From NCBI GenBank assembly GCA_963717145.1, contig OY970325.1:4928001-4992000 (forward strand): a stretch of 64,000 nucleotides of DNA. Reading direction: 5' to 3'. The position numbers were made by a program, and so were the translations under genes. Source of the stretch: an uncultured Armatimonadetes bacterium. GTDB lineage: Bacteria; Armatimonadota; UBA5829; DTJY01. Below, piece by piece: positions 1 to 64,000 of the stretch (positions are counted from its first letter, which is position 1; every line of letters begins with the position of its first letter). The notes under the pieces were generated by a model, which saw only the letters and a list, made by a program, of their open reading frames with translations, was not told the origin of the DNA and made no database searches.

Positions 1-5
1 CCCTA

Positions 6-34
6 AGTATACAATAATGTGCTGGCTCCGTCAA
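6..34 (-). promoter_or_regulatory. sigma70-type promoter TTGACG-N17-TATACT, directed out of the left edge of the window
   Basis: On the + strand, cgtcaa at 29-34 and agtata at 6-11, 17-bp spacer. Confidence 0.75.
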
Positions 35-39
35 GGTCG

Positions 40-1401
40 CGAATTGCTTCACGAACGATGTTACCGAAACGGAAACGTTGCCTCAGATAAGAATGTTACC
101 GAAACTGAGGCATGGAGAAGATGACAACTGCATCCGTAAGAGAAGTCGTGAGGCGCAAACGCAAAGAATATGGCAAAGCCACCAAATCGGAGAAGAAGCT
201 GGTATTGAGTGAAGTCCAGGGATTGACCGGTTACCACAGGAAGTCGCTGGTGAGGCTGTTCGCGAAAGGAGTTCCACCAGCGAGGAGTCCAGTGAGACGC
301 GCAAGGAAGTCGAAATACGAGCCGATAGCCCACAAGCTGAAGACACTCTGGGCTGCGAGTTTCTACGCGTGCGGTAAGCGTCTGCAGCCGTTTCTGACTG
401 AGTTTCTACCCATACTGGAGTCATTCGGGGAGATAACGGTTACACCAGAAGAAGAGAGGCTGCTTAACTCGATCAGCGCGTCGAGCATCGACAGGTTGAT
501 GAAGAAGGAGCGGTCTGCCCTATCGCTAACAGGGAGGACCTTAACAAAGCCGGGGACACTGCTTCGGTCTCAGATCCCGGTGAGGACGTTTGCCGACTGG
601 GATGAAGCTGAGCCTGGGTTCTTCGAGATGGACTTGGTGGGTCATTGCGGAGGTGACGGGAGCGGAGAGTTCCTGTATACTTTGACTATGACTGATGTAG
701 CGACCGGATGGGTAGCGCTTGATGGAATGAAAGGCCGAGGGGAGCACGGAACCGTGCTTGCGGTGCAGTCCGCGTCCAAGAGCGCACCGTTTGCAGTCAG
801 AGGCATAGATACCGACAACGGCGGCGAGTTCATCAACCATCACATGAACAAGTACTGTCGAGCGCACAGGATCACGTTTACGCGCAGTCGGCCTTACAAG
901 AAGAACGATCAATGTCATGTAGAGCAGAAGAACTGGAGCGTAGTCCGGCAGTTTATAGGTTACCGGCGATTCGAGACGGACGAGCAGCTTGCGGTACTAA
1001 AGGCGATATATCCGCTGATCGTGGCGTATCACAACTTCTGTCAGCCCATGATGCGTCTTAAAGAAAAGGAGCGGATTGGGAGTAAAGTGATCAAACGCTA
1101 TGAGCCTGCGATGACGCCGTACCGCAAGCTGATAAGTGTTGAAGGATGGCTTGACGATGAAGCAAAGGATCGCCTCGATAAAGAACGTAGAGCGACGAAC
1201 CCGGTGGAGCTACTAAGACGCATCCACAGGCTATCATCAAAGCTTGACAGGATGCCGAATAAAGACAGATCGAAAGCGAGCAAGGCGCGGCCCTGAGCGG
1301 CGATCAAGAGCCGATCTGACATACTTGAACACACTACTTGGTAACATTATCAATGACGCAACGAATGGCGTTTCGGTAACAAAGTTAAATGAGGCAACAC
1401 G
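40..1401 (+). mobile_element. ISNCY/IS481-like single-ORF DDE insertion sequence, copy 1
   Basis: Imperfect terminal IR (CGAATTGCTTCA / CGTGTTGCCTCA); two subterminal TTGC(C/T)TCA..ATGTTACCGAAAC repeats at the left end, mirrored at the right; flanking direct repeat ggtcg(c) at 35-40 and 1402-1407. Confidence 0.85.
112..1296 (+). CDS. Integrase-core (rve) DDE transposase
   Basis: N-terminal HTH; EMDLVGHCG, DTDNGGEFIN and SRPYKKNDQCHVEQKN motifs. Confidence 0.9.
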   Translation: MEKMTTASVREVVRRKRKEYGKATKSEKKLVLSEVQGLTGYHRKSLVRLFAKGVPPARSPVRRARKSKYEPIAHKLKTLWAASFYACGKRLQPFLTEFLPILESFGEITVTPEEERLLNSISASSIDRLMKKERSALSLTGRTLTKPGTLLRSQIPVRTFADWDEAEPGFFEMDLVGHCGGDGSGEFLYTLTMTDVATGWVALDGMKGRGEHGTVLAVQSASKSAPFAVRGIDTDNGGEFINHHMNKYCRAHRITFTRSRPYKKNDQCHVEQKNWSVVRQFIGYRRFETDEQLAVLKAIYPLIVAYHNFCQPMMRLKEKERIGSKVIKRYEPAMTPYRKLISVEGWLDDEAKDRLDKERRATNPVELLRRIHRLSSKLDRMPNKDRSKASKARP

Positions 1402-1417
1402 GGTCGCCGCGAAACAA

Positions 1418-2885
1418 GTAAGAGTTCACGATCGTTGATAGTGAAGTTGTCAGGCTGGATCGGTCGCGAGTGTCTGAGGAACGCCCGCGAGCATTCGCCG
1501 ACATGACTCCATCGCATCTTCACCACGCAAGTGCCAGGTTCCGAATAGACTCATCAGCGCCATGCGGGTCTCAGATCCCTTGGCCGATCGTGTGCCGCCG
1601 CTGATCTTGCGAGCTGTTACCGCAGGCCGGATCGCTCGCTCGGCCGCATTGTTCTCGCTTGGTACTTCCGGACATTCTACGAAGACAAACAGCTCCGGCA
1701 GGAATCTCTCGATCCGCTCAGCGAGTATCCTCTGCGGAACATCCCGCTTCACATATGGTCTGGCGAGTCGAAGCAACTCGTCCTCGAATGCGATTCGCCG
1801 CTTCTGCCGGGCCTTCGAATCATCGCCCGAAAATGCCTTCGCGCGCCTGTAAACGGCCTTGACCTTGCCGGCCCAGACTGCTACCCCTCTCTTGTCAGGG
1901 TTCGCCTCGACGAGCGTTCGCAAGTCCCGCAGGTAGTGCACCCAACACCGCTGATGCCAACCGAGCAGCACGTTGTAGCCGCAGTAGAAGTCGCTTACGA
2001 CTACACCCTCGTAGTCCTCTCCCAGCACGTCTTTTGCGACCTGGCCGCTCCGACTCTTGTTTCGGACGAAGTAGCGCACGCGTGGCGTCGTGAAGCTCCA
2101 GATGTATCCGTTCTTCCCATCTTCCCGCCAGCCGGTCTCATCCGCGTTCACCGTAGGGCTTCCTCTGACTGCTTGCAGAAGTTTCTCTACCTCCGGCTTG
2201 CCCATGGAGGCCACCTTCTGGAGTATCTTCGCGATCTCTCCGAGCCCGAGATGCAGACCGTAGAGCGACTCCAGAAGCTTCTGCACACGCTCAACCGGCA
2301 TTCTGCACACAGTGTGGAGATAGCTCACCAGGCTCATCAGCCTTATGCCCACACGGTGCGTTCCGATTACCTCCCTGGAGAGATCGAGCTTTGGCACATG
2401 CCTCTTGTGGCAGACTCCGCAGTACCGTCCGATCACTCTGTGCTCGATGATCCTCACCGGTATCTCGATTACCTGCCGACTGTGATGCACCGTGCCGCCC
2501 GAGAGCTTCCTTCCGCAGTCGGGACAGGTGTCGAGCGCGTGATCCACGATCTCAGTCGGAGTCTCCCTCAGCCGTGCAAACGACTTCTGCCGCTTCTTGC
2601 GGTCCTTCTTCTTGCGCTCCGGGCGGTTTGCCTTCACAAAGGCCGGTATCGTCCTGCCGCCGCCACCGAGCTTGGAACGGAGTTCTTCATTCTCCTTCTC
2701 AAGCGCTCGGACGCGTTCGGTGAGGGTGTCCACGCCTTCACGCAATTCCAGGACGGCCTGGTGCTGCTCCAGGACGATGCCGATCAGTTCTTCTCTTGAT
2801 AGGTTGCCGAGATCGTTCACAACCTGCCATTCGACAGCCCGCTCCAAGGTTCCTGCCTACGTTATCAATGTTCGTGAACTCTTAC
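1418..2885 (-). mobile_element. Compact single-ORF IS66-family element (ISBst12-like), copy 1
   Basis: 13-bp terminal IR GTAAGAGTTCACG at 1418 and CGTGAACTCTTAC ending at 2885; no matching 8-bp TSD. Confidence 0.85.
1450..2847 (-). CDS. IS66 family transposase (TnpC-type)
   Basis: Coiled coil, CPDCG and CGVC zinc finger, ADETGW, QRCWVH, PSENNAAERAIR. Confidence 0.92.
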   Translation of the reverse strand: MERAVEWQVVNDLGNLSREELIGIVLEQHQAVLELREGVDTLTERVRALEKENEELRSKLGGGGRTIPAFVKANRPERKKKDRKKRQKSFARLRETPTEIVDHALDTCPDCGRKLSGGTVHHSRQVIEIPVRIIEHRVIGRYCGVCHKRHVPKLDLSREVIGTHRVGIRLMSLVSYLHTVCRMPVERVQKLLESLYGLHLGLGEIAKILQKVASMGKPEVEKLLQAVRGSPTVNADETGWREDGKNGYIWSFTTPRVRYFVRNKSRSGQVAKDVLGEDYEGVVVSDFYCGYNVLLGWHQRCWVHYLRDLRTLVEANPDKRGVAVWAGKVKAVYRRAKAFSGDDSKARQKRRIAFEDELLRLARPYVKRDVPQRILAERIERFLPELFVFVECPEVPSENNAAERAIRPAVTARKISGGTRSAKGSETRMALMSLFGTWHLRGEDAMESCRRMLAGVPQTLATDPA

Positions 2886-2889
2886 CAGA

Positions 2890-3070
2890 TGACGGCGGGC
2901 GATACCCCGGCGAGCTGTGCGGAAGCATCCTGTTGTAGCGAGTCCGCTAGCGCTCGATAAGTTCCTTGCCTCGAGCAGGGTATCAAAGACCTCGCCATTC
3001 GGCAACTCATACCTCATCTTACCATTGAAGCTCTGGCAGCAATCTGCTTCACTGTGCGGAACCCGAGTCA
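2890..3070 (-). pseudogene. IS3-family transposase C-terminal remnant
   Basis: SFNGKMRYELPNGEVFDTLLEAR resembles the IS3 integrase-core motif ESFNGKLRDELLNGEIFDTLLEAR; degraded and cut by the IS66. Confidence 0.7.
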
Positions 3071-3088
3071 TGGGCGCATGCCTGTAGT

Positions 3089-4069
3089 TCATGAACGCAT
3101 GCCCTGCAGTTGCTCTGCTATGGCCTTGACAGATTCAAAGCCCTCCTGTTCGAGATCGACAATGTCGCGAATACGCTGTGCGAGACGCTGCTGTAGTTGG
3201 CGATCGTCTGTCCTGCTAAGCTTGAAGAGTAGATTGGCGATCACACGCCATGTGTTAGACAGCTGATTATATATGGCAGCACAGTGCTCTGTAGACAAGG
3301 CAGGCCACCGATGCTGCAATGCTGTGCATAAGTCGTGCATCTGCCCTCGTGTAATACTCAATCCACCTGGTCGGTTCAGCTGGCGGTAGTAATTGTATAA
3401 TGCGGGCATATCGCGGCTTCGCTCTACGTCTCGCATGAAGGCAACCATACCATAGACTCCCTGGTACTCGTTGTCGATGCTTGCGCCACCCAGACGGTCA
3501 ACCGTAATCATCAGCCCGCGTGCGATCGCCTTCTCCGCGGACTCCGACTGCCATATCGTGCGTAGAGATGTATAGTGTATGTCCACTTGTCCATTTCGAT
3601 CCACGGCTTTGCAGAATACCTGAGGGTTCAGTCGGTAACGCCCGTTATCGAAAAATAGCACCTGATCTTCTCTCACATCGAGTATGGGGACCACGCTCCA
3701 ATAGGAGGCAATGCCGGCGTACTCCGTGTGAGCCAGGTAGAAGTCGTTTATCCATACCAGAGGGATATGGTCTTGCTCCAGCAACTCGCGCAAGGATTGC
3801 AAGCACTCTTTTCCAGTAGCCAATTGAACATGTGTGAGTGGCTGAGCCAGGCAGTGCATGAACCTGGCAAATAAGTCCTCGTGGGTGCCGCTTCTACCAT
3901 GAACTACCTCCTTTGATGGTACGGCAACAGCTGAGTAGTAGAATCCCCAGTACCCCAGCATCGCTGCCAGCGTGCTCTCCGACATATCCAGATGGTAACA
4001 CTGGAGGTAACACCGCAGATTCACCAGGAAGCAGAATACCCCTGTCTCATCAAAATATGCTCTGCTCAT
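3089..4069 (-). CDS. BtrH-like protein (butirosin biosynthesis protein H N-terminal domain); possible ACP-dependent acyltransferase
   Basis: N-terminal FCFL..LR, 'PLVWINDFYLAH' (BtrH-type DxFYL), helical C-terminus; recognised by resemblance only. Confidence 0.55.
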   Translation of the reverse strand: MSRAYFDETGVFCFLVNLRCYLQCYHLDMSESTLAAMLGYWGFYYSAVAVPSKEVVHGRSGTHEDLFARFMHCLAQPLTHVQLATGKECLQSLRELLEQDHIPLVWINDFYLAHTEYAGIASYWSVVPILDVREDQVLFFDNGRYRLNPQVFCKAVDRNGQVDIHYTSLRTIWQSESAEKAIARGLMITVDRLGGASIDNEYQGVYGMVAFMRDVERSRDMPALYNYYRQLNRPGGLSITRGQMHDLCTALQHRWPALSTEHCAAIYNQLSNTWRVIANLLFKLSRTDDRQLQQRLAQRIRDIVDLEQEGFESVKAIAEQLQGMRS

Positions 4070-4226
4070 ACAGGTAGTTGGCTAGTTAAGCCACCCTCGC
4101 CACTGCCGTACATCTCGTAGGTGATCACTAGATGATCGGAGCACAGATTGAAGATCAGCGGCAGTGTTGTATATGAACGTTCAAGATGGCGGCCATTCTA
4201 CAGATGAGTCACTTCCTCACATCCAT

Positions 4227-5162
4227 CTAGGCCCCTGGATGGTCTGTGCCCATTGTCGGCATCTGTCCCGTAGCCCATCGCATGAAGGCATCAACACCGA
4301 TTCCGCCAGTGACGAACTTGTGGAACAACAGGATGTTCTCATCGTGATGCTTCTCATAGAAATAGGCACTTGTCTCAGAGTGCTCGGCATCAAACGTCCG
4401 CCGATAATGGGCAAGGTGATAGTTCGTGGCCTGTGGGCAGTAGCCGAACGGCCTGTTCTGGTTGAAGAGGCGATAACCTAGCTCAACATCCTCACAACCC
4501 CAACTGCGTCCGAATCCCTCATCAAACCCTCCCGCCTGTTCAACCCATGCCTTATGCACTGCCATGTTGCCACCGATAAAACCAATCCAAGGTGCCTGCG
4601 CCCCTTCGCGCGTCAGCACAGTCTCAATAATCCGCTCGATCGCGGAACGCCTCTGATAGCAGGACACCTTCTGATCAAAACGTTCACGCACATCCGCTTC
4701 ACTAAGGCATTGCTCTCGCAGCGCATCATAATGAGCAGCCGTCGCAGCAACTTCCGGGTAAAACACACCATGCGTGGGATCGGCGAAGAACTTCAGATGC
4801 GCCAGGTTCACGGTTCTCCCGTGGACAGCGCGCAGTTGTTGCTCTTGCATATCTACATGTGCGGCTATGAACTCCGGACACAGCAGTACGTCATCATCCG
4901 TGAAGATCAGTAACTCATGTACGGCCTTAGCGATTCCGGCGTTGCGCGCAGCGGCTCGTCCTTTATTGTGCTGCGAGATCGCCGTCCACCGGAATGGTAG
5001 CTCGAGTTGGCGCAGAAACTGCGCCGTCCCATCGGTCGACCCATCATCGACAAAGATGACCTCGACATCATCATGCAGGCACGATTGGTTGACCAGCGAC
5101 GCCGCCATCAACACTAATCGCGATATTTTGTTGAATGTCGGGACGATCACTGATGCTTTCAT
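4227..5162 (-). CDS. Glycosyltransferase family 2
   Basis: Probable start MKASVIVPTFN (ATG 5162); VDDGSTD, AAARNAG, FTDDD, GGFDE..WGCEDVELGYR. Confidence 0.9.
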   Translation of the reverse strand: MKASVIVPTFNKISRLVLMAASLVNQSCLHDDVEVIFVDDGSTDGTAQFLRQLELPFRWTAISQHNKGRAAARNAGIAKAVHELLIFTDDDVLLCPEFIAAHVDMQEQQLRAVHGRTVNLAHLKFFADPTHGVFYPEVAATAAHYDALREQCLSEADVRERFDQKVSCYQRRSAIERIIETVLTREGAQAPWIGFIGGNMAVHKAWVEQAGGFDEGFGRSWGCEDVELGYRLFNQNRPFGYCPQATNYHLAHYRRTFDAEHSETSAYFYEKHHDENILLFHKFVTGGIGVDAFMRWATGQMPTMGTDHPGA

Positions 5163-5190
5163 AGCAGTTATCTGGCTGAGAAGTAGCACG

Positions 5191-7000
5191 TCAGAGGCTA
5201 CGGAACTGTGCCGTACCAAAGCCAATCTGTGCAGCCTCTTGCACCAACACATCCTCAAGTTTCCCTCTGAAATACGCTCGATTATATGCGTCAATCATCT
5301 GAGAGATCCGAGCTTCCAATGCCCCAGCGAACTCCTTCTGGGCCGGTTGATAAGCGCCCAAATGTGCGACGCTTTCCAGTAAGATATCGACCACAAGGTG
5401 ACCAAGATTGTGCCGCCACCGACCGACAGCCTGGACAAAAGCCAGAAAATGAGCCATCTCATCGTCGGTCGATGAGAAACGAGTTTCCCTCGCATGGGTG
5501 CGCCAATGAGCTAGCATTGCAGGGAACACCTCATCCGCCCAGAAAGACAACCGATTCGTCTGGAGCACTAGTACGTTCCAAGTATCCCGGATGAACGGGT
5601 CGATGATCTCGTACGGACGGCTCGAAGATTCGTCGGCAGAAGCTCATCAGCTGCTCGGGATCATCCATATTCTCTCGAACCTGCCAAGGATCAACACGGG
5701 ATATCAGACCGTCAGTGAGCAACTGTGATTCAATCGCTGTACCAGGAAATACAATTACTTGATTGAACAAATATAAGGGCGAAAAAAAAGGAGAATTCTC
5801 GATGCACATGTCCGTTTCGCTGATGAACTGAACCGTTTCCCGGTATTCTTGAATGGTGGTATATGGATCGACAAGGATCATGGATGTCTCCAAATGAAAC
5901 CCTTGTTTTCGCATGAACTCAATCGCATGGCGATTCTGTGCAACTGTCGTTCCTTTTCGATAGCGATTCAAGGTGCTCTGTGCACCGGATTCAATGCCGA
6001 GGAACACATCCTGCAATCCAGCAGTTCTCAATAGGGTGAATAGTTCCGGGTCGAGACTGATATCGACACGGACTTCTATCCAAAATCTCAGCCTCATTTT
6101 GTTGTCAAGAATGCGATGTGCGAGTTCATACAACCGTTGATGCCCAGAATCCCCGTAGCCGAAAAAGTTTTCATCAATGATCGTCAGATACTCAATACCA
6201 AACTCTCGTACCAAGTACTCAATCTCTTCAAATACCGAATCAACCGAACGACAGCGCCATGCCGTAGGTACAAGGGCTGCACATGCCGGTGCCCCGCAGT
6301 ATGTACACCGACCACGACATCCCCGGCTGGTGAAGATGGAGGCTGTACGGAGGGTGATTCCATCACGCAGTAAGCGCTCCTTGAGCTCTGCAAACGTATC
6401 GCGGGCGGCAAAGGGAAGGCTCGATAGATCCTCAACCACCGGCCCGCACGCGTTGACTACAACACGTGTGCCATCCCGCCAAGCCAGACCAGGTAGGTCT
6501 TGCCACTCCTCTCCCCGCTTCAAACGTTCAAGGAGGCGTATCAGGGTGACCTCTCCCTCTCCCCGAACAACCGAGTCGAATTCAGGAATTCCGGCCAGCA
6601 GATACTCATATGTCATTGTCGCAAACGGACCGCCTATGCTGATATGCCCGTGGTAGCCACGTTGCCTCAGAGCACGTGCAATCCGACACGCCTCAACCGT
6701 ATGCAGGTCATATAGCAGGCTGATACCGACAAGCGGTGGGTTGATGGCCAGCACCCGATCACAAACATCATCGATATCCAGATCATGCAGATGGGCGCTC
6801 AATATCTGAACAGTGTAGCCGTATGAACGCGCATAGGAAGCCAGACAGCATAAACCGAGATTATCCTTCAGGAACTTGGCGTAGACTGCATTCATTGGTC
6901 CGCCCGTGAAAACTTCGACATCATTTCTGACATTCTTCTCTCGAAACAATGTCTTATCGCGAAGCGATGTCTCCTTTGGGGCGATTAATATGACATCCAT
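5191..7000 (-). CDS. Cobalamin-dependent (class B) radical SAM protein, copy A; contains a +1 frameshift at about 5625
   Basis: B12-binding N-terminus, SRGCRGRCTYC motif; removing one A at 5625-5626 (ctcgaagatt vs ctcgagatt in the paralog) joins ORFs 5531..7000 and 5191..5568 into a full-length homolog of copy B. Confidence 0.85.
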
Positions 7001-7179
7001 TTGATCTGCTCCATGGTCAGCTCACAGGCAAGCGGCTCTTCAGATGGATCCGTCTTCCAGTGAAGGCCTCACGCGGCACGAGACTGTGCCAGCGCATCCT
7101 GCAATGAATCGTACTATAACCTGTCTGAACGCTCTATCTGCGCCATTCCTCTTGATAACCACATCGGTGAATTGACTCG

Positions 7180-9027
7180 TCAACACTGTGGCTGATCCAA
7201 GTATGAACAAAGCTGAGGTTGGCCATAGCAGCCTATTCTTGCTGCCACTCTGGCTAATAATCCGTCAAGCTCCTCGCCGAAACACGCCCGGTTGTAGCAA
7301 TCGATCATCTCTGCGATCCGGGTGCTTAGGGCAAGAGCAAACCCGGGATATATGGGCCGACGGCTGTCGGTGCATTCGATACTTTGGCGCATCATGTCCA
7401 TCACCAGCGAGCCCAAATCGTGCCGCCAACGACCGGCAGCATGGACAAAAGATGTATACCGCTCTGTCTCTGTGTCAGCCGACACGGCGCGCCTTTGTTT
7501 TGTATATAGCCGCCAATGACCAAGCAAGGCAGGGAAGATATCATCGTCTAGCAGTGCAAGACGGTTACTCTGGGTAGCTAGGACGTCCCAGATATCCCGG
7601 ATGAACGGATCGATGATCTCGTACGGACGGCTCGAGATTCGTCGGCAGAAGCTCATCAGCTGCTCGGGATCATCCATATTCTCTCGAACCTGCCAAGGAT
7701 CAACACGGGATATCAGACCGTCAGTGAGCAACTGTGATTCAATCGCTGTACCAGGAAATACGACTAGTCGGTTGAATAAAAACAAAGGAAAAGCTTCCCG
7801 ATGAATCTCCATCTCTTCGATGAATTGAACCGTTTCCCGGTATTCTTGAATGGTGGTATATGGATCGACAAGGATCATCGCCAACTCCCGATGAAACCCT
7901 TGTTTTCGCATGAACTCAATCGCATGGCGATTCTGTGCAACTGTCGTTCCTTTTCGATAGCGATTCAAGGTGCTCTGTGCACCGGATTCAATGCCGAGGA
8001 GCACATCCTGCAATCCAGCAGTTCTCAATAGGGTGAATAGTTCCGGGTCGAGACTGATATCGACACGGACTTGCACCCAAAATCTCAGCCTCATTTTGTT
8101 GTCAAGAATGCGATGTGCGAGTTCATACAACCGTTGATGCCCGGAATCCCCGTAGCCGAAAAAGTTTTCATCAATGATCGTCAGATACTCAATACCAAAC
8201 TCTCGTACCAAGTACTCAATCTCTTCAAATACCGAATCAACCGAACGACAGCGCCATGCCGTAGGTACAAGGGCTGCACATGCCGGTGCCCCGCAGTATG
8301 TACACCGACCACGACATCCCCGGCTGGTGAAGATGGAGGCTGTACGGAGGGTGATTCCATCACGCAGTAAGCGCTCCTTGAGCTCTGCAAACGTATCGCG
8401 GGCGGCAAAGGGAAGGCTCGATAGATCCTCGACCACCGGCCCGCACGCGTTGACTACAACACGTGTGCCATCCCGCCAAGCCAGACCAGGTAGGTCTTGC
8501 CACTCCTCTCCCCGCTTCAAACGTTCAAGGAGGCGTATCAGGGTGACCTCTCCCTCTCCCCGAACAACCGAGTCGAATTCAGGAATTCCGGCCAGCAGAT
8601 ACTCATATGTCATTGTCGCAAACGGACCGCCTATGCTGATATGCCCGTGGTAGCCACGTTGCCTCAGAGCACGTGCAATCCGACACGCCTCAACCGTATG
8701 CAGGTCATATAGCAGGCTGATACCGACAAGCGGTGGGTTGATGGCCAGCACCCGATCACAAACATCATCGATATCCAGATCATGCAGATGGGCGCTCAAT
8801 ATCTGAACAGTGTAGCCGTATGAACGCGCATAGGAAGCCAGACAGCATAAACCGAGATTATCCTTCAGTACCTTGACATAGACGCTACTCATGGGACTGC
8901 CGGACAATCTGTCGTAGTCATTCTTCGTTATACCGTCGCGGAACAAGACAGAATTCCGCAGGGACAATTCACGAGGCCCTATCAATATGGCATCCACTTG
9001 GCTTATATCCTCTGCCCCGTCACACAC
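7180..9027 (-). CDS. Cobalamin-dependent (class B) radical SAM protein, copy B
   Basis: LGLCCLASY..GGPFAT..VRGEGE B12 domain; CRGRCTYC; GIESG; start may be slightly downstream (VDAILIGP). Confidence 0.9.
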   Translation of the reverse strand: MCDGAEDISQVDAILIGPRELSLRNSVLFRDGITKNDYDRLSGSPMSSVYVKVLKDNLGLCCLASYARSYGYTVQILSAHLHDLDIDDVCDRVLAINPPLVGISLLYDLHTVEACRIARALRQRGYHGHISIGGPFATMTYEYLLAGIPEFDSVVRGEGEVTLIRLLERLKRGEEWQDLPGLAWRDGTRVVVNACGPVVEDLSSLPFAARDTFAELKERLLRDGITLRTASIFTSRGCRGRCTYCGAPACAALVPTAWRCRSVDSVFEEIEYLVREFGIEYLTIIDENFFGYGDSGHQRLYELAHRILDNKMRLRFWVQVRVDISLDPELFTLLRTAGLQDVLLGIESGAQSTLNRYRKGTTVAQNRHAIEFMRKQGFHRELAMILVDPYTTIQEYRETVQFIEEMEIHREAFPLFLFNRLVVFPGTAIESQLLTDGLISRVDPWQVRENMDDPEQLMSFCRRISSRPYEIIDPFIRDIWDVLATQSNRLALLDDDIFPALLGHWRLYTKQRRAVSADTETERYTSFVHAAGRWRHDLGSLVMDMMRQSIECTDSRRPIYPGFALALSTRIAEMIDCYNRACFGEELDGLLARVAARIGCYGQPQLCSYLDQPQC

Positions 9028-9752
9028 CAGATGCGCTCATATTGGCCGCCTTGACCAAGAATACTGGCGTGCTCAATAAGTCTTTCGATCTCTCTGGGCC
9101 CAATCTGGCTCTGGTACTGCCCCACTAACTCGCGCTTCCTCTCGATCCACCCATCGACGGGAATCAGATGTTCGACGAGGCGCCATCCCGCAGATGCCAA
9201 AGTGTCCAACGCACGCTCCACCCAAGGGGGGTGGAGCGCATAGGGCAATTCCTCATAGAGGAACAGCGTTGGCCTATCCTTCACCGGTAAGCCCTGCCAC
9301 CAGGACAATCCGGCCTCACGCGCGAGCACATGGTCAACATGAGCCCCGATTCCCAGCGGAAGCCCTATCTGATTTGGCAGCGCCGCATTGTATATCCGAG
9401 AGAACCCCACTATAATGGTATCATACACTTCACGTTCAGCCTCCGGAATGTCAGAACTCGTAAAACTGCAGCCCAGAATGTCGCGCAGCCGCTGATAGCC
9501 ACGCAAGTAGGCATCCGGCAACGCTTCGAATTGCAGTGCTACGCTCGACATCTCAGAGAAGCGTTGCTCCTCGTCTAGGATCCGTTGCCGAGCCTCCGCA
9601 CGGGACTCGGGAAGAATTGTATACTCCTGCACTGTAAAGATATCCCATACGATCACCTGCGATCGACGGGGTTGTACAATGCTGGCGCCCAGTGAGAAAC
9701 AAGCGTCATCACAATGTGGGGATGTAAGCAGGATCGTATTACTCATATCCAC
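9003..9752 (-). CDS. PIG-L/LmbE family N-deacetylase
   Basis: SPHCDD and GAHVDH metal motifs, YEELPY, YQSQ. Confidence 0.88.
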   Translation of the reverse strand: MDMSNTILLTSPHCDDACFSLGASIVQPRRSQVIVWDIFTVQEYTILPESRAEARQRILDEEQRFSEMSSVALQFEALPDAYLRGYQRLRDILGCSFTSSDIPEAEREVYDTIIVGFSRIYNAALPNQIGLPLGIGAHVDHVLAREAGLSWWQGLPVKDRPTLFLYEELPYALHPPWVERALDTLASAGWRLVEHLIPVDGWIERKRELVGQYQSQIGPREIERLIEHASILGQGGQYERIWCVTGQRI

Positions 9753-10560
9753 CTGATATCATGCACCGACGCGGTGCCTCTGAGAGTTCACTGATCCTGA
9801 CCGAATCAGACTGGTCACCATGATGAAAGGCTTCAATCGTCGCATAGCCGTCATAGCTCACGGAGTACGGGGCAGCGAATGTCGTGGGCCAATCGAAATC
9901 GCCTTGTCCGATAGCCGCAAACTCGGTAAACAACTTGCGAACCCTCCGGATATCGGTGACATGTAGCTTGCGAATCCAATGATCTAGTGCTTCGACCCAG
10001 TGGCGTGGGTAGCCGGCCAAGCAGGCATTCCGGGTATCCAGACAAGCCGCGACACTGGAACTGTCGAGGGTATCAATGAATCCAGCAAATTCTAGTGGGC
10101 TCAACAGGAAGCCTTGCCAGTCATTCTCAAGGCAGATGACCACGCCAAGCGCTTGAGCCCGGCGCGCCCAAAAGTCATAGTGCTCTGAGGCACGCTGGTA
10201 AACTGCTCGATAGCTGACATCAGAGGTAACCTTGCCGGGAGCGAGTTGGACGGTCGGGATCCCCAACTCGGCGGCGATTCGGCACGCGTAGTCACGCTCC
10301 TCAGTGTCATCCACCGTGATGCGGACGGTGTTGAACAACAGCGCTGACAGACTGCTCAAGAATGCACCGGTTTTTGGGGTTGCCTTACGCAGTGCGGTGA
10401 GTCCCGCTATCGTTGTATAGAAACTAATCAGACCGCTGGCGTCGAAGCTTATCTCCAAGGCATCAAAGCCTGCATGCCGAGCCAACGCTGCGGCATCGCT
10501 AGTGGAAAGCTCCCCAGTCTGACCCCCGGCAAATGCACAGATAGTAATAGCGGTCTTCGT
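9739..10560 (-). CDS. Sugar phosphate isomerase/epimerase (xylose isomerase-like TIM barrel)
   Basis: GFDALE, ICLEND, CLDTRN, HVTD, GQGDFDW, YDGYATIE; open frame extends to an ACG at 10558-10560 behind a GAGGTGA RBS. Confidence 0.8.
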   Translation of the reverse strand, partial: TKTAITICAFAGGQTGELSTSDAAALARHAGFDALEISFDASGLISFYTTIAGLTALRKATPKTGAFLSSLSALLFNTVRITVDDTEERDYACRIAAELGIPTVQLAPGKVTSDVSYRAVYQRASEHYDFWARRAQALGVVICLENDWQGFLLSPLEFAGFIDTLDSSSVAACLDTRNACLAGYPRHWVEALDHWIRKLHVTDIRRVRKLFTEFAAIGQGDFDWPTTFAAPYSVSYDGYATIEAFHHGDQSDSVRISELSEAPRRCMISGGYE

Positions 10561-10566
10561 AGCAGA

Positions 10567-11817
10567 TCACCTCACCAACTCCTGAAGATGCAGGCGGATT
10601 TTTGTGATTGCTCCGGCGATCTCTTCCATATCATGGCGATCACCGAGCAACAGGTTCTGTGGCAGCCAGACGGCTTCACGACAGATCTGCTCAGCGACGT
10701 GACAGCGGTCGGCATACGCGGAAGAAACATCCTCACTGAACCCAAACAGCGGATTCCTATAGATTGGATGTGAATAACCCTCGGTGCATGGAATGCCTTC
10801 TGCATTCAGCGCCACGACGAACCGCCTACGACTGAGCCCCGGCCAGGCATCCCGCTGGAAACGGAAGGCAAACAGGTGAAAGATCGGATTTGTGGCACGG
10901 GGATCGAGGTGTTTGACCAGGATTCCCTCCATGCCGCTCAGAAACTCCGTCAGGTACGCCGCATTCGCCGCACGGGTTGCACGTTGGACGTCAAAGCGGC
11001 GCAGCTGTGCGCAAGCCACCGCAGCTTGCAACTCTGTTAACCGGTAGTTCCACCCCAACTCCGAATGCGTATACCAGGGGCTGCCGAAAGCTCTTCCCAG
11101 GGTGTGCAGTGCATAGAGTTTGTGGTAATGATCTTCGCTGTTGGTAACAACGACTCCACCTTCGCCACATGTGAGATTCTTCGACCCTTGCAGGCTAAAG
11201 CATCCGATGTCACCCATTGAGCCGATCGGACGTCCGCACCAACTCGCGTTCACGGCTTGTGCTGCATCTTCTATCACGGATAGTCCGTGCCGTTCGGCCA
11301 AGGTGCACAGGGTATCCATCTCGCATGGCTGCCCTGCAAAATGCACCGCGATGATGGCGCGTGTCTTATCGGTAAGGTGGTCTGGGATGTCGTGAACGTT
11401 CAGATTCCATGTATCGGGACATATGTCGACAAACACCGGAACAGCGCCCGCGTGGAGAATGCATGTAGCGCTAGAAATGAAGGAATACGGCGACACAACG
11501 ACTTCGTCGCCTCGCTGGATATCCACACAACTGACCGCCATGTCTAATGCTGCAGTGCCGCTAGCGACAGCCAACGCGTAGCGGGCGGCGTGCCGCTGGG
11601 CAAAGGCCTGCTCCAGCCGCTCAAGATAGCCATCATTGTTCCCTTGTGGAGATTGCCTTGCCAAACTCACCCGTGACCAACGACCAAGACGCAGGGCATC
11701 CAACATTGCTGACTCATCACTCGCATCCCATTGCGGCCAGGCTGGGAACGGTTTGGACTTTACCTTCTGTCCTCCACATATCGCTAGCTTGCACGTATCT
11801 CGCTCAAGATAGGGCAT
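10567..11817 (-). CDS. DegT/DnrJ/EryC1/StrS PLP-dependent aminotransferase (AHBA-synthase-related)
   Basis: SGTAAL, IEDAAQA, FSLQGSKNLTCGEGG, GWNYRLTELQAA. Confidence 0.92.
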   Translation of the reverse strand: MPYLERDTCKLAICGGQKVKSKPFPAWPQWDASDESAMLDALRLGRWSRVSLARQSPQGNNDGYLERLEQAFAQRHAARYALAVASGTAALDMAVSCVDIQRGDEVVVSPYSFISSATCILHAGAVPVFVDICPDTWNLNVHDIPDHLTDKTRAIIAVHFAGQPCEMDTLCTLAERHGLSVIEDAAQAVNASWCGRPIGSMGDIGCFSLQGSKNLTCGEGGVVVTNSEDHYHKLYALHTLGRAFGSPWYTHSELGWNYRLTELQAAVACAQLRRFDVQRATRAANAAYLTEFLSGMEGILVKHLDPRATNPIFHLFAFRFQRDAWPGLSRRRFVVALNAEGIPCTEGYSHPIYRNPLFGFSEDVSSAYADRCHVAEQICREAVWLPQNLLLGDRHDMEEIAGAITKIRLHLQELVR

Positions 11818-12018
11818 GTTGTCAATGGGTGCATGGAAGCGTGATCAACCAAACGGGGCCTTGTGCTGCTTGGTACTTTACCCGGCCTGAGTTCTCTTCA
11901 CACCGCCGACAGACCCCCACTCCTTTCCTGTCCAAGCTACGCCTTGTAACCCCTGAGTGTTGAGCTTATGAGATAACGCTTAGCTCCCATGCACTGGACA
12001 GATTCCATTACCAGCGTC

Positions 12019-12435
12019 CTAGGGTCCTGCTACCATATCATCGCCGTATTGTTCATCTTGCTGCGGAAAGCCTCGCAGAACTCCATGTATCTCCATGCGT
12101 TCAGGCTGAAATGCCTGTCGAAACACGGGAATAGCCTCGTGCGGAACGCCTTCTCCGCAGGCGAACACATCTAGGGCTGCATAGCCCTTCTCCGGCCACG
12201 AATGGAAACTGATATGTGATTCACAGAGCAAGACCACAGCCGTCACGCCGGCTGTACATGGAAACGTGTGTACTCTGGTATCTATCACCGTAGTACGACA
12301 AGCCGAAGCCGCAGCCAGCAACGTGTCTCTCACAAACTCGGGATCATCCAACCGAGTCGCTCCCCAGATATCAATCGCGAGATGAACACCAAGGACTTGG
12401 TAGTCATCCGGGCTTGGGCCCTGTCGAGTTATCAT
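12019..12435 (-). CDS. speD: S-adenosylmethionine decarboxylase proenzyme
   Basis: GVHLAID..., GVTAVVLLCESHISFHSWPEKGYAALDVFACG containing the pyruvoyl ESH cleavage site; start inferred at ATG 12435. Confidence 0.88.
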   Translation of the reverse strand: MITRQGPSPDDYQVLGVHLAIDIWGATRLDDPEFVRDTLLAAASACRTTVIDTRVHTFPCTAGVTAVVLLCESHISFHSWPEKGYAALDVFACGEGVPHEAIPVFRQAFQPERMEIHGVLRGFPQQDEQYGDDMVAGP

Positions 12436-12806
12436 AGATCCAAGCACAGCACATTTCCCTCTCAGCAGAAGTTGTGCATCGACTCTATAGCATTGCCGCC
12501 ACGTATCGACCCATACTGGCGAACCGACACCCCTTACCGTCCTGCTCACCTTGGCTATCGTGCACCGAAGCAGAAGCAGCACTCCCGACGGCCCAACGAT
12601 GGCATCACAACATGGACATGAAGCCTGTAATGTGCGTAATGGATATCGCTGCGTTTGGAAGCATCATGCTCTCATCTTGCTGTTGGCGATCCAGCAATGA
12701 TATGGGCGCAGTTCTGACCACGTTATCGCTCAACTCGAATCGACCTTGCGTTAGGTTGAAAGGAGAGTGCTTCCTGCTCATCTTCAATGCACTGTACATC
12801 CTAGTC

Positions 12807-12835
12807 AGTATATCATTCAGTCACCCGGAAGTCAA
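12807..12835 (-). promoter_or_regulatory. sigma70-type promoter TTGACT-N17-TATACT for the leftward speD to btrH-like operon
   Basis: On the + strand, agtcaa at 12830-12835 and agtata at 12807-12812. Confidence 0.75.
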
Positions 12836-12841
12836 CATGAC

Positions 12842-14308
12842 GTAACAGTTCACGCTTGGGGATAACGAGTTTGATCAGGCAGGGAAGAGGACAGACTTGC
12901 CTGCGAGCAGTTGCCTGCATGATTCGAGCATGTCCAGACCCCTGACGTGCCATGTGCCAAACAGACTCATGAGCGTCATCTTTGTCTCGGAACCCTTCGC
13001 GCTTCGTGTGCCTCCGCATACCTTGCGGGCGATCACACACGGCCTCAGCGCTCGTTCTGCGCCATTGTTGTCCGACGGTACTTCCGGGTACTCTACGAAC
13101 ATGAACAACTCGTGCAAGCGATCTATGAATCTCTTTGCCAGCGTCTGCTGTGGAGCATCTGAGCCGACATACGGACCTGAGAGCGCCTCTACCTCTTCCT
13201 CGAAGAGTACTCGCTTCCACTTGCGAACCTCCGCCTTCTTGCTCCGGAACTCCTTTGCCCGATCGTAAACACCCTTCACCGCATCCGCCCATGCGATGAC
13301 GCCCGTGTCGTCCGCGTTCCTCTCCTTCAGTTTGTGCAGATCCCTGGCCAGATGTGCCCAGCATATCTGGCGGTCTGCAACTACCGGGTTGTATCCGGCA
13401 TAGCAATCCGTTACCACTACCCCTTCGTAGTCGCCGCCTATCGTTTCCTTCGGGATCTCTCCACTCCGACTCCGCCGGTAGATGAAGTAGCGCACGTTCT
13501 TAGTGGAGAAGGTCCAGATGTATCCGTTCAGCCCATCCTCTCTCCAGCCCGTCTCGTCTGCGTTTATGTATGGGCTTCCACGTACAAGCGAGAGTAGCCG
13601 CTCTTTCTCTTTTTTGCCACAGTCTGCCACCGTGTGCAATATCTCGCTTATCTCTCCCACAGAGAGCTGAAGACCATACAGAGCCTTCAGCAATCCCTGT
13701 ATCGTCCGCTTTGTCATGCGACCTACCGTCGAAAGATACGATATCAGGCTCATCAGGTTCACGCCTACCCGATGCTTGCCTACAACCTGGCCGGAAAGGT
13801 CAACCTTCGGCACATGACTCTTGCCACAGTATCCGCATCTTCTGGCGATGAACCTGTGCTCGACTACGTCCACAGGCACGATGGGGATGTCGATGACTTG
13901 GCGGAGTCTCTTTACCGTGCCCCCTGTGAGCGCTCGGCCGCAGTCCGGACACTTCGAGTGCGCGTGCTCGACTACACGGGTGGGTGTCTCCCGCCTGCGC
14001 ACGAACGACTTCTTGCGCTTCTTTCGTTCAGCTGCCCGGCGCTCTTTGCGGTTCGGCTTCACCCAGTCAGGCACGGATGGGGAACTGCCATCACCGCCGG
14101 AAAGCCTGGCGCGAAGGTCTTCGTTCTCCTTCTCCAGGTCGCCGATACGCGCCACGAGTTGGGGAACTAGACCTTCCAACTGGCTGACCCTGGCCTCAAG
14201 CTCCTCGTATGTCGGCTTGGATTGCTCGCTCACACTCCTTGGTTCGAGACGCTCCCAGCAGGTTCCTTCTTCTTACAGACAAAATAATCCCTAAGCCTGA
14301 ACTGTTAC
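12842..14308 (-). mobile_element. Compact IS66-family element, copy 2, with perfect 8-bp TSD
   Basis: IR GTAACAGTTCA / TGAACTGTTAC; TSD aacatgac at 12834-12841 and 14309-14316. Confidence 0.93.
12875..14233 (-). CDS. IS66 family transposase
   Basis: CPDCG, ADETGW, QICWAH, PSDNNGAERALR. Confidence 0.92.
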   Translation of the reverse strand: MSEQSKPTYEELEARVSQLEGLVPQLVARIGDLEKENEDLRARLSGGDGSSPSVPDWVKPNRKERRAAERKKRKKSFVRRRETPTRVVEHAHSKCPDCGRALTGGTVKRLRQVIDIPIVPVDVVEHRFIARRCGYCGKSHVPKVDLSGQVVGKHRVGVNLMSLISYLSTVGRMTKRTIQGLLKALYGLQLSVGEISEILHTVADCGKKEKERLLSLVRGSPYINADETGWREDGLNGYIWTFSTKNVRYFIYRRSRSGEIPKETIGGDYEGVVVTDCYAGYNPVVADRQICWAHLARDLHKLKERNADDTGVIAWADAVKGVYDRAKEFRSKKAEVRKWKRVLFEEEVEALSGPYVGSDAPQQTLAKRFIDRLHELFMFVEYPEVPSDNNGAERALRPCVIARKVCGGTRSAKGSETKMTLMSLFGTWHVRGLDMLESCRQLLAGKSVLFPA

Positions 14309-14315
14309 AACATGA

Positions 14316-15674
14316 CGAATTGCCTCACCAAAGATGTTACCGAAGTGGATTCGTTGCCTCACGAATGAATGTTACTGTAGAACAGAGGCATGGAGAGGAT
14401 GAGCACTTCAACAACAAGAGAGATCATGAGGCGAAGGAGAAAGGAGTATCTAAGGAGTGGGAAATCGGCCAAGAAGGTGATACTGGACGAGCTGGAGGAG
14501 TTGACCGGTTATCACCGGAAGTCGCTGGTAAGGATGTTTCGAGGAGGCGTGAAGAGGAGGAATGCGCCGATCAGGAGACCTCGAGCTTCGAAGTACGAGG
14601 CGATCCTGCCGCTGCTCAAGGTCCTGTGGGCTACAAGCTTCTACGCCTGCGGGAAGCGGCTTGCTCCGTTCTTGCTGGAACTGGTTTCGGTGATGAAGAG
14701 GTTCGGAGAGATCCGGCCAACCGTGAGTGAGGAGTCGCTGCTTGCCTCGATCAGCGCGGCCACGATAGACAGGATGCTGACGCCGGATCGGGAGTCCATG
14801 AGGGTGAAGGGACGTACGACGACCAAGCCTGGGACGCTGCTTCGGAGCAGGATCGCGATAAGGACCTTCGCCCAGTGGGACGAGAACGAGCCTGGATTCT
14901 TTGAGTTCGACCTGGTAGGCCACTGCGGTGGGACAGCGAGAGGAGAGTTCCTGTATACCCTGAACATGACGGACGTGCACTCCGGCTGGATAGCGCTCGG
15001 CGGTATGAAAGGCAGAGGAGAGCGAGGCACCGTCCTGGCGATCAAATCCGCGTCCGCTCAGCTATCATTCAGGGTCAAAGGGATGGACTCAGACAACGAC
15101 AGCGCATTCATCAACTATCATCTGGCACGGTACTGCCGCCGGGAGAACATATTGCCGACCCGCAGCCGGCCGTACAAGAAGAACGATCAGTGTCATGTGG
15201 AGCAGAAGAACTGGACCGTGGTGAGGCAGTTCATCGGCTACCGGCGATTCGAGACTGATGAGCAGTTGGCCATACTCCAGAAGGTCTATCCGCTGATCAT
15301 GGCCTACCACAACTACTTCTCTCCCATGATGAAGCTTGCCGAGAAGGAACGTGATGGGAGCAAGGTGACCAAGCGCTATACGAAAGCGATGACTCCATAC
15401 CAGAGGCTTCTCATGGCCGACGGATGCATGGACGAGGCTACCAAGGGTCAACTGGCGCGAGAGTATGAATCCACAAACCCGGCCGAACTGCTCAGACGGA
15501 TACGAATGCTGCTCAGACAACTGGAGGACATGCCCACCGAGCAGGCCGATCCCAGGGTACGGTGACCCAGGAGCACGCCTGCTTACGTACCCGGACACGT
15601 AAGACCACTTTCGGTAACAATCCAGATGAGGCAATGATCACCGTTTCGGTAACAAGGATTAATGAGGCAACACG
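14316..15674 (+). mobile_element. ISNCY/IS481-like insertion sequence, copy 2 (diverged relative of copy 1)
   Basis: Ends CGAATTGCCTCA... and ...TGAGGCAACACG with doubled subterminal repeats; direct repeat catga(c) at 14311-14316 and 15675-15680. Confidence 0.87.
14390..15565 (+). CDS. Integrase-core (rve) DDE transposase
   Basis: Colinear homolog of 112..1296 (EFDLVGHCG, DSDNDSAFIN, SRPYKKNDQCHVEQKN). Confidence 0.9.
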   Translation: MERMSTSTTREIMRRRRKEYLRSGKSAKKVILDELEELTGYHRKSLVRMFRGGVKRRNAPIRRPRASKYEAILPLLKVLWATSFYACGKRLAPFLLELVSVMKRFGEIRPTVSEESLLASISAATIDRMLTPDRESMRVKGRTTTKPGTLLRSRIAIRTFAQWDENEPGFFEFDLVGHCGGTARGEFLYTLNMTDVHSGWIALGGMKGRGERGTVLAIKSASAQLSFRVKGMDSDNDSAFINYHLARYCRRENILPTRSRPYKKNDQCHVEQKNWTVVRQFIGYRRFETDEQLAILQKVYPLIMAYHNYFSPMMKLAEKERDGSKVTKRYTKAMTPYQRLLMADGCMDEATKGQLAREYESTNPAELLRRIRMLLRQLEDMPTEQADPRVR

Positions 15675-15680
15675 CATGAC

Positions 15681-17156
15681 GTAACAGTTCACGCTTGGGG
15701 ATAACGAGTTTGATCAGGCGGGGAAGAGGACAGACTTGCCTGCGAGCAGTTGCCTGCAGGACTCGAGCATGTCCAGCCCTCGGACGTGCCATGTGCCAAA
15801 CAGACTCATGAGCGTCATCTTTGTCTCGGAACCCTTCGCGCTTCGTGTGCCTCCGCATACCTTGCGGGCGATCACACACGGCCTCAGCGCTCGTTCTGCG
15901 CCATTGTTGTCCGACGGTACTTCCGGGTACTCTACGAACATGAACAACTCATGCAAGCGATCCGTCAATCTCTTTGCCAGCACCTGCTGTGGAACCTCTA
16001 AGCCGACATACGGACCTGAGAGCGTCTCTACCTCTTCCTCGAAGAGCACTCGCTTCCACTTGCGAACCTCCGCCTTCTTGCTCCGGAACTTCTTTGCCTG
16101 ATCGTAAACACCCTTCACCGCATCCGCCCATGATATGACGTCCGGGTTATCGGCGTTCTTCTCCTTCAGTTTGTGCAGTTCCCTGGCCAGATGTGCCCAG
16201 CATATCTGACGGTCTGCAACTACGGGGTTGTATCCGGCGTAGCAATCCGTTACCACCACCCCTTCGTAGTCGCCGCCTATCGTTTCCTTAGGTATCTCTC
16301 CGCTCCGACTCCGCCGGTAGATGAAGTATCGCACGTTCTTAGTGGAGAAGGTCCAGATGTATCCGTTGAGCCCGTCCTCTCTCCAGCCCGTCTCGTCTGC
16401 GTTTATGTATGGACTTCCGCGTACAAGCGATAGAAGTCCCTTCATCTCGCCTCTGCCACAGCCTGCCACCGTGTGCAATATCTCGCTTATCTCTCCCACA
16501 GAGAGATGAAGACGATACAGAGCCTTCAGCAACCCCTGTATCGTTCGCTTTGTCATACGGCCTACTGTCGAAAGATACGATATCAGGCTCATCAGGTTCA
16601 CGCCTACTCGATGCTTGCCTACAACCTGGCTCGACAGGTCAACCTTCGGCACATGCGCCTTGCCACAGTATCCGCATCTTCTGGCGATGAATCTGTGCTC
16701 GACTATGTCCACAGGCACGATCGGTATATCAATAACCTGGCGGACTCTCTTTACCGTGCCCTCCGTGAGTGCCCGACCGCAGTCCGGACACTTCGAGTGC
16801 GCATGCTCGACTACACGGGTGGGGGTCTCCCGCCTGCGAACGAACGACTTCTGGCGCTTCTTTCGTTCGGCTGCCCGGCGCTCTTTGCGGTTCGGCTTGA
16901 CCCAGTCAGGTATGGGGGTGGAACTGCCGCCACCCGAGAGCTTTGCCTTGAGATCCTCCAGTTCCTTGACGAGACGCTGGATCATCTCCCGCTGCTCCAG
17001 GACAATGCCCACCAATTCTTCTCTTGTCAGACCGTCGAACTCTTCCACACAGGCATGTTCCACCCGCCCGGCCAAGGGTCCTTCCTATTGCAAGCCGACA
17101 ATGTCGGAAAAACTCTCACTGCTCTCGCAAAATGATCCACAAGCCTGAACTGTTAC
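15681..17156 (-). mobile_element. Compact IS66-family element, copy 3
   Basis: IR GTAACAGTTCA at 15681 and TGAACTGTTAC ending at 17156; very similar to copy 2 except at the 5' end; right flank cacatggc matches aacatgac at 6 of 8 positions. Confidence 0.9.
15714..17075 (-). CDS. IS66 family transposase
   Basis: Same motifs as 12875..14233. Confidence 0.92.
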   Translation of the reverse strand: MAGRVEHACVEEFDGLTREELVGIVLEQREMIQRLVKELEDLKAKLSGGGSSTPIPDWVKPNRKERRAAERKKRQKSFVRRRETPTRVVEHAHSKCPDCGRALTEGTVKRVRQVIDIPIVPVDIVEHRFIARRCGYCGKAHVPKVDLSSQVVGKHRVGVNLMSLISYLSTVGRMTKRTIQGLLKALYRLHLSVGEISEILHTVAGCGRGEMKGLLSLVRGSPYINADETGWREDGLNGYIWTFSTKNVRYFIYRRSRSGEIPKETIGGDYEGVVVTDCYAGYNPVVADRQICWAHLARELHKLKEKNADNPDVISWADAVKGVYDQAKKFRSKKAEVRKWKRVLFEEEVETLSGPYVGLEVPQQVLAKRLTDRLHELFMFVEYPEVPSDNNGAERALRPCVIARKVCGGTRSAKGSETKMTLMSLFGTWHVRGLDMLESCRQLLAGKSVLFPA

Positions 17157-17189
17157 CACATGGCGAACAGGGCACTTGGCGGCCCACCG

Positions 17190-18001
17190 GAAACAGTTCA
17201 CGATCGTTGATACTGAAGTTGCTCAGGCGGGATTGGCGGAGAGCGGCTGGGAGACGCCGGACAGCATCCGTCGGCATGACTCCATCGCATCCTCGCCCCG
17301 TAGAAGCCAGGTTCCGAACAGACTCATCGGCCCCATCCGGGTCTCAGACCCCTTCGCCGACCGTGTGCCTCCACTGATCTTCCGAGCCGTCACCGCTGGC
17401 CGAATCGCTCGCTCTGCTGCGTTGTTCTCAGAGGGTACTTCCGGATGCTCCACAAAGACGAACAGCTCCGGCAGGAACCTCTCGATCCGCTGAGCCAGTA
17501 TCCGCTGTGGAACGTCCCGCCTCAGGTATGGCCTGGCGAGCCGATACAACTCTTCCTCGAATGCGATCCGCTGCTCGTGCCGAGCCTTCGACTCCTCGTT
17601 CGAATATCTCTTCGCGCGTCTGTAAACGGCCTTGACCTTGCCGACCCAGATCGCAACCGCTCTATCCCCAGTGTTCGCCTCCACAAGGTCTCGCAAGTCT
17701 CGAAGGTAGTGCACCCAGCACCGCTGATGCCGACCCAAGAGCACGTTGTAGCCGCAGTAGAAGTCGCTTACGACTACACCGCCGTAGTCCTCTCCCAGCA
17801 CACCTTTTGCGACCTCTCCGCTCCGACTCTTGTTGCGAACGAAGTAGCGCACGTTTCGCGTCGAGAAGCTCCAGATGTATCCGTTCTTCCCATCTTCTCG
17901 CCAGCCGGTTTCATCCGCGTTCACCGCAGGGCTTCCCCTGACCGCTTGCAGAAGCTTCTCTACCTCGGGCTTGCCCCTGGAGTCCACCTTCTGGAGTATC
18001 A
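17190..18001 (-). pseudogene. 5'-truncated IS66 element, copy 4 (relative of copy 1)
   Basis: Degenerate end GAAACAGTTCACG at 17190; similarity to the copy 1 transposase begins only at ILQKV (about 18001). Confidence 0.85.
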
Positions 18002-18140
18002 GGCAAAAGCTCAGATCATACAGATCGGAAATGTTTTGAGTTCTCTTGAGGGACATCATTTCCAGCGAGGTGTCGGACCTTACCTACGCTTGGCCTTTCC
18101 TGGAATCGTTGAGTGCACCGATCTAGCTACTCTGGATAAC

Positions 18141-19573
18141 GGGTGCATTCGCGTTGAGTGGGTAGCAAGTAAGGAAGGAGTCTCCTGTAATAGTCGGTAA
18201 CGGTTTGTTGAAGGACAAACATTCCGAAAGGAGACTCCCAGAGAATGCTTACACTTTTGCACACAGACTCCCTCCTTCAGGCCGCTCGCGACTTTGCGCG
18301 CAGCTACATCGATTGCACGGACTTAGGGTCAGCCGAGGAGCGTATTCAGATCCTGGCGCGTCAGATTGCCGGCGCAATGATGAGTGAGGTTGCCGCCAAG
18401 ATGAGCGGAAAGCCCACCTACAAGGGTGTTGGGATAGAATGCGAATGCGGCAGACTGGCCAGGTTCAAGGGATACCGGAAACGCTTCATTCGGACTTTGC
18501 ACGGAGACATAGAGGTCGAGAGGTCATACTACCGTTGCGACCATTGCAGGCGGGGCTACATTCCATGGGACCGCGAGCAGGGGCTGTCCGAGAGAGTATG
18601 GACCGCCAGAGTGAAGGAACTCACCGCCTCGATCTGCGCCGCGCTTCCATATGAAGCAGCCGCAAGGCTGATCGAGCGAACCACGGGTATTGCGATCGAA
18701 GAGAGCAGCGAAGAAGAGATAGTCCGGGATGTTGGGGAATGCCTCCGCCGAGAGGAGCAGGAAGCGATCATCTCTGTGGTAGACACAGGTGAAGAGGTCT
18801 CCTGCGAGGCGACGCCACAGAGGCTCTACATTGGCATAGACGCGGCCAAAGCGCACACCGATGGCCAGTGGCATGACATCAAGACCATGGTGGTATACGA
18901 AGGCGTTCCGGCTGCAGGCAAAGACACGGATACCGTCACCAACTCGCGCTACATAGCGGCGCAAGAGACGAGCGACGAGTTCGGGAGACGGGTATACACC
19001 AGAGCACTGCAAGCCGGCTATGACGGGGCAAAAGAGCGTATAGTGATCGCCGACGGCGCAGACTGGATATGGAGAGAGGTCAGGAATCATCTGCCGGAGA
19101 GCATCAAGATCATCGACTACTGGCATGCCTGTGAGCACATATACGGCTTGGCGCGGACACTCTACGGAGAGGGGAATCCCAAAGGGAAGCGCTGGGCAAA
19201 CGAACACTGCCGGAAGCTTAAAGAGAAGGGGCCGGGGAGTCTGCTTAGAGCCATGAAGCGGCGCAGAGCACGAAACGATTCTGAGAGGGAAGCGCTTCGG
19301 ATCGAGACAGGCTACTTCAGAAAGTACCGCAAGTACATGAACTACCCGGCATACAGGGCCAAGGGGATGATGATAGGCAGCGGTCCGGTGGAAGCGGCGT
19401 GCAAGGTGATAGTAGGCCAGAGGTTAAAGCAAGCCGGGATGCGATGGACGAAGGACGGCGCAGATGCAGTGCTCGCGGTGAGAACTGCCCTCCTAAGCGG
19501 CGAACTGGCTCGGATCGAGCACGCAGCACGTGCCGCCTGAGCCGTGCTCTACCCACTCTGAGGAATTCCACCC
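18141..19573 (+). mobile_element. ISKra4/ISLre2-type (prokaryotic Mutator-like) insertion sequence
   Basis: Imperfect IR GGGTGCATTCGCGTTGAGTGGGTAG / CTACCCACTCTGAGGAATTCCACCC; no TSD seen. Confidence 0.85.
18245..19540 (+). CDS. ISKra4 family (UPF0236-like) transposase
   Basis: CECG...RSYYRCDHC, IADGADWIW, IDYWHA, IGSGPVEAACK..QRLKQAGMRW. Confidence 0.9.
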   Translation: MLTLLHTDSLLQAARDFARSYIDCTDLGSAEERIQILARQIAGAMMSEVAAKMSGKPTYKGVGIECECGRLARFKGYRKRFIRTLHGDIEVERSYYRCDHCRRGYIPWDREQGLSERVWTARVKELTASICAALPYEAAARLIERTTGIAIEESSEEEIVRDVGECLRREEQEAIISVVDTGEEVSCEATPQRLYIGIDAAKAHTDGQWHDIKTMVVYEGVPAAGKDTDTVTNSRYIAAQETSDEFGRRVYTRALQAGYDGAKERIVIADGADWIWREVRNHLPESIKIIDYWHACEHIYGLARTLYGEGNPKGKRWANEHCRKLKEKGPGSLLRAMKRRRARNDSEREALRIETGYFRKYRKYMNYPAYRAKGMMIGSGPVEAACKVIVGQRLKQAGMRWTKDGADAVLAVRTALLSGELARIEHAARAA

Positions 19574-19589
19574 CTCATCTGACGTGACC

Positions 19590-19619
19590 TTGACAACTGA
19601 TGAATGGATAGGTTACGAT
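19590..19619 (+). promoter_or_regulatory. sigma70-type promoter TTGACA-N18-TACGAT upstream of the GT9 array
   Basis: TTGACA at 19590-19595, TACGAT at 19614-19619. Confidence 0.65.
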
Positions 19620-19779
19620 TCGCAAAGCATGTTTGTACGGCGAAGAAGCCAGCGACAGGCCTGTGGCCACCTAATGCTGTGATCTCTCGCACAGAGGTCG
19701 TCTCGTCTGAATGCTATCTTGCAGGGTTGTCCCCTAGGTCTGTTGGGGTCATCGATGGTAGTATACGAAAGAGGGAGGC

Positions 19780-21063
19780 GTGCTAGTGTACTTTGGGTCA
19801 GCGAGGACGTTGATATGGGCATCTGTGGCCCGCATGATCAGACCACTTGTGAGGCTCCATCCTGCTGTACGACATCATACCGCCGTGAAAAACGGAAAGC
19901 GTATTCTAGTTAAGATACACGGTGGCGCCGGCGTCGGTGATGTTATCATGTGTACACCGAGTCTTAGAGCACTGCGGCATGGGCATCCAAATGCCTATAT
20001 TGCATGCATGGTTAGCAAGGCACATAGTCCAGTTCTCCTGGGATGCCCTTATATAGATGAGATTATCAGCGTTGAGCAGGCGGCAGCCTCGAGGCTAAGG
20101 TATGTCACTCAGTTGGCCAAGTACCTAAGGCTGGTAATCCGGCTGGCAGCTTACCATTTCGATTTCAGCGTCGAATTGAAACAAGGCACACCCCCGATGT
20201 TGAGGCAGATTCCTGTGATGGCAGGTATCGAGCATCGTTATGGCCCCCGGGTTACCGACCCGTGGCATTCCCCTGAGGCCTATTCTGTTCGAGTACCTTT
20301 GCTAACAGATAGCACGCAAGTCGTCAGGTTCATGGAGGTCGCGGTCGCTGCCGGCGGCATACCGGATGGTGAGGAAACTGAATGCTATGTATCTCTCGAA
20401 TGGAGAAAGAGCGTTGCTAACCTCTTGGGACCGGTCGATTCTCGGCCGCTCATCGTTGTTCATCCTGGCAGCAATGACTGCTGTAGACGATGGCCAGAAG
20501 CATCGTTTGCCAAAGTCATCAATGACCTGCAAGCTGACCAGCCGGTCCGCATTCTGCTTATAGGAGTCACAGCAGAGATTGCTGTGATCAATCATATCGC
20601 TGTAGAATGCCGGTGCGCGGTCGAGACTATCGTATCAGTGCTCGATCTGGGTGAGTTGCAGGCGCTGATAGAGCGAGCTGATCTGCTTCTTTGCAACGAC
20701 TCAGGGCCGATGCACATGGCAATAGCTTTGGGCACTCCCGTTGTGGCTGTATTCGGTCCGACGAATCCCGACAAGATTGTAGGACTCAATCCACCAGACT
20801 GGTGCCGTCTTATCCGAGTACCAGCAGATTGCCCTCCGCGGTCAGAATGCCCCGTCTATGCCTGCATGTCGGGGAAGAGACGCCGTCAGGTCTTACCGAT
20901 ATGCAGCACGACAGACGCAGTATGTGTGGATGCCGTCAGTGTACAACCAGTGCTCGAAGCCGCCAGGGGACTCCTGGCATGCAAGCGGAGTTCTACAGAG
21001 CGGTTGTCCCCTAGGTCTGTTGGGGTCATCGATGTTAGTATACGAAAGAAGGAGGCGTGCTAG
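19780..21063 (+). CDS. Glycosyltransferase family 9 (heptosyltransferase-like), copy 1
   Basis: GDVIMCTPSLRAL, HPG...RRWP, ADLLLCNDSGPMHMAIALGTPVVAVFGPT; true start may be the GTG 6 nt further on. Confidence 0.92.
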   Translation: MLVYFGSARTLIWASVARMIRPLVRLHPAVRHHTAVKNGKRILVKIHGGAGVGDVIMCTPSLRALRHGHPNAYIACMVSKAHSPVLLGCPYIDEIISVEQAAASRLRYVTQLAKYLRLVIRLAAYHFDFSVELKQGTPPMLRQIPVMAGIEHRYGPRVTDPWHSPEAYSVRVPLLTDSTQVVRFMEVAVAAGGIPDGEETECYVSLEWRKSVANLLGPVDSRPLIVVHPGSNDCCRRWPEASFAKVINDLQADQPVRILLIGVTAEIAVINHIAVECRCAVETIVSVLDLGELQALIERADLLLCNDSGPMHMAIALGTPVVAVFGPTNPDKIVGLNPPDWCRLIRVPADCPPRSECPVYACMSGKRRRQVLPICSTTDAVCVDAVSVQPVLEAARGLLACKRSSTERLSPRSVGVIDVSIRKKEAC

Positions 21064-22340
21064 TGTACTTTGGGTCAGCGAGGACGTTGATATGGGCATC
21101 TGTGGCCCGCATGATCAGACCACTTGTGAGGCTCCATCCTGCTGTACGACATCATACCGCCGTGAAAAACGGAAAGCGTATTCTAGTTAAGATACACGGT
21201 GTCGCCGGTGCCGGTGATGTTATCATGTGTACACCCAGCCTTAGGGCGCTGCGACGTGGGCATCCAAATGCCTATATTGCATGCATGGTTAGCAAGGCAC
21301 ATAGTCCAGTTCTCCTGGGATGCCCTTATATAGATGAGATTATCAGCGTTGAGCAGGCGGCAGCCTCGAGGCTAAGGTATGTCACTCAGTTGGCCAAGTA
21401 CCTAAGGCTGGTAATCCGGCTGGCAGCTTACCATTTCGATTTCAGCGTCGAATTGACGCAAGGCGCACCCCCCATGCTGAGGCAGATTCCTGTGATGGCA
21501 GGTATCGAGCATCGTTATGGCCCCCGGGTTACCGACCCGTGGCATTCGCCCGAGGCCTATTCTGTTCGAGTACCTTTGCCAACAGATAGCACGCAAGTCG
21601 TCAGGTTCATGGAGATCGCGGTCGCTGCCGGCGGCATACCGGATGGTGAGGAAACTGAATGCTATGTATCTCTCGAATGGAGAAAGAGCGTTGCTAACCT
21701 CTTGGGACCGATCGATTCTCGGCCGCTCATCGTTGTTCATCCTGGCAGCCGGGACTGCTGTAGACGATGGCCAGAAGCATCGTTTGCCAAAGTCATCAAT
21801 GACCTGCAAGCTGACCAGCCGGTCCGCATTCTGCTTATAGGAGTCACAGCAGAGATTGCTGTGATCAATCATATCGCTGCAGAATGCCGGGCGCCGGTCG
21901 AGACTATCGTATCAGTGCTCGATCTGGGTGAGTTGCAGGCGCTGATAGAGCGAGCTGATCTGCTTCTTTGCAACGACTCAGGGCCGATGCACATGGCAAT
22001 AGCTTTGGGCACTCCCGTTGTGGCTGTATTCGGTCCGACGAATCCCGACAAGATTGTAGGACTCAATCCACCAGACTGGTGCCGTCTTATCCGAGTACCA
22101 GCAGATTGCCCTCCGCGGTCAGAATGCCCCGTCTATGCCTGCATGTCGGGGAAGAGACGCCGTCAGGTCTTACCGATATGCAGCACGACAGACGCAGTAT
22201 GTGTGGATGCCGTCAGTGTACAACCAGTGCTCGAAGCCGCCAGGGGACTCCTGGCATGCAAGCGGAGTTCTACAGAGCGGTTGTCCCCTAGGTCTGTTGG
22301 GGTCATCGATGGTAGTATACGAAAGAAGGAGGCGTGCTAG
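21057..22340 (+). CDS. Glycosyltransferase family 9, copy 2
   Basis: As copy 1; start overlaps the previous stop. Confidence 0.92.
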   Translation: MLVYFGSARTLIWASVARMIRPLVRLHPAVRHHTAVKNGKRILVKIHGVAGAGDVIMCTPSLRALRRGHPNAYIACMVSKAHSPVLLGCPYIDEIISVEQAAASRLRYVTQLAKYLRLVIRLAAYHFDFSVELTQGAPPMLRQIPVMAGIEHRYGPRVTDPWHSPEAYSVRVPLPTDSTQVVRFMEIAVAAGGIPDGEETECYVSLEWRKSVANLLGPIDSRPLIVVHPGSRDCCRRWPEASFAKVINDLQADQPVRILLIGVTAEIAVINHIAAECRAPVETIVSVLDLGELQALIERADLLLCNDSGPMHMAIALGTPVVAVFGPTNPDKIVGLNPPDWCRLIRVPADCPPRSECPVYACMSGKRRRQVLPICSTTDAVCVDAVSVQPVLEAARGLLACKRSSTERLSPRSVGVIDGSIRKKEAC

Positions 22341-23803
22341 TGTACTTTGGGTCAGCGAGGACGTTGATATGGGCATCTGTGGCCCGCATGATCAGACCAC
22401 TTGTGAGGCTCCATCCTGCTGTACGACATCATACCGCCGTGAAAAACGGAAAGCGTATTCTAGTTAAGATACACGGTGGCGCCGGTGCCGGTGATGTTAT
22501 CATGTGTACACCCAGCCTTAGGGCGCTGCGACGTGGGCATCCAAATGCCTATATTGCATGCATGGTTAGCAAGGCACATAGTCCAGTTCTCCTGGGATGC
22601 CCTTATATAGATGAGATTATCAGCGTTGAGCAGGCGGCAGCCTCGAGGCTAAGGTATGTCACTCAGTTGGCCAAGTACCTAAGGCTGGTAATCCGGCTGG
22701 CAGCTTACCATTTCGATTTCAGCGTCGAATTGTCACATGGCGTACCCCCCATGCTGAGGCAGATTCCTGTGATGGCAGGTATCGAGCATCGTTATGGCCC
22801 CCGGGTTACCAACCAATACCATTCTCCTGAGGCCTATTCTGTTCGAGTACCTTTGCTAACAGATAGCACGCAAGTCGTCAGGTTCATGGAGGTCGCGGTC
22901 GCTGCCGGCGGCATACCGGATGGTGAGGAAACTGAATGCTATGTATCTCTCGAATGGAGAAAGAGCGTTGCTAACCTCTTGGGACCGGTCGATTCTCGGC
23001 CGCTCATCGTTGTTCATCCTGGCAGCAATGACTGCTGTAGACGATGGCCAGAAGCATCGTTTGCCAAAGTCATCAATGACCTGCAAGCTGACCAGCCGAT
23101 CCGCATTCTGCTTATAGGGGTCACAGCAGAGATTGCTGTGATCAATCATATCGCTGCAGAATGCCGGGCGCAGGTCGAGACTATCGTATCAGTGCTCGAT
23201 CTGGGTGAGTTGCAGGCGCTGATAGAGCGAGCTGATCTGCTTCTTTGCAACGACTCAGGGCCGATGCACATGGCAATAGCTTTAGGCACTCCCGTTGTGG
23301 CTGTATTCGGTCTGACGAATCCCGACAAGATTGTAGGACTCAATCCACCAGACTGGTGCCGTCTTATCCGAGTACCAGCAGATTGCCCTCCGCGGTCAGA
23401 ATGCCCCGTCTATGCCTGCATGTCGGAGAAGAGACGCCGTCAGGTCTTACCGATATGCAGCACGACAGACGCAGTATGTGTGGATGCCGTCAGTGTACAA
23501 CCAGTGCTCGAAGCCGCCAGGGGACTCCTGGCATGTAAGCGGAGTTCTACACCCGTGTACCCCTTGATCAGGTCAGACCGCGCATTCCTTCACGATTTCG
23601 GAGTCAGCGACAGTTCTTGCCTCGCTAACATCAACGCCGATTCTGCCGCTAAGAGCCAAGCATCCACTTCGAGTATCCTCCGCTCATGCAGACAGCATCA
23701 TCTTAACCAGGAACAGATCGCCATCGGGATGGCTGTGAGCTCTTCGGGGGTTCGCTCCGCGTGTGAGCCGCTCTGGACCGGCTGGCGCATTACTCCCTGG
23801 TGA
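22334..23803 (+). CDS. Glycosyltransferase family 9, copy 3 (different C-terminal tail)
   Basis: As copy 1 up to CKRSST, then reads into unique sequence. Confidence 0.88.
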   Translation: MLVYFGSARTLIWASVARMIRPLVRLHPAVRHHTAVKNGKRILVKIHGGAGAGDVIMCTPSLRALRRGHPNAYIACMVSKAHSPVLLGCPYIDEIISVEQAAASRLRYVTQLAKYLRLVIRLAAYHFDFSVELSHGVPPMLRQIPVMAGIEHRYGPRVTNQYHSPEAYSVRVPLLTDSTQVVRFMEVAVAAGGIPDGEETECYVSLEWRKSVANLLGPVDSRPLIVVHPGSNDCCRRWPEASFAKVINDLQADQPIRILLIGVTAEIAVINHIAAECRAQVETIVSVLDLGELQALIERADLLLCNDSGPMHMAIALGTPVVAVFGLTNPDKIVGLNPPDWCRLIRVPADCPPRSECPVYACMSEKRRRQVLPICSTTDAVCVDAVSVQPVLEAARGLLACKRSSTPVYPLIRSDRAFLHDFGVSDSSCLANINADSAAKSQASTSSILRSCRQHHLNQEQIAIGMAVSSSGVRSACEPLWTGWRITPW

Positions 23804-24001
23804 GCAGGTCGCCAGGGAAAGGTACCGCCGGAAAGAGCGGTGAACGGAGCACGAAAAGCGGAGACAAGACCAGAGATCACATGAGACTGAATTGGTTTCG
23901 AAGAAGGCACGTTCGCATGTTCTCAGCCGGCGTGGGCTACTTGAGTACCGCCCGATGCTGCCCAGGAAGACCTGTCTCGCAAAAGTACGATATGTCGCCA
24001 C

Positions 24002-24031
24002 TTGACGGATGATTTGCCTCTGCAGTAAGAT
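24002..24031 (+). promoter_or_regulatory. Possible sigma70 promoter TTGACG-N18-TAAGAT
   Basis: About 80 bp upstream of the FkbM gene. Confidence 0.45.
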
Positions 24032-24109
24032 AGATCATATTACTGCTGGAAGAGCTAAGCGGTTTGGGTTCTCGAATGGTTTCGCACTATGAGCGCATGA
24101 GATGATTTC

Positions 24110-25030
24110 ATGAGGTTGCCAGGTCTCCATATTGTACAACAGTTTGCTTGCATCCTAGGCTACGTGTTTGCGGGTGTCTATGACAGAGTTCGCATAGTGG
24201 CTTACTGGGTGCGCGGCCGGAGGAATGGGATCGGTGCGATGGAACTGATCGGGAGGGTGGTCGCTAGGTCGGCCAAGCACAGAGCCAAACGCATAGCCAA
24301 GCGCAGGATACGGAGGCTAGGTGTTACCAGCGGGACGCGGGTAGGCGAATTGTATCACGTCGTGCATCTGCACGAGACAGAACGCCCGCTCTACTGGCCT
24401 TGTGAGCTTGGGCTGGACTGTCTGTATATGACTGTGAACGAGTGTTGTTGCCGGGATCACTGGCACTACTATGAGACTTCTGAGACGCGAGTACATCCGG
24501 AAGACGTCGTGTTGGACTGTGGTGCCGCAGAAGGGCTTTTCAGTCTGCAAGTGCAGCCCAGATGTAAGAGAGTCTTCTGCGTAGAGCCTCTGCCCATGTT
24601 CGTGCGGTCTCTACAGATGACGTTCGATTCTTGTCGCAATGTGACCATCGTACCGGTGGCATTGTCGGACGTGGAGGAAGAGGCACGCCTTTATCAGAAC
24701 GGAGCGGCCTCGTGCATCACGGCATGTTCGCGGGAAGGTTCATTCGACATTCCGATCAAAGTGACGACCATCGATTCGCTGTTCGGAAACACACCGGTCA
24801 CATACATAAAGGCGGATGTAGAAGGCTCCGAGTTGCAGTTGCTAAGAGGAGCAGAACAGACAATCCGGAGGTGGCGCCCCAAGATCGCAATAGCAGCATA
24901 CCATAGCAGTGCGGATGCAGAGCTGCTTTCCAAGTTCCTCACGGAGCTCAATCTGGGTTACAAAGTCCTGCTGAGGGGGATATGCCCGGAAGCGGGAAAA
25001 CCGATAATGCTTCATGCATGGGTCGACTGA
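24110..25030 (+). CDS. FkbM family SAM-dependent methyltransferase
   Basis: VLDCGAAEGLFS, VEP, VALSD, YIKADVEGSELQLLRGA, KIAIAAYH. Confidence 0.88.
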   Translation: MRLPGLHIVQQFACILGYVFAGVYDRVRIVAYWVRGRRNGIGAMELIGRVVARSAKHRAKRIAKRRIRRLGVTSGTRVGELYHVVHLHETERPLYWPCELGLDCLYMTVNECCCRDHWHYYETSETRVHPEDVVLDCGAAEGLFSLQVQPRCKRVFCVEPLPMFVRSLQMTFDSCRNVTIVPVALSDVEEEARLYQNGAASCITACSREGSFDIPIKVTTIDSLFGNTPVTYIKADVEGSELQLLRGAEQTIRRWRPKIAIAAYHSSADAELLSKFLTELNLGYKVLLRGICPEAGKPIMLHAWVD

Positions 25031-25112
25031 CAGTCTGTCCTGTGACTGAGCGCTAATGCGCCACCCGTCGGCAGAGAACCCGATATCGATCCGCTGCAGG
25101 TGCCAACCCGAG

Positions 25113-25713
25113 GTAAGAGCTCACGATCATTGATGATCCGGGCAGGTGCACTGGAGCGGGCTGTCGAATGGTAGGTTGTGAACGGTCTCGGCAGCCTATC
25201 AGGAGAAGAACTGTCGATCTAGTCTAGGAGCAGCATCAGGCTGTCCTGGAGTTGCGTGAAGCCGTGGACACCCTTGCGGAGAGCGTGGGGATGCTCGAGA
25301 AGGAGAAGGACGATCTGTCGTCCAAGCCCAGCGGCTGCAGCAGGACGATTCCTGCCTGGGCAAAGCCGAACCCGGCCCGAGCGCGAGAAGAAGGATCGCA
25401 ATAAGCGGTAGAAGTTGTTTCTGCGCCTGATGGAGACTCCGGCTGAGACACCTGTGTTGGTCAAATGCCCGAAGCTCCCTCTGAGAGCGAGACTGCAGGG
25501 CGAGCGATCTGGTCTGCGGTAACGGCAAGGGAGGTAAGTGGAGGGACACGATCGGCGAAGGGGTCTGGGGCCTGGATGAGGCTCATGGGTTTGTTTGGGA
25601 CATGGCTTCTATGAGAGGCCAAGAGCCAGTGTAGTCATGCTGCAGGATGCTTTCCGGCGCTCTCTACCCGTCCTGTCTGACCAGCTTCTCCATCAAGCAT
25701 CGTGAACTGTTTA
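25113..25713 (+). mobile_element. Internally deleted, decayed IS66 derivative (about 600 bp, both ends retained)
   Basis: Left end gtaagagctcacgatcattgat and following sequence match the 5' end of IS66 copy 1; right end catcgtgaactgttta matches its 3' end. Confidence 0.78.
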
Positions 25714-25719
25714 GAGATA

Positions 25720-25810
25720 TTGACAATTCTGGGAAAGCGGCATAGAATGGGAGCAAGTCACCGGCCACTTTCCACTACGGCTGGGACAAGCTCAGCCAAG
25801 ATAGCCGATG
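25720..25810 (+). promoter_or_regulatory. sigma70 promoter TTGACA-N17-TAGAAT plus conserved leader (cassette copy 1)
   Basis: TTGACA at 25720, TAGAAT at 25743; closely similar to the reverse complement of 55660-55749. Confidence 0.8.
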
Positions 25811-25981
25811 AGGCAAGAAGGAATAGCTTTCGAGTGTGACGAAGCGGTATGTTTGCGAGCGGTCGAAAGCTATGCTGGTTACAAGTAGCATTGTCAGTTC
25901 GGGGCAGCTCTAGTCCACACTGCCGAACGACGTGTTTGAAGAATCCAGACGAGACCAGCAGGAGAGGGAGATTAAGAAGTA

Positions 25982-27034
25982 ATGAAGGAACCGAATCGTC
26001 TGCGGATCTGGCTGTCAGTCCTGTTGTCGGGGAGCTTGGTGGTCACAGGATTGTTCCTGTTCTGCCCACCTAGTTTATTCCATTCACGGCATCTTGGCCA
26101 TAGCTATCTGATGGAGCAGCCTCGGTATTTGACCGCAGTGGCCGGTAAGTCTGGCAGACTTGCAGTGAGCGTTCAAACTGGCGGCAAGGTGCGTATATAT
26201 GTGGAGCAGGGGCATGCCAAGCTCATTCCTGTAACATCTGGCAACTTAGATGCAGACCCTGCTTGGGACCCGGCGGGCACGCGTATTGCATACGTATCAT
26301 TAGGCCGGCACGGCAAACTGGCACTCCGGGTGCTCAGCATGACAGACGGCACAGACTCCGTACTCCTGGAACAACCCCTGATATCGCAGCCGTGCTGGTC
26401 GCACGATGGTATGACTATCCTCTTCTTGAGAAGCCGGCCGGATGTGGCAGGCCAATCGACCATATGTGCAGTTGATCTTGAGACAAAACGGACAATCTCT
26501 CTCGCAGAGACAACCTATAACAGGCCTCAGGCATGGGATGTGCTGGGAGAAGACAGGATAGCCTATACGTACAATGATGCGGTGTGGATAAGGCCTATCC
26601 GGAAACCTGCAGAGCGATTGCCGATCACCTTCACCACCCCGTGCATGGTTTCAGCAGCCCCAAATAATAGGCTGATGTTTGTCTGCGAGTCCATAACAGC
26701 CAACGATAAGCGCGCCATATTGGTTGATCTGCAACCACGGCGATCGAAGCAGCTCTATGAAGGTTACATTCGACATGCACTCTGGTCCCCCTCGGGCAGA
26801 ATATTGGCAATCGCCATCAAGTATGAGACCCTGCTGTTCAGGGCCAATAAGACGGCCACCACCACAGATGAGTGGCAACTGGCTTCCACGCTCAAGGGAA
26901 TCGCTGTATGTTGGCGTTCCGACTCGAAGCTCGTGTTGATCCGGCCTACCAAAGGAAGTCCGCACTTCTTGGAGGAAGAGGATCTGCAGTCGCAAGGTAT
27001 CACTAGCTTTGCACCATATACGGCTAAGCCTTAA
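25982..27034 (+). CDS. Membrane-anchored TolB-like (PD40/WD40) beta-propeller protein
   Basis: N-terminal TM; DPAWDPAGTRIAY, PCWSHDG and WSPSGR repeats. Confidence 0.7.
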   Translation: MKEPNRLRIWLSVLLSGSLVVTGLFLFCPPSLFHSRHLGHSYLMEQPRYLTAVAGKSGRLAVSVQTGGKVRIYVEQGHAKLIPVTSGNLDADPAWDPAGTRIAYVSLGRHGKLALRVLSMTDGTDSVLLEQPLISQPCWSHDGMTILFLRSRPDVAGQSTICAVDLETKRTISLAETTYNRPQAWDVLGEDRIAYTYNDAVWIRPIRKPAERLPITFTTPCMVSAAPNNRLMFVCESITANDKRAILVDLQPRRSKQLYEGYIRHALWSPSGRILAIAIKYETLLFRANKTATTTDEWQLASTLKGIAVCWRSDSKLVLIRPTKGSPHFLEEEDLQSQGITSFAPYTAKP

Positions 27035-27213
27035 AGCGGCCTTGCCCATGAGCGGTCTCTGTGTAAATCTATTCTGGTAGCACCTTTGGACATATAGTGG
27101 GGCCATATGATGAGAGCTACTTGTCATATTGTGAGGACTGTAGACCGTCGATTTGGCAATATGCGGAAAGCAATCTTGTGCGTGTCCGTCCGCACGCAGA
27201 GAGGATGTGACTT

Positions 27214-28050
27214 ATGTCTGCTGGTATCATTAGTCGGTGGCGGCGCAAGTTGGCTTGGACTCCTGTGGCAGTAGCCATCTTGTTCGTGGTAGTGTCCATT
27301 GTACAGATGGAAGGGGGTAGCGACACAACCCGTATTTTGATTATGTGCACGGACCTCAGAGGGCCTCTGATTACATCCGGACCCGCCGATAAGATTTCTC
27401 ACTATAGGTCAGATATTATGCTTATCGTAGAGATAAGAGAGAAAGAAAAGAGAATTGTTGTTACACAGGTTCCCAGGGATACTATGGCCTATATCTGCCC
27501 AGAGTTGGGATTAGATAAGGTCAACTCTAGCGTTTTTCTTGCTGGGGCACGAGAGAGCCGCGACGTTGTGGGTAAGTTGATGGGTAACGAGATCCAGCAT
27601 TATATTGTGCTTAGCGTACCGGAGAGCCTGCAGTTTGTCAAGATCATCGGAGGGATAACGATACCCACGGATTCCGGTGGAGGTTTGACCAGCGGAGACC
27701 CCAAGTCGGTTTCTTCAGATCAGAATGGCCAGAAGTCTATTCTGCTCAAGGATCAGGCAGCCCTTGATTATGTGATGATTCGTCCAGGTTCTGACGTGGA
27801 GAGAGAGAAGAACCAGCAGCAGTTCTTAAAGGCCCTCATCAAGCAATGCCGCAAGTTGAACGCTGAACAGGTCTGCAGACTGGCTCTATGGGCCTGGAAT
27901 CAGGATGGTGATATGTCGCCAGTACAGATGGCCAGGTATGGCCGTCTGTTTCTAAGGAGCGACCGGGAGTTCCGGTCGCTGGATACTTCTGCTCTCTACC
28001 TGAATGGAACTTCGTATCTACTCGCAGTGAAACAAGATCAAAGCCCCTAG
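27214..28050 (+). CDS. LCP (LytR-CpsA-Psr) family cell-envelope phosphotransferase
   Basis: TM then ILIMCTD, RSDIML, VPRDT, DKVN, SDVEREKNQQQFLKAL. Confidence 0.85.
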   Translation: MSAGIISRWRRKLAWTPVAVAILFVVVSIVQMEGGSDTTRILIMCTDLRGPLITSGPADKISHYRSDIMLIVEIREKEKRIVVTQVPRDTMAYICPELGLDKVNSSVFLAGARESRDVVGKLMGNEIQHYIVLSVPESLQFVKIIGGITIPTDSGGGLTSGDPKSVSSDQNGQKSILLKDQAALDYVMIRPGSDVEREKNQQQFLKALIKQCRKLNAEQVCRLALWAWNQDGDMSPVQMARYGRLFLRSDREFRSLDTSALYLNGTSYLLAVKQDQSP

Positions 28051-28079
28051 CAGGGGATGTCTGTTGTGAAGGAAAGGGG

Positions 28080-29945
28080 TTGTTCATAATGCTTCTTAGG
28101 GCTGTCCATGTGTTATCAAGAAGTCTCCGCTCACGGACCGGAAGGCATCGCTACTGCTTGCCAGACAAAATGTGTTCGGATTGGGTGCACAGTTCTCCAC
28201 TGTCTGCTATTGCTGTAATATGCCTACTGCTGCTCAGTTCCGTCCAGTGTGCTGGGGCGGGGGAGCCAGAATCGGCAGAGCTGTCTTCCGAAGCACCTAA
28301 GCTTTACTCGCCGTTCGATGAGCCTAAGCCGAAGATACCCGCAGAGATCCTCTCCGACATACGCCTTGACACGAAGGTTACGATCTCAGTGAAGAGCAAG
28401 AACATGAAAGATCTCTTCTGGGAGATCCGTAAACGGACCGGCGTGAACATCGTCGCCGCGAAGGATCTGTCGGGTGAGAGGGCGATAGTTTTTTGCCACG
28501 ACAAACCCCTGCGCGACGTTATGACAGAGATCTCCGCGCTCTACGGGTACTACTGGCTGGCCAAGGGGCAAAAGGGTGCCTGGACCTACGAACTCTTCGA
28601 GGACATGATCCACGCCAAGCGAAGGGATCAGGTGCGAGACTCTCAGGAAGCGGCACAGGTCGACGCGCTCCTCGACTGCATCGATCAGGCCACCAGGGCG
28701 ATAAAGAGTGATGCCGCGCTCGAGCAGTTGCGCCGGACTAATCCGCGTCTGCACCTAACGGTGGCGGACCCCGGCAAGAGGGAACTGCTCAATCTCATCA
28801 ACCTCATGGACAAGCCGACCATTCGCGGTTTTCTGAATGACGTCGGGATAGCGTGGGACTTTCCCGATATGTCGGCCGAGATGCAGTCCGGAGTCCTCAA
28901 AGCTATCAACGGGGAGTATGGTGTGCGCGAAGGGGCGGGGTACGAGCCGTTGACCGCCGATCGGATGCAGAAGGCCTACGTGAGATTCAAGCGCTGGCGG
29001 ATGAACCTCTTCACGCCTCCTCACGTCATGCTCGTGGTGTCGGTCCCTGCAAAGGAGGATGGAACCGGCGGGGGGAGGCGGATGTGCATGTGGACGGATT
29101 ATGACGAAGGAGAGCCTGATCTGCTCAGCATGCCGGAGCAGCCCGCGGGGAGAGTGATCGGCGATCCGCTGCCGAGCGACGTCAAGATCACTGTCGAGAA
29201 GAAGCACGAGGTGTTCAACTATGGCGCGATCCTGGTCCAAGACGTGCTGGAGGCGGTTGCCAGGCAGGCGAAACTCAATGTCGTCGCCGACTACTATTTC
29301 CAGGAGACGGAGCTGCCCGCTTGTTCCGATGAGCCGCTGGACAAACTGGTCTCCGAGGTATGCCTCAAGATGGATTATACCTGCCAGGTGGAGAAGGATA
29401 CACTGCGCTTCAAATTCAACAAGTGGTATCTGCAGCCGCTGCCCGAGGAGCCGCCATCGGCACTTCAGGAACTCTGGTGGAGAAAGGTAAAGGAAACCGG
29501 CGGCCTGTCGCTCGATGATCTTCTGGATATCGCGTGTCTGCGGGATAAGCAGACATTCTGGGCAGGGTTCCGGTTTATACCCCAGGCACAGCAGGCAAGG
29601 TTGTTCCCCAGGACTGCGAGGATGGTGCGAATGCTCGGCTCGGCGCTCGAGGATGAAGCGTGTACTCCGGCGGGTCTGCCTGTCTCCAAACTCGACGCGG
29701 ACCAGTTCAGCCGCATCGCCGACTGGGCCGGCGTCATGGGGATTAAGGAGACACTAGAGGGCCTGCTCAAATGTACGATCAAGATCAAGAAATCGGGTGA
29801 TCCTGTGAACAGCCTCCAGTTCATGCTTGTGCTTCCGGACGGCACGCCTCGCGGCGTGCCGCTGAATGCGAGACTCGAACGCCTTGACGAGAAAGAACGC
29901 CGCACACTTGCCGCGGGAAAGGGCGGCAGAGCTGGCATCGGATAG
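28080..29945 (+). CDS. Secreted hypothetical protein with repeated secretin/STN-like N domains
   Basis: Signal-like hydrophobic stretch; two 'KVTI...DL...I..TGVNIVA' type segments; start uncertain. Confidence 0.5.
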   Translation: MFIMLLRAVHVLSRSLRSRTGRHRYCLPDKMCSDWVHSSPLSAIAVICLLLLSSVQCAGAGEPESAELSSEAPKLYSPFDEPKPKIPAEILSDIRLDTKVTISVKSKNMKDLFWEIRKRTGVNIVAAKDLSGERAIVFCHDKPLRDVMTEISALYGYYWLAKGQKGAWTYELFEDMIHAKRRDQVRDSQEAAQVDALLDCIDQATRAIKSDAALEQLRRTNPRLHLTVADPGKRELLNLINLMDKPTIRGFLNDVGIAWDFPDMSAEMQSGVLKAINGEYGVREGAGYEPLTADRMQKAYVRFKRWRMNLFTPPHVMLVVSVPAKEDGTGGGRRMCMWTDYDEGEPDLLSMPEQPAGRVIGDPLPSDVKITVEKKHEVFNYGAILVQDVLEAVARQAKLNVVADYYFQETELPACSDEPLDKLVSEVCLKMDYTCQVEKDTLRFKFNKWYLQPLPEEPPSALQELWWRKVKETGGLSLDDLLDIACLRDKQTFWAGFRFIPQAQQARLFPRTARMVRMLGSALEDEACTPAGLPVSKLDADQFSRIADWAGVMGIKETLEGLLKCTIKIKKSGDPVNSLQFMLVLPDGTPRGVPLNARLERLDEKERRTLAAGKGGRAGIG

Positions 29946-30304
29946 GATTGAGGTATCGGTATCGAGCGACAAGTGATGCTCATGCATTCTATGCTATCTG
30001 AGCGCGCGGCTCGGAGATGAGTAGCTGTTTCTGCTTGAACTGGGGATCGGCTAGTGACCCGATATGCGGCACGTGGCACATCCTACGCCAATATGCAGAT
30101 TTATCGGCGTTCTACTTGGCCTAAGATCGGACCAAAGGACCATCCTTGTGCCTGGGCTACTCGGACTGCTGGTGTGCTCTATACTGTCGGCATACCTGAA
30201 ATGATAATACAATCTCTAGATACTTTTTGTGGATCAGTGGGAGCGCAGAAAAATGGGTACTCCGTAGGGTCACAAGCTTCCTGCAGATGTTGGTTGGGTG
30301 CAAG

Positions 30305-31498
30305 ATGCTGTTTCTGTTCTGGCTGAGTCTGGGACTGCTGCTGTATATCTATATTGGCTACCCTGTGCTTCTTTTCTGTCTCACTAGGATCTGGTGCAAC
30401 AAGACGGGAAAAGCGTCGGTGTTGCCGAGCGTGAGCATTGTCATCTCGGCTCACAATGAGGAGGCAGGCATTAGGCGCAAGTTGGAGAACACCCTGGCTC
30501 TCGACTATCCGAAGGACCTTTGCGAGATCGTCCTGGTATCGGACGGATCCACCGATCGCACCGCCGAGATTGCCGTGGAGTTCGAGGAGCACGGAGTGCA
30601 ATGCCTCGTACTCTCGGAATGGGAAGGCAAGGCGGTTGCCCTCAACTGTGCGCTCGAGTTGGCGCAGGGCGAGATAATAGCTTTCACTGATGTGGCTGCA
30701 CTGGCCGAACCGGACTGCATCCGCAAACTCGTTGCGAATTTCGCAGATCCGAGGGTGGGATGTGTCTCTGCGGAGATGCAGGTGGTCGCTCAAGGGTCTG
30801 GAGGAAGTGAAGGTACGTACATTAGGTATCTGATGACTCTTCGGAGGCTTGAAGGGCAGATTGGCTCTTGTACGTGCGTATGCGGTCCGCTGTATGCTGC
30901 TCGCAAGGTCTTATGCCCTGAGTTTCCGGCACACATGGCAACAGATCTGGTATCGGCACTGGAAGCCGTACGATGTGGGTTCAAAGTGGTCAGCGAACCT
31001 GCAGCCCGCATGAGCGTTGGTAGCGTGGCTACTCAGCGAGAGGAGTTCCGAAGGAAAGCTCGCACTGTAATGTTAGGAGTTGAGTGCCTGCCAAAAATGA
31101 TGGAGCTTCTCAACCCGTTTCGATATGGCGTATTCTCCCTAGAACTGATTAGCCACAAGTTACTGCGCTGGGCTGGCGGGGTCTTCATGGCATTCCTGCT
31201 CATTTCCAGCATAGTGCTCTACGGTTCTTCGGAGGTATATGGTTTGGCACTGGTAGCCCAACTTGCTGTTTACTCACTCGCGTTAGCGGGAGGGTTATCC
31301 GAACGACTAGCCAGCAGATGCAGCGCGGTGCGCATATCAAGTTTCGTTGTTTATTCCCATGCTGCTGCACTCTTGGCATGCTGGAACTACTTGTGGGGTA
31401 AGCACACATGCACGTGGCACCCCTCAATACATCAGGTACCAGAAGAGTATGAGCCAAGCGCTGATAGCCTCTCTTTTTCCGGACGACGTGACTGCTGA
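30305..31498 (+). CDS. Membrane glycosyltransferase family 2
   Basis: PSVSIVISAHNEE, VSDGSTDRT, GKAVALN, FTD, EFRRKAR; N- and C-terminal TMs. Confidence 0.9.
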   Translation: MLFLFWLSLGLLLYIYIGYPVLLFCLTRIWCNKTGKASVLPSVSIVISAHNEEAGIRRKLENTLALDYPKDLCEIVLVSDGSTDRTAEIAVEFEEHGVQCLVLSEWEGKAVALNCALELAQGEIIAFTDVAALAEPDCIRKLVANFADPRVGCVSAEMQVVAQGSGGSEGTYIRYLMTLRRLEGQIGSCTCVCGPLYAARKVLCPEFPAHMATDLVSALEAVRCGFKVVSEPAARMSVGSVATQREEFRRKARTVMLGVECLPKMMELLNPFRYGVFSLELISHKLLRWAGGVFMAFLLISSIVLYGSSEVYGLALVAQLAVYSLALAGGLSERLASRCSAVRISSFVVYSHAAALLACWNYLWGKHTCTWHPSIHQVPEEYEPSADSLSFSGRRDC

Positions 31499-32153
31499 GG
31501 AGTCCTGGGGGAGCGACACCCTTGCCGGCCTCCACCCTGAGGAAGAAGCTCTGACTTCCAGCATGTCTACGAAGAGATACATCGAGTTCGCAGCCGGCCG
31601 ATGTTGTGCTCGACGAGCGCTGTCGAAACTGGGAGTATATGATACGCCTATCCTTGTACAACCAGACAGAGCTCCCATTTGGCCAACTGGCATCGTGGGC
31701 AGTATCTCCCACACGGAAGGGTATGTTGGCGCAGCTGTTGCTCGCAATGATGGAATACTGGGTATCGGTCTGGATGCGGAGGTGCTTGGAACTGTTGATC
31801 CAGACGTATGGCGGTTTGTTTGCACTGAGGAGGAGGTTTCGTGGCTCAGATCCTTGGATAGCGGGGAGAAACATACATATTCCTACCTCATCTTCAGTGC
31901 GAAGGAATGCACTTACAAGTGCTGGTGCTCGGCTACGAAACAGCGCTTGGGTTTTCACGATCTGCGCATTGTCATCGATGTGTCGCATCAGCGGTTCAGA
32001 GCAGAATTCCTTCTCGATGAAGGAAACAGGTTTCGCAAGGGGGCGTCACTGTTGGGCACCTATGGGCTTCACATGGGCTATGTCTTCACCGGAATGACCC
32101 TCCGCGCAGCTCATCTGCGGTCTATCTTGGCTCCGAATCGGCTGGAGATCTGA
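31449..32153 (+). CDS. 4'-phosphopantetheinyl transferase (EntD/Sfp type)
   Basis: EFAAGRCCARRAL, PIWPTGIVGSISH, GIGLDAE, FSAKECTYK. Confidence 0.92.
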   Translation: MSQALIASLFPDDVTAEESWGSDTLAGLHPEEEALTSSMSTKRYIEFAAGRCCARRALSKLGVYDTPILVQPDRAPIWPTGIVGSISHTEGYVGAAVARNDGILGIGLDAEVLGTVDPDVWRFVCTEEEVSWLRSLDSGEKHTYSYLIFSAKECTYKCWCSATKQRLGFHDLRIVIDVSHQRFRAEFLLDEGNRFRKGASLLGTYGLHMGYVFTGMTLRAAHLRSILAPNRLEI

Positions 32154-32163
32154 TCTTAGCCAG

Positions 32164-33255
32164 GTGAGTTCTGGCCCAAGCCCGGGAAGGCGGAATCAGG
32201 GACACGTGCAGTATAGCACTCAGGCTACGATCAACGCAGAGAAATCGGACGCAGTTGTACAAGTCTCGGGATTGTGCAAGAACCTCCCTAAACGGCGACC
32301 AATGGTGGCGGCCATCCTTCATCCGTTCAGATGGCAGTGGCTGCCCGTACTTAGCGATATAGATCTTGAACTGCGCTGTGGGGAGATTCTGGGAGTCGTT
32401 GGCCCGAATGGTGCAGGGAAAAGCACGCTCCTTCGCATCCTGTGCGGCCTCCTGCTGCCGGATTCCGGGAGTGTGCGCGTTTGCGGAGTTGATCTTGCGC
32501 ACGAAGGACATGAGATCAAGCGTAAGGTTGGCTATGTCCCTGCTGATGAGAGGGGTCTCCTAGGGAGAATCTCCGGTTTTGAGAATCTAGAGTTCTTTGC
32601 ACGACTGAATGATCTATCTGGCAAGGAATTGCAGTCGAGGGTGATGCGATCCTTGGAGCGGGTGGGGCTGGCTGAACAAGCTGACAAGCAGTTCATGAAC
32701 TATTCCAGCGGCATGAAGCAAAGGTTGCTAATTGCTAGAGGTTTGCTGATCGCACCAGAAGTGCTGCTCCTTGATGAGCCGACCAGAAGCCTTGATCCAT
32801 TTTCCGCCAGCACCGTGCGAGCACTGGTAAACGAGATACGATCATCTCAGAAGTGCAGCGTGATCATAGCGAGCCATAACCTGGTGGAGATCGAGGCGAT
32901 ATGTGATCGTGTGGTTGTTCTGAGCGGCGGGCGTATACTGGTCTCGGGCACGATCGATGAAGTAGTGAACGTCTGCCCGGAATCCGATCAAGATTCATAT
33001 CAGATCGCTTTTCGCGGGTGCCCCAAGCGTCTCTTGGAACTAGCTGATGCGTTGGGTCTCTCGGGTCTTCAGATGTCCGTAGTAGCGGGCAACCAGATCT
33101 GTTTGAGGGTAAGGGCGGACTCAGGGAGATTAGTCGGCCAATTGATTGCAGATCTCCTTAAAGCCGGCTTTGAAGTAGATTCATTAGCCAAGAGTTTCTC
33201 CACTCTTGAAGACACATTCTTGAGGATTACCCGTGAGCTTTCGGATTCCCAATAG
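32164..33255 (+). CDS. ABC-2 type exporter ATP-binding protein
   Basis: GPNGAGKST, YSSGMKQR, LLLDEPT, SH. Confidence 0.93.
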   Translation: MSSGPSPGRRNQGHVQYSTQATINAEKSDAVVQVSGLCKNLPKRRPMVAAILHPFRWQWLPVLSDIDLELRCGEILGVVGPNGAGKSTLLRILCGLLLPDSGSVRVCGVDLAHEGHEIKRKVGYVPADERGLLGRISGFENLEFFARLNDLSGKELQSRVMRSLERVGLAEQADKQFMNYSSGMKQRLLIARGLLIAPEVLLLDEPTRSLDPFSASTVRALVNEIRSSQKCSVIIASHNLVEIEAICDRVVVLSGGRILVSGTIDEVVNVCPESDQDSYQIAFRGCPKRLLELADALGLSGLQMSVVAGNQICLRVRADSGRLVGQLIADLLKAGFEVDSLAKSFSTLEDTFLRITRELSDSQ

Positions 33256-34051
33256 GTTGTTTGCCTATCTTAAGCGCGAATTTGCCTTTGCCTGCAGCTA
33301 TCCGGCTGGTTTTGGAATAGACATCGTCGGCGCCTTCGGATCGGTGTTCTCATTCTACTTCTTGTCGCTGATCGTGGGTGGCAGCGCCGAAAAGTGGCTG
33401 GCAGCGTATGGAGGTGACTACTTCACTTTCGCGTTAATAGGTGTAGCCTTCTCGAAGTATCTGGATGTATCCCTCAACTCATTTAGGCTGATCATACGGC
33501 GCGAGCAATTCACTGGCTCGCTCGAATTGATCATGCAGAGCCCAATCAATACTTATGAAGTGATTGTCTACTCCTCAGTCTATCAGTTTGTGTGGGCAAC
33601 CCTTGTGGTCTTACTCTATCTGGCGATTGGGGCTTGGGTGTTTGGCGTCAGATTCGATCACGCAGACTTGCTATCTGTAAGCGTTCTGTTCTTGCTTATG
33701 CTTCTGTCGCTCTGCAGCCTGGGCATTATGTCCGCTGCCTTTACCCTCGTGATAAAGGAAACCGATCCCTTTACGTGGCTGGTCGGCACCGTGTCCACGG
33801 TGTTGGGAGGCGTGATCTATCCTATCAGCGTCTTGCCAGGGTTTCTGCGCTTGTTTGCCGAGTCATTGCCGTTTACTATAGCCCTGAGCGGGCTGCGCCG
33901 AGCCCTTCTGCAAGGGATGCCTATTCAGGCGCTGGGGAACGAGGTACTGGGTTTGGCGGTCTGGGCACTATTGCTCACTCCTCTGGGATTCCTGGCACTG
34001 CAGTACAGCCTGAGATTCGCCAGGAGACACGGTGTGCTGGCCCAGTACTGA
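33233..34051 (+). CDS. ABC-2 type exporter permease
   Basis: About 6 TMs, RREQFTGSLE, GVIYPISVLP. Confidence 0.88.
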   Translation: MSFRIPNRLFAYLKREFAFACSYPAGFGIDIVGAFGSVFSFYFLSLIVGGSAEKWLAAYGGDYFTFALIGVAFSKYLDVSLNSFRLIIRREQFTGSLELIMQSPINTYEVIVYSSVYQFVWATLVVLLYLAIGAWVFGVRFDHADLLSVSVLFLLMLLSLCSLGIMSAAFTLVIKETDPFTWLVGTVSTVLGGVIYPISVLPGFLRLFAESLPFTIALSGLRRALLQGMPIQALGNEVLGLAVWALLLTPLGFLALQYSLRFARRHGVLAQY

Positions 34052-34123
34052 ATTGCGATATCTGTGCTCTCGAGTTCACGCATACAGACCTAGTCCGCGG
34101 AGTTGGCTGCTGTCAAGGAAACC

Positions 34124-34909
34124 ATGGAACCGTTGTATTTTTGCAAGGAATCTAGAAGGCTCTTCGGCGTATACCATCCGCCGATCGCCAACCCGCCGCA
34201 CGAGATAGGTGTTATCCTATGTTATCCCATAGGATGGGAATATCTATCTGCTCACCATGCCTATGTCCGGCTGGCAAGTATGATCGCGTCCAGTGGGATA
34301 CCCACGCTCCGCTTTGACTACTTTGGTTGCGGGGATTCAGAAGGCGACAGCACGGAGGGCACAGCTAGTCAATGGATAGATGACATTTCTGCTGCCATCC
34401 GTGAACTCGAAGCCGGTACAGGTATAACGAGACTGTTCCTGATAGGCTGTCAGTTTGGAGCGACACTATCTCTCATGGCTGGCGCTCTGCAAGAGGACGT
34501 CAGCGGCGTTGTGCTCTGGGAACCGGTCGTCAACGGCCGTGCATACATCAGGCACTTGCATCGGCAGCAAGAGGACTGGCAACGAAGTTACATGTCACCC
34601 TCGTGTCGCCAGGAACAACTATCAGAGGTACTGGGATTTCCACTGGTAGAGACCTTAATGCAGGAGATAATGAATATTGATCTCACCACGTTTCGCGAAC
34701 CTCTGCTGCGCAACGCACTCATTCTCGAGAGTCGCAAGACTATTGCAGCCAGGAGGCTTACCGGGGTACTGCGAGCAGGCGGTACTCAGGTGAGCTATAA
34801 GCGTATACCCGAGATGAGAGAGTCAATAAGGCAGGACGGCACTCGGAGTTTCATGAATCCCCAAGTGTTCCAATGTATCCTGGACTGGCTACTGAAGGTA
34901 GGCTCATGA
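34124..34909 (+). CDS. Alpha/beta hydrolase (exosortase-associated hydrolase 2-like), lacks the canonical Ser
   Basis: LRFDYFGCGDSEG, elbow GCQFG, VLWEPVVNG. Confidence 0.78.
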   Translation: MEPLYFCKESRRLFGVYHPPIANPPHEIGVILCYPIGWEYLSAHHAYVRLASMIASSGIPTLRFDYFGCGDSEGDSTEGTASQWIDDISAAIRELEAGTGITRLFLIGCQFGATLSLMAGALQEDVSGVVLWEPVVNGRAYIRHLHRQQEDWQRSYMSPSCRQEQLSEVLGFPLVETLMQEIMNIDLTTFREPLLRNALILESRKTIAARRLTGVLRAGGTQVSYKRIPEMRESIRQDGTRSFMNPQVFQCILDWLLKVGS

Positions 34910-35781
34910 GAGAAAGGGCTGTGTGTTTCGGAGAGAGCCAGTCGTTGATCGGAATCCTTGCCGAACCCGCGTCGACCCAGTCCCCCCCAGATCTCCCCGG
35001 TATACTCTTTCTCAATGCTGGGTGGCTACACCGGGTTGGACCCAATCGTATATATGTTGGTATGGCAAGGAGTATGGCGGACTTGGGATTTGCCACCTTA
35101 AGGTTTGATCTCTCAGGGATAGGCGACAGCCGCAACCGCCATGATCATCTACAGTCTAAGCAATCTGCAACCAGTGATGTGCGTGACGCAATGGCATATT
35201 TGTCCTCGGCTCAGGGCGTAGAGCGGTTTATCCTTATCGGACATTGCTCAGGAGCGGATCTCGCACTAGACGTCGCCGTAACCGATGCAGCGGTTGTAGG
35301 CGCAGTGTTGATCAACGGTTTCTACTTCAGCGAGATGCCCGAGGAATCCACGCCAGCCATGTATGCACATTTCCTCGCAAGAAACATCGGAAGACATCTC
35401 CTCAACGTCCAGAGCTGGCGAAGGGTTCTCACACGGAGACACGATTTACGGAGGTTGTTGCTTGCCCTCCGTTACAGGCTCAGCAGAGGGAAGGGAAGAG
35501 ATGTTCCGGCTCACGGCGAGGTCGAACGGCGATCCGTATGGCAAACACTGACTGAGCGAGACACTGAGCTGCTTCTCGTGTACTCGGAAGGTAGCGCAGC
35601 CTACGATAGGTTCCGATTAGCATTCGAGGAGCATTGCAGGGCTTTGGAAGCATCTCGCAAGCTGCAGGTGGAAGTAATATTGCAGACGGACCACTTATTT
35701 ACGCCCATATCTCAGCAACAGTATCTAATGAAACTGGTCAGTCGATGGATTGGCGATGATACGAGGGGTTGGAGGCTATGA
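34906..35781 (+). CDS. Alpha/beta hydrolase (hydrolase 1-like)
   Basis: NAGWLHRVGPNR, LRFDLSGIGDS, GHCSG, DHLFT. Confidence 0.8.
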   Translation: MRERAVCFGESQSLIGILAEPASTQSPPDLPGILFLNAGWLHRVGPNRIYVGMARSMADLGFATLRFDLSGIGDSRNRHDHLQSKQSATSDVRDAMAYLSSAQGVERFILIGHCSGADLALDVAVTDAAVVGAVLINGFYFSEMPEESTPAMYAHFLARNIGRHLLNVQSWRRVLTRRHDLRRLLLALRYRLSRGKGRDVPAHGEVERRSVWQTLTERDTELLLVYSEGSAAYDRFRLAFEEHCRALEASRKLQVEVILQTDHLFTPISQQQYLMKLVSRWIGDDTRGWRL

Positions 35782-35989
35782 CAGATAGCACTCCGGCATT
35801 TCCAGTGTTCTCGTCAGCTATTGTGAATCCCTGGGGGCCATGGAGACTCATGGCAAGGTTCATCTCATGGAGCTTACCGATCACTGCAGGGCTCAACGGA
35901 CAATCTATCCTTGGACAGGCTACCTGGACACCCTGTGCAACCTGGGCGCTTGGGTGACACCGCCGAATATCTGCACAGTTTGATGACCC

Positions 35990-36437
35990 ATCGATGGTAT
36001 AACTGCATTTGTTGTGCACTACGTATGGGGCGCTGAGGGCACTTCTTGGTCGGTTGGTCCAGCGGAGTAACCAGGAAGAGTGTCTGGCGGGCATGAAACG
36101 GATTTACAATCAGCCTAACCGGCAGGAAGCTGTTCGAGCATACCATGAGTGGGGGGCAAGATGGAGGGCGAAGGAACCACGCGGTAGAGTGTCTGGCAAA
36201 GGACCTGGAAGAACTGCTCACCTTCTACCAGATGCCGGAGCATCATTGGAAGAAGATTAGGATCACCAACCCCATCGGGGGATCATTCAGAGAAGTCCGG
36301 CGAAGGACTCGGCGGATGATCTGCTCTGCGAACAAGGCCAGCTGCGATCGGATCACCTTAACAGTGTTCGATTCCTTCAACGAGCAATAGGACTCACGCC
36401 CCATTCGCCGTTCTACAAAGAAGGATTTGACACTACC
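35990..36437 (+). pseudogene. IS256-family transposase 3' remnant with right end
   Basis: Frameshifted AVECLAKDLEELLTFY.MPEHHWKKIRITNPI..FREVRRRTR; terminal ...ttctacaaagaaggatttgacactacc. Confidence 0.82.
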
Positions 36438-36452
36438 AGCAAGAACAAGGCA

Positions 36453-36481
36453 TTGACAGCCAAGGCAAAGCAGGTTAGTAT
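36453..36481 (+). promoter_or_regulatory. sigma70-type promoter TTGACA-N17-TAGTAT for the AHBA operon
   Basis: TTGACA at 36453-36458, TAGTAT at 36476-36481, 55 bp before the ROK gene. Confidence 0.7.
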
Positions 36482-36535
36482 GGAAGCGCGCCTTCAGCGA
36501 CTCTTCACTGGGGCAGGAAGCAGAGGGACAGTGAC

Positions 36536-37549
36536 GTGGCTGGTTTCTTCTTGGGACTAGATATCGGTGGAACGAACGTCCGGATCGCATCATATGACGT
36601 CTCCACGTTTCATGTGTTCACCACGGAACAGGATTCCTTCAAGAGAGTCGGTGATGCTAGGACCGAAGTCGATCATAATGTGTGCCGACCGGTAGAGAGG
36701 CTAGTTAGAGAGAAGTCCAAAAAGGGAGGAAGACTGGCAGGCATCGGGCTGTCACTGGCTGCGCTGTTTGACAGGATCAGTGGCGACATCACGATGTGGC
36801 CGAACAATGGGACCTGGAACGGGTTTCCACTGAAGAGGTACTTGACAGACAAGTTCAGAGTTCCGATTCTGCTGGAGGACGATGCAAATGCCGCTGCCGT
36901 CGGCGAGCACCAGATGGGGGCCGGCAGAGGACACCGCGACCTGGCATACATTACGATAAGCACCGGAATCGGCTGCGGACTGATACTCCGCGACTCGCTC
37001 TATATTGGCTCCAACGGCTGGGCAGGAGAGATCGGACATATCGGAGTTGCCGAGGATGGACAGGAATGTAGTTGTGGCATGAGAGGCTGTCTTCAGTCCA
37101 TAGCTTCTGCGCCTGCGATCGTGAGGACATTCAATGGACCGGGCAGGACAGACGGCCATGAGGGACCGGAGGCTCTAGACCTGAGAGATGTAGTCAGTGT
37201 GGCAGCGCATGGGAACGCAAAGGCTGTCGACGTTCTCTTGCAGGCCGGTGCCTATGTCGGCAAGATGATAGCTGGTCTCGTCATGACGCTGGATCTGTCC
37301 CTGATCATACTTGGGGGTGGCGCCACGGGCGCAGGTGATCTGCTATCGGAACCTGTCCGAGACAGCGTCCGTCGCTGCCTTGGGGTTCATCAGCGTGACG
37401 TCAAGATAGTACGCTGTCACCTGGGAGACAGCAGTGGGACGATCGGCGCGCTGAACCTTATTCACCAGTATGTCAACAACAAGGCAGTGCCCGTCTGGGG
37501 TGGAATCATCGGAGGGGGCGCATCAATTGCTGACCGTCGCTGTGATTAA
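36536..37549 (+). CDS. rifN: ROK family sugar kinase, RifN-like kanosamine kinase by context
   Basis: LDIGGTN, DDANAAAVGE, STGIGCG, AGEIGH, CSCGMRGCL; adjacent to rifJ/rifK/rifM-like genes. Confidence 0.75.
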   Translation: MAGFFLGLDIGGTNVRIASYDVSTFHVFTTEQDSFKRVGDARTEVDHNVCRPVERLVREKSKKGGRLAGIGLSLAALFDRISGDITMWPNNGTWNGFPLKRYLTDKFRVPILLEDDANAAAVGEHQMGAGRGHRDLAYITISTGIGCGLILRDSLYIGSNGWAGEIGHIGVAEDGQECSCGMRGCLQSIASAPAIVRTFNGPGRTDGHEGPEALDLRDVVSVAAHGNAKAVDVLLQAGAYVGKMIAGLVMTLDLSLIILGGGATGAGDLLSEPVRDSVRRCLGVHQRDVKIVRCHLGDSSGTIGALNLIHQYVNNKAVPVWGGIIGGGASIADRRCD

Positions 37550-37985
37550 TGGTCCGAACCTCAAGTTGCTTGGCATAAGAGAGCCACAGATATACGGTCA
37601 CGAGCGGTGGAGCGATATCGAGAACCGACTGGAAACAGAGGCAGGGGAGATGGGAGTCAAGTTGCTGTTTTTTCAGTCCAATTACGAAGGTGCCATTGTC
37701 GAGTTCATCCAGGGCAATCTCTTCACCATGGATGGCGTAGTGATAAACCCTGCAGCTTACACCAAGACGGGATACGCGATCCTGGATGCGCTAACCTCTG
37801 TCGATCTACCATTTGTGGAAGTTCATCTTTCGAACATCCTCGCGAGAGGCGGCTGGCATTCGGAATCGGTATTCTCCGCCAATGCTGTTGGTCAGATCAT
37901 GGGATTTGGAGGGTATGTCTACTCCCTGGGTGTTAGAGCGGTGAGAAATCACCTTGATGGAATGGAGAAAAGAAAACATGAATGA
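37527..37985 (+). CDS. aroQ: Type II 3-dehydroquinate dehydratase, RifJ-like aminoDHQ dehydratase by context
   Basis: NGPNLKLLGIREPQIYG, FQSNYEG, INPAAY, VEVHLSN. Confidence 0.9.
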   Translation: MLTVAVINGPNLKLLGIREPQIYGHERWSDIENRLETEAGEMGVKLLFFQSNYEGAIVEFIQGNLFTMDGVVINPAAYTKTGYAILDALTSVDLPFVEVHLSNILARGGWHSESVFSANAVGQIMGFGGYVYSLGVRAVRNHLDGMEKRKHE

Positions 37986-39195
37986 GTTGGCGATATCCGG
38001 CGGCAGGCCCCATAAAAGCAAGCCCTTTCCTCAATGGCCTATGCACGATGAGAGAGAGCTTGAGCTGGTTCAAGAGGTTGTAACCAGTGGGCAATGGTGG
38101 AGGATGAGCGGCAGCAGAGTGGACGCGTTTGAAAGCCAGTTTGCGGCCTTCCAAGGCGCGAGATACTGCCTTGGCGTAACCAATGGAACGCAGGCCATCG
38201 AGCTTGCGTTGTATGCTTTGGGGATAGGTGCGGGCGACCAGGTCATCGTACCGGCCTTTACCTTCATCTCGACTGGCTCAGCAGTGGCATGGTGCAACGC
38301 CACACCAGTTCTGGTTGATGTCGATCCGCGAACATTCTGCATGAAGCCCGAAGCCTTCGAAGAGGCCATCACTCCAAGAACCCAGGCCGTTATTCCGGTG
38401 CATATGGCCGGACATTCATGCGATATGGACGCTATCTGTGAGATCGCTCGCAGAGCTGGCATAAAGGTGATAGAGGACGCAGCACACGCTCACGGGGCAG
38501 AATGGAAGAACCGAAGGCTGGGCACGTTTGGGGACATATCGATCTTCAGCTTCCAAAACGGCAAGCTCATGACCTGTGGAGAGGGCGGAGCTATCCTAAC
38601 CAATGATGAGGATCTCTACGAAACCGTCTATCTTGCGCATGGGGTAGGGAGGCCAAAACAGGATAGAGTCTACGCCCATGTCATACTCGGGTCTAACTGC
38701 CGCATGAATGAGTTCCAGGCGGCTGTTCTCATCGCGCAGCTGGAACGACTCGACGGTCTGAACCGAAGAAGAGAAGAGAACGCTCGTGTGCTCGATGAGC
38801 TATTCGCTGGGATCCCTGGAACACGGCCCCAAGGAAGAAGTGCCGACGTCACCTTGCATTCGCATTACATGTACATGTTTCGATATGATGCTAACCACTT
38901 TGGTGGCCTGCCAAGACAGGACTTTGTTGATTGTCTGATAGCAGAGGGAATACCCGCCTTCATCGCGTACCCCGTTCTCTCTGATACGGTATGTTTCAGA
39001 GAGAACAGGTTCGGTGGACGTATCTCGGATTATTGTAGCGAGAATGAATCTGATCTGTCCAATGCAAGAAGCATAGCAGCCGACACTGTCTGGCTCCCCC
39101 ATTTAACTCTACTAGGCGACAGGCAGGATCTGGAAGAGATTGGAGGTGCGGTGCAGAAGATTCAGCATGCCTCGTCCGGATTCAGCAGAGCCTAA
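37978..39195 (+). CDS. rifK: 3-amino-5-hydroxybenzoate (AHBA) synthase
   Basis: RifK-type signatures GQWWRM, VTNGTQAIELAL, PVHMAG, DAAHAHGAEW, FSFQNGKLMTCGEGG, GSNCRMNEF, SHYMYMFR. Confidence 0.88.
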   Translation: MNELAISGGRPHKSKPFPQWPMHDERELELVQEVVTSGQWWRMSGSRVDAFESQFAAFQGARYCLGVTNGTQAIELALYALGIGAGDQVIVPAFTFISTGSAVAWCNATPVLVDVDPRTFCMKPEAFEEAITPRTQAVIPVHMAGHSCDMDAICEIARRAGIKVIEDAAHAHGAEWKNRRLGTFGDISIFSFQNGKLMTCGEGGAILTNDEDLYETVYLAHGVGRPKQDRVYAHVILGSNCRMNEFQAAVLIAQLERLDGLNRRREENARVLDELFAGIPGTRPQGRSADVTLHSHYMYMFRYDANHFGGLPRQDFVDCLIAEGIPAFIAYPVLSDTVCFRENRFGGRISDYCSENESDLSNARSIAADTVWLPHLTLLGDRQDLEEIGGAVQKIQHASSGFSRA

Positions 39196-39213
39196 ACCAA
39201 AAGGAAGGTAGTA

Positions 39214-39885
39214 TTGTTGAACAACTGTGTGATCTGCGACTTCGATGGGGTCATCATAAAGTCATCTCATATCCAGAAGTGGGCGCTACAGGAGAGTTAC
39301 CGCCTAGTTGTTGGCAGAGGCAGTCCATCCGTTGACGAGTTCTTCAGCCATAGCGGCGATAGTTTGGAGAACATCTTCGCCAAAATGGGGTTTCCCTCAG
39401 AGATGGTGGAGATCTATAGAAGAATCAGCTGGGAGAGAATGGGTGAGATCATTGTCTACGATGGGATGAGGGAGCTGCTCGCAAAGCTAAATGCGGTCGG
39501 TTACAGATGTGCGCTATGCACGGGCAAGGAGCGCCGTCGAACTATGGAGATGCTCAGGAAGTTCTCTCTCGACCAGTACTTTGATGCAGTCGTCTGTTCG
39601 GACGATGTGGAACACCCCAAGCCGGCGCCAGATAGCTTGCTTCTGGCCATGACAAGGATAGGCGCGAGGATTGAGGACTCTGTCATGGTGGGTGACGCCA
39701 GGAATGATATCCTCTGCGCAAGGAACGCAGGAATGACGATAATCGCAGTAACTTGGGGAGACGCTCCTAGGGAGGTCATTGAGCAGTCGCTTCCAGATTA
39801 TATAGTCGACAATGTGGATCAGCTCTGGGTGACCATTACCAGTCACCCTGTACCGATCAAGGCATCGGTTCGCACAGCCTCGTGA
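39214..39885 (+). CDS. rifM: HAD phosphatase, RifM-like
   Basis: DFDGVI, CTGK, HPKPAPD, MVGDARNDI; directly after rifK. Confidence 0.75.
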   Translation: MLNNCVICDFDGVIIKSSHIQKWALQESYRLVVGRGSPSVDEFFSHSGDSLENIFAKMGFPSEMVEIYRRISWERMGEIIVYDGMRELLAKLNAVGYRCALCTGKERRRTMEMLRKFSLDQYFDAVVCSDDVEHPKPAPDSLLLAMTRIGARIEDSVMVGDARNDILCARNAGMTIIAVTWGDAPREVIEQSLPDYIVDNVDQLWVTITSHPVPIKASVRTAS

Positions 39886-39889
39886 ATGC

Positions 39890-40320
39890 GCTGCTGAGAT
39901 GATCGGCGGCTATATCTTGGAGCGTTTCTGATCTGGAGGACAAGAAGGATGATGCTGTTGTGGACACGATGAGAGTGCTTCTGCAGGAACACGCGGCATC
40001 CCTGGTGTCTGTCCCGTCTCCGCGGGAACAGCACCCAGATCACTGTGCGACATTTCAGATGTTCATGGATGGAATCGCCAGGGCATACATGCTCAAGGAT
40101 CCTCGAGAACTAGCGTGTGCTTTTCAGCGTATCGACCGGTTGCATCACCGACTGCTGGAACGAGAAAGCCGGACTATTGGCACTGTATGAGAGTGAGGCA
40201 GATTGCAGGATTCTGAGCTTAGCTTCGCTAAGCAACAGGTTGGGTGCCGTGCGGACAGGTATGACTGACCCATCGTATGCTGAACCGTTCCGTGTCGTCC
40301 AAGGCGGATTGCTGGCATGA
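39890..40320 (+). pseudogene. Degraded PIG-L family deacetylase
   Basis: PSPREQHPDH and ITDCWNEKAGLLALYESE fall in different frames; N-terminal HxDD missing. Confidence 0.6.
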
Positions 40321-40441
40321 ACTCACTGGTGTGTCTATGCCAGAGCTCCCTGAGTCCAATCGGTAGATAAGTAGAGCAGTTCCAGGGCGTGCGGTGTGGT
40401 CCCAGGCGAAAATGACCGGCATGGTATCGTTGGGGGTAGTG

Positions 40442-40699
40442 ATGGTTGACAGAAGGCGTATACAAGGCATTGTCCTGGAAACCCTGAAAGATCATCTGCC
40501 TGCGAAAGGCGTTGCTGTGGACGTTGACGTAGACTTGGGACCACTTGGCCAAGGCATGAATTCGGTGAATCATCTCGAACTCCTCATTGCTCTGGAAACG
40601 CGATTCGAGGTGTGCATCCAGGACGATTGTTGGGACAGTAAGTCACTGAACACGGTCACAAAGATCGTGGACTACTTCTGCAATGCATTGAATCAATGA
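40442..40699 (+). CDS. Stand-alone acyl carrier protein
   Basis: 85 aa; GMNSVNHLELLIALETRF...TVTKIVDY; Ser lies in NS rather than DS. Confidence 0.85.
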   Translation: MVDRRRIQGIVLETLKDHLPAKGVAVDVDVDLGPLGQGMNSVNHLELLIALETRFEVCIQDDCWDSKSLNTVTKIVDYFCNALNQ

Positions 40700-41072
40700 A
40701 TACTGAATGGGTTAGGGGTAGTATTGCAGTCAGGTACACGTGGCTAGCTGTTGAGTGATGATAACTCGCACCAAGATGGCTGGCTTCTGCATGTCCTTAG
40801 TTCATGTGCAAACGAGAAAGCGGCCGATCGATAGACTTTGTTGGGATTGGTGAGAGGTCCCACAAGAAATGAATGAACTTCCGTGAGTAAACATCACCCG
40901 ATTCTTTGGAGACTGGTAGCACTGTGTCAGCAACCAGGCTGCCTGCAAACGGCCAGGTGATCCTGACGATGATCACGATCACCAACGGTTTCAGACATGA
41001 CGAGTGCGATGGCAAGCAGACCAGAGACATTGGCAGGGACTTGGTGCGAGGTGTAGGAAATCGGAGTGGCTA

Positions 41073-42506
41073 GTGGACCTATGGGACTACATCGAGTCGA
41101 ATGCAGTTTGTGACCCGGATGGCGTTTCGCTCAGGGACGACCAGAGCATCATGACGCATAGGCAATTGTATGCATGTCTGCCATACTATCAAGCGCTGCT
41201 TGAGAAAGCTGGCTACCAACCTGGGGATAGAGTGGTACTAACAACATGCGGTCAGCGAGATTCGGTCATAGCTTTCCTCAGTCTTCTGTCGGTAGGCTGT
41301 TGGGTGATACCCGTTCCCCCGAGCATTACTGATTTCGAGCTGAAGCGACTCATTGATCATACTGGGGCCAAGGTCTATGACAGTGGCCGGCTCGAACCGC
41401 CTGGTGTAGGAGCGCAAGGAAGGAAGCGTCTTTCCAGGCCAAGAGCAGAAAATACTGGTATATATCATCTAAGCTCAGGCTCTCTCGGGAAACCTAAGCT
41501 ATGTATCCGAACACTCAATGCGCTGCTTAAGGAAGGCCTGAGTTACTCTGACACCTTCAATATCTCCGGACGGGATAGAATACTAAGTGTTTCGCCACTG
41601 CATCACTCTTTCGCCATGGGGGCCTGTCTTTGTGCCTCCATCGTAACGGGCGCATGCTTGTACGTGATGGACCGCTTTGTCCCAAGGAGAGTCCTGCAGG
41701 TGGCTCGAGATGCCGAGATCTCCATCCTTGTCATGGTACCCATTATGGCCAGGGCACTCTGCGATGTCTACTCTGATGCAGAGGTTGGTCTGCCCTCTGC
41801 ACGGGTTGTTCTTGTAGGGGCAGGCGCGATAACCACCGACTTGCACAACGCCTTCAAGCGCCGGTATGGCATTTCGCTGTTGAGCAACTACGGAAGTACA
41901 GAAACTGGGGGAGTCATCTCGCGAACGGAGCCGACTCCGCATACGTCAATCGGAAAGCCCATGAAGGGCGTAAGCGTTAAGCTGTGCGATGAGTGTGGCA
42001 GGCGCGTTGCAGTAGGTTTGGAGGGCGAGATACGACTAAAGTGTGAAAGCATGCTGTCTGGGTATTATGGAGACGATGCCTTGCCATTTGATGCCGAGGG
42101 CTATTTCCCGACGGGAGACATAGCCGTAGAGGACGGAGCTGGCAATCTGTTTCTGCGATACCGAAAGGCACGATTGATTAACCTGGGCGGCAGAAAGATC
42201 AATCCGCATGAAGTCGAAGAAGCAATATTGGGCTTTCCAGGTATCGAAGACTGCGTTGTCTTTGGTATGGGTGCTGAACAGGAGCAGAAGAGGGTCGCGG
42301 CTGTCGTTGTCGGCAAGAACGTAGAGGAACCCCCATTGAGGGAGCATCTCGCAATGAGGCTAGATAACTACAAAATCCCAGCTGTAATAATGTTCCACCA
42401 AGAGATCCCCAGGACTGAGTTGGGCAAAGTTCGGATGGATGCAATCCTGAACAGTGTACCTTCACAGAACAATGGATCCGCAACACTCGGACGACATAAG
42501 GCTTGA
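41073..42506 (+). CDS. Acyl-AMP ligase / adenylate-forming enzyme (MitE-like by context)
   Basis: SSGSLGKPK, PLHHSF, YGSTETG, TGD, INLGGRKINPHEVE, YKIP, PRTELGK. Confidence 0.9.
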   Translation: MDLWDYIESNAVCDPDGVSLRDDQSIMTHRQLYACLPYYQALLEKAGYQPGDRVVLTTCGQRDSVIAFLSLLSVGCWVIPVPPSITDFELKRLIDHTGAKVYDSGRLEPPGVGAQGRKRLSRPRAENTGIYHLSSGSLGKPKLCIRTLNALLKEGLSYSDTFNISGRDRILSVSPLHHSFAMGACLCASIVTGACLYVMDRFVPRRVLQVARDAEISILVMVPIMARALCDVYSDAEVGLPSARVVLVGAGAITTDLHNAFKRRYGISLLSNYGSTETGGVISRTEPTPHTSIGKPMKGVSVKLCDECGRRVAVGLEGEIRLKCESMLSGYYGDDALPFDAEGYFPTGDIAVEDGAGNLFLRYRKARLINLGGRKINPHEVEEAILGFPGIEDCVVFGMGAEQEQKRVAAVVVGKNVEEPPLREHLAMRLDNYKIPAVIMFHQEIPRTELGKVRMDAILNSVPSQNNGSATLGRHKA

Positions 42507-42639
42507 AGAGGAAGCGCTATCAGGTTGCCATTCCCTAGACACTCTACCGGACTACTGCCTTCTAGGCACAAGTGGTTGTTCTCAGAAGAAGAGAGGGGAG
42601 AGACCACGGAAATGTTCACTAGCTGAGTAATGTGAAGAC

Positions 42640-43450
42640 CCAGCTAAAGCGGGTGAGGTGGTGCTGAACGCCACGATCGACAAGTACGTCACCGGCAAGA
42701 TGGAGGTCTTCGACGGCACGTCGTCGAATGACAGTCCCGAAGGCGTCACCGCGTCGTATCATCCGACCTTCCTTCGGGTCGGGGCTGGGCACATCTTCCT
42801 CGCTCATCATCAAGTTGCATATCTCCTCTCCGGAGGACCGAATGATCATAGAAAACCTGGCCTACGACCTGGAGACGATTTTCGGGATACCAGGAGGCAA
42901 GCGAGTTCAGTATGCCCGGGCCATAGGTGGGTTCAACTATATGACGTTCGGCGAAAGAATCGAGGTCGTTCGGACAGAAATCGTTCCGGAGACTGTTGCA
43001 GAGATGGAAGACCAGCTTGCCCTCGTCTCCACTGGCAAGCCGAGGCTCTCGGGTAGTATCCACGTGCATGTATGGGGAGCGTATCATGCGGGTGTACCGG
43101 GCATAGTCAAAGGGCTTTACAGCCTCAGAAACGTCGCCATCCGGATGAGGACAACGATCGAGAACGGCACCTGGACGTGTTTGCCGAGTTGTTGAACCAG
43201 AACCGGAGGCATCAGAAGCGGCTCGACGCGGCCAATGCCAATGAGCAGGCCGAAGACCTGTCGCACAGGCATTCAAGCATGACGTTATCCTCGGAAAGGC
43301 CTGTACCACAGGAGGAGGTTGTGTGCTCTTCTTTGTGAAGGCAGATAGTCGTATGGACGTAGAGCAAATAGCGGAGCAACTCGGCAGCCGGGTCATCCCG
43401 TTTGGGCTTGGGTTGGATGGTATCCACGTGTAGCCCGGTTTCAGCGTACC
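42640..43450 (+). pseudogene. GHMP kinase (HddA-like heptose-7-phosphate kinase) pseudogene
   Basis: VLNATIDKYV, GSGLGTSS, PGGK..QYA..IGGFNYMTF and GGGCVLFF spread across several frames. Confidence 0.72.
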
Positions 43451-43656
43451 CATGCGGCAATAGGAGCTCTCGGGACACAAACATGCACGACATGTCTGTC
43501 TCCGGTTGCTGAAGATGCTCGTTGCTTACGTGCTGGGTATGGTGGCCCTCACTCTAAGAGTGCATCGGGATCTATGTTGTCCAATCGCCAAAGCCGGGGA
43601 GCCAGTAATCAACCACTAAGTCGGCTGCTATCCCAACATCCGATCCGGATGCCCTC

Positions 43657-46600
43657 TCATTCTCCCGCCTTCCACTTTTCATACACTCTGCGGGACTCGT
43701 GCCAGTCGCCGTCGTGGAAGCGGATGAAGACGGGCGCGGCCACGTAGTCCTTGCCGACCGCGCCGCCTAAGCAGTCAACGAACGAAAGCTCGACGCCCAC
43801 CGGCATGCCCTTGAGTTCGTCCTGCCGGGGCCAGTTGCCGTCCTCGCGCGCAGTGCCCGACCCGCTCGGAACGAGTTCCATGCGCACGACGTTCTTGCGG
43901 TCTAAGGGGTCGCGTGCGCCGACGTAGACGGACCGGCCGAGCTTGCCTGACTGGAACGCTATCCACGGCTCCGGCTGGGCGTCCGGATACGCATAGAACT
44001 GCTCCGGCCCCTGATCGCCGAACGACGACATATTGCCGAACGTGCGGAAGATGTCCGAGGTCGCAGCCGACCCGCCTACGGACGGCCTTACGAATTCGGT
44101 GGACTTGAGTTGCCCGCGTGTCGTGCCGAGGCCCTGGATGCCGCCGATCATGGGGAAGTAGGTCTCGCCGACCTGGTAGGTCGTCCGGTTGTCGATCTCG
44201 AGGCTGAGAAGCGCGCCGCCGTCCATCAGCTCGATGGTCTCGGTGACGGAGGCGTCGTACTTCTCGCCCAGGTAGTTGGTCAGCGGACCGTTCCATCGCA
44301 GGGTCAGCTTCGTTCCCTGAAGATCGAGCGACGAGAGCTTCTGCTGACGGCCGATGATCCAGTTGGCCTCGATCGTCTGCCACGGCTCCTTGCCCGGCAG
44401 CGGCAGCGCGAACTTCCAGCTTCCGGCCAGGCGCGGCTCGAGGATCAGTTCCAGTCCGGTCTTCTTGTCCTGGATTCGGGTGAGCGACCCGTTTGCGCGG
44501 CTGACCTCAACCAGGAGATTCTCGTCCTCCAGCTTGACCGATCGCTTCGGGTCGAACGCGGGAAGTCTGGGCGCGGGCGTGGCGTAGTCCGCGGGCAGGT
44601 CGGCAGTGCGAACGTCGTCGATGCAGAGCATCGAGAACGTGGGTTGGTCGGCGTCGTCCACCGCCTGCACGTAGACCATCTTGCCCTTGTGCTTCGAGCC
44701 ATCCAGGAATGCCGGAGACGAATGCCGTCGTGTTGGGCGCGTAGATGCGGTCGATCTCCGTGCCGTCCGCGAGGTTCAGCGTCACGTAGTTCCACTTGCG
44801 CGGGCTGCCGGTGCCGCGCACCGAGTTCCAGCCCGAGATGAGGAGGCGCACGCCGTCCTTGTCGAGCACGAACGGCTTCGACGTGAGCTTGCCCATCGCG
44901 GCCTCGCCCGTGCCGCCGCTCCAGGCCCAGTACTTGCCCTGCCAGCCGGAGTAGTAGACGCGGGAGTCGTTGGCGACCACCCAGTTCGGGTCGGCCGTCC
45001 AGCCCTCGAAAGCCGCCGGACTCGAAGTCGCCGTTCGGGATGCTCGACCCACGGTCCGATGGTTCGATGGTCCGAGGGCTTGACGGCGCGCTCTGTGCGG
45101 TGATCTTCGTCTCCTGTGCCAACTCCTCGACGAACACGATCCGCTCGGCGGGAACGTCGATCGCGGCCGGGCAGGTTCACCTCGAAGCTCTTGCGGCCCG
45201 GCACGTGCACGCGCGCTCCGCCGCCGGGCTTGGCGAACCCCTCGATGATCTGCTCTTGCGGCGTCCATGCTGCTGTTGGTGAGGATGCAGACGCGGTGGC
45301 CGGTGTTGCGGTTGCGGAAGACGTTGTACTCGACGCCCTGCGGAAGCTGCCCGCCGATCATGACTCCATCCCGGCCGAGCGCCTCGCCGAAGAAGACGGT
45401 CTCCTGCAAGCTGTCCCGGATGCGCTTGACCTCGCGGATGTAGTCGCGAGGCCGGCGAACGGCGCCCAGTCCAGGCCACGGCGAAAAGTTCATCGGCGCG
45501 AGCATCACATCGTGGCCGTCGCGCACCGCGTTGTTGACGCCGAGGTAGTCGTAGGCATTGGTGATCGCCAGGGTCTCGGCGTTCTCCGGGAAGACCGTCC
45601 GCGTGACGAGCTGGTTGCCGACCCACCACGTGCATCCGCCGAACTGCAGCATGCGGTCCCAGTTGCACTCGAAGGACATCGCCCAGTCCGGGTTGAGCTT
45701 GCCGGCACGCCGCGATGATCTCCTTGCGAGAGCAGGATCGCGCCCTCCCAGGTGGAGGTGTCCGGGCTCATCGGGATGTCCGGGTTGTAGTCGATGGCGG
45801 CGGGGAACATCTTGTCCACGTGCACGCCGTCCGCGCCGATCTGCGGCCAGCTTCGCGAACTGGTCCACGATGATCTTGCGGAACTGCGGGAACGCCAGGT
45901 CGGCCCAGGTCATCAGCTTTGGATGACCCATCCTGGCCCAGAGCGTGCCCATGCCCCAGCCGGCGTTCCAGGTGAGGCCGCCGTCCGGCGTTCCACTCGC
46001 GGTACTTGTGCAGCTCCGTTCTTGTACCAGTCGGACTCGACCATCATCGGCTGGTAGTTGACGAAGAAGAAGACCTTGAGGCCCATCTTGTGGCAGGCGC
46101 GGATGCCGTCTTCGAGTTCCTTCCACGTGCCCAGGCGCGGGTCGGGCATGTAGTAGGGGTAGCCGTTGTCGTGGCCGCCAACCTGCCAGCCGCTGATCTG
46201 AACGGCGTTGACCCCATGGTCCTTGGCCGCCTTGGCCCAGCGTGGGATGTCCTTGAACGTGTAGTTGATCGTGCCTTCGGGGAGCATGAACATGGTCATG
46301 AGGAAGAACGACTGCCTGCGGATCCAGTCGGTCCTGGGGTCGGCCAGCCCGAATGCGTTGGTGAAGCAATCGCGGTAGACCTTTCCCGCCGCGCGCCAGT
46401 CGCCCTCGACGAATCGCAGCACGACCGGAGACCCGCTGAAGCTCTCTGCCCGGCGGTGTGAGCGGGACGTGGTGGATGCAGGCGAAGACATCCTCGCCAT
46501 CTTTGCCCGGCACACCCATGAGGTGATACACCTTGTACCGCGCGATCTCGTCCTCCGACGCGAAGTAGATCGCCCTGCCCGCGGACTTGCTCCCAACGCA

Positions 46601-47200
46601 CACGAATGACATGTTCATATGCCCAGGGTAGCCGAACGCATTCGCGCCGAACGGCGACTCGAGCGGCTTCTGCCATGGGTTGGACGTTGGGACCCAGGCG
46701 GAGGCGTCCGCGCCGAGCTTCTGGAGCCCGCCGATGAGCGGGTACCACGCTTCCTGGAGCTTGTACTCGGCGCCGTTGTCGAGATCCAGCGTGAACTCCA
46801 GCCTGCCACCGGAGACCCGTATTCCCATCCGGACATCGATCTTGTGCTCGTCTCCCTTGGTGTCCTTGAGGGGACCGTCCCATCGCAGCCGCATCACGCC
46901 GGGCTCAGTCGCGGAGTCCGAGAGCGTCTGGTCCTTGCCCAAAATCGTGACGGTGGTCTTGTCAGGCTTCACCAGCACAAGCCGGAAGTTCTCGGCCGGC
47001 GCGTGATCCGGCGCGAGCGTGGCGCCGGAGGGCCTGTCCACGATGCGCGTGATCGCCCCGTTATCCGGCGAAACCTCCACCAGGACGCGGCTGTCCTCCA
47101 CAACGAGCGGTGCGGAGTTGCATGCTCCTGTCACTAGCACGATCAGAACGATTGCGGCACAAAGCCTTGCGGGGAATCTCATCGGCTCTCTCCTATCCAT
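43657..47200 (-). CDS. Large secreted carbohydrate-active protein (DUF6259-like TIM barrel with duplicated N-terminal domain), several frameshifts
   Basis: Segments of ORFs 44507..47200, 45913..46596, 45505..45825 and 43657..44679 can be stitched together; GWQVGGHDNGYPYYMPDPRLG motif; signal peptide. Confidence 0.6.
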
Positions 47201-48407
47201 TCGGGTTGACAGTCTTCGGCACGTCGGGATGGTTCGGGCCGAAGTGCTTGAGCATGACCAGCGGCTCGAAGCGGCTGTGATTGGTTATCCTCACCCCGGC
47301 CTTCGCTGAAGGTTCGCCCACGAAGAACTCGTCCTGCGAGAGCTGGCCATAGCGCAGCATTATCGCGGCCTCCGCGTCGTGGACGCCGAGCGTGCCGTGT
47401 CCCTGCAGCAGGATACAGCCGTATGCCGCTCCGTCCTTGATCGTCACCGTTTGTCCCGGGTTCACCGTAAGCTCCTTCGCGGCGATGTAGTCGTTTGCGT
47501 AGGCAATCCACTTCTCGGTATAGGCCGCGTCCGAGTGAATGAGCACCGGCGGACGGAAGTAGGTTCTCTTGAAATGCGAGTCGATGTTGCGCTCCCAGTC
47601 CATCAGACCGAGGATGTAATCCACATCGCGCATTCTGTCCTCCGGGCAGTTCTCAGCCAGGAACTCGTATGGATAGACCTCTCCGCCCGCGATGTTCTCA
47701 TAGACGGAGTTCACATCGCTGTTCCACTGCGGCTCGTAGGTCAGCACCGATCCGGGCGAATGGAGTACGCCAGGCGGGACATACCATCCGGTGCCGAGCA
47801 CTATCCGGTACGCCCGCGAAAGCTCGGTGATGCGGTTGTCCGCGTCCTCGTACTGCAGCAGCCTCTCGCGGACCTCGTCGATGGTGACGTCCGGGTCGAA
47901 GCCGAAATAAGTGGCCGGAAACTCGCCCATGTAGTTGTTGAGCTGAGGGGGGAAGTAGTAAGCCTCGGGCTTGCCGAGCCTGCCCACCCGGCCCGCGGAG
48001 TCGAAGTCCAGGTGCAGATGGTGAAAGAGCGGCTTCGAGTAATCGAAGAACTTCGAGTACATCGGCCAGCCGCCGTACTCGCTCATCAGCTTCTCGCCGA
48101 CGATATCCCTGCCCAGGTGGTCGATCGCCTCTTTGAGCGTGAACTTGTCCCTGAGATCGTCCGTGGGGACGACGTAGCTCATCCCCTCGTCCTCAGGCGC
48201 GAGTGGGCCGTTCATCGCAGGGATCACCGAGGCAAACCATCGCTCCTTGATGGCTCCGCGAGCCGTGCCGAGCGCGAAGTAGTCGTCCGGGTGCAGCCGC
48301 AGTCGGCACCCGGGCGAGCTGAACCGTCGCGGTACGAAGACCGGGGAGAGCCGGAGTATGCCCTTCCCCTGATCGAAAGCCCTCTCTATCTCATTGCGAG
48401 TTGCCAT
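47193..48407 (-). CDS. Cupin-fold, mannose-6-phosphate-isomerase-like conserved protein
   Basis: Start MATRNE behind GAGGAGG; KFFD..LFHHLH, KPEAYY, PGVLHSPG, YEPQWNSD. Confidence 0.65.
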   Translation of the reverse strand: MATRNEIERAFDQGKGILRLSPVFVPRRFSSPGCRLRLHPDDYFALGTARGAIKERWFASVIPAMNGPLAPEDEGMSYVVPTDDLRDKFTLKEAIDHLGRDIVGEKLMSEYGGWPMYSKFFDYSKPLFHHLHLDFDSAGRVGRLGKPEAYYFPPQLNNYMGEFPATYFGFDPDVTIDEVRERLLQYEDADNRITELSRAYRIVLGTGWYVPPGVLHSPGSVLTYEPQWNSDVNSVYENIAGGEVYPYEFLAENCPEDRMRDVDYILGLMDWERNIDSHFKRTYFRPPVLIHSDAAYTEKWIAYANDYIAAKELTVNPGQTVTIKDGAAYGCILLQGHGTLGVHDAEAAIMLRYGQLSQDEFFVGEPSAKAGVRITNHSRFEPLVMLKHFGPNHPDVPKTVNPNG

Positions 48408-48439
48408 CCGGACCTCCTCAGGGCCAACGCATCTGATAA

Positions 48440-48607
48440 CACGATGCTTCGGTAGCAGAGGCCTGGCGGCGCTGCCGAAGCACACGGTCACCACGCCATG
48501 CTTCGGCTGCGCCGCCAGGCCTCTGCTACCGAAGCATCGTGGTGAAACGCACGGTCACCATGCCATGCCTCGGCAGCGCCGCCAGGCCTCTGCTACCGAA
48601 GCATCGT
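48440..48607 (+). repeat. REP/BIME-like cluster of three ~43-bp palindromic units (one forward, two reverse)
   Basis: cacgatgcttcggtagcagaggcctggcggcgctgccgaagca at 48440-48482; reverse copies at 48498-48541 and 48565-48607; linkers share cacggtcacca(c/t)gcc. Confidence 0.85.
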
Positions 48608-48632
48608 ACGCGGTTATTTCGAGCAGAAAGCG

Positions 48633-48702
48633 CCGATCTCCAGACGACTCCGTCGTCGTCCGCAGCCGGCCGCCGCCGCCGACGGAGTCGTCTGGAGATC
48701 GG
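48633..48702. repeat. Perfect 23-bp inverted repeat (large hairpin)
   Basis: ccgatctccagacgactccgtcg (48633-48655) / cgacggagtcgtctggagatcgg (48680-48702). Confidence 0.9.
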
Positions 48703-48734
48703 GCTTCCGTCCCCTTGTTCTTGCCCGAAGACAT

Positions 48735-49484
48735 CTAGTTAGCCACGATGATGTCGGTGAGTTCCTGAATGCTTGTCTGATCCCTCGGCACGTCCAGGAC
48801 CTGGCGTCCGTGACTCAGCACCACGAAGCGGTCGCACGTCTTGTAGCCATGGTACATGTTGTGCGTTACCAGGACGCTGGAGATGCCTTCGTGCTTGAGT
48901 TGAAGTATATAGTCAAGCGTCTTCTCGGTCTCGCGCACCGACAGCGCGCTGGTCGGCTCGTCGAGCAGCAGTATCTTGTTCTTGAAGTAGACAGCTCTCG
49001 CCAGCGCCACGGCCTGCTTCTGCCCGCCGGACAGCCCCTTGACGATCTGGTCCGGAGAAGTGATGCCGGATATCCCGACCGTGTGCTCGAGCACCTGCAT
49101 CGCCTTCGCCCTCATGCTCTTGATGTTCATGAAGCCCAGCGGGCCGGTTTCCTCGCGTCCCAGGAAGATGTTGCGCATGATATCCATCTGGTCCACGAGC
49201 GCGATGTCCTGGTAGATCGTCTCGATACCCAGGTTGTAGGAGTCGCGCCTCGACGTGATGCGGACTTCCTTGCCCATATGGATGAACTTGCCCTCGGTGG
49301 GTTCCACAACACCGGAGAGGATCTTGATGAGCGTAGACTTGCCAGCGCCGTTGTCTCCCAGCAGTCCCACTACCTCGCCCGGAGCGATGTGGAAGTCAAT
49401 GCTCTCCAGCGCGGTCACGGCGCCGTAGCACTTGGTCATACCGCGAAGCTCAACGAGCCAATGCGTGTCTGAGGACTGCTCCAT
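48735..49484 (-). CDS. Monosaccharide ABC transporter ATP-binding protein
   Basis: GDNGAGKST, LSGGQKQ, LLDEPT. Confidence 0.93.
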   Translation of the reverse strand: MEQSSDTHWLVELRGMTKCYGAVTALESIDFHIAPGEVVGLLGDNGAGKSTLIKILSGVVEPTEGKFIHMGKEVRITSRRDSYNLGIETIYQDIALVDQMDIMRNIFLGREETGPLGFMNIKSMRAKAMQVLEHTVGISGITSPDQIVKGLSGGQKQAVALARAVYFKNKILLLDEPTSALSVRETEKTLDYILQLKHEGISSVLVTHNMYHGYKTCDRFVVLSHGRQVLDVPRDQTSIQELTDIIVAN

Positions 49485-49485
49485 A

Positions 49486-50454
49486 CTAACCTCTCTCTTT
49501 CTTGGTCAGCCGGTTGAAGATAACGGCGATGACGATGAGAATGCCCATGAACATGTCCAGGTAGAACCCCGGCGCCCTGAGGAGCAGCAGCACGTTCTGA
49601 ATGGCGAAGAGAAGCGCCGTGCCGAGCAGGATGCCGAGCACGCTGCCTTCACCGCCGGTCAGACTCAAGCCACCGATCACGCACGCCGCTATCGCCTGCA
49701 GCTCATATCCGCGCCCTTGGTCGGGCGATACTGAGTGCACCCGCGCGGTGCTGATCACCCCCGCAAAGGCTGCGAGAATGCCGACTATAACGAAGCAGAC
49801 CATCTTGACCCGGGCCGGGTAGACGCCAATCGCCCGGGCGGACTCCACGTTCCCACCGACGCTGAATATGTGGTTGCCCAGCTTGTGACGCTCCAGAAGC
49901 AGGTAGCCCAGAATCACTATGGCAATCGCCCAGATGAACTGGGCCTGGATCGGGCCGATGTTGCCGGCAAACAGCATCTCGAACGTTCCGCCCGGCGACA
50001 TGGACTCGGTCTGGCCGGCGGACACAATCTGCAGCATCCCGCGCCAGAACATCAATGCCCCGAGTGTGGCGATGAACGAGGGTATCTTCGCCTTGAGTGT
50101 GATAAGCCCATTGACCAACCCGATCAGTGCTCCCAAGCCCAGAGCGCACGCAACACCCGCCCACTCCGAGTAGTTGCACTGGTAGACCAGAGCCATCATG
50201 TAGGCCGTGAACGCGAAGTTGGAGCCCACAGACAGGTCGAACTCGCCCGCTATCATCAGAATTCCGACACCAACGGCCATTATCGCTATCGGTGAGAGCG
50301 ATCTCAGGAGCGTCTGGATGCTGGACATGCTGGTGTAAGCGAACCTGTCGGGGATGATCAGCGACGCGATGATGAAGGCGATCTGAGTCACGGCAAAGAC
50401 TATGACTATGTTGCCCGCCTTGTGGTTTCTAAGCGCTGCCCAAAGAGCCTTCAT
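49486..50454 (-). CDS. Monosaccharide ABC transporter permease (RbsC-type)
   Basis: GEFDLSVGS, IPSFIATLG, GGNVESARAIG, ELQAIAACVIGG. Confidence 0.93.
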   Translation of the reverse strand: MKALWAALRNHKAGNIVIVFAVTQIAFIIASLIIPDRFAYTSMSSIQTLLRSLSPIAIMAVGVGILMIAGEFDLSVGSNFAFTAYMMALVYQCNYSEWAGVACALGLGALIGLVNGLITLKAKIPSFIATLGALMFWRGMLQIVSAGQTESMSPGGTFEMLFAGNIGPIQAQFIWAIAIVILGYLLLERHKLGNHIFSVGGNVESARAIGVYPARVKMVCFVIVGILAAFAGVISTARVHSVSPDQGRGYELQAIAACVIGGLSLTGGEGSVLGILLGTALLFAIQNVLLLLRAPGFYLDMFMGILIVIAVIFNRLTKKERG

Positions 50455-50468
50455 TGGTTCACCATGCC

Positions 50469-51506
50469 TTATCTGACGCTGTCCGCGAGATCGACCACTC
50501 TGCTGACGTTGGTGGTATCCACGACTCCGCCGCCCGTGTTGATATCGCAGGGCAGCAGGCCGTACTTGCGGTTGTAGTAGAGTTCTGTTATGGACATGTA
50601 GCCCTGGTAGAACGGCTGCTGGTCGACTGTGGCTATCGACTTGCCGCTGATGATGTTCATCGCTATCCGGCGGGTAATGTCGAACCCCGCATTTGGTATG
50701 TTGAGCCCCACGTCTTTGATGGCCTGTGGAGTGACCTCCATCGGCATTCCGCCCATCGCCAACACCGCGGACGTGTCCTTGTGTCCGAGCAGATACTGCG
50801 TGAGCTTGTTGAGCGTGTCCTCCAGGGAGATTCCGCCGGTGTTCAGCACTTCCGACCGGATGCCGATCTCCTTGAAGGCCCGACTCGCCCCCGCATAGCG
50901 CTGGACCGCATACACGGCCTCGGGATACTCCACGGGACAGACTACCTTGTTGCCTTTCTCGAGCTTTCCATCGGCGATCAGCCGCTTGGCAATGATGTAG
51001 CCGGCCGCCTCCATGTCCTGGCCGATGTACGCCATGCGGGCATTGCCCTTGCCGCGCCTGGTGTCGTCGATGTTGAACGCGACGACCGGTACGCCCGACT
51101 GCACGGCCCTCTTGATGACCGCGTCATACGCGTCGTCCTGGTTGATCGAGAACGCGATGCCATCGACCCTGTTGGAGATGGCTGTCTCGAGAATGTTGTT
51201 TTGTCTGGCGGCATCGTTATCGGCGAACTGGATGTCTACACTGCAGCCGAGCTTTTGCGCCGCCTCATTCGCGCCGGCGACGACCTTAGCGAAGAAAGGG
51301 TTGCCGGCGGTACCGTAGATCACGAGAGTGAACCTGTAGTTCCCGCCGGAGCCGGGCTCCGCGCGCTTCCCGGCCGATGCCCCGCTGGTAACCGCATTCG
51401 CGCCCCCTTCCGCCTCCGCCTTGCGCCTGGCATTGCGATCACATGAAGTCAGCGCGCCCAACGTGACGGTCAGTGCCAGGAGTGAGAGAATAAGCCTTGT
51501 TCTCAC
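50469..51506 (-). CDS. Sugar ABC transporter substrate-binding lipoprotein
   Basis: Lipobox LTSC; NPFF, GVPVVAFN, YIGQD, GFD, VDQQPFYQGY. Confidence 0.9.
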   Translation of the reverse strand: MRTRLILSLLALTVTLGALTSCDRNARRKAEAEGGANAVTSGASAGKRAEPGSGGNYRFTLVIYGTAGNPFFAKVVAGANEAAQKLGCSVDIQFADNDAARQNNILETAISNRVDGIAFSINQDDAYDAVIKRAVQSGVPVVAFNIDDTRRGKGNARMAYIGQDMEAAGYIIAKRLIADGKLEKGNKVVCPVEYPEAVYAVQRYAGASRAFKEIGIRSEVLNTGGISLEDTLNKLTQYLLGHKDTSAVLAMGGMPMEVTPQAIKDVGLNIPNAGFDITRRIAMNIISGKSIATVDQQPFYQGYMSITELYYNRKYGLLPCDINTGGGVVDTTNVSRVVDLADSVR

Positions 51507-51520
51507 GGATAGTCCTCCGA

Positions 51521-52756
51521 TCACTTGCCAATCCTATCGATCATCTCATTGAGTCGCGTGCGGTAGTAGACGAAGTCCTCCCAACTCACATCGGGCGGGA
51601 TCAAATGGTCGCCAAACGGGATGTAGCCCCCCGACTTCAGTACCTCTTCGGCAGGCCTCAGGGCCGCGTCTATAGCCGTCCTGCCCTTGGCGATTTCTGC
51701 CTTGGGAATGCCGCCCATGATCTGCAACTCCGGATACTGCCGCCGGACCTTGACTATGTCCATCCCGCAATGCGCCTCGAACGGATACATCCCCGTCACA
51801 CCGACCTCCAGGTACAGCGGAATGAGTGCGTTGCAGTCACCGTCCGTGTCCAGCAGGATGATCTTCACTCCACGGGCATTCAGAAAGTCGATGATGCGCT
51901 TGTAGTAGGGCATCATGAACTCGCGCACGATCGACGGCGAGACCATCGGCCCTTTGCCGAAGCTGATGTCTTCCCAGAAGTGTATGTGATCCACCTCGAC
52001 CTGCGCAAGTACCTCTTCGAATATCGCAAGCCAGACCTCGGTGAACGTGTTCTGGATGTCGTGGACCAGCGCGGGATCGTCATAGTATAGCTCGAAGAGC
52101 TTCTCGTAGCCCATCAGATGGCTTGGCGTGCCGAACAGACCGAACGGATAGCCGCCGATCGCAAGCGGGTAGTCCCGGGTCCGATATTCGTTGACGAGGT
52201 CGCTCCAGTGGGCGGGGAAGCGGTCCTTGACATTTGAGAGGTTGAGTCGCTCGGACTTCAGTTTCTCCCAACCGGCCTTGTCTTTGATCGGCCAATCCAT
52301 GCCGGCGGGGATCGTCGCCTGCGCCTTGAGGAACTTGCGGGTCACTCCATCGATATCCGTGTAGGTCAGCGTGTCCTCGTCCTCAGCGACCGTCCCGCTT
52401 TCGAACATCGGGCAGAAGTGGAGGTTCACGTCCACCATCTGCTGGGTGGCGTCCAGGGCGAGGTGATCTCGCACATCCGTGTCCAGCGGGAAGCCCTGCG
52501 TCGGCCAGTACAGTCCCCCGGCCATCACGCCGATGCCGTTGGGAAGGACGGTCTTGCTCCGGCACGTCCACGCGGGAATATACAGCGAGGAGGTAGGCGT
52601 AGTGACCTGAGTGGGAAGCCTGGGGTAGTTGTGTTGAGGGAGGCCGGACTCATACCAGTTCTTTATGGTCTCGCCCCAGTAGCCGAACTCCCACTTGACA
52701 CTGTGGACATCCCTGTTGAAGCTCATGACCTCGAGGAATCGCTGTCTGAGGTTCAT
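51521..52756 (-). CDS. Uroporphyrinogen decarboxylase-family (UroD/MtaA-like) protein
   Basis: YDDPALVH, WEDISF..GPMVSP, DTDGD, GGIPK, GGYIPFGDHLIPPDVSWE. Confidence 0.82.
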   Translation of the reverse strand: MNLRQRFLEVMSFNRDVHSVKWEFGYWGETIKNWYESGLPQHNYPRLPTQVTTPTSSLYIPAWTCRSKTVLPNGIGVMAGGLYWPTQGFPLDTDVRDHLALDATQQMVDVNLHFCPMFESGTVAEDEDTLTYTDIDGVTRKFLKAQATIPAGMDWPIKDKAGWEKLKSERLNLSNVKDRFPAHWSDLVNEYRTRDYPLAIGGYPFGLFGTPSHLMGYEKLFELYYDDPALVHDIQNTFTEVWLAIFEEVLAQVEVDHIHFWEDISFGKGPMVSPSIVREFMMPYYKRIIDFLNARGVKIILLDTDGDCNALIPLYLEVGVTGMYPFEAHCGMDIVKVRRQYPELQIMGGIPKAEIAKGRTAIDAALRPAEEVLKSGGYIPFGDHLIPPDVSWEDFVYYRTRLNEMIDRIGK

Positions 52757-52862
52757 CCAAAGTCACTCCCTTAACCGCCTCGTTTGATTCCCTGTTCTCC
52801 TGCAGCCTGACGAACTCCTCCGGCGTCATGTTTCCAGGCGAGGTGCCGTTGCCGCCTGGAGT

Positions 52863-55661
52863 TCAAGGCCCATAGCTGGTGACAACGACCGCCTTTCCGG
52901 CTAATCCCTCTAGCTCGATAACCTCTCTGCCCGGGTCGAATCTCTTCCACGGCCGGCCGTTGACCGTCACGCTCCTGATCGGCTTTGCCTGCGGGTGACG
53001 GAATCGCAGAAGGATGCTCTTGGCCGGATTGCGACTCGGTATCTCGATGGTGGCGGTGATCTTTCCGTTGTCTACATCCGAGACGATTTCATACGCCAGA
53101 GTTCCAAAGTGGGTTGGAGCGTTCTTGACCGCAGATTCTCTTGCCCTGTTCCAGCCAGACCCGAGGTGTGGCCCGCGCGATCCACAGGGATCGGCCCTCC
53201 TCCATCACCAACATGTTGCGGAAGCGTTCGAGAAAGGCGGCTTCCTCGAAGATCTTGTCCGGCGGGCCGTGGACCGCGTGCTCATTGAAGATGTACCCGT
53301 CGTTTGGAAGGATATCGACGGCATAGCAGTTGAAGAACGAGCGGAGGAAGACCGGAATGTCATCGCCGGCCAGGTGCATATTCGCGGTGCGTTCCAGGCC
53401 ACCCTGATACTGCCAACCCGCCATGAACCAATCGCCCTTGGCTCGCTGGCCGACATACCGGTTCTCCAGGAGCAGCCTGTCCTCCAACACATCGAGGTAG
53501 CCCTGCACCCGCACATCGTCCGCGGGCAAGAGGCCCGCCGGGCTTATCAGCGCCGCCGCCGACTGGACCGTCTCCCAATACAGGGGTCCGACATGCTCGC
53601 CGGAACCATCGCGCTGCCATCCCCAGGCCCCAGTGCCCAACCCGCGCACGTAACATGCGAATGGAACGACCGAATGGAAGGTGCCGTCGCGCACCGGAAC
53701 CACCGGCGAGAGCGCGATGGACCGCTCCACTGCCGCGCGCAGGTCCTTGCGATACGCTTCCGCCTCGGCCATGAGTTTGGCGCCGCCATCGGGATCGACC
53801 ACGCTCAACGCAGCCGCCAGGCGCGAGATGGAGGCCCAGTAGTAGGCCTCGCACTCGTAGAACTGCATCCACAATCCACCGCTGTCCGGAGTCACCTGGA
53901 GCGCCGGCTGCAACCCCTTGCACCAGAGTCGGTCACCGCCCGGAACCAGCATTCGAAATCACTCGCCGTTGACGCAGCATCCATTCGGCGTTGGCCTTGA
54001 TCCGGGGCGCGGAGGCTCTCAGCCACTCGGTGTCGCCGGTCATCCAGTAGTGCTCGGTCAGGGCCAGACCGATGGATCCCGGGCCGAATGCATGGACTCC
54101 ATCCATCTGTCCGCCGGCGCCTTCGGGACCTACGGCGTGCGTCAGGCATCCGTGGCCTTCCGAGAAGAGTCCGTTGGGACGGTCAGGAAGCGCCCAGGGG
54201 TGATGACCGGCGGAGTTGGGATCCATCGGCAGGGAAACCCATTGGTCGAATCCGTCTTCGGCAGCCTTATGCGAGCCCATCAGGTCCAGCACCGCGAGGA
54301 TCATGTAGGTCTCCGCGCCGAGGATGCCGTAGGGATAATCGTCGAACCACAGCCGCCCGTTCTTCGGGTTCTTCTGCGCGTGCCGGAGGAGATGCCAGGC
54401 TCCCAGGTTCCATTGGGCCGTCAATCGCTCCGAAGGAACCTCCACCTGCATCGTCGGCTCGAATCCCGCCGGGGGCGTGGGATGCGGCGGCAGGTTGTCA
54501 CCACACATCGCGGTGACCGCGCCTTCCCAGGTCTGTTCTTCGCGGGCGCGGGTCTGCTCGCGGATGGTGGTCAGTTTCCTGGTCTCGAGTTCCTTGATGA
54601 ACGCCTTCGCGCTCGTGGCCTGCGAGGCCAGCGCAATGGGAGGCTGCGAGGGATCTCCGGGAGTGGACGCCAGGTTTGGAAGTCCGACGGACGAAGAATC
54701 CGTACTCGGGCGCAAGGATCGGACCGTTCTCCAGGTCCGCCGCCAGGAACGAGAAGTTGCCCGCCTTTGTCCACAGGGTGACGATGGTGCGCGCCACGTC
54801 GTCCGGTTGGGTCGTGAACGGCTGTTCCCTCCGCCACTTCGACGTGCCCATGTACAAGCAGGGAGAGCCTGTATGCCCCGGCGGCCGGAGCCCTTGCCGA
54901 CGGAATGCCACGAACTCGAGGTCCGCTACTCGAGGTACCTGCGTCGCCGTCCAGGGGGCGCAGTCCGGCCACGATGCCGTCATAGCTTTCGACCCGCCCG
55001 CTGTAGTCCTTCTTGGCGGTAGTCCGGTCGAACCCCCACTCGATCTCGACTGTCCATCTTCTTCCAGGTGTCGGCCACCAGTACTCGCACTGCGGGCACA
55101 TCGTATTCTGAGGCGTTCTTGTCGCCGACTACACTGACAACGATGCCGCAGGTGTTCTCATCCAGAGCATAGACGTAGGTCATTCCATCGCCGGACACCG
55201 TTGGCTTGACAGCCTGTTGGACGGAGATCAGGTTATTCCACCACGAGCTGGCAGAACCCTCGTTGTTCAGCGTCGCGACTGCCAATTCCTCGGGCGCGGG
55301 CCGGCGCTTGGCGTTGGCCGCCCAGGTCAACTCCAATTGTCTGCACCGGGCGAATTTCCTCCCAGAGCAATCCGCACAGAGCCTGCTTGATCGCCGGATC
55401 GTTCACGTCCACGGGCTTGTTCAGCGGCAGTTTGGCGTAACGCATGAGGGCAAGCCAGCTCTCCGGTGGATTGTCCTCTGCCTCACGGTCCGCACGGTAC
55501 TGATAGGCACTCGGCGCAATGTCGACAGGCTGTCCCGCAAGTCCGTCCAGATCACTCCCCGACTTCCTAACGTCCGACGATGCATCACCTTGAGTGACGA
55601 CGGTGATCAGCAGCGCAATGAGAACGATCGCGAATGTGCTCAATATCCCTCTACCTTCCAT
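52863..55661 (-). CDS. Large secreted six-hairpin glycosidase-like protein, several frameshifts
   Basis: ORFs 55233..55661, 54980..55336, 54571..55101, 54498..54983, 53933..54715 and 53089..53952 abut in sequence; ends ..VVVTSYGP* at 52863. Confidence 0.6.
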
Positions 55662-55749
55662 GTCAGCAATCCTTGGAGCTTGTCCCTACAGTAGTGGAAA
55701 GTGGCAGGTGACTTGCCAGTATTCTATGCCGCTTTCTCGAAGTTGTCAA
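55660..55749 (-). promoter_or_regulatory. sigma70 promoter TTGACA-N17-TAGAAT plus conserved leader (cassette copy 2)
   Basis: On the + strand, tgtcaa at 55744-55749 and attcta at 55721-55726. Confidence 0.8.
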
Positions 55750-55774
55750 AACCTTCCATCTGTTGGTAACATGA

Positions 55775-55803
55775 TTGACAGGCTGGGCTGCCAATGCTAT
55801 GCT
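55775..55803 (+). promoter_or_regulatory. Divergent sigma70 promoter TTGACA-N17-TATGCT
   Basis: TTGACA at 55775-55780, TATGCT at 55798-55803. Confidence 0.7.
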
Positions 55804-58163
55804 GCCTTCAGAAGCGAGCCCAGACAACTTCGCGCGCTACACGGCTGGTTGGACAGAACGCAGTGAAGAACCTTCTTGCTCATCGGAAGACAACAGGAAA
55901 CGCGCAGAGTGTTTACCATGCGGTCGCATTGATCCTTGTCGCCTGCGTGATCGCGCCGGAAGGATTGGCGCAGCCAATGAGTTCGAATCAATCGAGTAAC
56001 CAGGCAGCTTTGCATAGGGCCATCTCGGCAAAGATAGACGTCTACGGCGAGGCTGCGATGCGCCAGGTTAACGGCGCGAGCTATGAGTTCTTTGCCGATC
56101 TGATCCCACCGATCCGCTACGCCCGACTGGCAGGGTTCGAGCACTACCCGATAGTATTGGGCTTGCCCGGAGGAGAGCACAAGGCAAGGCTGGTCAGCAA
56201 CGGCAGCGCAATCAATGCTCGGGCAAACAGCGATGCCTGGCTGGACACAGGATTCCCCGTCACGTTCTCCCTGGGAGACGGGGCCGTTTTCGGTGGTGAC
56301 TTGGGGCGACTCGACGGCCCCCGCTACTCGCTCGGCTATCTTCCAATCGTGGAAACGGTCTATCGAGACGGAGGGTCGTCATACCGAGAAGAGGTGTTTG
56401 TGGGCGTCTCCGCCCCGTTCGGCGCGCACGTGGCGTGTGTTGTGCGATTCAGCCTGGCGGATGGTAAGAGCGGTAAGGTCATCGCCAAGGTCGGAGCGGA
56501 GGGAGAGATCGCACAGTCCGGGTCCCTGCTCACCGATCCCGGCGGGAAAGCTTTGGTCTGGTCCAGCGGCAACTGGAAATGGGACCAGAAAGCCCGCGAA
56601 ATGAGTGTTCGGATCACAGCCGGACGAGACGCTTACCTTGTGATTTTCACTCAGCCGGCTGAGTTCAAACCGAGTGACTCTCTCACCGCAGCCGCCTACC
56701 GAGGCGAGCGGACCAAGTGCGTTCGTTACTGGGACGAGAAACTGAAGACGGGCTGTCTTGTGGAGACCCCCGAGCTGCGTGTAAACCAATGCCTGAAGTC
56801 GCTGCAGATCGGAACTATGGTGCTCCGCAGGGGCGATACGATCTACTACAGCAACACGAATGTCTACCAGGCCCTCTGCGAAGCGGAATGCAGTGACTCC
56901 GCCCTGTCACTTCTGCTCTTCGGGCACGTGAAAGGCACGAGAGAAGTGCTCCCGTCACTGATGGAGTACCTCCAGCCGGGCATCGAGTTCCACGACATGG
57001 CGTTCAAGCTTCAGACACTCTCGCGCTACTACTGGCTCACCCGCGACGCGGACTTCATCCGCTCACAGAAACAGCATTGGACGGCGGCGCTGGACCGAAT
57101 CATGCAGGGCCGCGACCCGAAGACCGGTCTGCTTCCGCGTGAGGACTACTGCGGAGACATCAAGACCCCGATTTTCTCGCTCAACTCAAACGCCAGCAGT
57201 TGGCGTGGGCTGCGCGACTTTGCCGTGGTGCTCGAGGAGATCGGCGAGAAAGAACTGGCGGAGCGGGTCTCAAACGAAGCCAGGGAGTACCGCAGCTTCA
57301 TCCTGGACGCAGTGGAGAAGAGTGTGCGCAAGGACGTGGATCCTCCGTTCATGCCAATTGCCCTGTTTGGCGAAGAGGAACCTTATGAGGAGCTGACGGA
57401 GACACGGATGGGCAGCTACTGGGATCTGATGATCCCATATGTTCTCGGCTCAGGAGTGCTCGGCGATGATTCCGAGCAGACGGGCTGGGTGCTCGACTAC
57501 CTGCACAAGCGCGGTGGCATCTTTATGGGGATGATTCGTTTCCATGAGGCCACGACCGATGACCTCTACGGTCTCCGATATGTCCTGGCGCTGTTGAGGC
57601 GCGACGAAACCGAGCGAGCGCTGGTCTCATTCTACGGAAAGATGGCTCAGGGACTGACGCGGGACACGTACGTCGGAGGGGAGAGGGTCGAATTGAACCC
57701 GACCACTCCTTTTGGCCGTTGGGAGGACCAGCCGCCGAACAGCTCCAGCAACGCGCTCTGGCTGTGGAACCTACGGTACTTGATGGTACAGGACTGGGAC
57801 ATGGACGACGACGGCCGCCCTGACACGCTCCGGTTGATGTTTGCCACGCCGCAACGCTGGCTCGAAGACGGGAAGACCATCCGGCTGGAGCAAGTCCCGA
57901 CGGCATTCGGAGCAGTATCCATACGCATGACTTCGTATGTGAAACAGGGTGAAGTGCTTGCGGAGGTGACACTCCCCCAGTATGCTCCAAAGCGGACGCT
58001 TCTCCGTGCCCGCCTGCCGGATGGGTTGGTCGCCGCGTCAGCGCAGGTCGCCGGCAAGACAGTTGCGGTAGACGATCACGGCACCGTGGACATCACCGGC
58101 CTGGACGGGAGGGTGACTTTGCGGTTTGCGGTGAAACCGCGGAACGGACCGAATGCCGAATGA
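55794..58163 (+). CDS. Secreted six-hairpin glycosidase-like protein (true start likely ~100 bp downstream)
   Basis: YYWLTRDADF, GLLP, ATPQRWLEDGK..PTAFG; the annotated start overlaps the promoter. Confidence 0.65.
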   Translation: MLCCLQKRAQTTSRATRLVGQNAVKNLLAHRKTTGNAQSVYHAVALILVACVIAPEGLAQPMSSNQSSNQAALHRAISAKIDVYGEAAMRQVNGASYEFFADLIPPIRYARLAGFEHYPIVLGLPGGEHKARLVSNGSAINARANSDAWLDTGFPVTFSLGDGAVFGGDLGRLDGPRYSLGYLPIVETVYRDGGSSYREEVFVGVSAPFGAHVACVVRFSLADGKSGKVIAKVGAEGEIAQSGSLLTDPGGKALVWSSGNWKWDQKAREMSVRITAGRDAYLVIFTQPAEFKPSDSLTAAAYRGERTKCVRYWDEKLKTGCLVETPELRVNQCLKSLQIGTMVLRRGDTIYYSNTNVYQALCEAECSDSALSLLLFGHVKGTREVLPSLMEYLQPGIEFHDMAFKLQTLSRYYWLTRDADFIRSQKQHWTAALDRIMQGRDPKTGLLPREDYCGDIKTPIFSLNSNASSWRGLRDFAVVLEEIGEKELAERVSNEAREYRSFILDAVEKSVRKDVDPPFMPIALFGEEEPYEELTETRMGSYWDLMIPYVLGSGVLGDDSEQTGWVLDYLHKRGGIFMGMIRFHEATTDDLYGLRYVLALLRRDETERALVSFYGKMAQGLTRDTYVGGERVELNPTTPFGRWEDQPPNSSSNALWLWNLRYLMVQDWDMDDDGRPDTLRLMFATPQRWLEDGKTIRLEQVPTAFGAVSIRMTSYVKQGEVLAEVTLPQYAPKRTLLRARLPDGLVAASAQVAGKTVAVDDHGTVDITGLDGRVTLRFAVKPRNGPNAE

Positions 58164-61100
58164 ACTCAGCGCGAGGCTGTGGCAGATCGAGAGCAGCTAT
58201 CACACACCTGAGGTGTGAGTATCTGGTCAACCCCCAAGGCGTTGATGTGACGAACCCTCGTCTGAGCTGGGTGCTGGAATCAGCCCAACGGGGCGTGGTT
58301 CAAACCGCCTATCAGATACTCGTGTCACGAAGCGAAGATGCCCTCGCTCGCGACAAAGGCGATCTCTGGGACAGCAGCAAGGTCGAGTCGGACCAGTCTA
58401 TCCACGTCGTGTACGCGGGCAGCCCCTTGACATCCCGCCTTGGGTGCTGGTGGAAGGTCCGGGTCTGGGACAATCATGGAGATCTCTCGAAATGGAGCAT
58501 TCCTGTCTCGTGGACGATGGGCCTCCTCGATGGATCGGACTGGAAGGCCGGGTGGATCGGCCTCGATGGCGGCGACAACCCCGACTGCTTGGCGGACGCA
58601 CAGTGGATCTGGTTCCCGGGCGAATCCGTGCAGATGGCAGAGACGGCCGGCAAGACACGGTACTTCCGCCGAACGGTAGACATACCCAATGGGGACGAGA
58701 TCAGCGGCGCCCGTCTGACGATCGGCACACAAGGTAGGTTCGCGGTCTCAGTCAACGGCGAGCGGGTCGCGCAATGGGCGCGGACGGTCTTCGCGCCGGT
58801 TTCTGAGGTCGATCTGGAGAGATATCTGAGGCCGGGGGCGAATATCATCGCGGTGGCGGCTTCGGTGAGCGACCAGAGCGATCATCCCTCGGGGCTCATC
58901 TGCGCGCTGACTGCCGAGTTTGAACCCGGCGAGCCGCTGATGATTACCTCCGACTCGAGATGGAAAGTCTGCGCAAGCGAGATGGATGGGTGGGAAGATC
59001 CGGGATTCGACGACTCCGGCTGGCCGAGCGCCGAAGAGCTTGGCAGGAACGGAACACCCCCATTCCCCACAGTCCCGGGAGACGACTATCGGCGGCTGCC
59101 CGCGCGCATGCTCCGCCGGGAGTTCAATGTGGGCGGGGCGATAAGGCGAGCCACCGCCTATATGTGCGGCCTCGGGCTCTCCGAGTTGTACATCAACGGC
59201 AGCAGGATCGGCGATCACGTTCTCTCGCCGGGCCTCACCGACTACAACAAGCGCGCTCTCTACGTCACGTATGACGTTACAGACGACCTCCGGGCCGGCG
59301 TCAATGCACTCGGAGTGATCCTCGGCAACGGACGGTATTTCGCGCCCCGCCGGAGTGCGCCAACGAACACCATCAACTACGGCTATCCCAAGCTCCTCTT
59401 GCAGTTGGAGATCGAGTATCACGATGGCTCGATCGAGACCGTTCTGAGCGATGAGTCATGGAAGCTTACCGACAAGGGCCCTATCCGCGCGAACAGCGAA
59501 TACGATGGCGAGATCTACGACGCCAGGAGGGAACTGAACGGCTGGAACAGGCCGGGATTCCAGGATTCAGGCTGGCAGAAGGCCGAGATGGTCGATGCGC
59601 CGGCGGGCGCGCTGAGTTCCGAGATGGCCGAGCCGATCCGGGTGATGGATACGCTGCGTCCGATAGCGATCACCAGTCCGAGGTCCGGAGTCCACATCTT
59701 CGACATGGGGCAGAACATGGTTGGTTGGTGCCGCCTGCGGGTCGAGGGGCCAGCGGGAACCAGGGTCTATATGAAGCATGCCGAGAAGCTGAGACCCGAC
59801 GGCACGCTCTACCTCGACAATCTACGATCGGCCAAAGTCACCGACGTCTATACCCTCAGGGGCGAAGGAATCGAGGTCTATGAACCCAGGTTCACGTATC
59901 ACGGCTTTAGATACGTCGAGATAACAGGGTTCCCGGGCACGTCTGATCTCTCCGCGCTTCAGGGAGTAGTCGTACACGATGCCTTGGAGCGAACAGGTGA
60001 GTTCTCATGCTCAAACCCGCTCCTGAATCGGATCTACCGCAACATCTACTGGGGCGTGAGAGGGAACTACCGAAGCATTCCCACGGACTGTCCGCAGAGA
60101 GACGAGCGACAGGGATGGTTTGGAGACAGGGCGCAGGTATCGAAGGGCGAGATGTACATCTTCGACACCGCCGCGCTCGATACCAAGTGGATCAGGGACA
60201 TGGAAGACTCTCAGGTCTCAGACGGAAGCCTTCCGGATATCGCGCCCGCCTTCTGGCCTTTCTACACCGGCAGCATCACGTTTCCTACCGCCGCGCTCGT
60301 CATTCCAGGGCATCTCTACCACGTGTACGGCGACCTGCGGATACTGGAGACTCACTATGCCTGCATGCGACGGTGGGTCGAGAAGATGATCCCGAACCTG
60401 ACCGACTTCACGATGCCCAGGGACACGTATGGGGATTGGTGCGTGCCGCCCGAATCGCTGGAGATGATCTGGTCGGCTGACCCAAACCGGGTGACCGACC
60501 GGGCGCTGGTTTCCACGGCCTACTTCTACTACGACCTGCGTCTGATGGCCCGTTACGCCCTGCTTCTGGGTATGAATGATGACGCCTCTCGCTACAACGA
60601 TTTCGCCGACCACGTCAGGGTCGCGTTCAACGCCAAGTTCTTCGATCCCGTGACTAGTGTTTACGACAACGGCACTCAGACATCGAGCGTCCTCCCTCTG
60701 GCATACGGCCTTGTTCCGGACGATCACAAGGCGCGTGTCTTCGCCAATCTGGTCGAGAACATACTGGTCAAGACTGATTGTCACATCGGTACGGGCATGA
60801 TCGGCTGCCAATGGCTCATGCGGGCGCTCTCGGACAACGGGAGGCCTGATGTCGCCTGCAGTTTGGCCGTACAGACGAGCTACCCGAGTTGGGGTTACAT
60901 GGTGGAGCAGGGCGCGACTACGGTCTGGGAGCTGTGGAATGGCGATCATGGTGACCCCTTGATGAACTCCGGCAACCACGTCATGCAGATCGGGGATCTC
61001 CTGACGTGGCTGCACGAGTATGTCGGAGGCATAGCGCCGGACGAGGCTTGCCCGGGGTTCAAGCATACGATCATGCGCCCCCGGGTCATGGGGGACCTGA

Positions 61101-61384
61101 CGTCCGCTAAGGCGTATCACAAGTCCATGTACGGCAGGATATTGAGCGACTGGAAGATCGAGAACGGAACCTCTGAGTGGCGGATCGAGGTCCCGGCAAA
61201 TACGACGGCCACTGTCTATATGCCCTCAGATGACCCCGAGAGCATCCTGGAGAGCGGCAAATCCGCGAAGGACGCAGTTGGCGTAGAATTCCTGCGGATG
61301 GAGGACGGCCGGGCGGTCTTCGAGGTGGGATCCGGCTGCTACGTGTTCACTTCTCCGGCTACTTCTGCTCGAAGTGGTAGTTGA
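58160..61384 (+). CDS. Alpha-L-rhamnosidase (GH78)
   Basis: LRCEYLVNP, PRLSW, DMGQNMVGW, FTYHGFRYVE, PTDCPQRDERQGWFGD, GATTVWELWN, MNSGNH. Confidence 0.93.
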   Translation: MNSARGCGRSRAAITHLRCEYLVNPQGVDVTNPRLSWVLESAQRGVVQTAYQILVSRSEDALARDKGDLWDSSKVESDQSIHVVYAGSPLTSRLGCWWKVRVWDNHGDLSKWSIPVSWTMGLLDGSDWKAGWIGLDGGDNPDCLADAQWIWFPGESVQMAETAGKTRYFRRTVDIPNGDEISGARLTIGTQGRFAVSVNGERVAQWARTVFAPVSEVDLERYLRPGANIIAVAASVSDQSDHPSGLICALTAEFEPGEPLMITSDSRWKVCASEMDGWEDPGFDDSGWPSAEELGRNGTPPFPTVPGDDYRRLPARMLRREFNVGGAIRRATAYMCGLGLSELYINGSRIGDHVLSPGLTDYNKRALYVTYDVTDDLRAGVNALGVILGNGRYFAPRRSAPTNTINYGYPKLLLQLEIEYHDGSIETVLSDESWKLTDKGPIRANSEYDGEIYDARRELNGWNRPGFQDSGWQKAEMVDAPAGALSSEMAEPIRVMDTLRPIAITSPRSGVHIFDMGQNMVGWCRLRVEGPAGTRVYMKHAEKLRPDGTLYLDNLRSAKVTDVYTLRGEGIEVYEPRFTYHGFRYVEITGFPGTSDLSALQGVVVHDALERTGEFSCSNPLLNRIYRNIYWGVRGNYRSIPTDCPQRDERQGWFGDRAQVSKGEMYIFDTAALDTKWIRDMEDSQVSDGSLPDIAPAFWPFYTGSITFPTAALVIPGHLYHVYGDLRILETHYACMRRWVEKMIPNLTDFTMPRDTYGDWCVPPESLEMIWSADPNRVTDRALVSTAYFYYDLRLMARYALLLGMNDDASRYNDFADHVRVAFNAKFFDPVTSVYDNGTQTSSVLPLAYGLVPDDHKARVFANLVENILVKTDCHIGTGMIGCQWLMRALSDNGRPDVACSLAVQTSYPSWGYMVEQGATTVWELWNGDHGDPLMNSGNHVMQIGDLLTWLHEYVGGIAPDEACPGFKHTIMRPRVMGDLTSAKAYHKSMYGRILSDWKIENGTSEWRIEVPANTTATVYMPSDDPESILESGKSAKDAVGVEFLRMEDGRAVFEVGSGCYVFTSPATSARSGS

Positions 61385-63062
61385 ACCGCCTGTCCGGGGC
61401 GCTATCGCCGCTGACAGCGAACTCGATGACGTCATCCGTCTTCTGGATGTTGTCCGCCCAGTGGAAGTCGAGCACGACCTTCTTCCCATACAGCCCGAGT
61501 TCCTTGCGCGGAATGCCGATCTCCATCTTGTTGCCGGCCACCCGGTACTTCACGGCCGACACCGGCTTCCAGTTCCAGCCGTCGGACGTTCCCATGAGCG
61601 AAGTTATTGAGGAACCCGGCTGGTAGTTCGCAAGGTAGTTGTAGCCGTGCCAACCGGTCGAGGGATCGCAGTCCCCATCGATGAAGAGTAGCATCCAGTT
61701 GCCCTCCTCGGGCGGCGTGATCGCGTCCTTCGTCTCCACGTGGAAGTAGACGTTCTCCGCATCATAGGCCACCTTGGCACGTGCGAAGTCGTTCCGCCCG
61801 GTGGTGTTGACATACGGACCCGCGCTGCCCCAGCCTTTCCAATCGCGGTGCTCGGTGTCGCCGATCCAGTCGCGGAACTCCGGCTTGATGAGCGTCCAGT
61901 CGGCGAACCGGCCGTCGATCTGCATCGTCCTTGGCGCACTCGGCATCTCGGGCTCGCGGACACCTTTGTAGCGCCGGATACCGTCGATCATCTGGTAGTA
62001 GTAGTTGTCGGTATGGCCGCCCTGCATCGGTTCGGCATCCCGACTGTACTCCTGGTTGTATTCATCCACGAAGTAGGAGAGCCCGCTCTTTGGTTCGATG
62101 TACCGCATGGCGACCCACTCGTTCCATCCCGTGATGAAGATGAACTTGGGGTCTATCTTCAACGCCCGCTCCCACTGTTTGGCGAAGTATATCCCCTTGC
62201 CTGTCTCCGACGTGTCGGCCGGCTGTTTCGTGCCGTCGTTGCTGCGTCCCACCTGTGCGAGTGCAAGTGTCGCGCTGCCGACCGACATCTCCTCCGCGAC
62301 GCCCTTCTCGTGCCAGCCCGGCTCCTGAGGATAAGGATCGAGCCACGTCCACCTGTCCTGTCCATCGCCGAACCAGGCCCAGTCCTTCGGATCGTGTCCA
62401 AACCAGGTGTATCGCACAGTGAAGTATTCCTTCAACTCGGGTGTCAACTCATCAGGCGTGGCGAGGATGAGTGGCTTCCCCTGCCAGCGAAACCACAGCT
62501 CGGGGTACAGGTTCTTGGAGTAGAAGTTGTCATATAGCTCCTGAACCACTTTGCCGCTGTACGAGTGGGTAAGGAAGCATATCTGAGGAGTGTGTCCGCC
62601 TTCTCTGCGTATCTGCGAAAAGATGCCGCAAATCCTGAGATAGTTGGCGGGATATGTGAATGCGTTCGTGACGTCGAAGATCAGGGTATCGACTCCGGCA
62701 TTGGTCAGCATCGCGCAGTGCTTGCGGATGACGTACGGGTCGGTGGAAAGATAGTAGCCGAGTTCCGATTCGCCCCAGTGATGGAAGGCATTCTCGGGTC
62801 CGTATTGCGGGTCAGTCGGGTTGGCTGAGAGGATCCTGGTGATATCGTACGGGCCACCCTGTCCGTGCTCACCGAGCCAGATGAAGTAGAATACTCCGAC
62901 GTACCTGTCCTTTCTCGGAGGCCCGCACTCTTTGTATTGGGGGAGTCTGCGTCCGAGGGCATCGGTTGCAGTCCAGGTATCACTTCTTAGGTCCCAATCC
63001 ACCGCGAAGGCGCTCGCAGCCAGTGACAATACGATCGTCGTGCACAGAAGCAATCTTGCCAT
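61359..63062 (-). CDS. Secreted GH99/GH71-like glycoside hydrolase
   Basis: VGVFYFIW, HHWGESELGYY, AGVDTLIFD, ITGWNEW, C-terminal DGRFADW domain. Confidence 0.65.
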   Translation of the reverse strand: MARLLLCTTIVLSLAASAFAVDWDLRSDTWTATDALGRRLPQYKECGPPRKDRYVGVFYFIWLGEHGQGGPYDITRILSANPTDPQYGPENAFHHWGESELGYYLSTDPYVIRKHCAMLTNAGVDTLIFDVTNAFTYPANYLRICGIFSQIRREGGHTPQICFLTHSYSGKVVQELYDNFYSKNLYPELWFRWQGKPLILATPDELTPELKEYFTVRYTWFGHDPKDWAWFGDGQDRWTWLDPYPQEPGWHEKGVAEEMSVGSATLALAQVGRSNDGTKQPADTSETGKGIYFAKQWERALKIDPKFIFITGWNEWVAMRYIEPKSGLSYFVDEYNQEYSRDAEPMQGGHTDNYYYQMIDGIRRYKGVREPEMPSAPRTMQIDGRFADWTLIKPEFRDWIGDTEHRDWKGWGSAGPYVNTTGRNDFARAKVAYDAENVYFHVETKDAITPPEEGNWMLLFIDGDCDPSTGWHGYNYLANYQPGSSITSLMGTSDGWNWKPVSAVKYRVAGNKMEIGIPRKELGLYGKKVVLDFHWADNIQKTDDVIEFAVSGDSAPDRRFNYHFEQK

Positions 63063-64000
63063 TCATTGCCCCACGATCTCGTGCTCGGTGCTCACGGTCG
63101 CGCCCCGGTCGTCGGTTATCGTGAGGAAATACATGACCGGCCGTGCGTCGCAGAGCCGGGCTTTTATCTTAGAGCCATCGATTGTCGCATCGACGGAAGT
63201 CCACTTCCGCTCGAATGACTTCGCGGTCAGGTCGGTTGTGTAGTGCAGGGACGCCGTCACGATCGGTCTTCGCGACGTGAATGTTCCGCTTACTTCGGAG
63301 CCGCGGCGTTTGCCGGCCCGTATCGCGGCGAGCGGCATGCCGCCCCTGAGGTGCTGGTCAACGAACAGGCCGATCTCCACGGGCGCCCAGCCGTCCTCGT
63401 GCGAATGCTTGAGGTCCGTGGTAATGCGGATGGTGCGGTTCTTCACGAGGCGATAGGTCTTCTGGTAGATGTCCATCCAGTACGCGAAGTCATTGGTTCC
63501 GTTGACAAACATCACCGGCATAGTGGCCTGGCCCACATACACGGACGGATCATAGTTGGCGATCCAGAGCTTGTTCTGCTCCGCGGTCAGTTTGCCGGGC
63601 GCTCCGGGCGATGTGAACAGATCGCTCCACGCGGATGGCTGATAGATAAACCCACAGCCATAGACGGGAACGGCCACCTTCAGCCGCTGGTCCAGACCGG
63701 CCACTATGCAGGTCAGAAATCCGCCCCAGGAAATACCTGTGATGCCGATCCTGTTCGGGTCCACCTCGGGCAATGACGAGAGCAGCGACACGCCCCTGAT
63801 CACTGAGGCCACCGCGTGGTACGTCCAGAACTCCTTGAGCTGATCCTGGAAGAAGACCGACTCATCCGTCTGCTCGGGTCCGCCGTCGGGGAGGTGCTGC
63901 CCATCCGGCCCGTTTCCGCGACAGTCCATGGCGATGGCAACGTACCCACGGTCCGCCCACATCTTCGCCCATTCGGCGAAGGCCTTGCCTCCCCCGCCGT
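63063..64000 (-). CDS. Alpha/beta hydrolase (acetyl xylan esterase-like), 5' end outside the window
   Basis: ..GGGGKAFAEWAKMWADRGY, RIGITGISWGG, NGTND, HSH. Confidence 0.8.
   Translation of the reverse strand, partial: GGGGKAFAEWAKMWADRGYVAIAMDCRGNGPDGQHLPDGGPEQTDESVFFQDQLKEFWTYHAVASVIRGVSLLSSLPEVDPNRIGITGISWGGFLTCIVAGLDQRLKVAVPVYGCGFIYQPSAWSDLFTSPGAPGKLTAEQNKLWIANYDPSVYVGQATMPVMFVNGTNDFAYWMDIYQKTYRLVKNRTIRITTDLKHSHEDGWAPVEIGLFVDQHLRGGMPLAAIRAGKRRGSEVSGTFTSRRPIVTASLHYTTDLTAKSFERKWTSVDATIDGSKIKARLCDARPVMYFLTITDDRGATVSTEHEIVGQ

Follow-up and report, generated by a model that had tools for sequence, protein, structure and literature searches.

A window of DNA from an uncultured Armatimonadota genome (the whole 64,000-nucleotide stretch that was analysed) carries two diverged copies of an insertion sequence, and each has its left end beside a promoter that fires away from it. 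This raises the question of whether the element seeks out promoters and, if so, what it recognizes when it does. The features of the window that bear on this question, together with the gene that lies beyond its left edge, are as follows.

Beyond the window (L002:192-1442), minus strand: gene downstream of promoter P1, Pfam PF01861, 162 bits
6-34, minus strand: target promoter P1, with -35 TTGACG (34-29), a 17-nt spacer and -10 TATACT (11-6)
35-39: left target duplication of copy 1, GGTCG, directly abutting the -35 hexamer
40-1401, plus strand: element copy 1, 1362 bp
112-1296, plus strand: transposase gene of copy 1, 394 aa, one uninterrupted ORF
1402-1406: right target duplication of copy 1, GGTCG
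1418-2885, minus strand: IS66-family element, type 2, with its transposase at 1450-2847 (minus strand)
12019-12582, minus strand: S-adenosylmethionine decarboxylase gene driven by promoter P2, PF02675, 101 bits
12807-12835, minus strand: target promoter P2, with -35 TTGACT (12835-12830), a 17-nt spacer and -10 TATACT (12812-12807)
12842-14308, minus strand: IS66-family element, type 1, copy A, 1467 bp, with its transposase at 12875-14233 (minus strand)
14316-15674, plus strand: element copy 2, diverged, with the duplication CATGA at 14311-14315 and 15675-15679
14390-15565: transposase gene of copy 2, 391 aa
15681-17156, minus strand: IS66-family element, type 1 variant, copy B, about 92.7% identical to copy A

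An earlier note, made from the letters alone, had drawn these element bounds, duplications and abutting minus-strand promoters, and all of them hold. P1, which is also found by a consensus promoter scan, points to the left, across the edge of the window, and the gene that it faces there is of the BpsA_C type (branched-chain polyamine synthase-like). At the second locus the arrangement is interrupted by IS66 copy A, which is flanked by an 8-bp duplication (AACATGAC at 12834-12841 and 14309-14316); when this element is taken out, P2 (TTGACT-17-TATACT) abuts the CATGA duplication of copy 2, just as the note had reconstructed it. Alternatively, the target of copy 2 could have been the promoter of the IS66 transposase, TTGTAA-18-TATTTT, with the two events in either order; whichever insertion came first, a promoter is present at the right offset. 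A search for sequencing runs matching window positions 11000-12841 listed none, whether of RNA or otherwise. The two copies of the element are about 69-79% identical in their aligned DNA segments, and their transposases share 62% of residues.

The genome as a whole holds 22 near-identical copies of the element (at least 99.85% identity, copy 1 included), and the left flank reads the same way in every one: the 5-bp duplication is followed by a -35-like hexamer and, 16-19 nt further on, by a -10 box (TAnnnT), with the promoter firing away from the element. The first three bases of the hexamer, which starts 5 nt from the element, are T in 21, T in 17 and G in 19 of the 22 copies. Read outward, the right flank shows TTG in 0/22 and TAnnnT in 2/22. 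A -10 box is found at 1.5% of 200,000 random genome positions; among crude-intergenic sites its frequency is 5.9% next to TTG, 31.9% next to TTGAC and 55.9% next to TTGACA. At 0.32 per site, the probability of finding it 22 times out of 22 is, by our own arithmetic, about 1e-11. The claim that insertion occurs directly upstream of the -35 box in a fixed orientation, first made from the two window copies with a call to look for GTCAA and a -10 box beside the others, therefore carries over to all 22, far above chance.

Could this pattern arise from a preference for TTG followed by selection? If the element favoured a hexamer like its own end, and purifying selection then removed the insertions that had not landed at promoters, T, T and G would dominate the first three hexamer positions, as they do in this genome, and the flank hexamer would mirror the end motif across the left junction, where we do see a pseudo-symmetry. 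We nevertheless find this account highly improbable. All 22 insertions have a -10 box, which on the frequencies above accompanies no more than 5.9-32% of crude-intergenic TTG and TTGAC sites. TTG is missing from the hexamer in 6 of the 22 copies here and in 35 of 63 flanks of relatives (below), most of which have a -10 box, and neutral intergenic TTG sites without promoters go unused.

The promoters are features of the target and not of the element, as had been proposed, since all the flanks differ and an orthologous empty site at secA in another genus keeps the promoter hexamers (its spacer has diverged). They also stand ahead of genes. An ORF of at least 70 aa starts 58-137 nt from the element at 17/22 targets, tRNA-Asn and tRNA-Met genes lie downstream of two more, and 17 of 20 tested downstream ORFs match Pfam families, among them SecA, ribosomal protein L31, PEPCK, glutamate dehydrogenase and E2 acyltransferase. 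The insertions, in short, follow one site rule in one orientation with a 5-bp duplication, at promoters that existed beforehand and that serve real genes. We are almost certain that the target is the housekeeping sigma-A (sigma-70-type) promoter.

The rule extends well beyond this genome. Relatives amount to 555 confirmed stretches, and metagenomes hold thousands more. Among relatives with 39-66% identity, drawn from many phyla, 63 flanks were usable, and we compared them with 15,542 control positions. The -10 box occurs in 54/63 of these flanks versus 4.2% of controls, and a match to TATAAT of at least 5/6 in 41/63 versus 1.65%; in 9/63 the box is absent from the expected place. In 40 of 48 cases the distance between the element and the best -10 is 27-29 nt, and the -10 is better conserved than the -35, being kept in 28 of the 35 flanks that have no TTG. 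A plain TTGAC sequence preference, the reading against which the -10 had been put forward as a check, does not explain a pattern in which the -10 is kept as well as the -35. Judged from these flanks, the site rule holds across the clade of roughly 390-aa transposases and its many phyla. In Bacteroidota, a phylum with a different promoter consensus, the four genomes covered have one or two copies each, too few for a flank logo.

How, then, are the two boxes read? One possibility is that the transposase or its transpososome reads both as double-stranded DNA, mimicking sigma, with polymerase not involved. That the flanks carry information purely in the -35 and -10 consensus would agree with such direct reading. 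The spacers are harder to reconcile with it: they measure 16 nt in 2 copies, 17 in 10, 18 in 7 and 19 in 3, close to the distribution of the genome's own promoters with a slight shift to longer values, as expected if sigma, and not a rigid transposase, reads both boxes. The same is true of the relatives that lack a -35 match and yet often keep the -10. Furthermore, sigma reads the A at position 2 and the T at position 6 of the -10 box in melted DNA, and these are the positions that the targets conserve. The base just before the -10 is enriched in G, a feature known from extended -10 promoters, and the 5 duplicated bases carry almost no information, in this genome and in relatives alike.

The ends of the element bear on the same question. 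Copy 1 terminates in CGAATTGCTTCA on the left and TGAGGCAACACG on the right, and by our own reading each end carries two copies of a bipartite repeat in which TTGCYTCA and GTTACCGAAAC are separated by 8-9 nt. The terminal motif TTGCCTCA, which begins 4 nt in from the tip, looks like a -35 box placed 5 nt from the insertion point, so an end-binding domain could read part of the target directly, which favours DNA reading and counts against a role for polymerase; the 8-9 nt spacing of the repeat, in contrast, is unlike that of promoter boxes. The two ends are not equivalent: position 3 is A or C on the left in 19/19 elements and T on the right in 18/19. Inside the left end there is a weak TTGCCT-17-GAAACT and nothing else promoter-like. 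Copy-out-paste-in elements form a promoter at their abutted ends; across the abutted right and left ends of this element, with spacers of 0-8 nt, nothing reached 8/12. A search of this genome with the end motif returned 68 matches, of which 41 are ends of full copies, and the other 27 comprise the ends of copy 2 (2), variant right ends of full copies (3), a 14-nt stump (1) and the rest, which look like chance matches without the promoter pattern; this search gave no convincing miniature derivative.

Further evidence comes from the transposase, which belongs to the rve, or retroviral-integrase, superfamily with its RNase H-like fold. Pfam PF00665 (rve) matches the copy 1 protein with 38.2 bits (gathering cut-off 32.6) and that of copy 2 with 32.4 bits, slightly under the cut-off. 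The catalytic residues D174, D235 (or D233) and E271 are invariant in 16 sequences, and a Foldseek search ranks the PFV and HIV integrases, IstA and TnsB nearest (E down to 7.6e-7). The core is followed by a small beta domain and preceded by an all-helical N-terminal region of about 135 aa without a Pfam match (with E allowed up to 10, the first 160 aa give none). A fold search with the first 139 aa gave nothing at E of 0.001 or less; its neighbours (the Pax6 paired domain, IstA and the SETMAR DNA-binding domain, E at least 0.66) suggest a weak likeness to bipartite helix-turn-helix binders, as a protein that reads two boxes by itself might show. Comparison of the transposase with the sigma-A profile, on the other hand, found no similarity (probability 0.3%), where a sigma mimic might be expected to show some. 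Weighing these points, we regard recognition of naked DNA alone as unlikely and recognition through promoter-bound RNA polymerase as probable. Predictions of the complex between the transposase and sigma-A region 4 (residues 296-377), run without control pairs, scored 0.00, 0.39 and 0.00, and we let them weigh on neither side of the question of binding.

To what family does the element belong? The earlier label, ISNCY/IS481-like, is a fair one. Relatives carry ISNCY and ISBj12 names, and the IS481 and IS3 models fail: NCBIfam NF033577 (IS481) gives 46.4 bits where its cut-off is 224, and NF033516 (IS3) 25.8 bits where it is 160. The element shares with both families the rve catalytic core and a size of about 1.3 kb, and with IS481 the single ORF. 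IS3 elements have two frameshifted ORFs, unlike the single 394-aa frame here (the database entry has 391 aa, starting at the second ATG), and the termini are CG...CG in this element and TG...CA in IS481 and IS3. No report of promoter targeting by either family was found in the literature searched. In tblastn, plasmid genes labelled ISNCY family or ISNCY-like element ISBj12 family transposase align with 95-99% of the query at 37-38% identity. By this clear similarity the element is ISNCY/ISBj12-like, ISNCY being a holding class and not a defined family.

The more distant members of this class look different. ISBj12 and other ISNCY transposases from rhizobial and other plasmids are 35-43% identical to ours over most of the length and have a CGCATTGCCTC-type motif near the left end, as here, whereas ISBj12-like proteins measure about 500 aa against about 390. 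In L105, the one ISBj12 locus whose full sequence was read, the inverted repeat runs on for 20 bp or more beyond the motif, which is therefore subterminal, and common flank motifs at the other six loci suggest a longer repeat there too. Across these seven plasmid loci of the 500-aa clade we find no full promoter pattern 5 nt from the CGCATTGCC motif, itself subterminal in L105; one locus has a TTG hexamer alone at that offset. The ISLbi1 group of ISNCY is listed by ISfinder at 1.4-1.5 kb with a 5-bp duplication, which 1362 bp and 5 bp would fit. A report on L. biflexa (PMC2229662) places ISLbi1 inside coding regions.

Promoter targeting itself has a precedent. According to Guerillot et al. 2014 (PMC3942029), TnGBS, ISLre2 and ISKra4-group elements, which have Mutator-like transposases, insert 13-17 bp upstream of the -35 box, and their orientation is ascribed to asymmetry of the two inverted repeats. 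Fixed orientation at a promoter and asymmetric ends are thus common to those elements, as that paper describes them, and to ours (22/22, and a position 3 that differs in 18/19). The transposase superfamilies are unrelated (Mutator-like, p-MULT, in the one case and rve in the other), and 5 duplicated bases separate our element from the -35 box instead of the 13-17 bp given there; with rve as its sole Pfam match and the -35 only 5 nt away, we do not place it in the Mutator-like group. In the literature searched, which comprised sources other than ISfinder and the supplementary tables of PMC3942029, promoter targeting is described for TnGBS, ISLre2 and ISKra4 and not for rve, ISNCY, ISBj12, ISLbi1 or IS66 elements. 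Promoter targeting by an rve-type element therefore appears to be new, earlier descriptions being confined to an unrelated transposase family. A functional parallel may lie in yeast. The Ty3 and Ty1 integrases tether to the RNA polymerase III machinery, and there, as proposed for our element, an integrase-superfamily enzyme acts at a transcription initiation complex and coding sequence is avoided; Ty3 and Ty1 are eukaryotic LTR retrotransposons with known protein partners, whereas the partner here is one that we infer.

These observations are best explained, in our judgement, by an active insertion sequence that encodes one integrase-type (rve, DDE) transposase, and we think it probable, taking this jointly with the rest, that it selects sigma-A promoters, most likely as polymerase-bound complexes. 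The transpososome would read the promoter as an RNA polymerase holoenzyme complex and not as naked DNA, possibly by contacting sigma region 4, the alpha C-terminal domain or the flap, or else by responding to the way in which polymerase distorts the DNA at the upstream border of the -35. Strand transfer takes place in the 5 bp that directly adjoin the hexamer on its upstream side. The left end, where the transposase gene has its 5' end, thereby comes to lie 5 bp from the -35 and about 28 bp from the -10, and the orientation would be determined by the conserved end asymmetry. Since transcription from the host promoter runs away from the element, the core promoter and its gene stay intact, which bears out the earlier suggestion of a safe-harbour mode of insertion.

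The element is not alone in this habit. IS66 type 1 copy A is itself promoter-seeking, and when copy 1 is removed from the first locus the end of the type 2 IS66 lies 16 nt from the TTGACG of P1, aimed at the same promoter. Two IS66-like lineages of this genome thus aim at the promoter zone, with offsets, our element included, of 5, 5-9 and about 15 nt, which fits a generic structure of promoter DNA as well as it fits sigma contact. It is conceivable that any DDE transposase favouring bent or under-wound DNA is drawn to the edge of a polymerase-occupied promoter with no adaptation specific to the element, and a habit shared by unrelated or distantly related lineages is what one would then see. 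We hold this to be quite unlikely, for it leaves unexplained the base-pair precision of insertion (the hexamer T at one offset in 21/22), the strict orientation and the conserved end asymmetry, which together argue for a specific docking geometry. This generic reading overlaps in part with the polymerase-guided selection that we prefer.

Our opinion is evenly balanced on the widest form of the proposal, in which a very large and mostly unannotated family of rve insertion sequences would dock its transpososome on promoter-bound sigma-A/RNA polymerase and integrate in the 5 bp that border the -35 on its upstream side, as a bacterial counterpart of Ty3 and Ty1, with the polymerase-marked zone used convergently by several IS lineages here and occupied promoters acting as a general landing beacon. 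The proposed family would span Armatimonadota, Chloroflexota, Acidobacteriota, Atribacterota, candidate phyla and others. If the proposal is true, promoter-seeking arose independently in the bacterial rve superfamily, with a tighter geometry than in the Mutator-like cases, and the element offers a simple one-protein system for asking by what means a transposase recognizes a transcription initiation complex. It would also account for the stacking of insertion sequences upstream of single promoters and for the genome's tolerance of dozens of copies, it would mark functional sigma-A promoters in genomes of uncultured phyla, and it might be put to use for self-targeting insertion at safe harbours or for probing which promoters are occupied.

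An insertion that spares its promoter leaves a site that can be used again, which explains why elements pile up at single promoters: IS66 copy B is the third element upstream of P2. Another of the 22 copies of the element has a target of weak consensus, GTAACA-16-TATTTT, inside an IS66 terminal repeat. As a separate observation on the window, a further type-2-like IS66 end begins near 17190.

The earlier note had described two diverged copies of an ISNCY/IS481-like insertion sequence, each with its own target duplication abutting a -35 hexamer, and on re-reading the sequence all the details it gave are correct. The features of these two loci, by window coordinates, are:

40-1401: element copy 1, 1362 bp, with one ORF (112-1296, 394 aa)
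Both sides of copy 1: target duplication, the 5-bp direct repeat GGTCG
34-6, minus strand: promoter P1, TTGACG (34-29), 17-nt spacer, TATACT (11-6), immediately left of copy 1
14316-15674: element copy 2, flanked by CATGA
12842-14308: IS66-family element left of copy 2, with the 8-bp duplication AACATGAC

P1, which is also picked up by a consensus promoter scanner, precedes a BpsA-like polyamine synthase gene. The transposase of copy 2 is 62% identical to that of copy 1. After in-silico removal of the IS66-family element, the CATGA of copy 2 adjoins TTGACT-17-TATACT (12835-12807, minus strand; P2), the promoter of an S-adenosylmethionine decarboxylase gene (both products by Pfam). Depending on the order of insertion, the target of copy 2 may instead have been the promoter of the IS66 transposase, within the end of that element (TTGTAA-18-TATTTT); under either order a promoter lies at the expected offset.

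The host genome, a single contig of 5.37 Mb with 60.6% G+C, holds 22 full-length copies of the element at no less than 99.85% identity, all with different flanks and 17 with a perfect 5-bp duplication. Read outward from the left end (that nearest the 5' end of the transposase gene), the flank begins with the five duplicated bases, which carry almost no sequence signal, and continues with a hexamer of consensus TTGACA (T, T and G at positions 1-3 in 21/22, 17/22 and 19/22) and a TAnnnT box. This box is present in all 22 copies, at spacers of 16 (2 copies), 17 (10), 18 (7) or 19 nt (3), and G is enriched directly before it, as in extended -10 promoters. Orientation is uniform (22/22): the 5' end of the transposase gene stands beside the -35 and the promoter is directed away from the element. 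The right flank, read outward in the same 22 copies, has TTG in none and TAnnnT in two. The GTCAA/-10 pattern that the earlier note had proposed to look for in other copies is thus found, with the -10 box in every one of them and a TTGACA-like hexamer as consensus.

Could a preference for the sequence TTGAC, coupled with survival of insertions in intergenic DNA, give the same picture? At 200,000 random genome positions the -10 box occurs at 1.5% and TTG at 1.1%. At crude-intergenic sites, defined as lying outside ORFs of at least 150 aa, the frequency of the -10 box rises to 5.9% behind TTG, 12.9% behind TTG[AC][AC], 31.9% behind TTGAC and 55.9% behind TTGACA. Because these controls carry the box less often than the insertions do, TTGAC preference with intergenic survival is insufficient to give 22/22.

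Five of the 22 copies (905202, 1232065, 1424173, 2240983 and 4343689) are without matching duplications, and some flanks recur at other copies, for example GTGCT, which stands on the left of 905202 and on the right of 1424173, suggesting that element copies have rearranged with one another. Separately, a 14-nt stump, CGAATTGCCTCACG, stands at genome 751268, directly after the right duplication of the copy at 751274; it resembles the left tip of a related element that inserted earlier at this promoter.

The genomic context argues that the targets are real promoters. An ORF of at least 70 aa starts 58-137 nt from the element behind 17 of the 22, and two further targets are followed by tRNA genes:

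Extracted locus L014, 2945-3018: tRNA-Asn, 83 nt from the element
Extracted locus L019, 1377-1453: tRNA-Met, 47 nt from the element

Pfam families were found in 17 of the 20 downstream ORFs scanned, the products including SecA, ribosomal protein L31, GTP-dependent PEPCK, glutamate dehydrogenase, an E2 acyltransferase, phosphoglycerate mutase and an MFS transporter. The secA site offers a view of the target before insertion: in the genome of another genus its left and right flanks are contiguous, an empty site, which keeps TTGACA-17-TAGAAT while the spacer has diverged. The secA promoter is therefore older than the insertion and under selection. One copy (genome 4728348, locus L015) stands 5 bp beyond the terminal repeat of an IS66 element, where its target is the IS66 transposase promoter, GTAACA-16-TATTTT, whose GTAACA matches the -35 consensus poorly.

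Homologues of the transposase number at least 7,966 in the protein collection, and almost none of them is named. When one genome per species was scanned with a profile, 555 stretches were confirmed; of these we kept 80 loci of 39-66% identity, which represent Armatimonadota, Chloroflexota, Atribacterota, Acidobacteriota, Bacillota, Actinomycetota, Proteobacteria and one Beckwithbacteria genome. The element ends are conserved in these relatives as CG, two bases and then a TTGCCTCA-like motif. For 63 of the 80 loci the end motif lies upstream of the gene with at least 45 nt of flank; 13 loci without the motif and 4 with too little flank were left out, and where there were two hits (L070 and L102) the one nearer the gene was taken. 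TAnnnT stands at the expected place in 54 of these 63 distinct flanks, as against 4.2% of 15,542 control positions from the same loci; TATAAT is matched at five or more of six positions in 41 (controls 1.65%), and TTG is present in 28 (controls 1.7%). Among the 48 flanks that match strongly, 40 have their best -10 at a distance of 27-29 nt from the element; nine of the 63 show no -10 box at the expected place. The earlier note had separated promoter targeting from simple sequence preference by whether the -10 is conserved along with GTCAA or GTCAA alone; the -10 is conserved, even in 28 of the 35 flanks that have no TTG. Perfect 5-bp duplications occur in 19 of the 47 relative loci with both end motifs located, and in these 19 position 3 of the ends is A or C on the left (19/19) and T on the right (18/19), an asymmetry that could set the orientation of insertion.

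In Pfam the transposase matches the integrase core only (rve, 38 bits), and NCBI family models score far below their cut-offs (IS481 46 bits vs 224, IS3 26 vs 160, IS21 likewise). D174, D233/D235 and E271 are invariant in the alignment, and the predicted structure (pLDDT 76) is nearest to foamy-virus and HIV integrases, IstA and TnsB. The N-terminal 135 residues, confidently predicted as eight helices (pLDDT 90), match no Pfam family, and a fold search gave no significant neighbour; the top hits, all non-significant, are DNA binders of the bipartite helix-turn-helix type, from transposases and paired domains. Such a likeness would suit the bipartite repeats, two per element end in the sequence of copy 1.

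The features that sigma-A reads are nearly all that the flanks retain: the -35, a variable spacer, the G of an extended -10 and, in the -10 itself, A and T. Target spacers vary much as in natural promoters, and targets with a poor -35 are still used when a -10 box is present. The likeliest reading, on these grounds, is that the promoter is recognised while RNA polymerase holoenzyme is bound to it. Sigma region 4, or parts next to it, would then position the transpososome, with strand transfer in the 5 bp that border the -35 on its upstream side. Two observations qualify this reading, however: the end motif of the element itself resembles a -35 box, and other IS lineages land in the same zone. 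The earlier note's interpretation, insertion aimed at sigma70-type promoters, draws support from the 22 genomic copies and from 54 of the 63 flanks in relatives, with occupancy by polymerase as the favoured reading of the recognition step.

The Mutator-like elements TnGBS, ISLre2 and ISKra4 are known to insert in a fixed orientation upstream of sigma-A promoters, at 13-17 bp from the -35, and asymmetry of their repeats is the proposed cause of that orientation (PMC3942029). The present family has this behaviour in common with them but differs in enzyme superfamily and geometry; promoter targeting here is a known behaviour in a large, barely annotated family of a different enzyme superfamily. 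We found no report of promoter targeting for rve-type, ISNCY, ISBj12, ISLbi1 or IS66 elements in the literature, ISfinder and the PMC3942029 supplements lying outside the search. For ISLbi1, which might be related to the present element, insertions within coding regions are reported from Leptospira biflexa (PMC2229662). Relatives on plasmids, 35-43% identical, carry the annotation 'ISNCY family' or 'ISNCY-like element ISBj12 family' transposase, and these proteins are about 500 aa long, whereas those of the present clade have about 390:

Extracted locus L105, 1333-1370 and 3085-3125: ISBj12, Bradyrhizobium plasmid, shared motif CGCATTGCCTC within a longer inverted repeat

In front of CGCATTGCCTC, ISBj12 has at least 20 more bases that recur inverted at its other end, and the ends in that clade are therefore longer. 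Since none of the seven ISBj12-like loci examined has the full promoter pattern at the present offset, the promoter rule is shown for the clade of about 390 aa only.

Both IS66 lineages beside the window copies are promoter-seeking too. Type 1 (window 12842-14308 and 15681-17156; single ORF, 8-bp duplication, 22 copies genome-wide) has a -35-like hexamer starting 5-9 nt from the element end on the side of the transposase gene's 3' end in 17 of 22 copies, and a -10-like box at 28-32 nt, also in 17 of 22. Type 2 (window 1418-2885 and from about 17190 onward; terminal repeat GTAAGAGTTCACG, 8-bp duplication, 17 copies genome-wide) has, by manual count of the flanks, no fewer than 10 of 17 copies in which TTGAC stands at about 14-16 nt and a -10-like box at about 37-39 nt from the element end, a third geometry that resembles that of TnGBS. 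With these neighbours promoter-seeking as well, both window loci are pile-ups of several such elements at one promoter.

The stack at P2 (window 12807-17200) consists of IS66-A (12842-14308), element copy 2, IS66-B (15681-17156) and a type-2 end. Type 1 also forms tandem arrays with the same 8-bp duplication three times, as in the pair at genome 2546270/2547745, where it is CCCTGAAA. Lastly, two type-2 copies, one next to element copy 1 and one about 15.5 kb to its left (genome 4913885), have apparently exchanged flanks, CAGATGA and GTCGCCGC (window 1407-1417 and from 2886 onward), which would fit an inversion between the two.

Follow-up and report, generated by a model that had tools for sequence, protein, structure and literature searches.

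Promoter-directed insertion in described elements

In bacteria, insertion next to promoters has been described for TnGBS, ISLre2 and ISKra4, which insert 15 to 17 bp upstream of the -35 box, with a peak at 16 bp, in a fixed orientation in which the IRR, the end at the 3' side of the transposase, points to the promoter (PMC3942029). According to that study, promoter-upstream targeting is unique and atypical among prokaryotic transposable elements and is tied to Mutator-like (p-MULT 3 or 4) transposases with a signature motif between the domains N1 and N2; the paper nowhere mentions IS66. It names Ty3 as an analogy for the targeting of TnGBS. The elements described here share with these systems an offset that is 15 bp for the c1-type, unequal inverted repeats (IRs) with a fixed orientation and a core promoter that stays intact. 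However, the transposase studied here is assigned by Pfam to the IS66 family only and is not Mutator-like, so that the elements work in the same way without being members of these groups, and the offset of the c2/c3-type is shorter and looser, with a target duplication that abuts the -35 box, which is not reported for these groups.

By build, the elements resemble the ISBst12 group (ISBst12, ISDge4; PMC12898284), which has a single DDE transposase of about 450 amino acids, no tnpA/tnpB, GTAA ends and 8-bp duplications. As the same source describes the capture of ISDge4 within a gene under phenotypic selection, promoter homing cannot be a trait of the whole ISBst12 group. We found no target preference described for this group, whereas the elements described here nearly all keep to one offset and one orientation with respect to promoters; a further source only lists ISBst12 copies (PMC8024623). 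Our literature searches on IS66 and ISBst12 elements did not find promoter targeting by IS66. In yeast, Ty1 and Ty3 aim at Pol III promoters and integrate at the upstream edge of the initiation site, a 'safe haven' that avoids coding sequence; both are LTR retroelements of eukaryotes that use an integrase of the retroviral type and are tethered by defined transcription factors. Integration at the upstream edge is common to Ty3/Ty1 and the elements described here, but the latter are bacterial IS66 elements, and a tether is known for Ty only.

IS66-family elements and neighbouring promoter-like sites in the window

The window is a stretch of 64,000 nt of contig OY970325.1 from an uncultured Armatimonadetes bacterium (GCA_963717145.1, genome of 5.37 Mb). 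It contains the following features:

6 to 34, minus strand: promoter-like site TTGACG-N17-TATACT; TTGACG at 29-34, 5 bp from the end of ISNCY copy 1
40 to 1401, plus strand: ISNCY-type IS copy 1 (rve integrase-core), situated between IS66 copy 1 and the promoter targeted by that copy; 5-bp duplication
1418 to 2885, minus strand: IS66 copy 1, c1-type, 1468 bp, 465-aa transposase ORF at 1450-2847; IRR at the low-coordinate end; no matching duplication
12807 to 12835, minus strand: promoter-like site TTGACT-N17-TATACT (-35 at 12830-12835, -10 at 12807-12812), upstream of an AdoMet-decarboxylase-like ORF at 12019-12582
12842 to 14308, minus strand: IS66 copy 2, c2-type, 1467 bp, 452-aa transposase; perfect 8-bp duplication
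14316 to 15674, plus strand: ISNCY-type IS copy 2, sole copy of its variant; 5-bp duplication; left end 5 bp from the -35 box before the arrival of copy 2
15681 to 17156, minus strand: IS66 copy 3, c3-type, 1476 bp, 453-aa transposase; flanking octamers match at 6/8 bases
17190 to about 18000, minus strand: IS66 copy 4, truncated, c1-like, 85% identical to copy 1 over 809 bp
18141 to 19573, plus strand: ISLre2-family IS, UPF0236 transposase ORF at 18245-19540; IRR 16 bp from TTGACA at 19590-19595
25113 to 25713, plus strand: c1-like IS66 derivative, decayed and with an internal deletion; both ends still recognisable
25720 to 25748, plus strand: promoter-like site TTGACA-N17-TAGAAT (-35 at 25720-25725, -10 at 25743-25748), upstream of an ORF at 25982-27034

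Three elements, IS66 copy 2, IS66 copy 3 and ISNCY copy 2, have the promoter-like site at 12807-12835 as their common target. As proposed in the initial annotation of this DNA, copy 2 starts 6 bp from the minus-strand -35 box TTGACT, and excision in silico of copy 2 and ISNCY copy 2 brings copy 3 to exactly that position; the 8-bp duplication of copy 2 and the 5-bp duplication of ISNCY copy 2, which were removed along with them, were both verified. The decayed derivative was also placed correctly, ending 6 bp before its TTGACA-N17-TAGAAT site. Copy 1 had been reported at 16 bp, one helical turn further away; this distance from TTGACG holds after removal of ISNCY copy 1 and its 5-bp duplication, but it is no oddity, as the c1 subfamily has its own offset of mostly 15 bp. 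In all four cases, the transposase 3' end faces the promoter, which agrees with the earlier reading. The order of the pile-up at 12830-17156 is copy 3 first and copy 2 last, since the perfect 8-bp duplication of copy 2 includes one base of the ISNCY end. A fifth copy in the window, the truncated copy 4, had been overlooked; its IRR faces the IRL of copy 3, it has TGCCCT instead of TTG at flank positions 16-18, and there is no promoter at the usual distance.

The elements are single-ORF, ISBst12-group-like insertion sequences of the IS66 family. Each element of 1467-1501 bp contains one ORF of 452-468 aa, which leaves no room for the accessory genes tnpA/tnpB, and the terminal ends read GTAA(C/G)AGTTCA. 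The Pfam domain DDE_Tnp_IS66 (PF03050) is detected in copies 1, 2 and 3 with E values of 7.6e-40, 3.8e-37 and 3.8e-34, all of which pass the curated cut-off. The domain zf-IS66 (PF13005) stays just below its cut-off of 27.3 bits in copy 2 (23.3 bits) and copy 3 (26.3 bits) and is unreported for copy 1; the CxxC...CxxC columns of the zinc finger are invariant in the transposase alignments. A BLAST census of the genome yielded 42 IS66-like loci, 39 of which have the IRR end motif, and these gave 33 unique, independent and scorable sites; the copy at genome position 4913885 was left out of scoring. The 8-bp target duplication expected for IS66 is perfect in 27 of 37 copies genome-wide. All analysed insertions are survivors.

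Distance and orientation relative to promoters

Flank positions were numbered outward from the IRR tip, promoters were called from sequence motifs alone, and the 'intergenic' control was taken from a crude gene map (greedy long ORFs), by which the genome is about 89% coding. The insertions have a single orientation. An outward promoter-like motif with its -35 box at positions 1-20 is present in 22 of the 33 IRR flanks, as compared to 463 of 40000 random intergenic positions (1.2%) and 174 of 40000 random genome positions, whereas it is found in one of 31 IRL flanks and in none of 33 cases pointing inward, towards the IS. A co-directional ORF adjoins 23/33 sites according to the crude gene map, and hardly any insertions lie at other neutral places, such as gaps between convergent genes or positions further upstream.

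For the c1-type, TTG lies at flank positions 16-18 in 12 of 16 sites (background 0.0109, P 4.7e-21), and TTGAC is found at the fixed offset in 10/16 (background 0.00077, P 6e-28). The layout, read from the IRR, consists of the 8-bp target duplication, 7 bp and TTGAC, which amounts to 15 bp from the tip to the -35 box, and a position-wise flank profile is conserved at positions 16-20 only. Four of the 16 sites have no TTG at 16-18; among them are window copy 1, where it starts at 17, the decayed derivative, where it starts at 7, and the truncated copy 4, which has none. The 'fixed distance' read from the window is thus exact for the c1-type, but not for the c2/c3-type, in which the start of the -35-like hexamer varies between positions 2 and 10. 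A strong -10 box starts at positions 28-33 in 12 of the 17 c2/c3-type sites and is absent in five, as compared to 352 of 40000 random intergenic positions (P ~1e-21). At genome positions 3744009/3745490, a c1-type and a c2-type element sit on one promoter, each at its own offset. MITE derivatives with c1-type ends around a hairpin core occur at 25 loci; an end is recognisable in 12 of them, and five of these 12 have a promoter-like motif at 16-17, which is supportive, yet the derivatives are too decayed for inclusion in the statistics.

Independence of the insertions

The insertions are independent events. Local duplication of copies 2 and 3, which the initial annotation had named as a scenario that would overturn its reading, is excluded: the two copies are 92.6% identical over 1254 bp, differ in their 5' ends and each have 100%-identical copies elsewhere. 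Tandem head-to-tail copies with 8-bp spacers are present in the genome, and at each of three loci an octamer is present in triplicate around in-situ tandem copies. Two dimers have the inner spacer in common with a third locus, which indicates that at least some of the pairs transposed together; the moved dimers have their own outer 8-bp duplications and adjoin different promoters. Local duplication is ruled out by the perfect 8-bp duplications, the repeated use of one octamer and the differing flanks. A DNA search for pre-insertion sites with the target region of copy 2 (817 bases) in 30 related genomes gave no match outside the own genome.

Relatives and other promoter-associated elements

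The promoter-associated elements form one clade (support 100/100), to which the habit is restricted. Close relatives in other genomes (48-61% identity, at least five assemblies) have a promoter-like motif in 13 of 15 cases, with the -35 box at 16-17 in 10 and at 5-8 in three; for more distant IS66 relatives from Chloroflexota genomes, the motif was found in 1/15. A candidate clade-specific transposase signature was sought in a 15-sequence alignment and dropped, because differences in the basic stretch that precedes the zinc finger could not be separated from the overall divergence of the sequences. The resident ISLre2-family IS served as a positive control: with the same method, TTG is found at flank 17 in 10 of its 12 copies, and the element of the window behaves as published for that family. 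In this genome, at least three unrelated transposase types, IS66, the rve-type ISNCY and ISLre2, have a promoter habit.

How the insertion sites may be selected

Initially, promoter-directed targeting and selective retention had been put forward side by side; mapping of the ends throughout the genome against random intergenic sites favours targeting. We consider it likely, with a probability of roughly 0.85, that insertion is directed by the element to the upstream edge of sigma70-type promoters, with the IRR to the promoter and at an offset that the element sets. The transposition machinery would select a target just upstream of the -35 box, thereby leaving the core promoter intact and regenerating the 8-bp target. 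In the c1-type, the offset would comprise the 8-bp duplication plus 7 bp, and in the c2/c3-type the duplication would abut or slightly overlap the -35 box. The landing pad would outlive each insertion and be reusable, and its survival would account for the tandem copies and for the mixed pile-up at 12830-17156. We infer that the specificity lies in the transposase itself, and the unequal tips of IRL and IRR appear to dictate the orientation.

How the promoter is recognised may differ between the subfamilies. For the c1-type, we prefer the proposal that -35-like DNA (TTGAC) is read directly, at a fixed distance set by a protein ruler, since four of 12 c1 TTGAC sites have no -10 box at all and two c1-type copies with TTG at 16 and no -10 box lie at or inside the 3' ends of ORFs, one of them being among these four sites. 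For the c2/c3-type, recognition of the whole promoter, possibly bound by polymerase, is proposed and fits better. The idea that the -35 box is mistaken for an IR, as a 'pseudo-end', was also considered: the IR motif TTCAC at 8-12 falls at flank 16-20 in tandem dimers, where the c1-type meets TTGAC. It can be partial at most, as the same IR tips occur with offsets of 5-10 (c2, c3, L005, L008) or 17 (L009 group).

Within targeting, a possible sub-mechanism, to which we give somewhat more than a one-in-three chance, is tethering to polymerase, in which the transposase or transpososome binds region 4 of sigma-A or another part of the holoenzyme and integrates at the upstream edge of the footprint. 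The -35 hexamers of the c2/c3-type are degenerate (TTGCCC, TGCCCG, TACCCA), and their -10 boxes are near consensus in 12/17, which fits a functional promoter better than one DNA word. In addition, a -10 box accompanies 8 of 12 c1 TTGAC sites, as compared to 30% of intergenic TTGAC (P 0.01); however, this enrichment could equally stem from selection, and a functional promoter is unlikely at the two c1-type copies at or inside ORF 3' ends, and four of the 12 c1 TTGAC sites have no -10 box. A common host landmark would easily explain why at least three unrelated transposase types share the habit, and tethering, by analogy with yeast Ty3, is the model that the authors of PMC3942029 propose for TnGBS. 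A complex prediction for the c2 transposase (9-row alignment A2) with residues 296-377 of the RpoD of this genome (L082:1495-2628, minus strand) gave a score of 0.00, which is evidence neither way.

Targeting has to be weighed against selection as the sole cause, that is, random insertion with retention just upstream of promoters in a harmless orientation. Since about 89% of the genome is coding on the crude map, random insertions would mostly do harm; every copy analysed is a survivor, and selection would be expected to enrich for -10 boxes at c1 sites, as observed. However, selection gives no account of an offset kept to the single base (12/16), of the single orientation (0/33 inward, 1/31 on the IRL side), of the different offsets of sister subfamilies on the same promoter or of the repeated use of an octamer; neutral places elsewhere are almost unused, and the related IS66 elements of Chloroflexota lack the pattern (1/15). 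We therefore regard selection alone as very improbable; it probably contributes too, by removal of insertions inside genes. That the -35 and -10 boxes are part of the element or form a hybrid promoter with its end, or that the clusters arose by tandem duplication, as the head-to-tail tandems with 8-bp spacers and the two dimers with an inner spacer common to a third locus might suggest, has a negligible chance of being correct, as no two flanks beyond the IRR have the same sequence, the duplication and 7 unconserved bases separate the IS tip from the -35 box in the c1-type, window copies 2 and 3 belong to different subfamilies, and the moved dimers have their own outer 8-bp duplications at different promoters.

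Implications for the IS66 family

To judge from our literature searches, element-directed insertion upstream of promoters has so far been in print for unrelated transposon families only. The same geometry in an unrelated, IS66-family enzyme points to a convergent trait, which is probably common. It is tempting to speculate, although we think it less likely than not, that the single-ORF IS66 clade, here and in other Armatimonadota and Chloroflexota assemblies, independently evolved promoter homing by docking on the sigma-A holoenzyme or on -35-bound sigma region 4, as a third unrelated DDE family that uses the initiation complex. The protein 'ruler' (15 versus ~8 bp) would then have shifted between sister subfamilies, and the coexistence of IS66, rve-type ISNCY and ISLre2 elements would represent a convergent adaptation to a gene-dense host. 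Sister subfamilies that differ only in their offset, together with an rve-type IS and an ISLre2 IS in one genome, form a natural comparison set for -35 DNA versus polymerase. In practice, such elements serve as promoter markers in genomes that lack annotation and account for pile-ups and tandem dimers of IS elements, and they suggest compact transposases that may place DNA at a predictable, gene-sparing position.

Insertion sequences and promoters in the window

Insertion sequences are piled up in the window, where two rve-integrase-type elements ("ISNCY") are nested among IS66 copies:

40-1401: ISNCY copy 1
1418-2885, transposase on the minus strand: IS66 copy 1, full, single ORF
12842-14308, transposase on the minus strand: IS66 copy 2, full, single ORF
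14316-15674: ISNCY copy 2
15681-17156, transposase on the minus strand: IS66 copy 3, full, single ORF
17190 to about 18000: IS66 copy 4, truncated
18141-19573, plus strand: ISLre2-family element with a UPF0236 transposase (Pfam; ORF 18245-19540)
25113-25713: decayed IS66 derivative with an internal deletion

The transposases of copies 1 to 3 match the Pfam family DDE_Tnp_IS66 (E 1e-34 to 1e-40), copies 2 and 3 additionally show a near-threshold match to zf-IS66, and membership tests place the elements in the single-ORF (ISBst12-type) IS66 group.

The initial annotation had proposed that the IS66 elements sit at a fixed distance and orientation upstream of -35 boxes, and this geometry was reproduced. 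Copy 2 starts 6 bp from the minus-strand TTGACT at 12830-12835, with TATACT after a 17-bp spacer. Copy 3 occupies the same place after in silico removal of copy 2, ISNCY and their respective 8-bp and 5-bp duplications, both of which are exact matches; since one of the eight bases duplicated by copy 2 comes from the ISNCY end, copy 3 arrived first, ISNCY second and copy 2 last. With ISNCY copy 1 removed, 16 bp separate IS66 copy 1 from TTGACG-N17-TATACT (6-34, minus strand), and the decayed derivative ends 6 bp upstream of TTGACA-N17-TAGAAT at 25720-25748. In every case, the IRR, i.e. the element end at the transposase 3' side, is turned toward the promoter-like site, which itself points away from the element.

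A long leader (12583-12806) lies between the promoter targeted by copy 2 and an AdoMet-decarboxylase-like ORF of 187 aa. The Pfam match of this ORF begins only at residue 67; thus, the real start codon may lie further downstream, making the leader longer than 225 nt. The neighbourhood also contains three tandem copies of a 1277-bp unit (19725-23555; 96-97% identical), each encoding a family-9 glycosyltransferase (heptosyltransferase-like), whose ORFs overlap end to start. Two adjacent B12-binding radical-SAM paralogues with 94%-identical segments (5531-7000 and 7180-9027, minus strand) are located within a sugar-modification cluster, which also includes a DegT-type aminotransferase (10567-11817) and an FkbM methyltransferase (24110-25030).

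Genome-wide distribution of IS66 insertions

The genome is a single contig of 5,366,867 bp with 60.6% G+C. BLAST searches with the window copies yielded 42 IS66 loci of three types.

IS66 types in the genome (type; length; identity; IRL tip, at the end opposite the IRR; IRR tip)
c1; about 1.5 kb; 88-100% to copy 1; GTAAGAG; mostly GAAAGAG
c2; 1467 bp; about 99-100%; GTAACAG; GTAACAG
c3; 1476 bp; 92.6% to c2 over its 3' 1254 bp; GTAACAG; GTAACAG

Three loci without a scorable IRR were excluded, namely a 128-bp fragment, one half of the decayed derivative and the locus at contig position 4913885, where a degenerate IS66 end adjoins an ISLre2-type element. Within tandems or pile-ups, six inner copies were merged with the neighbour sharing their site, leaving 33 independent sites (16 c1-like, 17 c2/c3). 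Flanks and control positions were scored with a joint -35/-10 rule; the intergenic control set derives from a crude greedy-ORF map.

Promoter-like motifs at IS66 flanks and control positions
IRR flanks, directed away from the IS: 22/33
IRR flanks, directed toward the IS: 0/33
IRL flanks: 1/31
Random crude-intergenic positions: 463/40000
Random genome positions: 174/40000

Offset and orientation are strongly non-random. In c1-like flanks, 15 bases without conservation are followed by TTGAC: counted outward from the IRR, TTG occupies positions 16-18 in 12/16 sites (background 0.0109, P 4.7e-21), and the full TTGAC is found at this offset in 10/16 (background 0.00077, P 6e-28). The layout is therefore an 8-bp duplication, 7 bp and the -35 box. 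At c2/c3 sites, a -35-like hexamer starts at positions 2-10, most commonly 8-9, so that the duplication abuts the -35 box or reaches a few bases into it; a -10 box with at least 5/6 matches starts at 28-33 in 12/17 sites, compared with 352/40000 random crude-intergenic positions (P about 1e-21). On the crude greedy-ORF map, only 23/33 sites adjoin a co-directional ORF; some of the others probably reflect spurious opposite-strand ORFs, and others are real.

It had been considered that copies 2 and 3 might have arisen by local duplication, but perfect 8-bp duplications in 27/37 IS66 copies with flanks that all differ show that the insertions were independent. At 2209022/2210497, 2546269/2547744 and 2994920/2996426 (contig positions), each pair of head-to-tail copies comes with three occurrences of the same octamer, which indicates that the regenerated target received a second insertion at precisely the same base. 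Two further head-to-tail dimers (191758/193233 and 4725401/4726876) share the inner 8-bp spacer of the 2546269 pair and have their own outer duplications adjoining other promoters; the dimer thus appears to have transposed as a unit. At 3744009/3745490, a c1-type and a c2-type element target one promoter, each with its own offset. Between promoter-directed targeting and selective retention of such insertions, the two options of the initial annotation, we favour targeting with high confidence.

Other promoter-associated elements in the same genome

The IRR of the ISLre2-family element in the window lies 16 bp from TTGACA at 19590-19595. Analyzed by the same procedure as a positive control, this family has TTG at flank position 17 in 10/12 genomic copies, in agreement with the published behaviour of ISLre2, a promoter-targeting family. 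Most of the 23 genomic ISNCY copies show a 5-bp duplication directly followed by TTG of a -35 box; here, the left end points toward the promoter, and the transposase gene is therefore divergent from it. Some ISNCY targets lie directly upstream of tRNA genes, which argues that the flanking motifs are real promoters.

The flanks of the ISLre2-type copy in the window (18100-18140 and 19574-19582) match those near contig positions 4910217-4916802 crosswise, the left flank of one copy corresponding to the right flank of a second. Such a pattern suggests that copies in the IS-rich 4.91-4.95-Mb zone have undergone recombination or inversion with one another, which may have caused the missing or imperfect duplications at IS66 copies 1 and 3. 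The genome also carries MITEs of ~133 bp (e.g. 4162500-4162632, 3992239-3992372 and 2318429-2318562), in which c1-type IS66 ends enclose a palindromic hairpin core of about 70 bp, itself dispersed across the genome. The ends are mostly decayed among the 25 MITE loci, and 5/12 loci with recognisable ends have a promoter-like motif at 16-17.

Recognition of the target

What the transposases recognise could be -35-like DNA or the promoter as such. For c1-type elements, several observations favour direct reading of the DNA: TTGAC is the sole conserved stretch of the flank, and a -10 box is absent at 4/12 TTGAC sites. Two c1-type copies with TTG at 16 and no -10 box lie at or inside ORF 3' ends, and a third is located 46 bp past a convergent ORF of 889 aa. 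By the crude map, TTGAC occurs 7244 times in coding and 1045 times in intergenic sequence, where 30% of the words have a -10 box; the 8/12 at c1 sites is a modest excess (P 0.01), which could stem from selection. Recognition of the promoter itself is favoured by the c2/c3 sites, where the -35 hexamers are degenerate and the -10 boxes near-consensus, and by the use of the same landmark by unrelated transposases of this genome. The fixed orientation likely results from unequal IR tips, such as GTAAGAG versus GAAAGAG in most c1-type copies; unequal IRs have been argued to underlie the orientation of Mutator-like elements (PMC3942029).

Probable promoter targeting in an IS66-family lineage

For TnGBS, the ISLre2 family and the ISKra4 group, Guerillot et al. 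2014 (PMC3942029) reported that insertions are oriented and lie 15-17 bp upstream of sigma-A -35 boxes, the distance from the IRR peaking at 16 bp; they term this specificity unique and atypical and tie it to a motif of Mutator-like transposases. IS66 is absent from the text of that paper. The elements described here share this way of working, but their IS66-family transposase places them outside the TnGBS/ISLre2/ISKra4 class. ISDge4 of the ISBst12 group was recovered inside a gene under selection (PMC12898284). A literature search covering main texts, largely outside subscription journals, turned up no description of IS66-family elements that target promoters. The behaviour is of a known kind; apparently new are the IS66 family, the second, shorter offset and the presence of several homing families within a single genome.

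Relatives are encoded at 80 loci of the reference genomes scanned. After a crude search for inverted repeats at every locus, the 30 loci that reached 41% identity and had a recognisable end were scored. Close relatives (48-61% identity), which come from at least five assemblies and are mostly from Armatimonadota or unclassified, have a promoter-like motif beyond the IRR in 13/15 cases, with the -35 box at 16-17 in ten and at 5-8 in three; one more has TTGACA at 16 without a -10 box. Among more distant relatives (41-45% identity; Dehalococcoidia, Thermomicrobiales and Ktedonobacterales), by contrast, the motif was found in only 1/15. In a maximum-likelihood tree of 14 transposases, from which one with a garbled frame (L037) was omitted, the nine promoter-associated transposases form one clade (100/100 support), in which the two offset classes are intermixed. 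As the habit is shared by close but not by distant relatives and maps to a single clade, it is a heritable property of the element lineage, neither confined to this host nor general to IS66 elements.

Follow-up and report, generated by a model that had tools for sequence, protein, structure and literature searches.

Three tandem GT9 glycosyltransferase genes, apparently homogenised except in short patches lying mostly in putative acceptor loops

A direct tandem triplication with a unit length of 1277 bp lies at 19725-23551 on the forward strand of the window, the 64,000-nt stretch of the genome of an uncultured soil bacterium of the Armatimonadetes that was analysed here. The three units, and the overlap of each start with the preceding stop, were described in an earlier note on this DNA and could be confirmed from the sequence, with the qualifications that unit 3 shares 1273 nt with the other two and that the third open reading frame extends beyond the repeat to 23803. 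The array and its surroundings comprise the following features:

19590..19619, + strand: promoter-like site, TTGACA-18-TACGAT (10/12), upstream of the array and not in the repeated unit
19725..21001, + strand: repeat unit 1, 1277 bp; leader of 55 nt, then GT9 copy 1 through codon 407
19774..19778, + strand: Shine-Dalgarno GGAGG, 7 nt upstream of the second GTG, read from the sequence
19786..21063, + strand: GT9 copy 1, 425 aa; alternative GTG at 19780; final 21 residues encoded by the unit 2 leader
20998..21001, + strand: junction filler GAGC, between TTCTACA (unit end) and GGTTGTCC (unit start)
21002..22278, + strand: repeat unit 2, 1277 bp, 98% identical to unit 1
21051-21055 and 22328-22332, + strand: recurrences of GGAGG, within the tail of the preceding cistron
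21063..22340, + strand: GT9 copy 2, 425 aa; start shares 1 nt with the stop of copy 1 (TAGTG); the copy that was modelled
22279..23551, + strand: repeat unit 3, with 1273 nt in common with units 1 and 2, followed by unique right flank
22340..23803, + strand: GT9 copy 3, 487 aa, retaining its own 82-residue tail
24110..25030, + strand: FkbM-family methyltransferase gene, directly 3' of the array

All three reading frames are intact and free of frameshifts, spanning 19780-21063 (427 aa), 21057-22340 (427 aa) and 22334-23803 (489 aa) when counted from the first GTG. Translation more likely begins at the second GTG, 7 nt downstream of GGAGG, which overlaps the preceding TAG by 1 nt (TAGTG) and is also where the public protein cluster for this gene begins (giving 425 aa). 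The 82-residue tail of copy 3 has no counterpart in the nearest homologue. A promoter scan of 19300-24300, based on consensus match only, returned 6 sites against 4.0 +/- 2.1 in shuffles; matches within the units reach 9/12 and fall inside ORF starts, and the site at 19590..19619 is, as far as the sequence can tell, the only strong candidate promoter for the three cistrons. Since each stop overlaps the next start, the three proteins are probably made together, presumably from a single mRNA that would begin at one promoter upstream of the array, with each cistron carrying its own GGAGG. The array has a GC content of 54.1% against 60.6% for the genome and is flanked on both sides by IS elements; the setting is an envelope-glycan gene island, low in GC and rich in IS elements, and the host makes lipopolysaccharide. 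The waaA gene, accompanied by two other GT9 genes, is ~350 kb away.

The GAGC filler recurs at the second junction (22275-22278), and unit columns 1274-1277 read CCCG in unit 3 but GAGC in units 1 and 2. Identical junctions point to a single illegitimate duplication followed by homologous expansion. A DNA search of the genome for extra copies of the unit found none outside the array, as all three matches were the array itself. The assembled genome is one 5.37-Mb contig and in this assembly the array is real as a three-gene tandem family. We regard it as very improbable that the assembly made a three-copy tandem out of strain variants of a gene present once or twice. The contamination estimate of the genome (4.89%) leaves some room for this, as do two soil runs which hold small shares of the sampled words (0.10 and 0.08) and yielded four 151-nt unitigs, none of them bridging a junction. 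Against it stand the single contig, the non-templated filler at both junctions, the integrity of all three frames and the codon-respecting differences with three-state sites described below, while a collapse or expansion error is an unlikely source of a clean 1277-bp periodicity with distinct copies.

The proposed membership of the genes in GT9, a family of GT-B enzymes, is borne out by both profile and structure. All three frames match Pfam Glyco_transf_9 (PF01075; E 1e-29 to 8e-32, 104-111 bits against a cut-off of 22), and the model of copy 2 (pLDDT 86, pTM 0.87) has as its best solved-structure matches 3tov, 1psw and 6dfe/2gt1/2h1h, which are Veillonella GT9 3TOV, E. coli HepII (WaaF; 1PSW) and E. 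coli HepI (WaaC; 2GT1, 2H1H, 6DFE). Family and fold are held in common with these enzymes, together with the invariant Gly-Asp containing the catalytic Asp (Gly51-Asp52 in the 425-aa numbering, constant in 95/95 aligned sequences) and the donor-site motifs (the KxWP equivalent, Glu222 and the D-S/T-G motif). However, identity to the solved GT9 structures is only 18-22%, and the basic acceptor residues of HepI are replaced in the array (Lys98 by Pro, Arg120 by Asp/Asp/Asn and Arg189 by Asn/Arg/Asn). The NCBIfam heptosyltransferase scores are all under their cut-offs (108 vs 170, 97 vs 135 and 86 vs 185). The nearest known protein among 1.84 billion representatives is 40% identical; neither 41 related genomes nor scans of genome and metagenome contigs yielded anything closer.

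The coding sequences of the copies vary at 42 columns, which fall into two classes. The background, or "sea", consists of 9 lone transitions scattered across 1104 nt, while 33 columns are packed into five islands with a total length of 114 nt (coordinates are those of copy 1; add 1277 for copy 2 and 2554 for copy 3):

19925..19979, + strand: island A, 9 variable columns in 55 nt; residues 47 to 65, loop preceding Gly51-Asp52
20179..20200, + strand: island B, 8 variable columns in 22 nt; three versions, KQGT / TQGA / SHGV; loop following strand 127-130
20257..20274, + strand: island C, 7 variable columns in 18 nt; DPW / DPW / NQY; loop following strand 150-154
20473..20475, + strand: island D, one codon with 3/3 bases different, AAT / CGG / AAT (N / R / N); first loop of the C-terminal domain
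20603..20618, + strand: island E, 6 variable columns in 16 nt; VECRCA / AECRAP / AECRAQ; helix end and loop preceding a strand

The earlier observation that differences are clustered holds far above chance, with 18 inter-column gaps of 3 nt or less against 4.1 expected, a number reached in 0/10,000 random placements, and the five peptide differences then listed are all present in the translations. Island changes comprise 18 transitions and 16 transversions, in contrast to the all-transition background (Fisher P = 0.016), and include multi-base codon changes and three-state sites. Codon 164, within island C, has three synonymous states (TCC/TCG/TCT), and in island A 6 changes are synonymous. 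Synonymous divergence, uncorrected, reaches 0.30-0.42 within the islands but only 0-0.011 in the background. Other young tandem duplications of this genome carry scattered transitions only (7/7, 2/2 and 2/2), so the islands differ from its ordinary mutation pattern.

Such high synonymous divergence indicates that the patches are old sequence spared by homogenisation, and the suggestion that the array is diversifying cannot be upheld in the sense of fresh mutation. The pattern appears to be a "peak of divergence", in which old paralogues are homogenised by gene conversion, rather than a recent amplification. Along the gene, labels for the odd copy out fall into 15 runs where 28.8 would be expected, and none of 20,000 permutations gave fewer than 18. 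Sawyer-type concordant runs are significant for two pairs out of three (P = 0.0001 and 0.006), and within the genome no ectopic donor for the islands was found (best short match E = 0.019). As no orthologue comparison is possible, we infer ongoing conversion from the pattern alone; recombinational shuffling and copy-number change between units are plausible. In duplicates under gene conversion, as described in PMC3924837, a divergence peak is accepted as one sign of a selected site. Those duplicates and the array are both near-identical tandem paralogues whose divergence is limited to short specificity-setting stretches, with synonymous sites in the peaks far more diverged than the background, but the array is bacterial and has three copies, and its five peaks are very short, at 3 to 55 nt. 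Gene conversion is also active elsewhere in the same genomic island, in a radical SAM pair. This pair had been thought to have the same architecture as the triplet, but it differs in its 180-nt intergenic gap, 264 consecutive identical core residues and diverged ends.

Could the patches have been imported instead? A recent triplication would then have been followed by recombination with diverged alleles of other strains, leaving a mosaic hypervariable surface-glycan gene, which we consider improbable. The foreign character of the island, in GC content and IS elements, would suit such a history, and a unitig from a soil metagenome has 7/151 mismatches to copy 3, of which three (22591, 22592 and 22597) fall within 7 nt, but this support amounts to a single 151-nt unitig of depth 5.7. 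A precedent is offered by Helicobacter pylori HP1105 and JHP0562/0563, which in the account of PMC6892558 are LPS glycosyltransferase genes present in tandem as two alleles or duplications, with one protein half conserved and the other polymorphic, and with recombination producing occasional hybrids and glycan diversity. Like the array these are surface-glycan genes, but they belong to other glycosyltransferase families and vary between strains over half a gene, whereas the array varies within one genome, among three copies and in a few loop codons only. The three versions at island B and at codon 164 would demand several separate donors, and no donor allele or close relative emerged from the representatives, related genomes and contigs searched.

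The location of the islands suggests what they might do. Islands A to D are in loops after beta strands and align on or beside E. coli HepI Met11/Gly12/Asp13, Lys98, Arg120 and Arg189, as read from printed alignments at ~20% identity, with the register of island B uncertain by one residue. Residue 50 aligns to Met11, immediately preceding Gly12-Asp13; residues 132-135 of island B align with Gln94-Val97, adjoining Lys98; island C aligns to Arg120-Pro122, with residue 158 at the Arg120 position; and residue 230 (island D) aligns to Arg189. As reported in a HepI simulation preprint, Asp13 is the catalytic base, and Lys98, Arg120 (also given as "Lys120") and Arg189 are among five acceptor-phosphate contacts (10.1101/2021.06.16.448588). 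Post-strand loops (59/404 residues) hold 10/19 variable residues (P = 1e-4), or 6/12 events when counted as clusters (P = 0.004), and the changes do not simply mark the family's least conserved columns (mean conservation 0.40 at variable positions vs 0.45 overall, P = 0.42). The proposal that differences fall in acceptor loops therefore stands for islands A to D, by the HepI alignment, but not for island E and residue 65, which are in distal helix-to-strand parts of the model, island E on the distal side of the C-terminal domain. With the patches mostly in acceptor-holding loops, the copies probably differ only in the acceptor molecule.

A serious rival is the neutral persistence of the patches, which we judge unlikely, though clearly less so than import. 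The copies would be redundant, kept for dosage or by chance and without any difference in specificity; gene conversion would have evened out as much as it could, and the loops, as the fastest-drifting parts of once well-diverged paralogues, would have survived as patches whose dense mismatches block strand exchange or escape repair, preserving them without selection. Differences had been called mostly amino-acid changing, which is right by raw count (19/32 variable codons) but not per site, where dN/dS is 0.39, 0.46 and 0.75 for the three pairs; within islands it is 0.13-0.19 in A and 0.43-0.89 in B to E. Values below 1 in every partition mean that positive selection is not demonstrated. The recent background changes (6 nonsynonymous : 3 synonymous) look near-neutral, since their ratio would suit any omega from 0.3 to 1 but hardly one of 0.1 (P = 0.007), and they fit redundancy as well as specialisation. 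Neutrality would also suit the change of Pro to Leu in the GPTNP motif of copy 3 (Pro in 73/92 homologues) and the position of island E and residue 65 off the cleft side of the model, both of which speak against different acceptors, as does the general tolerance of loops to change. Furthermore, the nearby radical SAM pair is plainly converted too, and tandem duplications arise readily in this genome. However, island D, with one codon between identical flanks of 38 and 69 bases, offers too little mismatch to halt strand exchange. The islands measure 3 to 55 nt and the identical stretches between them 253 to 380 nt, so conversion tracts would have had to end again and again next to the same loops. 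Four of the five islands match acceptor-contact positions of HepI, and recombination would generally be expected to collapse 1.3-kb direct repeats of 98% identity if any copy were dispensable.

We therefore favour, as probable but well short of certain, a set of three isoenzymes that share a donor but differ in acceptor, retaining old patches under homogenisation in an envelope-glycan island. The gene, an orphan inverting GT9 glycosyltransferase of GT-B fold, would have been duplicated once by an illegitimate event that left the junction TTCTACA-GAGC-GGTTGTCC, with the third copy gained later by homologous unequal exchange. Exchange between the copies, by gene conversion or unequal crossing-over, would since have kept ~90% of each gene near-identical, while the five short patches escaped and kept their old divergence. 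The chemistry appears to be shared: by alignment, catalytic and donor-site residues are unchanged, all three copies having the counterpart of HepI Asp13 as catalytic Asp and, at the donor site, counterparts of Glu222, Asp261 and Lys192 (the last as Arg), so the same nucleotide sugar, possibly ADP-heptose, should serve all three. What differs would be the N-terminal-domain loops and one residue of the first C-terminal loop, whose HepI equivalents touch the acceptor, and the same sugar is most likely added to three different or successive acceptor positions on surface glycan.

This arrangement would be the logic of HepI to HepIV in miniature. As outlined in PMC5713226, those enzymes have a donor domain in common and are told apart by the acceptor domain, and the array would resemble them in having one donor, a near-constant C-terminal domain and an N-terminal domain that would set the acceptor. 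HepI to HepIV are old dispersed paralogues, however, whereas the copies in the array are neighbours that are 97-98% identical. The triplet may be understood as an instance of a known process.

The period-1277 repeat spans 19725-23551 of the window (4,947,725-4,951,551 of the genome, a single contig of 5,366,867 bases in which the window occupies 4,928,001-4,992,000) as three units, numbered here in 5' to 3' order:

19725-21001, repeat unit 1
21002-22278, repeat unit 2
22279-23551, repeat unit 3

The earlier note had described a triplet of 1277-bp units, each with a gene for a GT9 glycosyltransferase whose start overlaps the preceding stop, and all of this is found: three units, an intact open reading frame in every unit, a Pfam match for every copy, and a stop TAG in copies 1 and 2 that shares its G with the following GTG, with GGAGG 7 nt upstream of this overlapping start. 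A unit is composed of a 55-nt leader and codons 1-407 and, since 1277 does not divide by three, reading in copies 1 and 2 continues for 21 residues into the following leader. Copy 3 retains its own 82-residue tail, which is absent from the nearest homologue. The public protein cluster for a GT9 copy uses the same GTG start, giving 425 residues, and we number residues in this form. Both junctions read TTCTACA-GAGC-GGTTGTCC, and GAGC is present in neither the left nor the right flank, implying that the first junction arose from one illegitimate event and that the third copy was added by homologous exchange. A genome search with the whole unit returned only the three places in the array.

It is extremely unlikely that the array is an artefact of assembly. 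A search of sequencing runs found only two soil metagenomes, which contained 0.10 and 0.08 of the sampled words, and no RNA run; against copy 3 and its right flank these soil runs gave four 151-nt unitigs, none of them bridging a junction or a flank. One unitig (run X1, 151 nt, depth 5.7), covering window 22508-22658, has 7 mismatches to copy 3, of which three fall in a 7-nt stretch (22591, 22592 and 22597), and may represent an environmental allele, again with clustered differences. A second, at window 23370-23520, is identical to copy 3.

All three copies match Pfam PF01075 (Glyco_transf_9, CAZy family GT9), scoring 103.9, 111 and 107 bits where the cut-off is 22 (E values 1.2e-29, 7.5e-32 and 1.3e-30 for copies 1-3). 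The AlphaFold2 model of copy 2, built on a 95-sequence alignment (pLDDT 86, pTM 0.87, with pLDDT below 50 in the neo-tail 408-425), has a GT-B fold of two Rossmann-like domains, and its best solved matches in Foldseek are the Veillonella GT9 enzyme 3tov and the E. coli enzymes HepII (WaaF, 1psw) and HepI (WaaC, 6dfe/2gt1/2h1h), the E values ranging from 1e-22 to 1e-14. The GT9 and GT-B assignment of the earlier note is thus upheld both by the Pfam score and by a predicted structure closest to solved GT9 enzymes. Gly51-Asp52 occurs without exception in the 95 aligned sequences and also in each of the three copies; in HepI, Asp13 of the N-terminal Gly-Asp is the catalytic base, according to passages of a preprint and a review (10.1101/2021.06.16.448588; PMC5713226). 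The equivalents of HepI Lys192, Glu222 and Asp261, as read by eye from printed alignments, are Arg234 (a Lys to Arg change), Glu264 and Asp305 in the motif NDSGPMH, all identical across the copies. The NCBIfam equivalog models of the LPS inner-core heptosyltransferases were all scored below cut-off: 85.7 against 185.3 for heptosyltransferase I (TIGR02193), 97 against 134.6 for II (TIGR02195) and 108.3 against 170.2 for III (TIGR02201). At three aligned positions the phosphate-binding Lys98, Arg120 and Arg189 of HepI are replaced by Pro136, Asp/Asp/Asn158 and Asn/Arg/Asn230 (copies 1/2/3 where they differ). Because these basic residues are replaced, Kdo2-lipid A would be an improbable acceptor for the GT9 copies.

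The copies differ from each other in a very uneven manner. Among 1218 shared coding columns 42 are variable, with 27, 33 and 25 base differences and 12, 14 and 15 residue differences (of 406) between pairs. Gaps of 3 nt or less between variable columns number 18 against 4.1 expected, a value reached in 0 of 10,000 random placements. Most variable columns fall into five short diverged patches, which we call islands A to E:

146-200, island A (coding-nucleotide numbering, as for the others)
400-421, island B
478-495, island C
694-696, island D
824-839, island E

The 114 nt of the islands contain 33 variable columns, and the 1104 nt of near-identical background 9. Transitions and transversions stand at 9 : 0 in the background versus 18 : 16 in the islands (Fisher P = 0.016), and uncorrected synonymous divergence (pS) is 0-0.011 versus 0.30-0.42. 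The nonsynonymous to synonymous ratio in the background is 6 : 3. All seven codons with two- or three-base differences in some copy pair are inside islands, three synonymous states occur at codon 164, and the islands exist in 2, 3, 2, 2 and 3 versions (three in island B), with 250-380 nt of perfectly identical sequence between them. The odd-one-out copy switches blockwise along the gene (15 runs where 28.8 were expected; the lowest value in 20,000 permutations was 18), and tests of concordant runs in the three copy pairs gave P = 0.0001, 0.006 and 0.10. In three further young tandem duplications of this genome only scattered transitions are seen (7/7, 2/2 and 2/2), so that the background resembles recent point mutation in this genome and the islands resemble much older sequence.

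Near-identical background interrupted by short peaks of far higher synonymous divergence is the Teshima-Innan pattern, that of duplicates held together by gene conversion with divergence peaks escaping it. Passages of a review (PMC3924837) take such a peak to signal selection acting on it. The patches could instead be allelic sequence imported from elsewhere, an explanation that we consider very unlikely. When each island version, extended by 15 nt of flank per side, was searched against the genome with blastn-short, no ectopic donor emerged, only chance matches of 12 to 22 nt (best E = 0.019).

Two tandem duplications elsewhere, at G000:C1:4171354-4173488 (locus L187) and G000:C1:179326-181683 (locus L185), are young and comprise most of one gene of unknown family each; their units of 1067 and 1221 nt show 2 and 7 differences, respectively, all transitions. 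In L187 the second open reading frame starts inside a shortened first one, an arrangement shared with the GT9 array. A further locus (L191) contains tandem repeats that are nearly perfect, one with a period of 609 nt (about five copies) and one of 912 nt, at G000:C1:939543-942571 and 945117-947425, and its open reading frames have no match to Pfam families. Closer by is a pair of B12-binding radical SAM genes:

5531-7000, minus strand, radical SAM gene of the pair
7180-9027, minus strand, radical SAM gene of the pair

These proteins are 89% identical, their N- and C-terminal ends having diverged around a core in which 264 residues in a row are the same, and their DNA is 94.7% identical with 14 gap openings. 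The pair had been likened to the GT9 array as the same architecture, but an identical core with diverged ends is the inverse of the GT9 pattern. It is a gene-conversion tract between old paralogues, and the 264-residue identical core implies that conversion between tandem paralogues is active in the island.

The 19 variable residues are 47, 50, 65, 132, 133, 135, 158, 159, 160, 173, 185, 217, 230, 254, 273, 277, 278, 325 and 363, and their location was tested both by secondary-structure position and by homology to HepI. Loops that follow strands make up 59 of 404 residues and hold 10 of the 19 (P = 1e-4), or 6 of 12 events when counted as clusters (P = 0.004), while in the copy 2 model 5 of the others are among 100 other coil residues, 4 are in helices and none in strands. 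The variable residues are not simply in the least conserved columns, as family conservation at these positions is 0.40 versus 0.45 overall (P = 0.42). The correspondence with HepI is as follows:

Positions of variable residues aligned to HepI
Residue 50: Met11, preceding Gly12-Asp13
Residues 132-135: Gln94-Val97, preceding Lys98
Residues 158-160: Arg120-Glu121-Pro122
Residue 230: Arg189
Residues 273-278: Glu231-Ala234, a distal helix-to-strand loop

In passages of a simulation preprint (10.1101/2021.06.16.448588) the acceptor of HepI forms salt bridges with Arg60, Arg63, Lys98, Lys/Arg120 and Arg189, and the donor is bound by Thr187-188, Lys192, Glu222 and Met242. Across HepI to HepIV, as a review states in part of its text (PMC5713226), the C-terminal domain binds a common donor, and it is the N-terminal domain that differs according to the acceptor. 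The suggestion that differences cluster in acceptor-binding loops is thus borne out for four of the five islands, which lie on the acceptor side by HepI alignment, and not for the remaining one, which lies elsewhere.

We consider it somewhat better than an even chance that the array encodes three co-expressed isoenzymes, which would share one donor and use different acceptors. The main rival, neutral persistence of the patches, appears less probable but has a real claim. It is favoured by the near-neutral changes in the background, the distal position of island E and by dN/dS, which is below one everywhere (0.39-0.75 overall, 0.13-0.19 in island A and 0.43-0.89 in islands B to E), so that the codon-level check proposed earlier for a diversifying array gave no sign of positive selection. 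A further point in its favour is that Leu replaces Pro in the copy 3 GPTNP motif. This change, at residue 325 (window 23312-23314), is present in copy 3 alone, proline being found in 73 of 92 homologues, and may be mildly damaging to the last copy.

A different proposal, which we regard as quite unlikely, is that the array is a built-in recombination cassette for surface-glycan variation. With 2, 3, 2, 2 and 3 versions between identical stretches, RecA-mediated exchange would keep yielding chimeric enzymes and copy-number variants, with up to 72 island combinations per position; the identical background would be kept precisely as a recombination substrate, and a clonal population would show shifting glycan linkages, for example escaping phages or grazers. 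Other known sources of variation were discarded. A diversity-generating retroelement does not fit, as no reverse-transcriptase family was found among 53 window open reading frames (profile scan, E up to 1e-5), the changes hit all four bases rather than adenine specifically, and the odd copy varies from island to island. Phase variation by simple repeats does not fit either, Tandem Repeats Finder giving 0 rows for window 15000-30000.

A promoter-like site (10/12) is found at 19590-19619, outside the repeat unit, matches inside the units are not above chance, so per-unit promoters were rejected, and no terminator-like site was found on the plus strand between copies. The array is followed by genes for an FkbM-family methyltransferase, an LCP-family glycopolymer transferase, a GT2 enzyme and an ABC-2 type exporter pair, a neighbourhood that we infer to fit a surface-glycan pathway. 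Next to the exporter pair are two adjacent alpha/beta hydrolases (window 34103-35781), which give sub-threshold matches to the models 'exosortase A system-associated hydrolase 1 and 2'. GC content is 54.1% in the array, 54.8% in window 1-26000 and 60.6% in the whole genome, and the low value of window 1-26000 is consistent with a horizontally acquired island. Transposase genes of the IS66, rve and UPF0236 types lie upstream of the array and IS66-like fragments downstream, so that the array and the methyltransferase gene are bracketed by IS sequence:

112-2847 and 12875-15565, rve-type and IS66-type transposase blocks flanking a radical SAM / aminotransferase / SAM-decarboxylase cluster
15714-19540, two further IS66 genes, of which one is truncated, and a UPF0236-type transposase gene
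25112-25611, inverted IS66-like fragments just beyond the FkbM gene

The array lies about 350 kb from, and thus outside, the lipid A and core cluster at 4.59-4.61 Mb:

4,588,794, lpxC
4,596,050, waaA
4,598,506-4,601,848, two GT9 genes beside waaA
4,608,406, rfaE domain I

The waaA-adjacent GT9 gene scores 157.5 with the HepI model, higher than the array copies and still below cut-off. With regard to ADP-heptose as a possible donor, the rfaE domain I match is above cut-off (348.5 versus 345) and the only GmhA-like match in the genome is sub-threshold (103 versus 209). The lpxC, waaA, GT9 and rfaE domain I genes indicate an LPS-producing organism with further candidates for the inner-core steps.

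Close relatives of the array proteins were sought widely. The best outside match among 41 genomes of the family and class has 30% identity, the best in a word-indexed collection of 5.8 billion protein sequences 39%, and the best in an exhaustive search of 1.84 billion representatives 40% (next 37%); scans of genome contigs and of metagenome contigs gave none above 45% (a partial match) among 80 loci each. A full-text literature search on tandem or duplicated heptosyltransferase paralogues found no GT9 array of this kind, and one on gene conversion of tandem glycosyltransferases with acceptor specificity gave no bacterial case among the matches listed. The nearest known counterparts are the HepI to HepIV paradigm, opsin-type divergence peaks and, in H. 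pylori, LPS glycosyltransferase alleles that are tandem or hybrid (PMC6892558). The process is known, and what is new is a three-copy, near-identical GT9 operon with its differences on acceptor loops.

If the copies differ only in acceptor choice, they would be three GT9 enzymes differing at just 12 to 15 of 406 residues. Most of these differences are in four loops aligned to HepI acceptor contacts and, if that reading is true, would be a direct pointer to specificity residues. To our knowledge there is no acceptor-bound structure in GT9 beyond HepI. Enzymes of this family are also studied as antibiotic targets, as mentioned in part of a review (PMC5713226). Escape from conversion at functional sites is documented mainly in animals, according to the portion seen of another (PMC3924837). 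Should neutral persistence be correct, the array would be an ordinary tandem family under conversion; should the three copies indeed be isoenzymes with different acceptors, they would provide a clean bacterial three-copy case of paralogues evading gene conversion at functional sites only.
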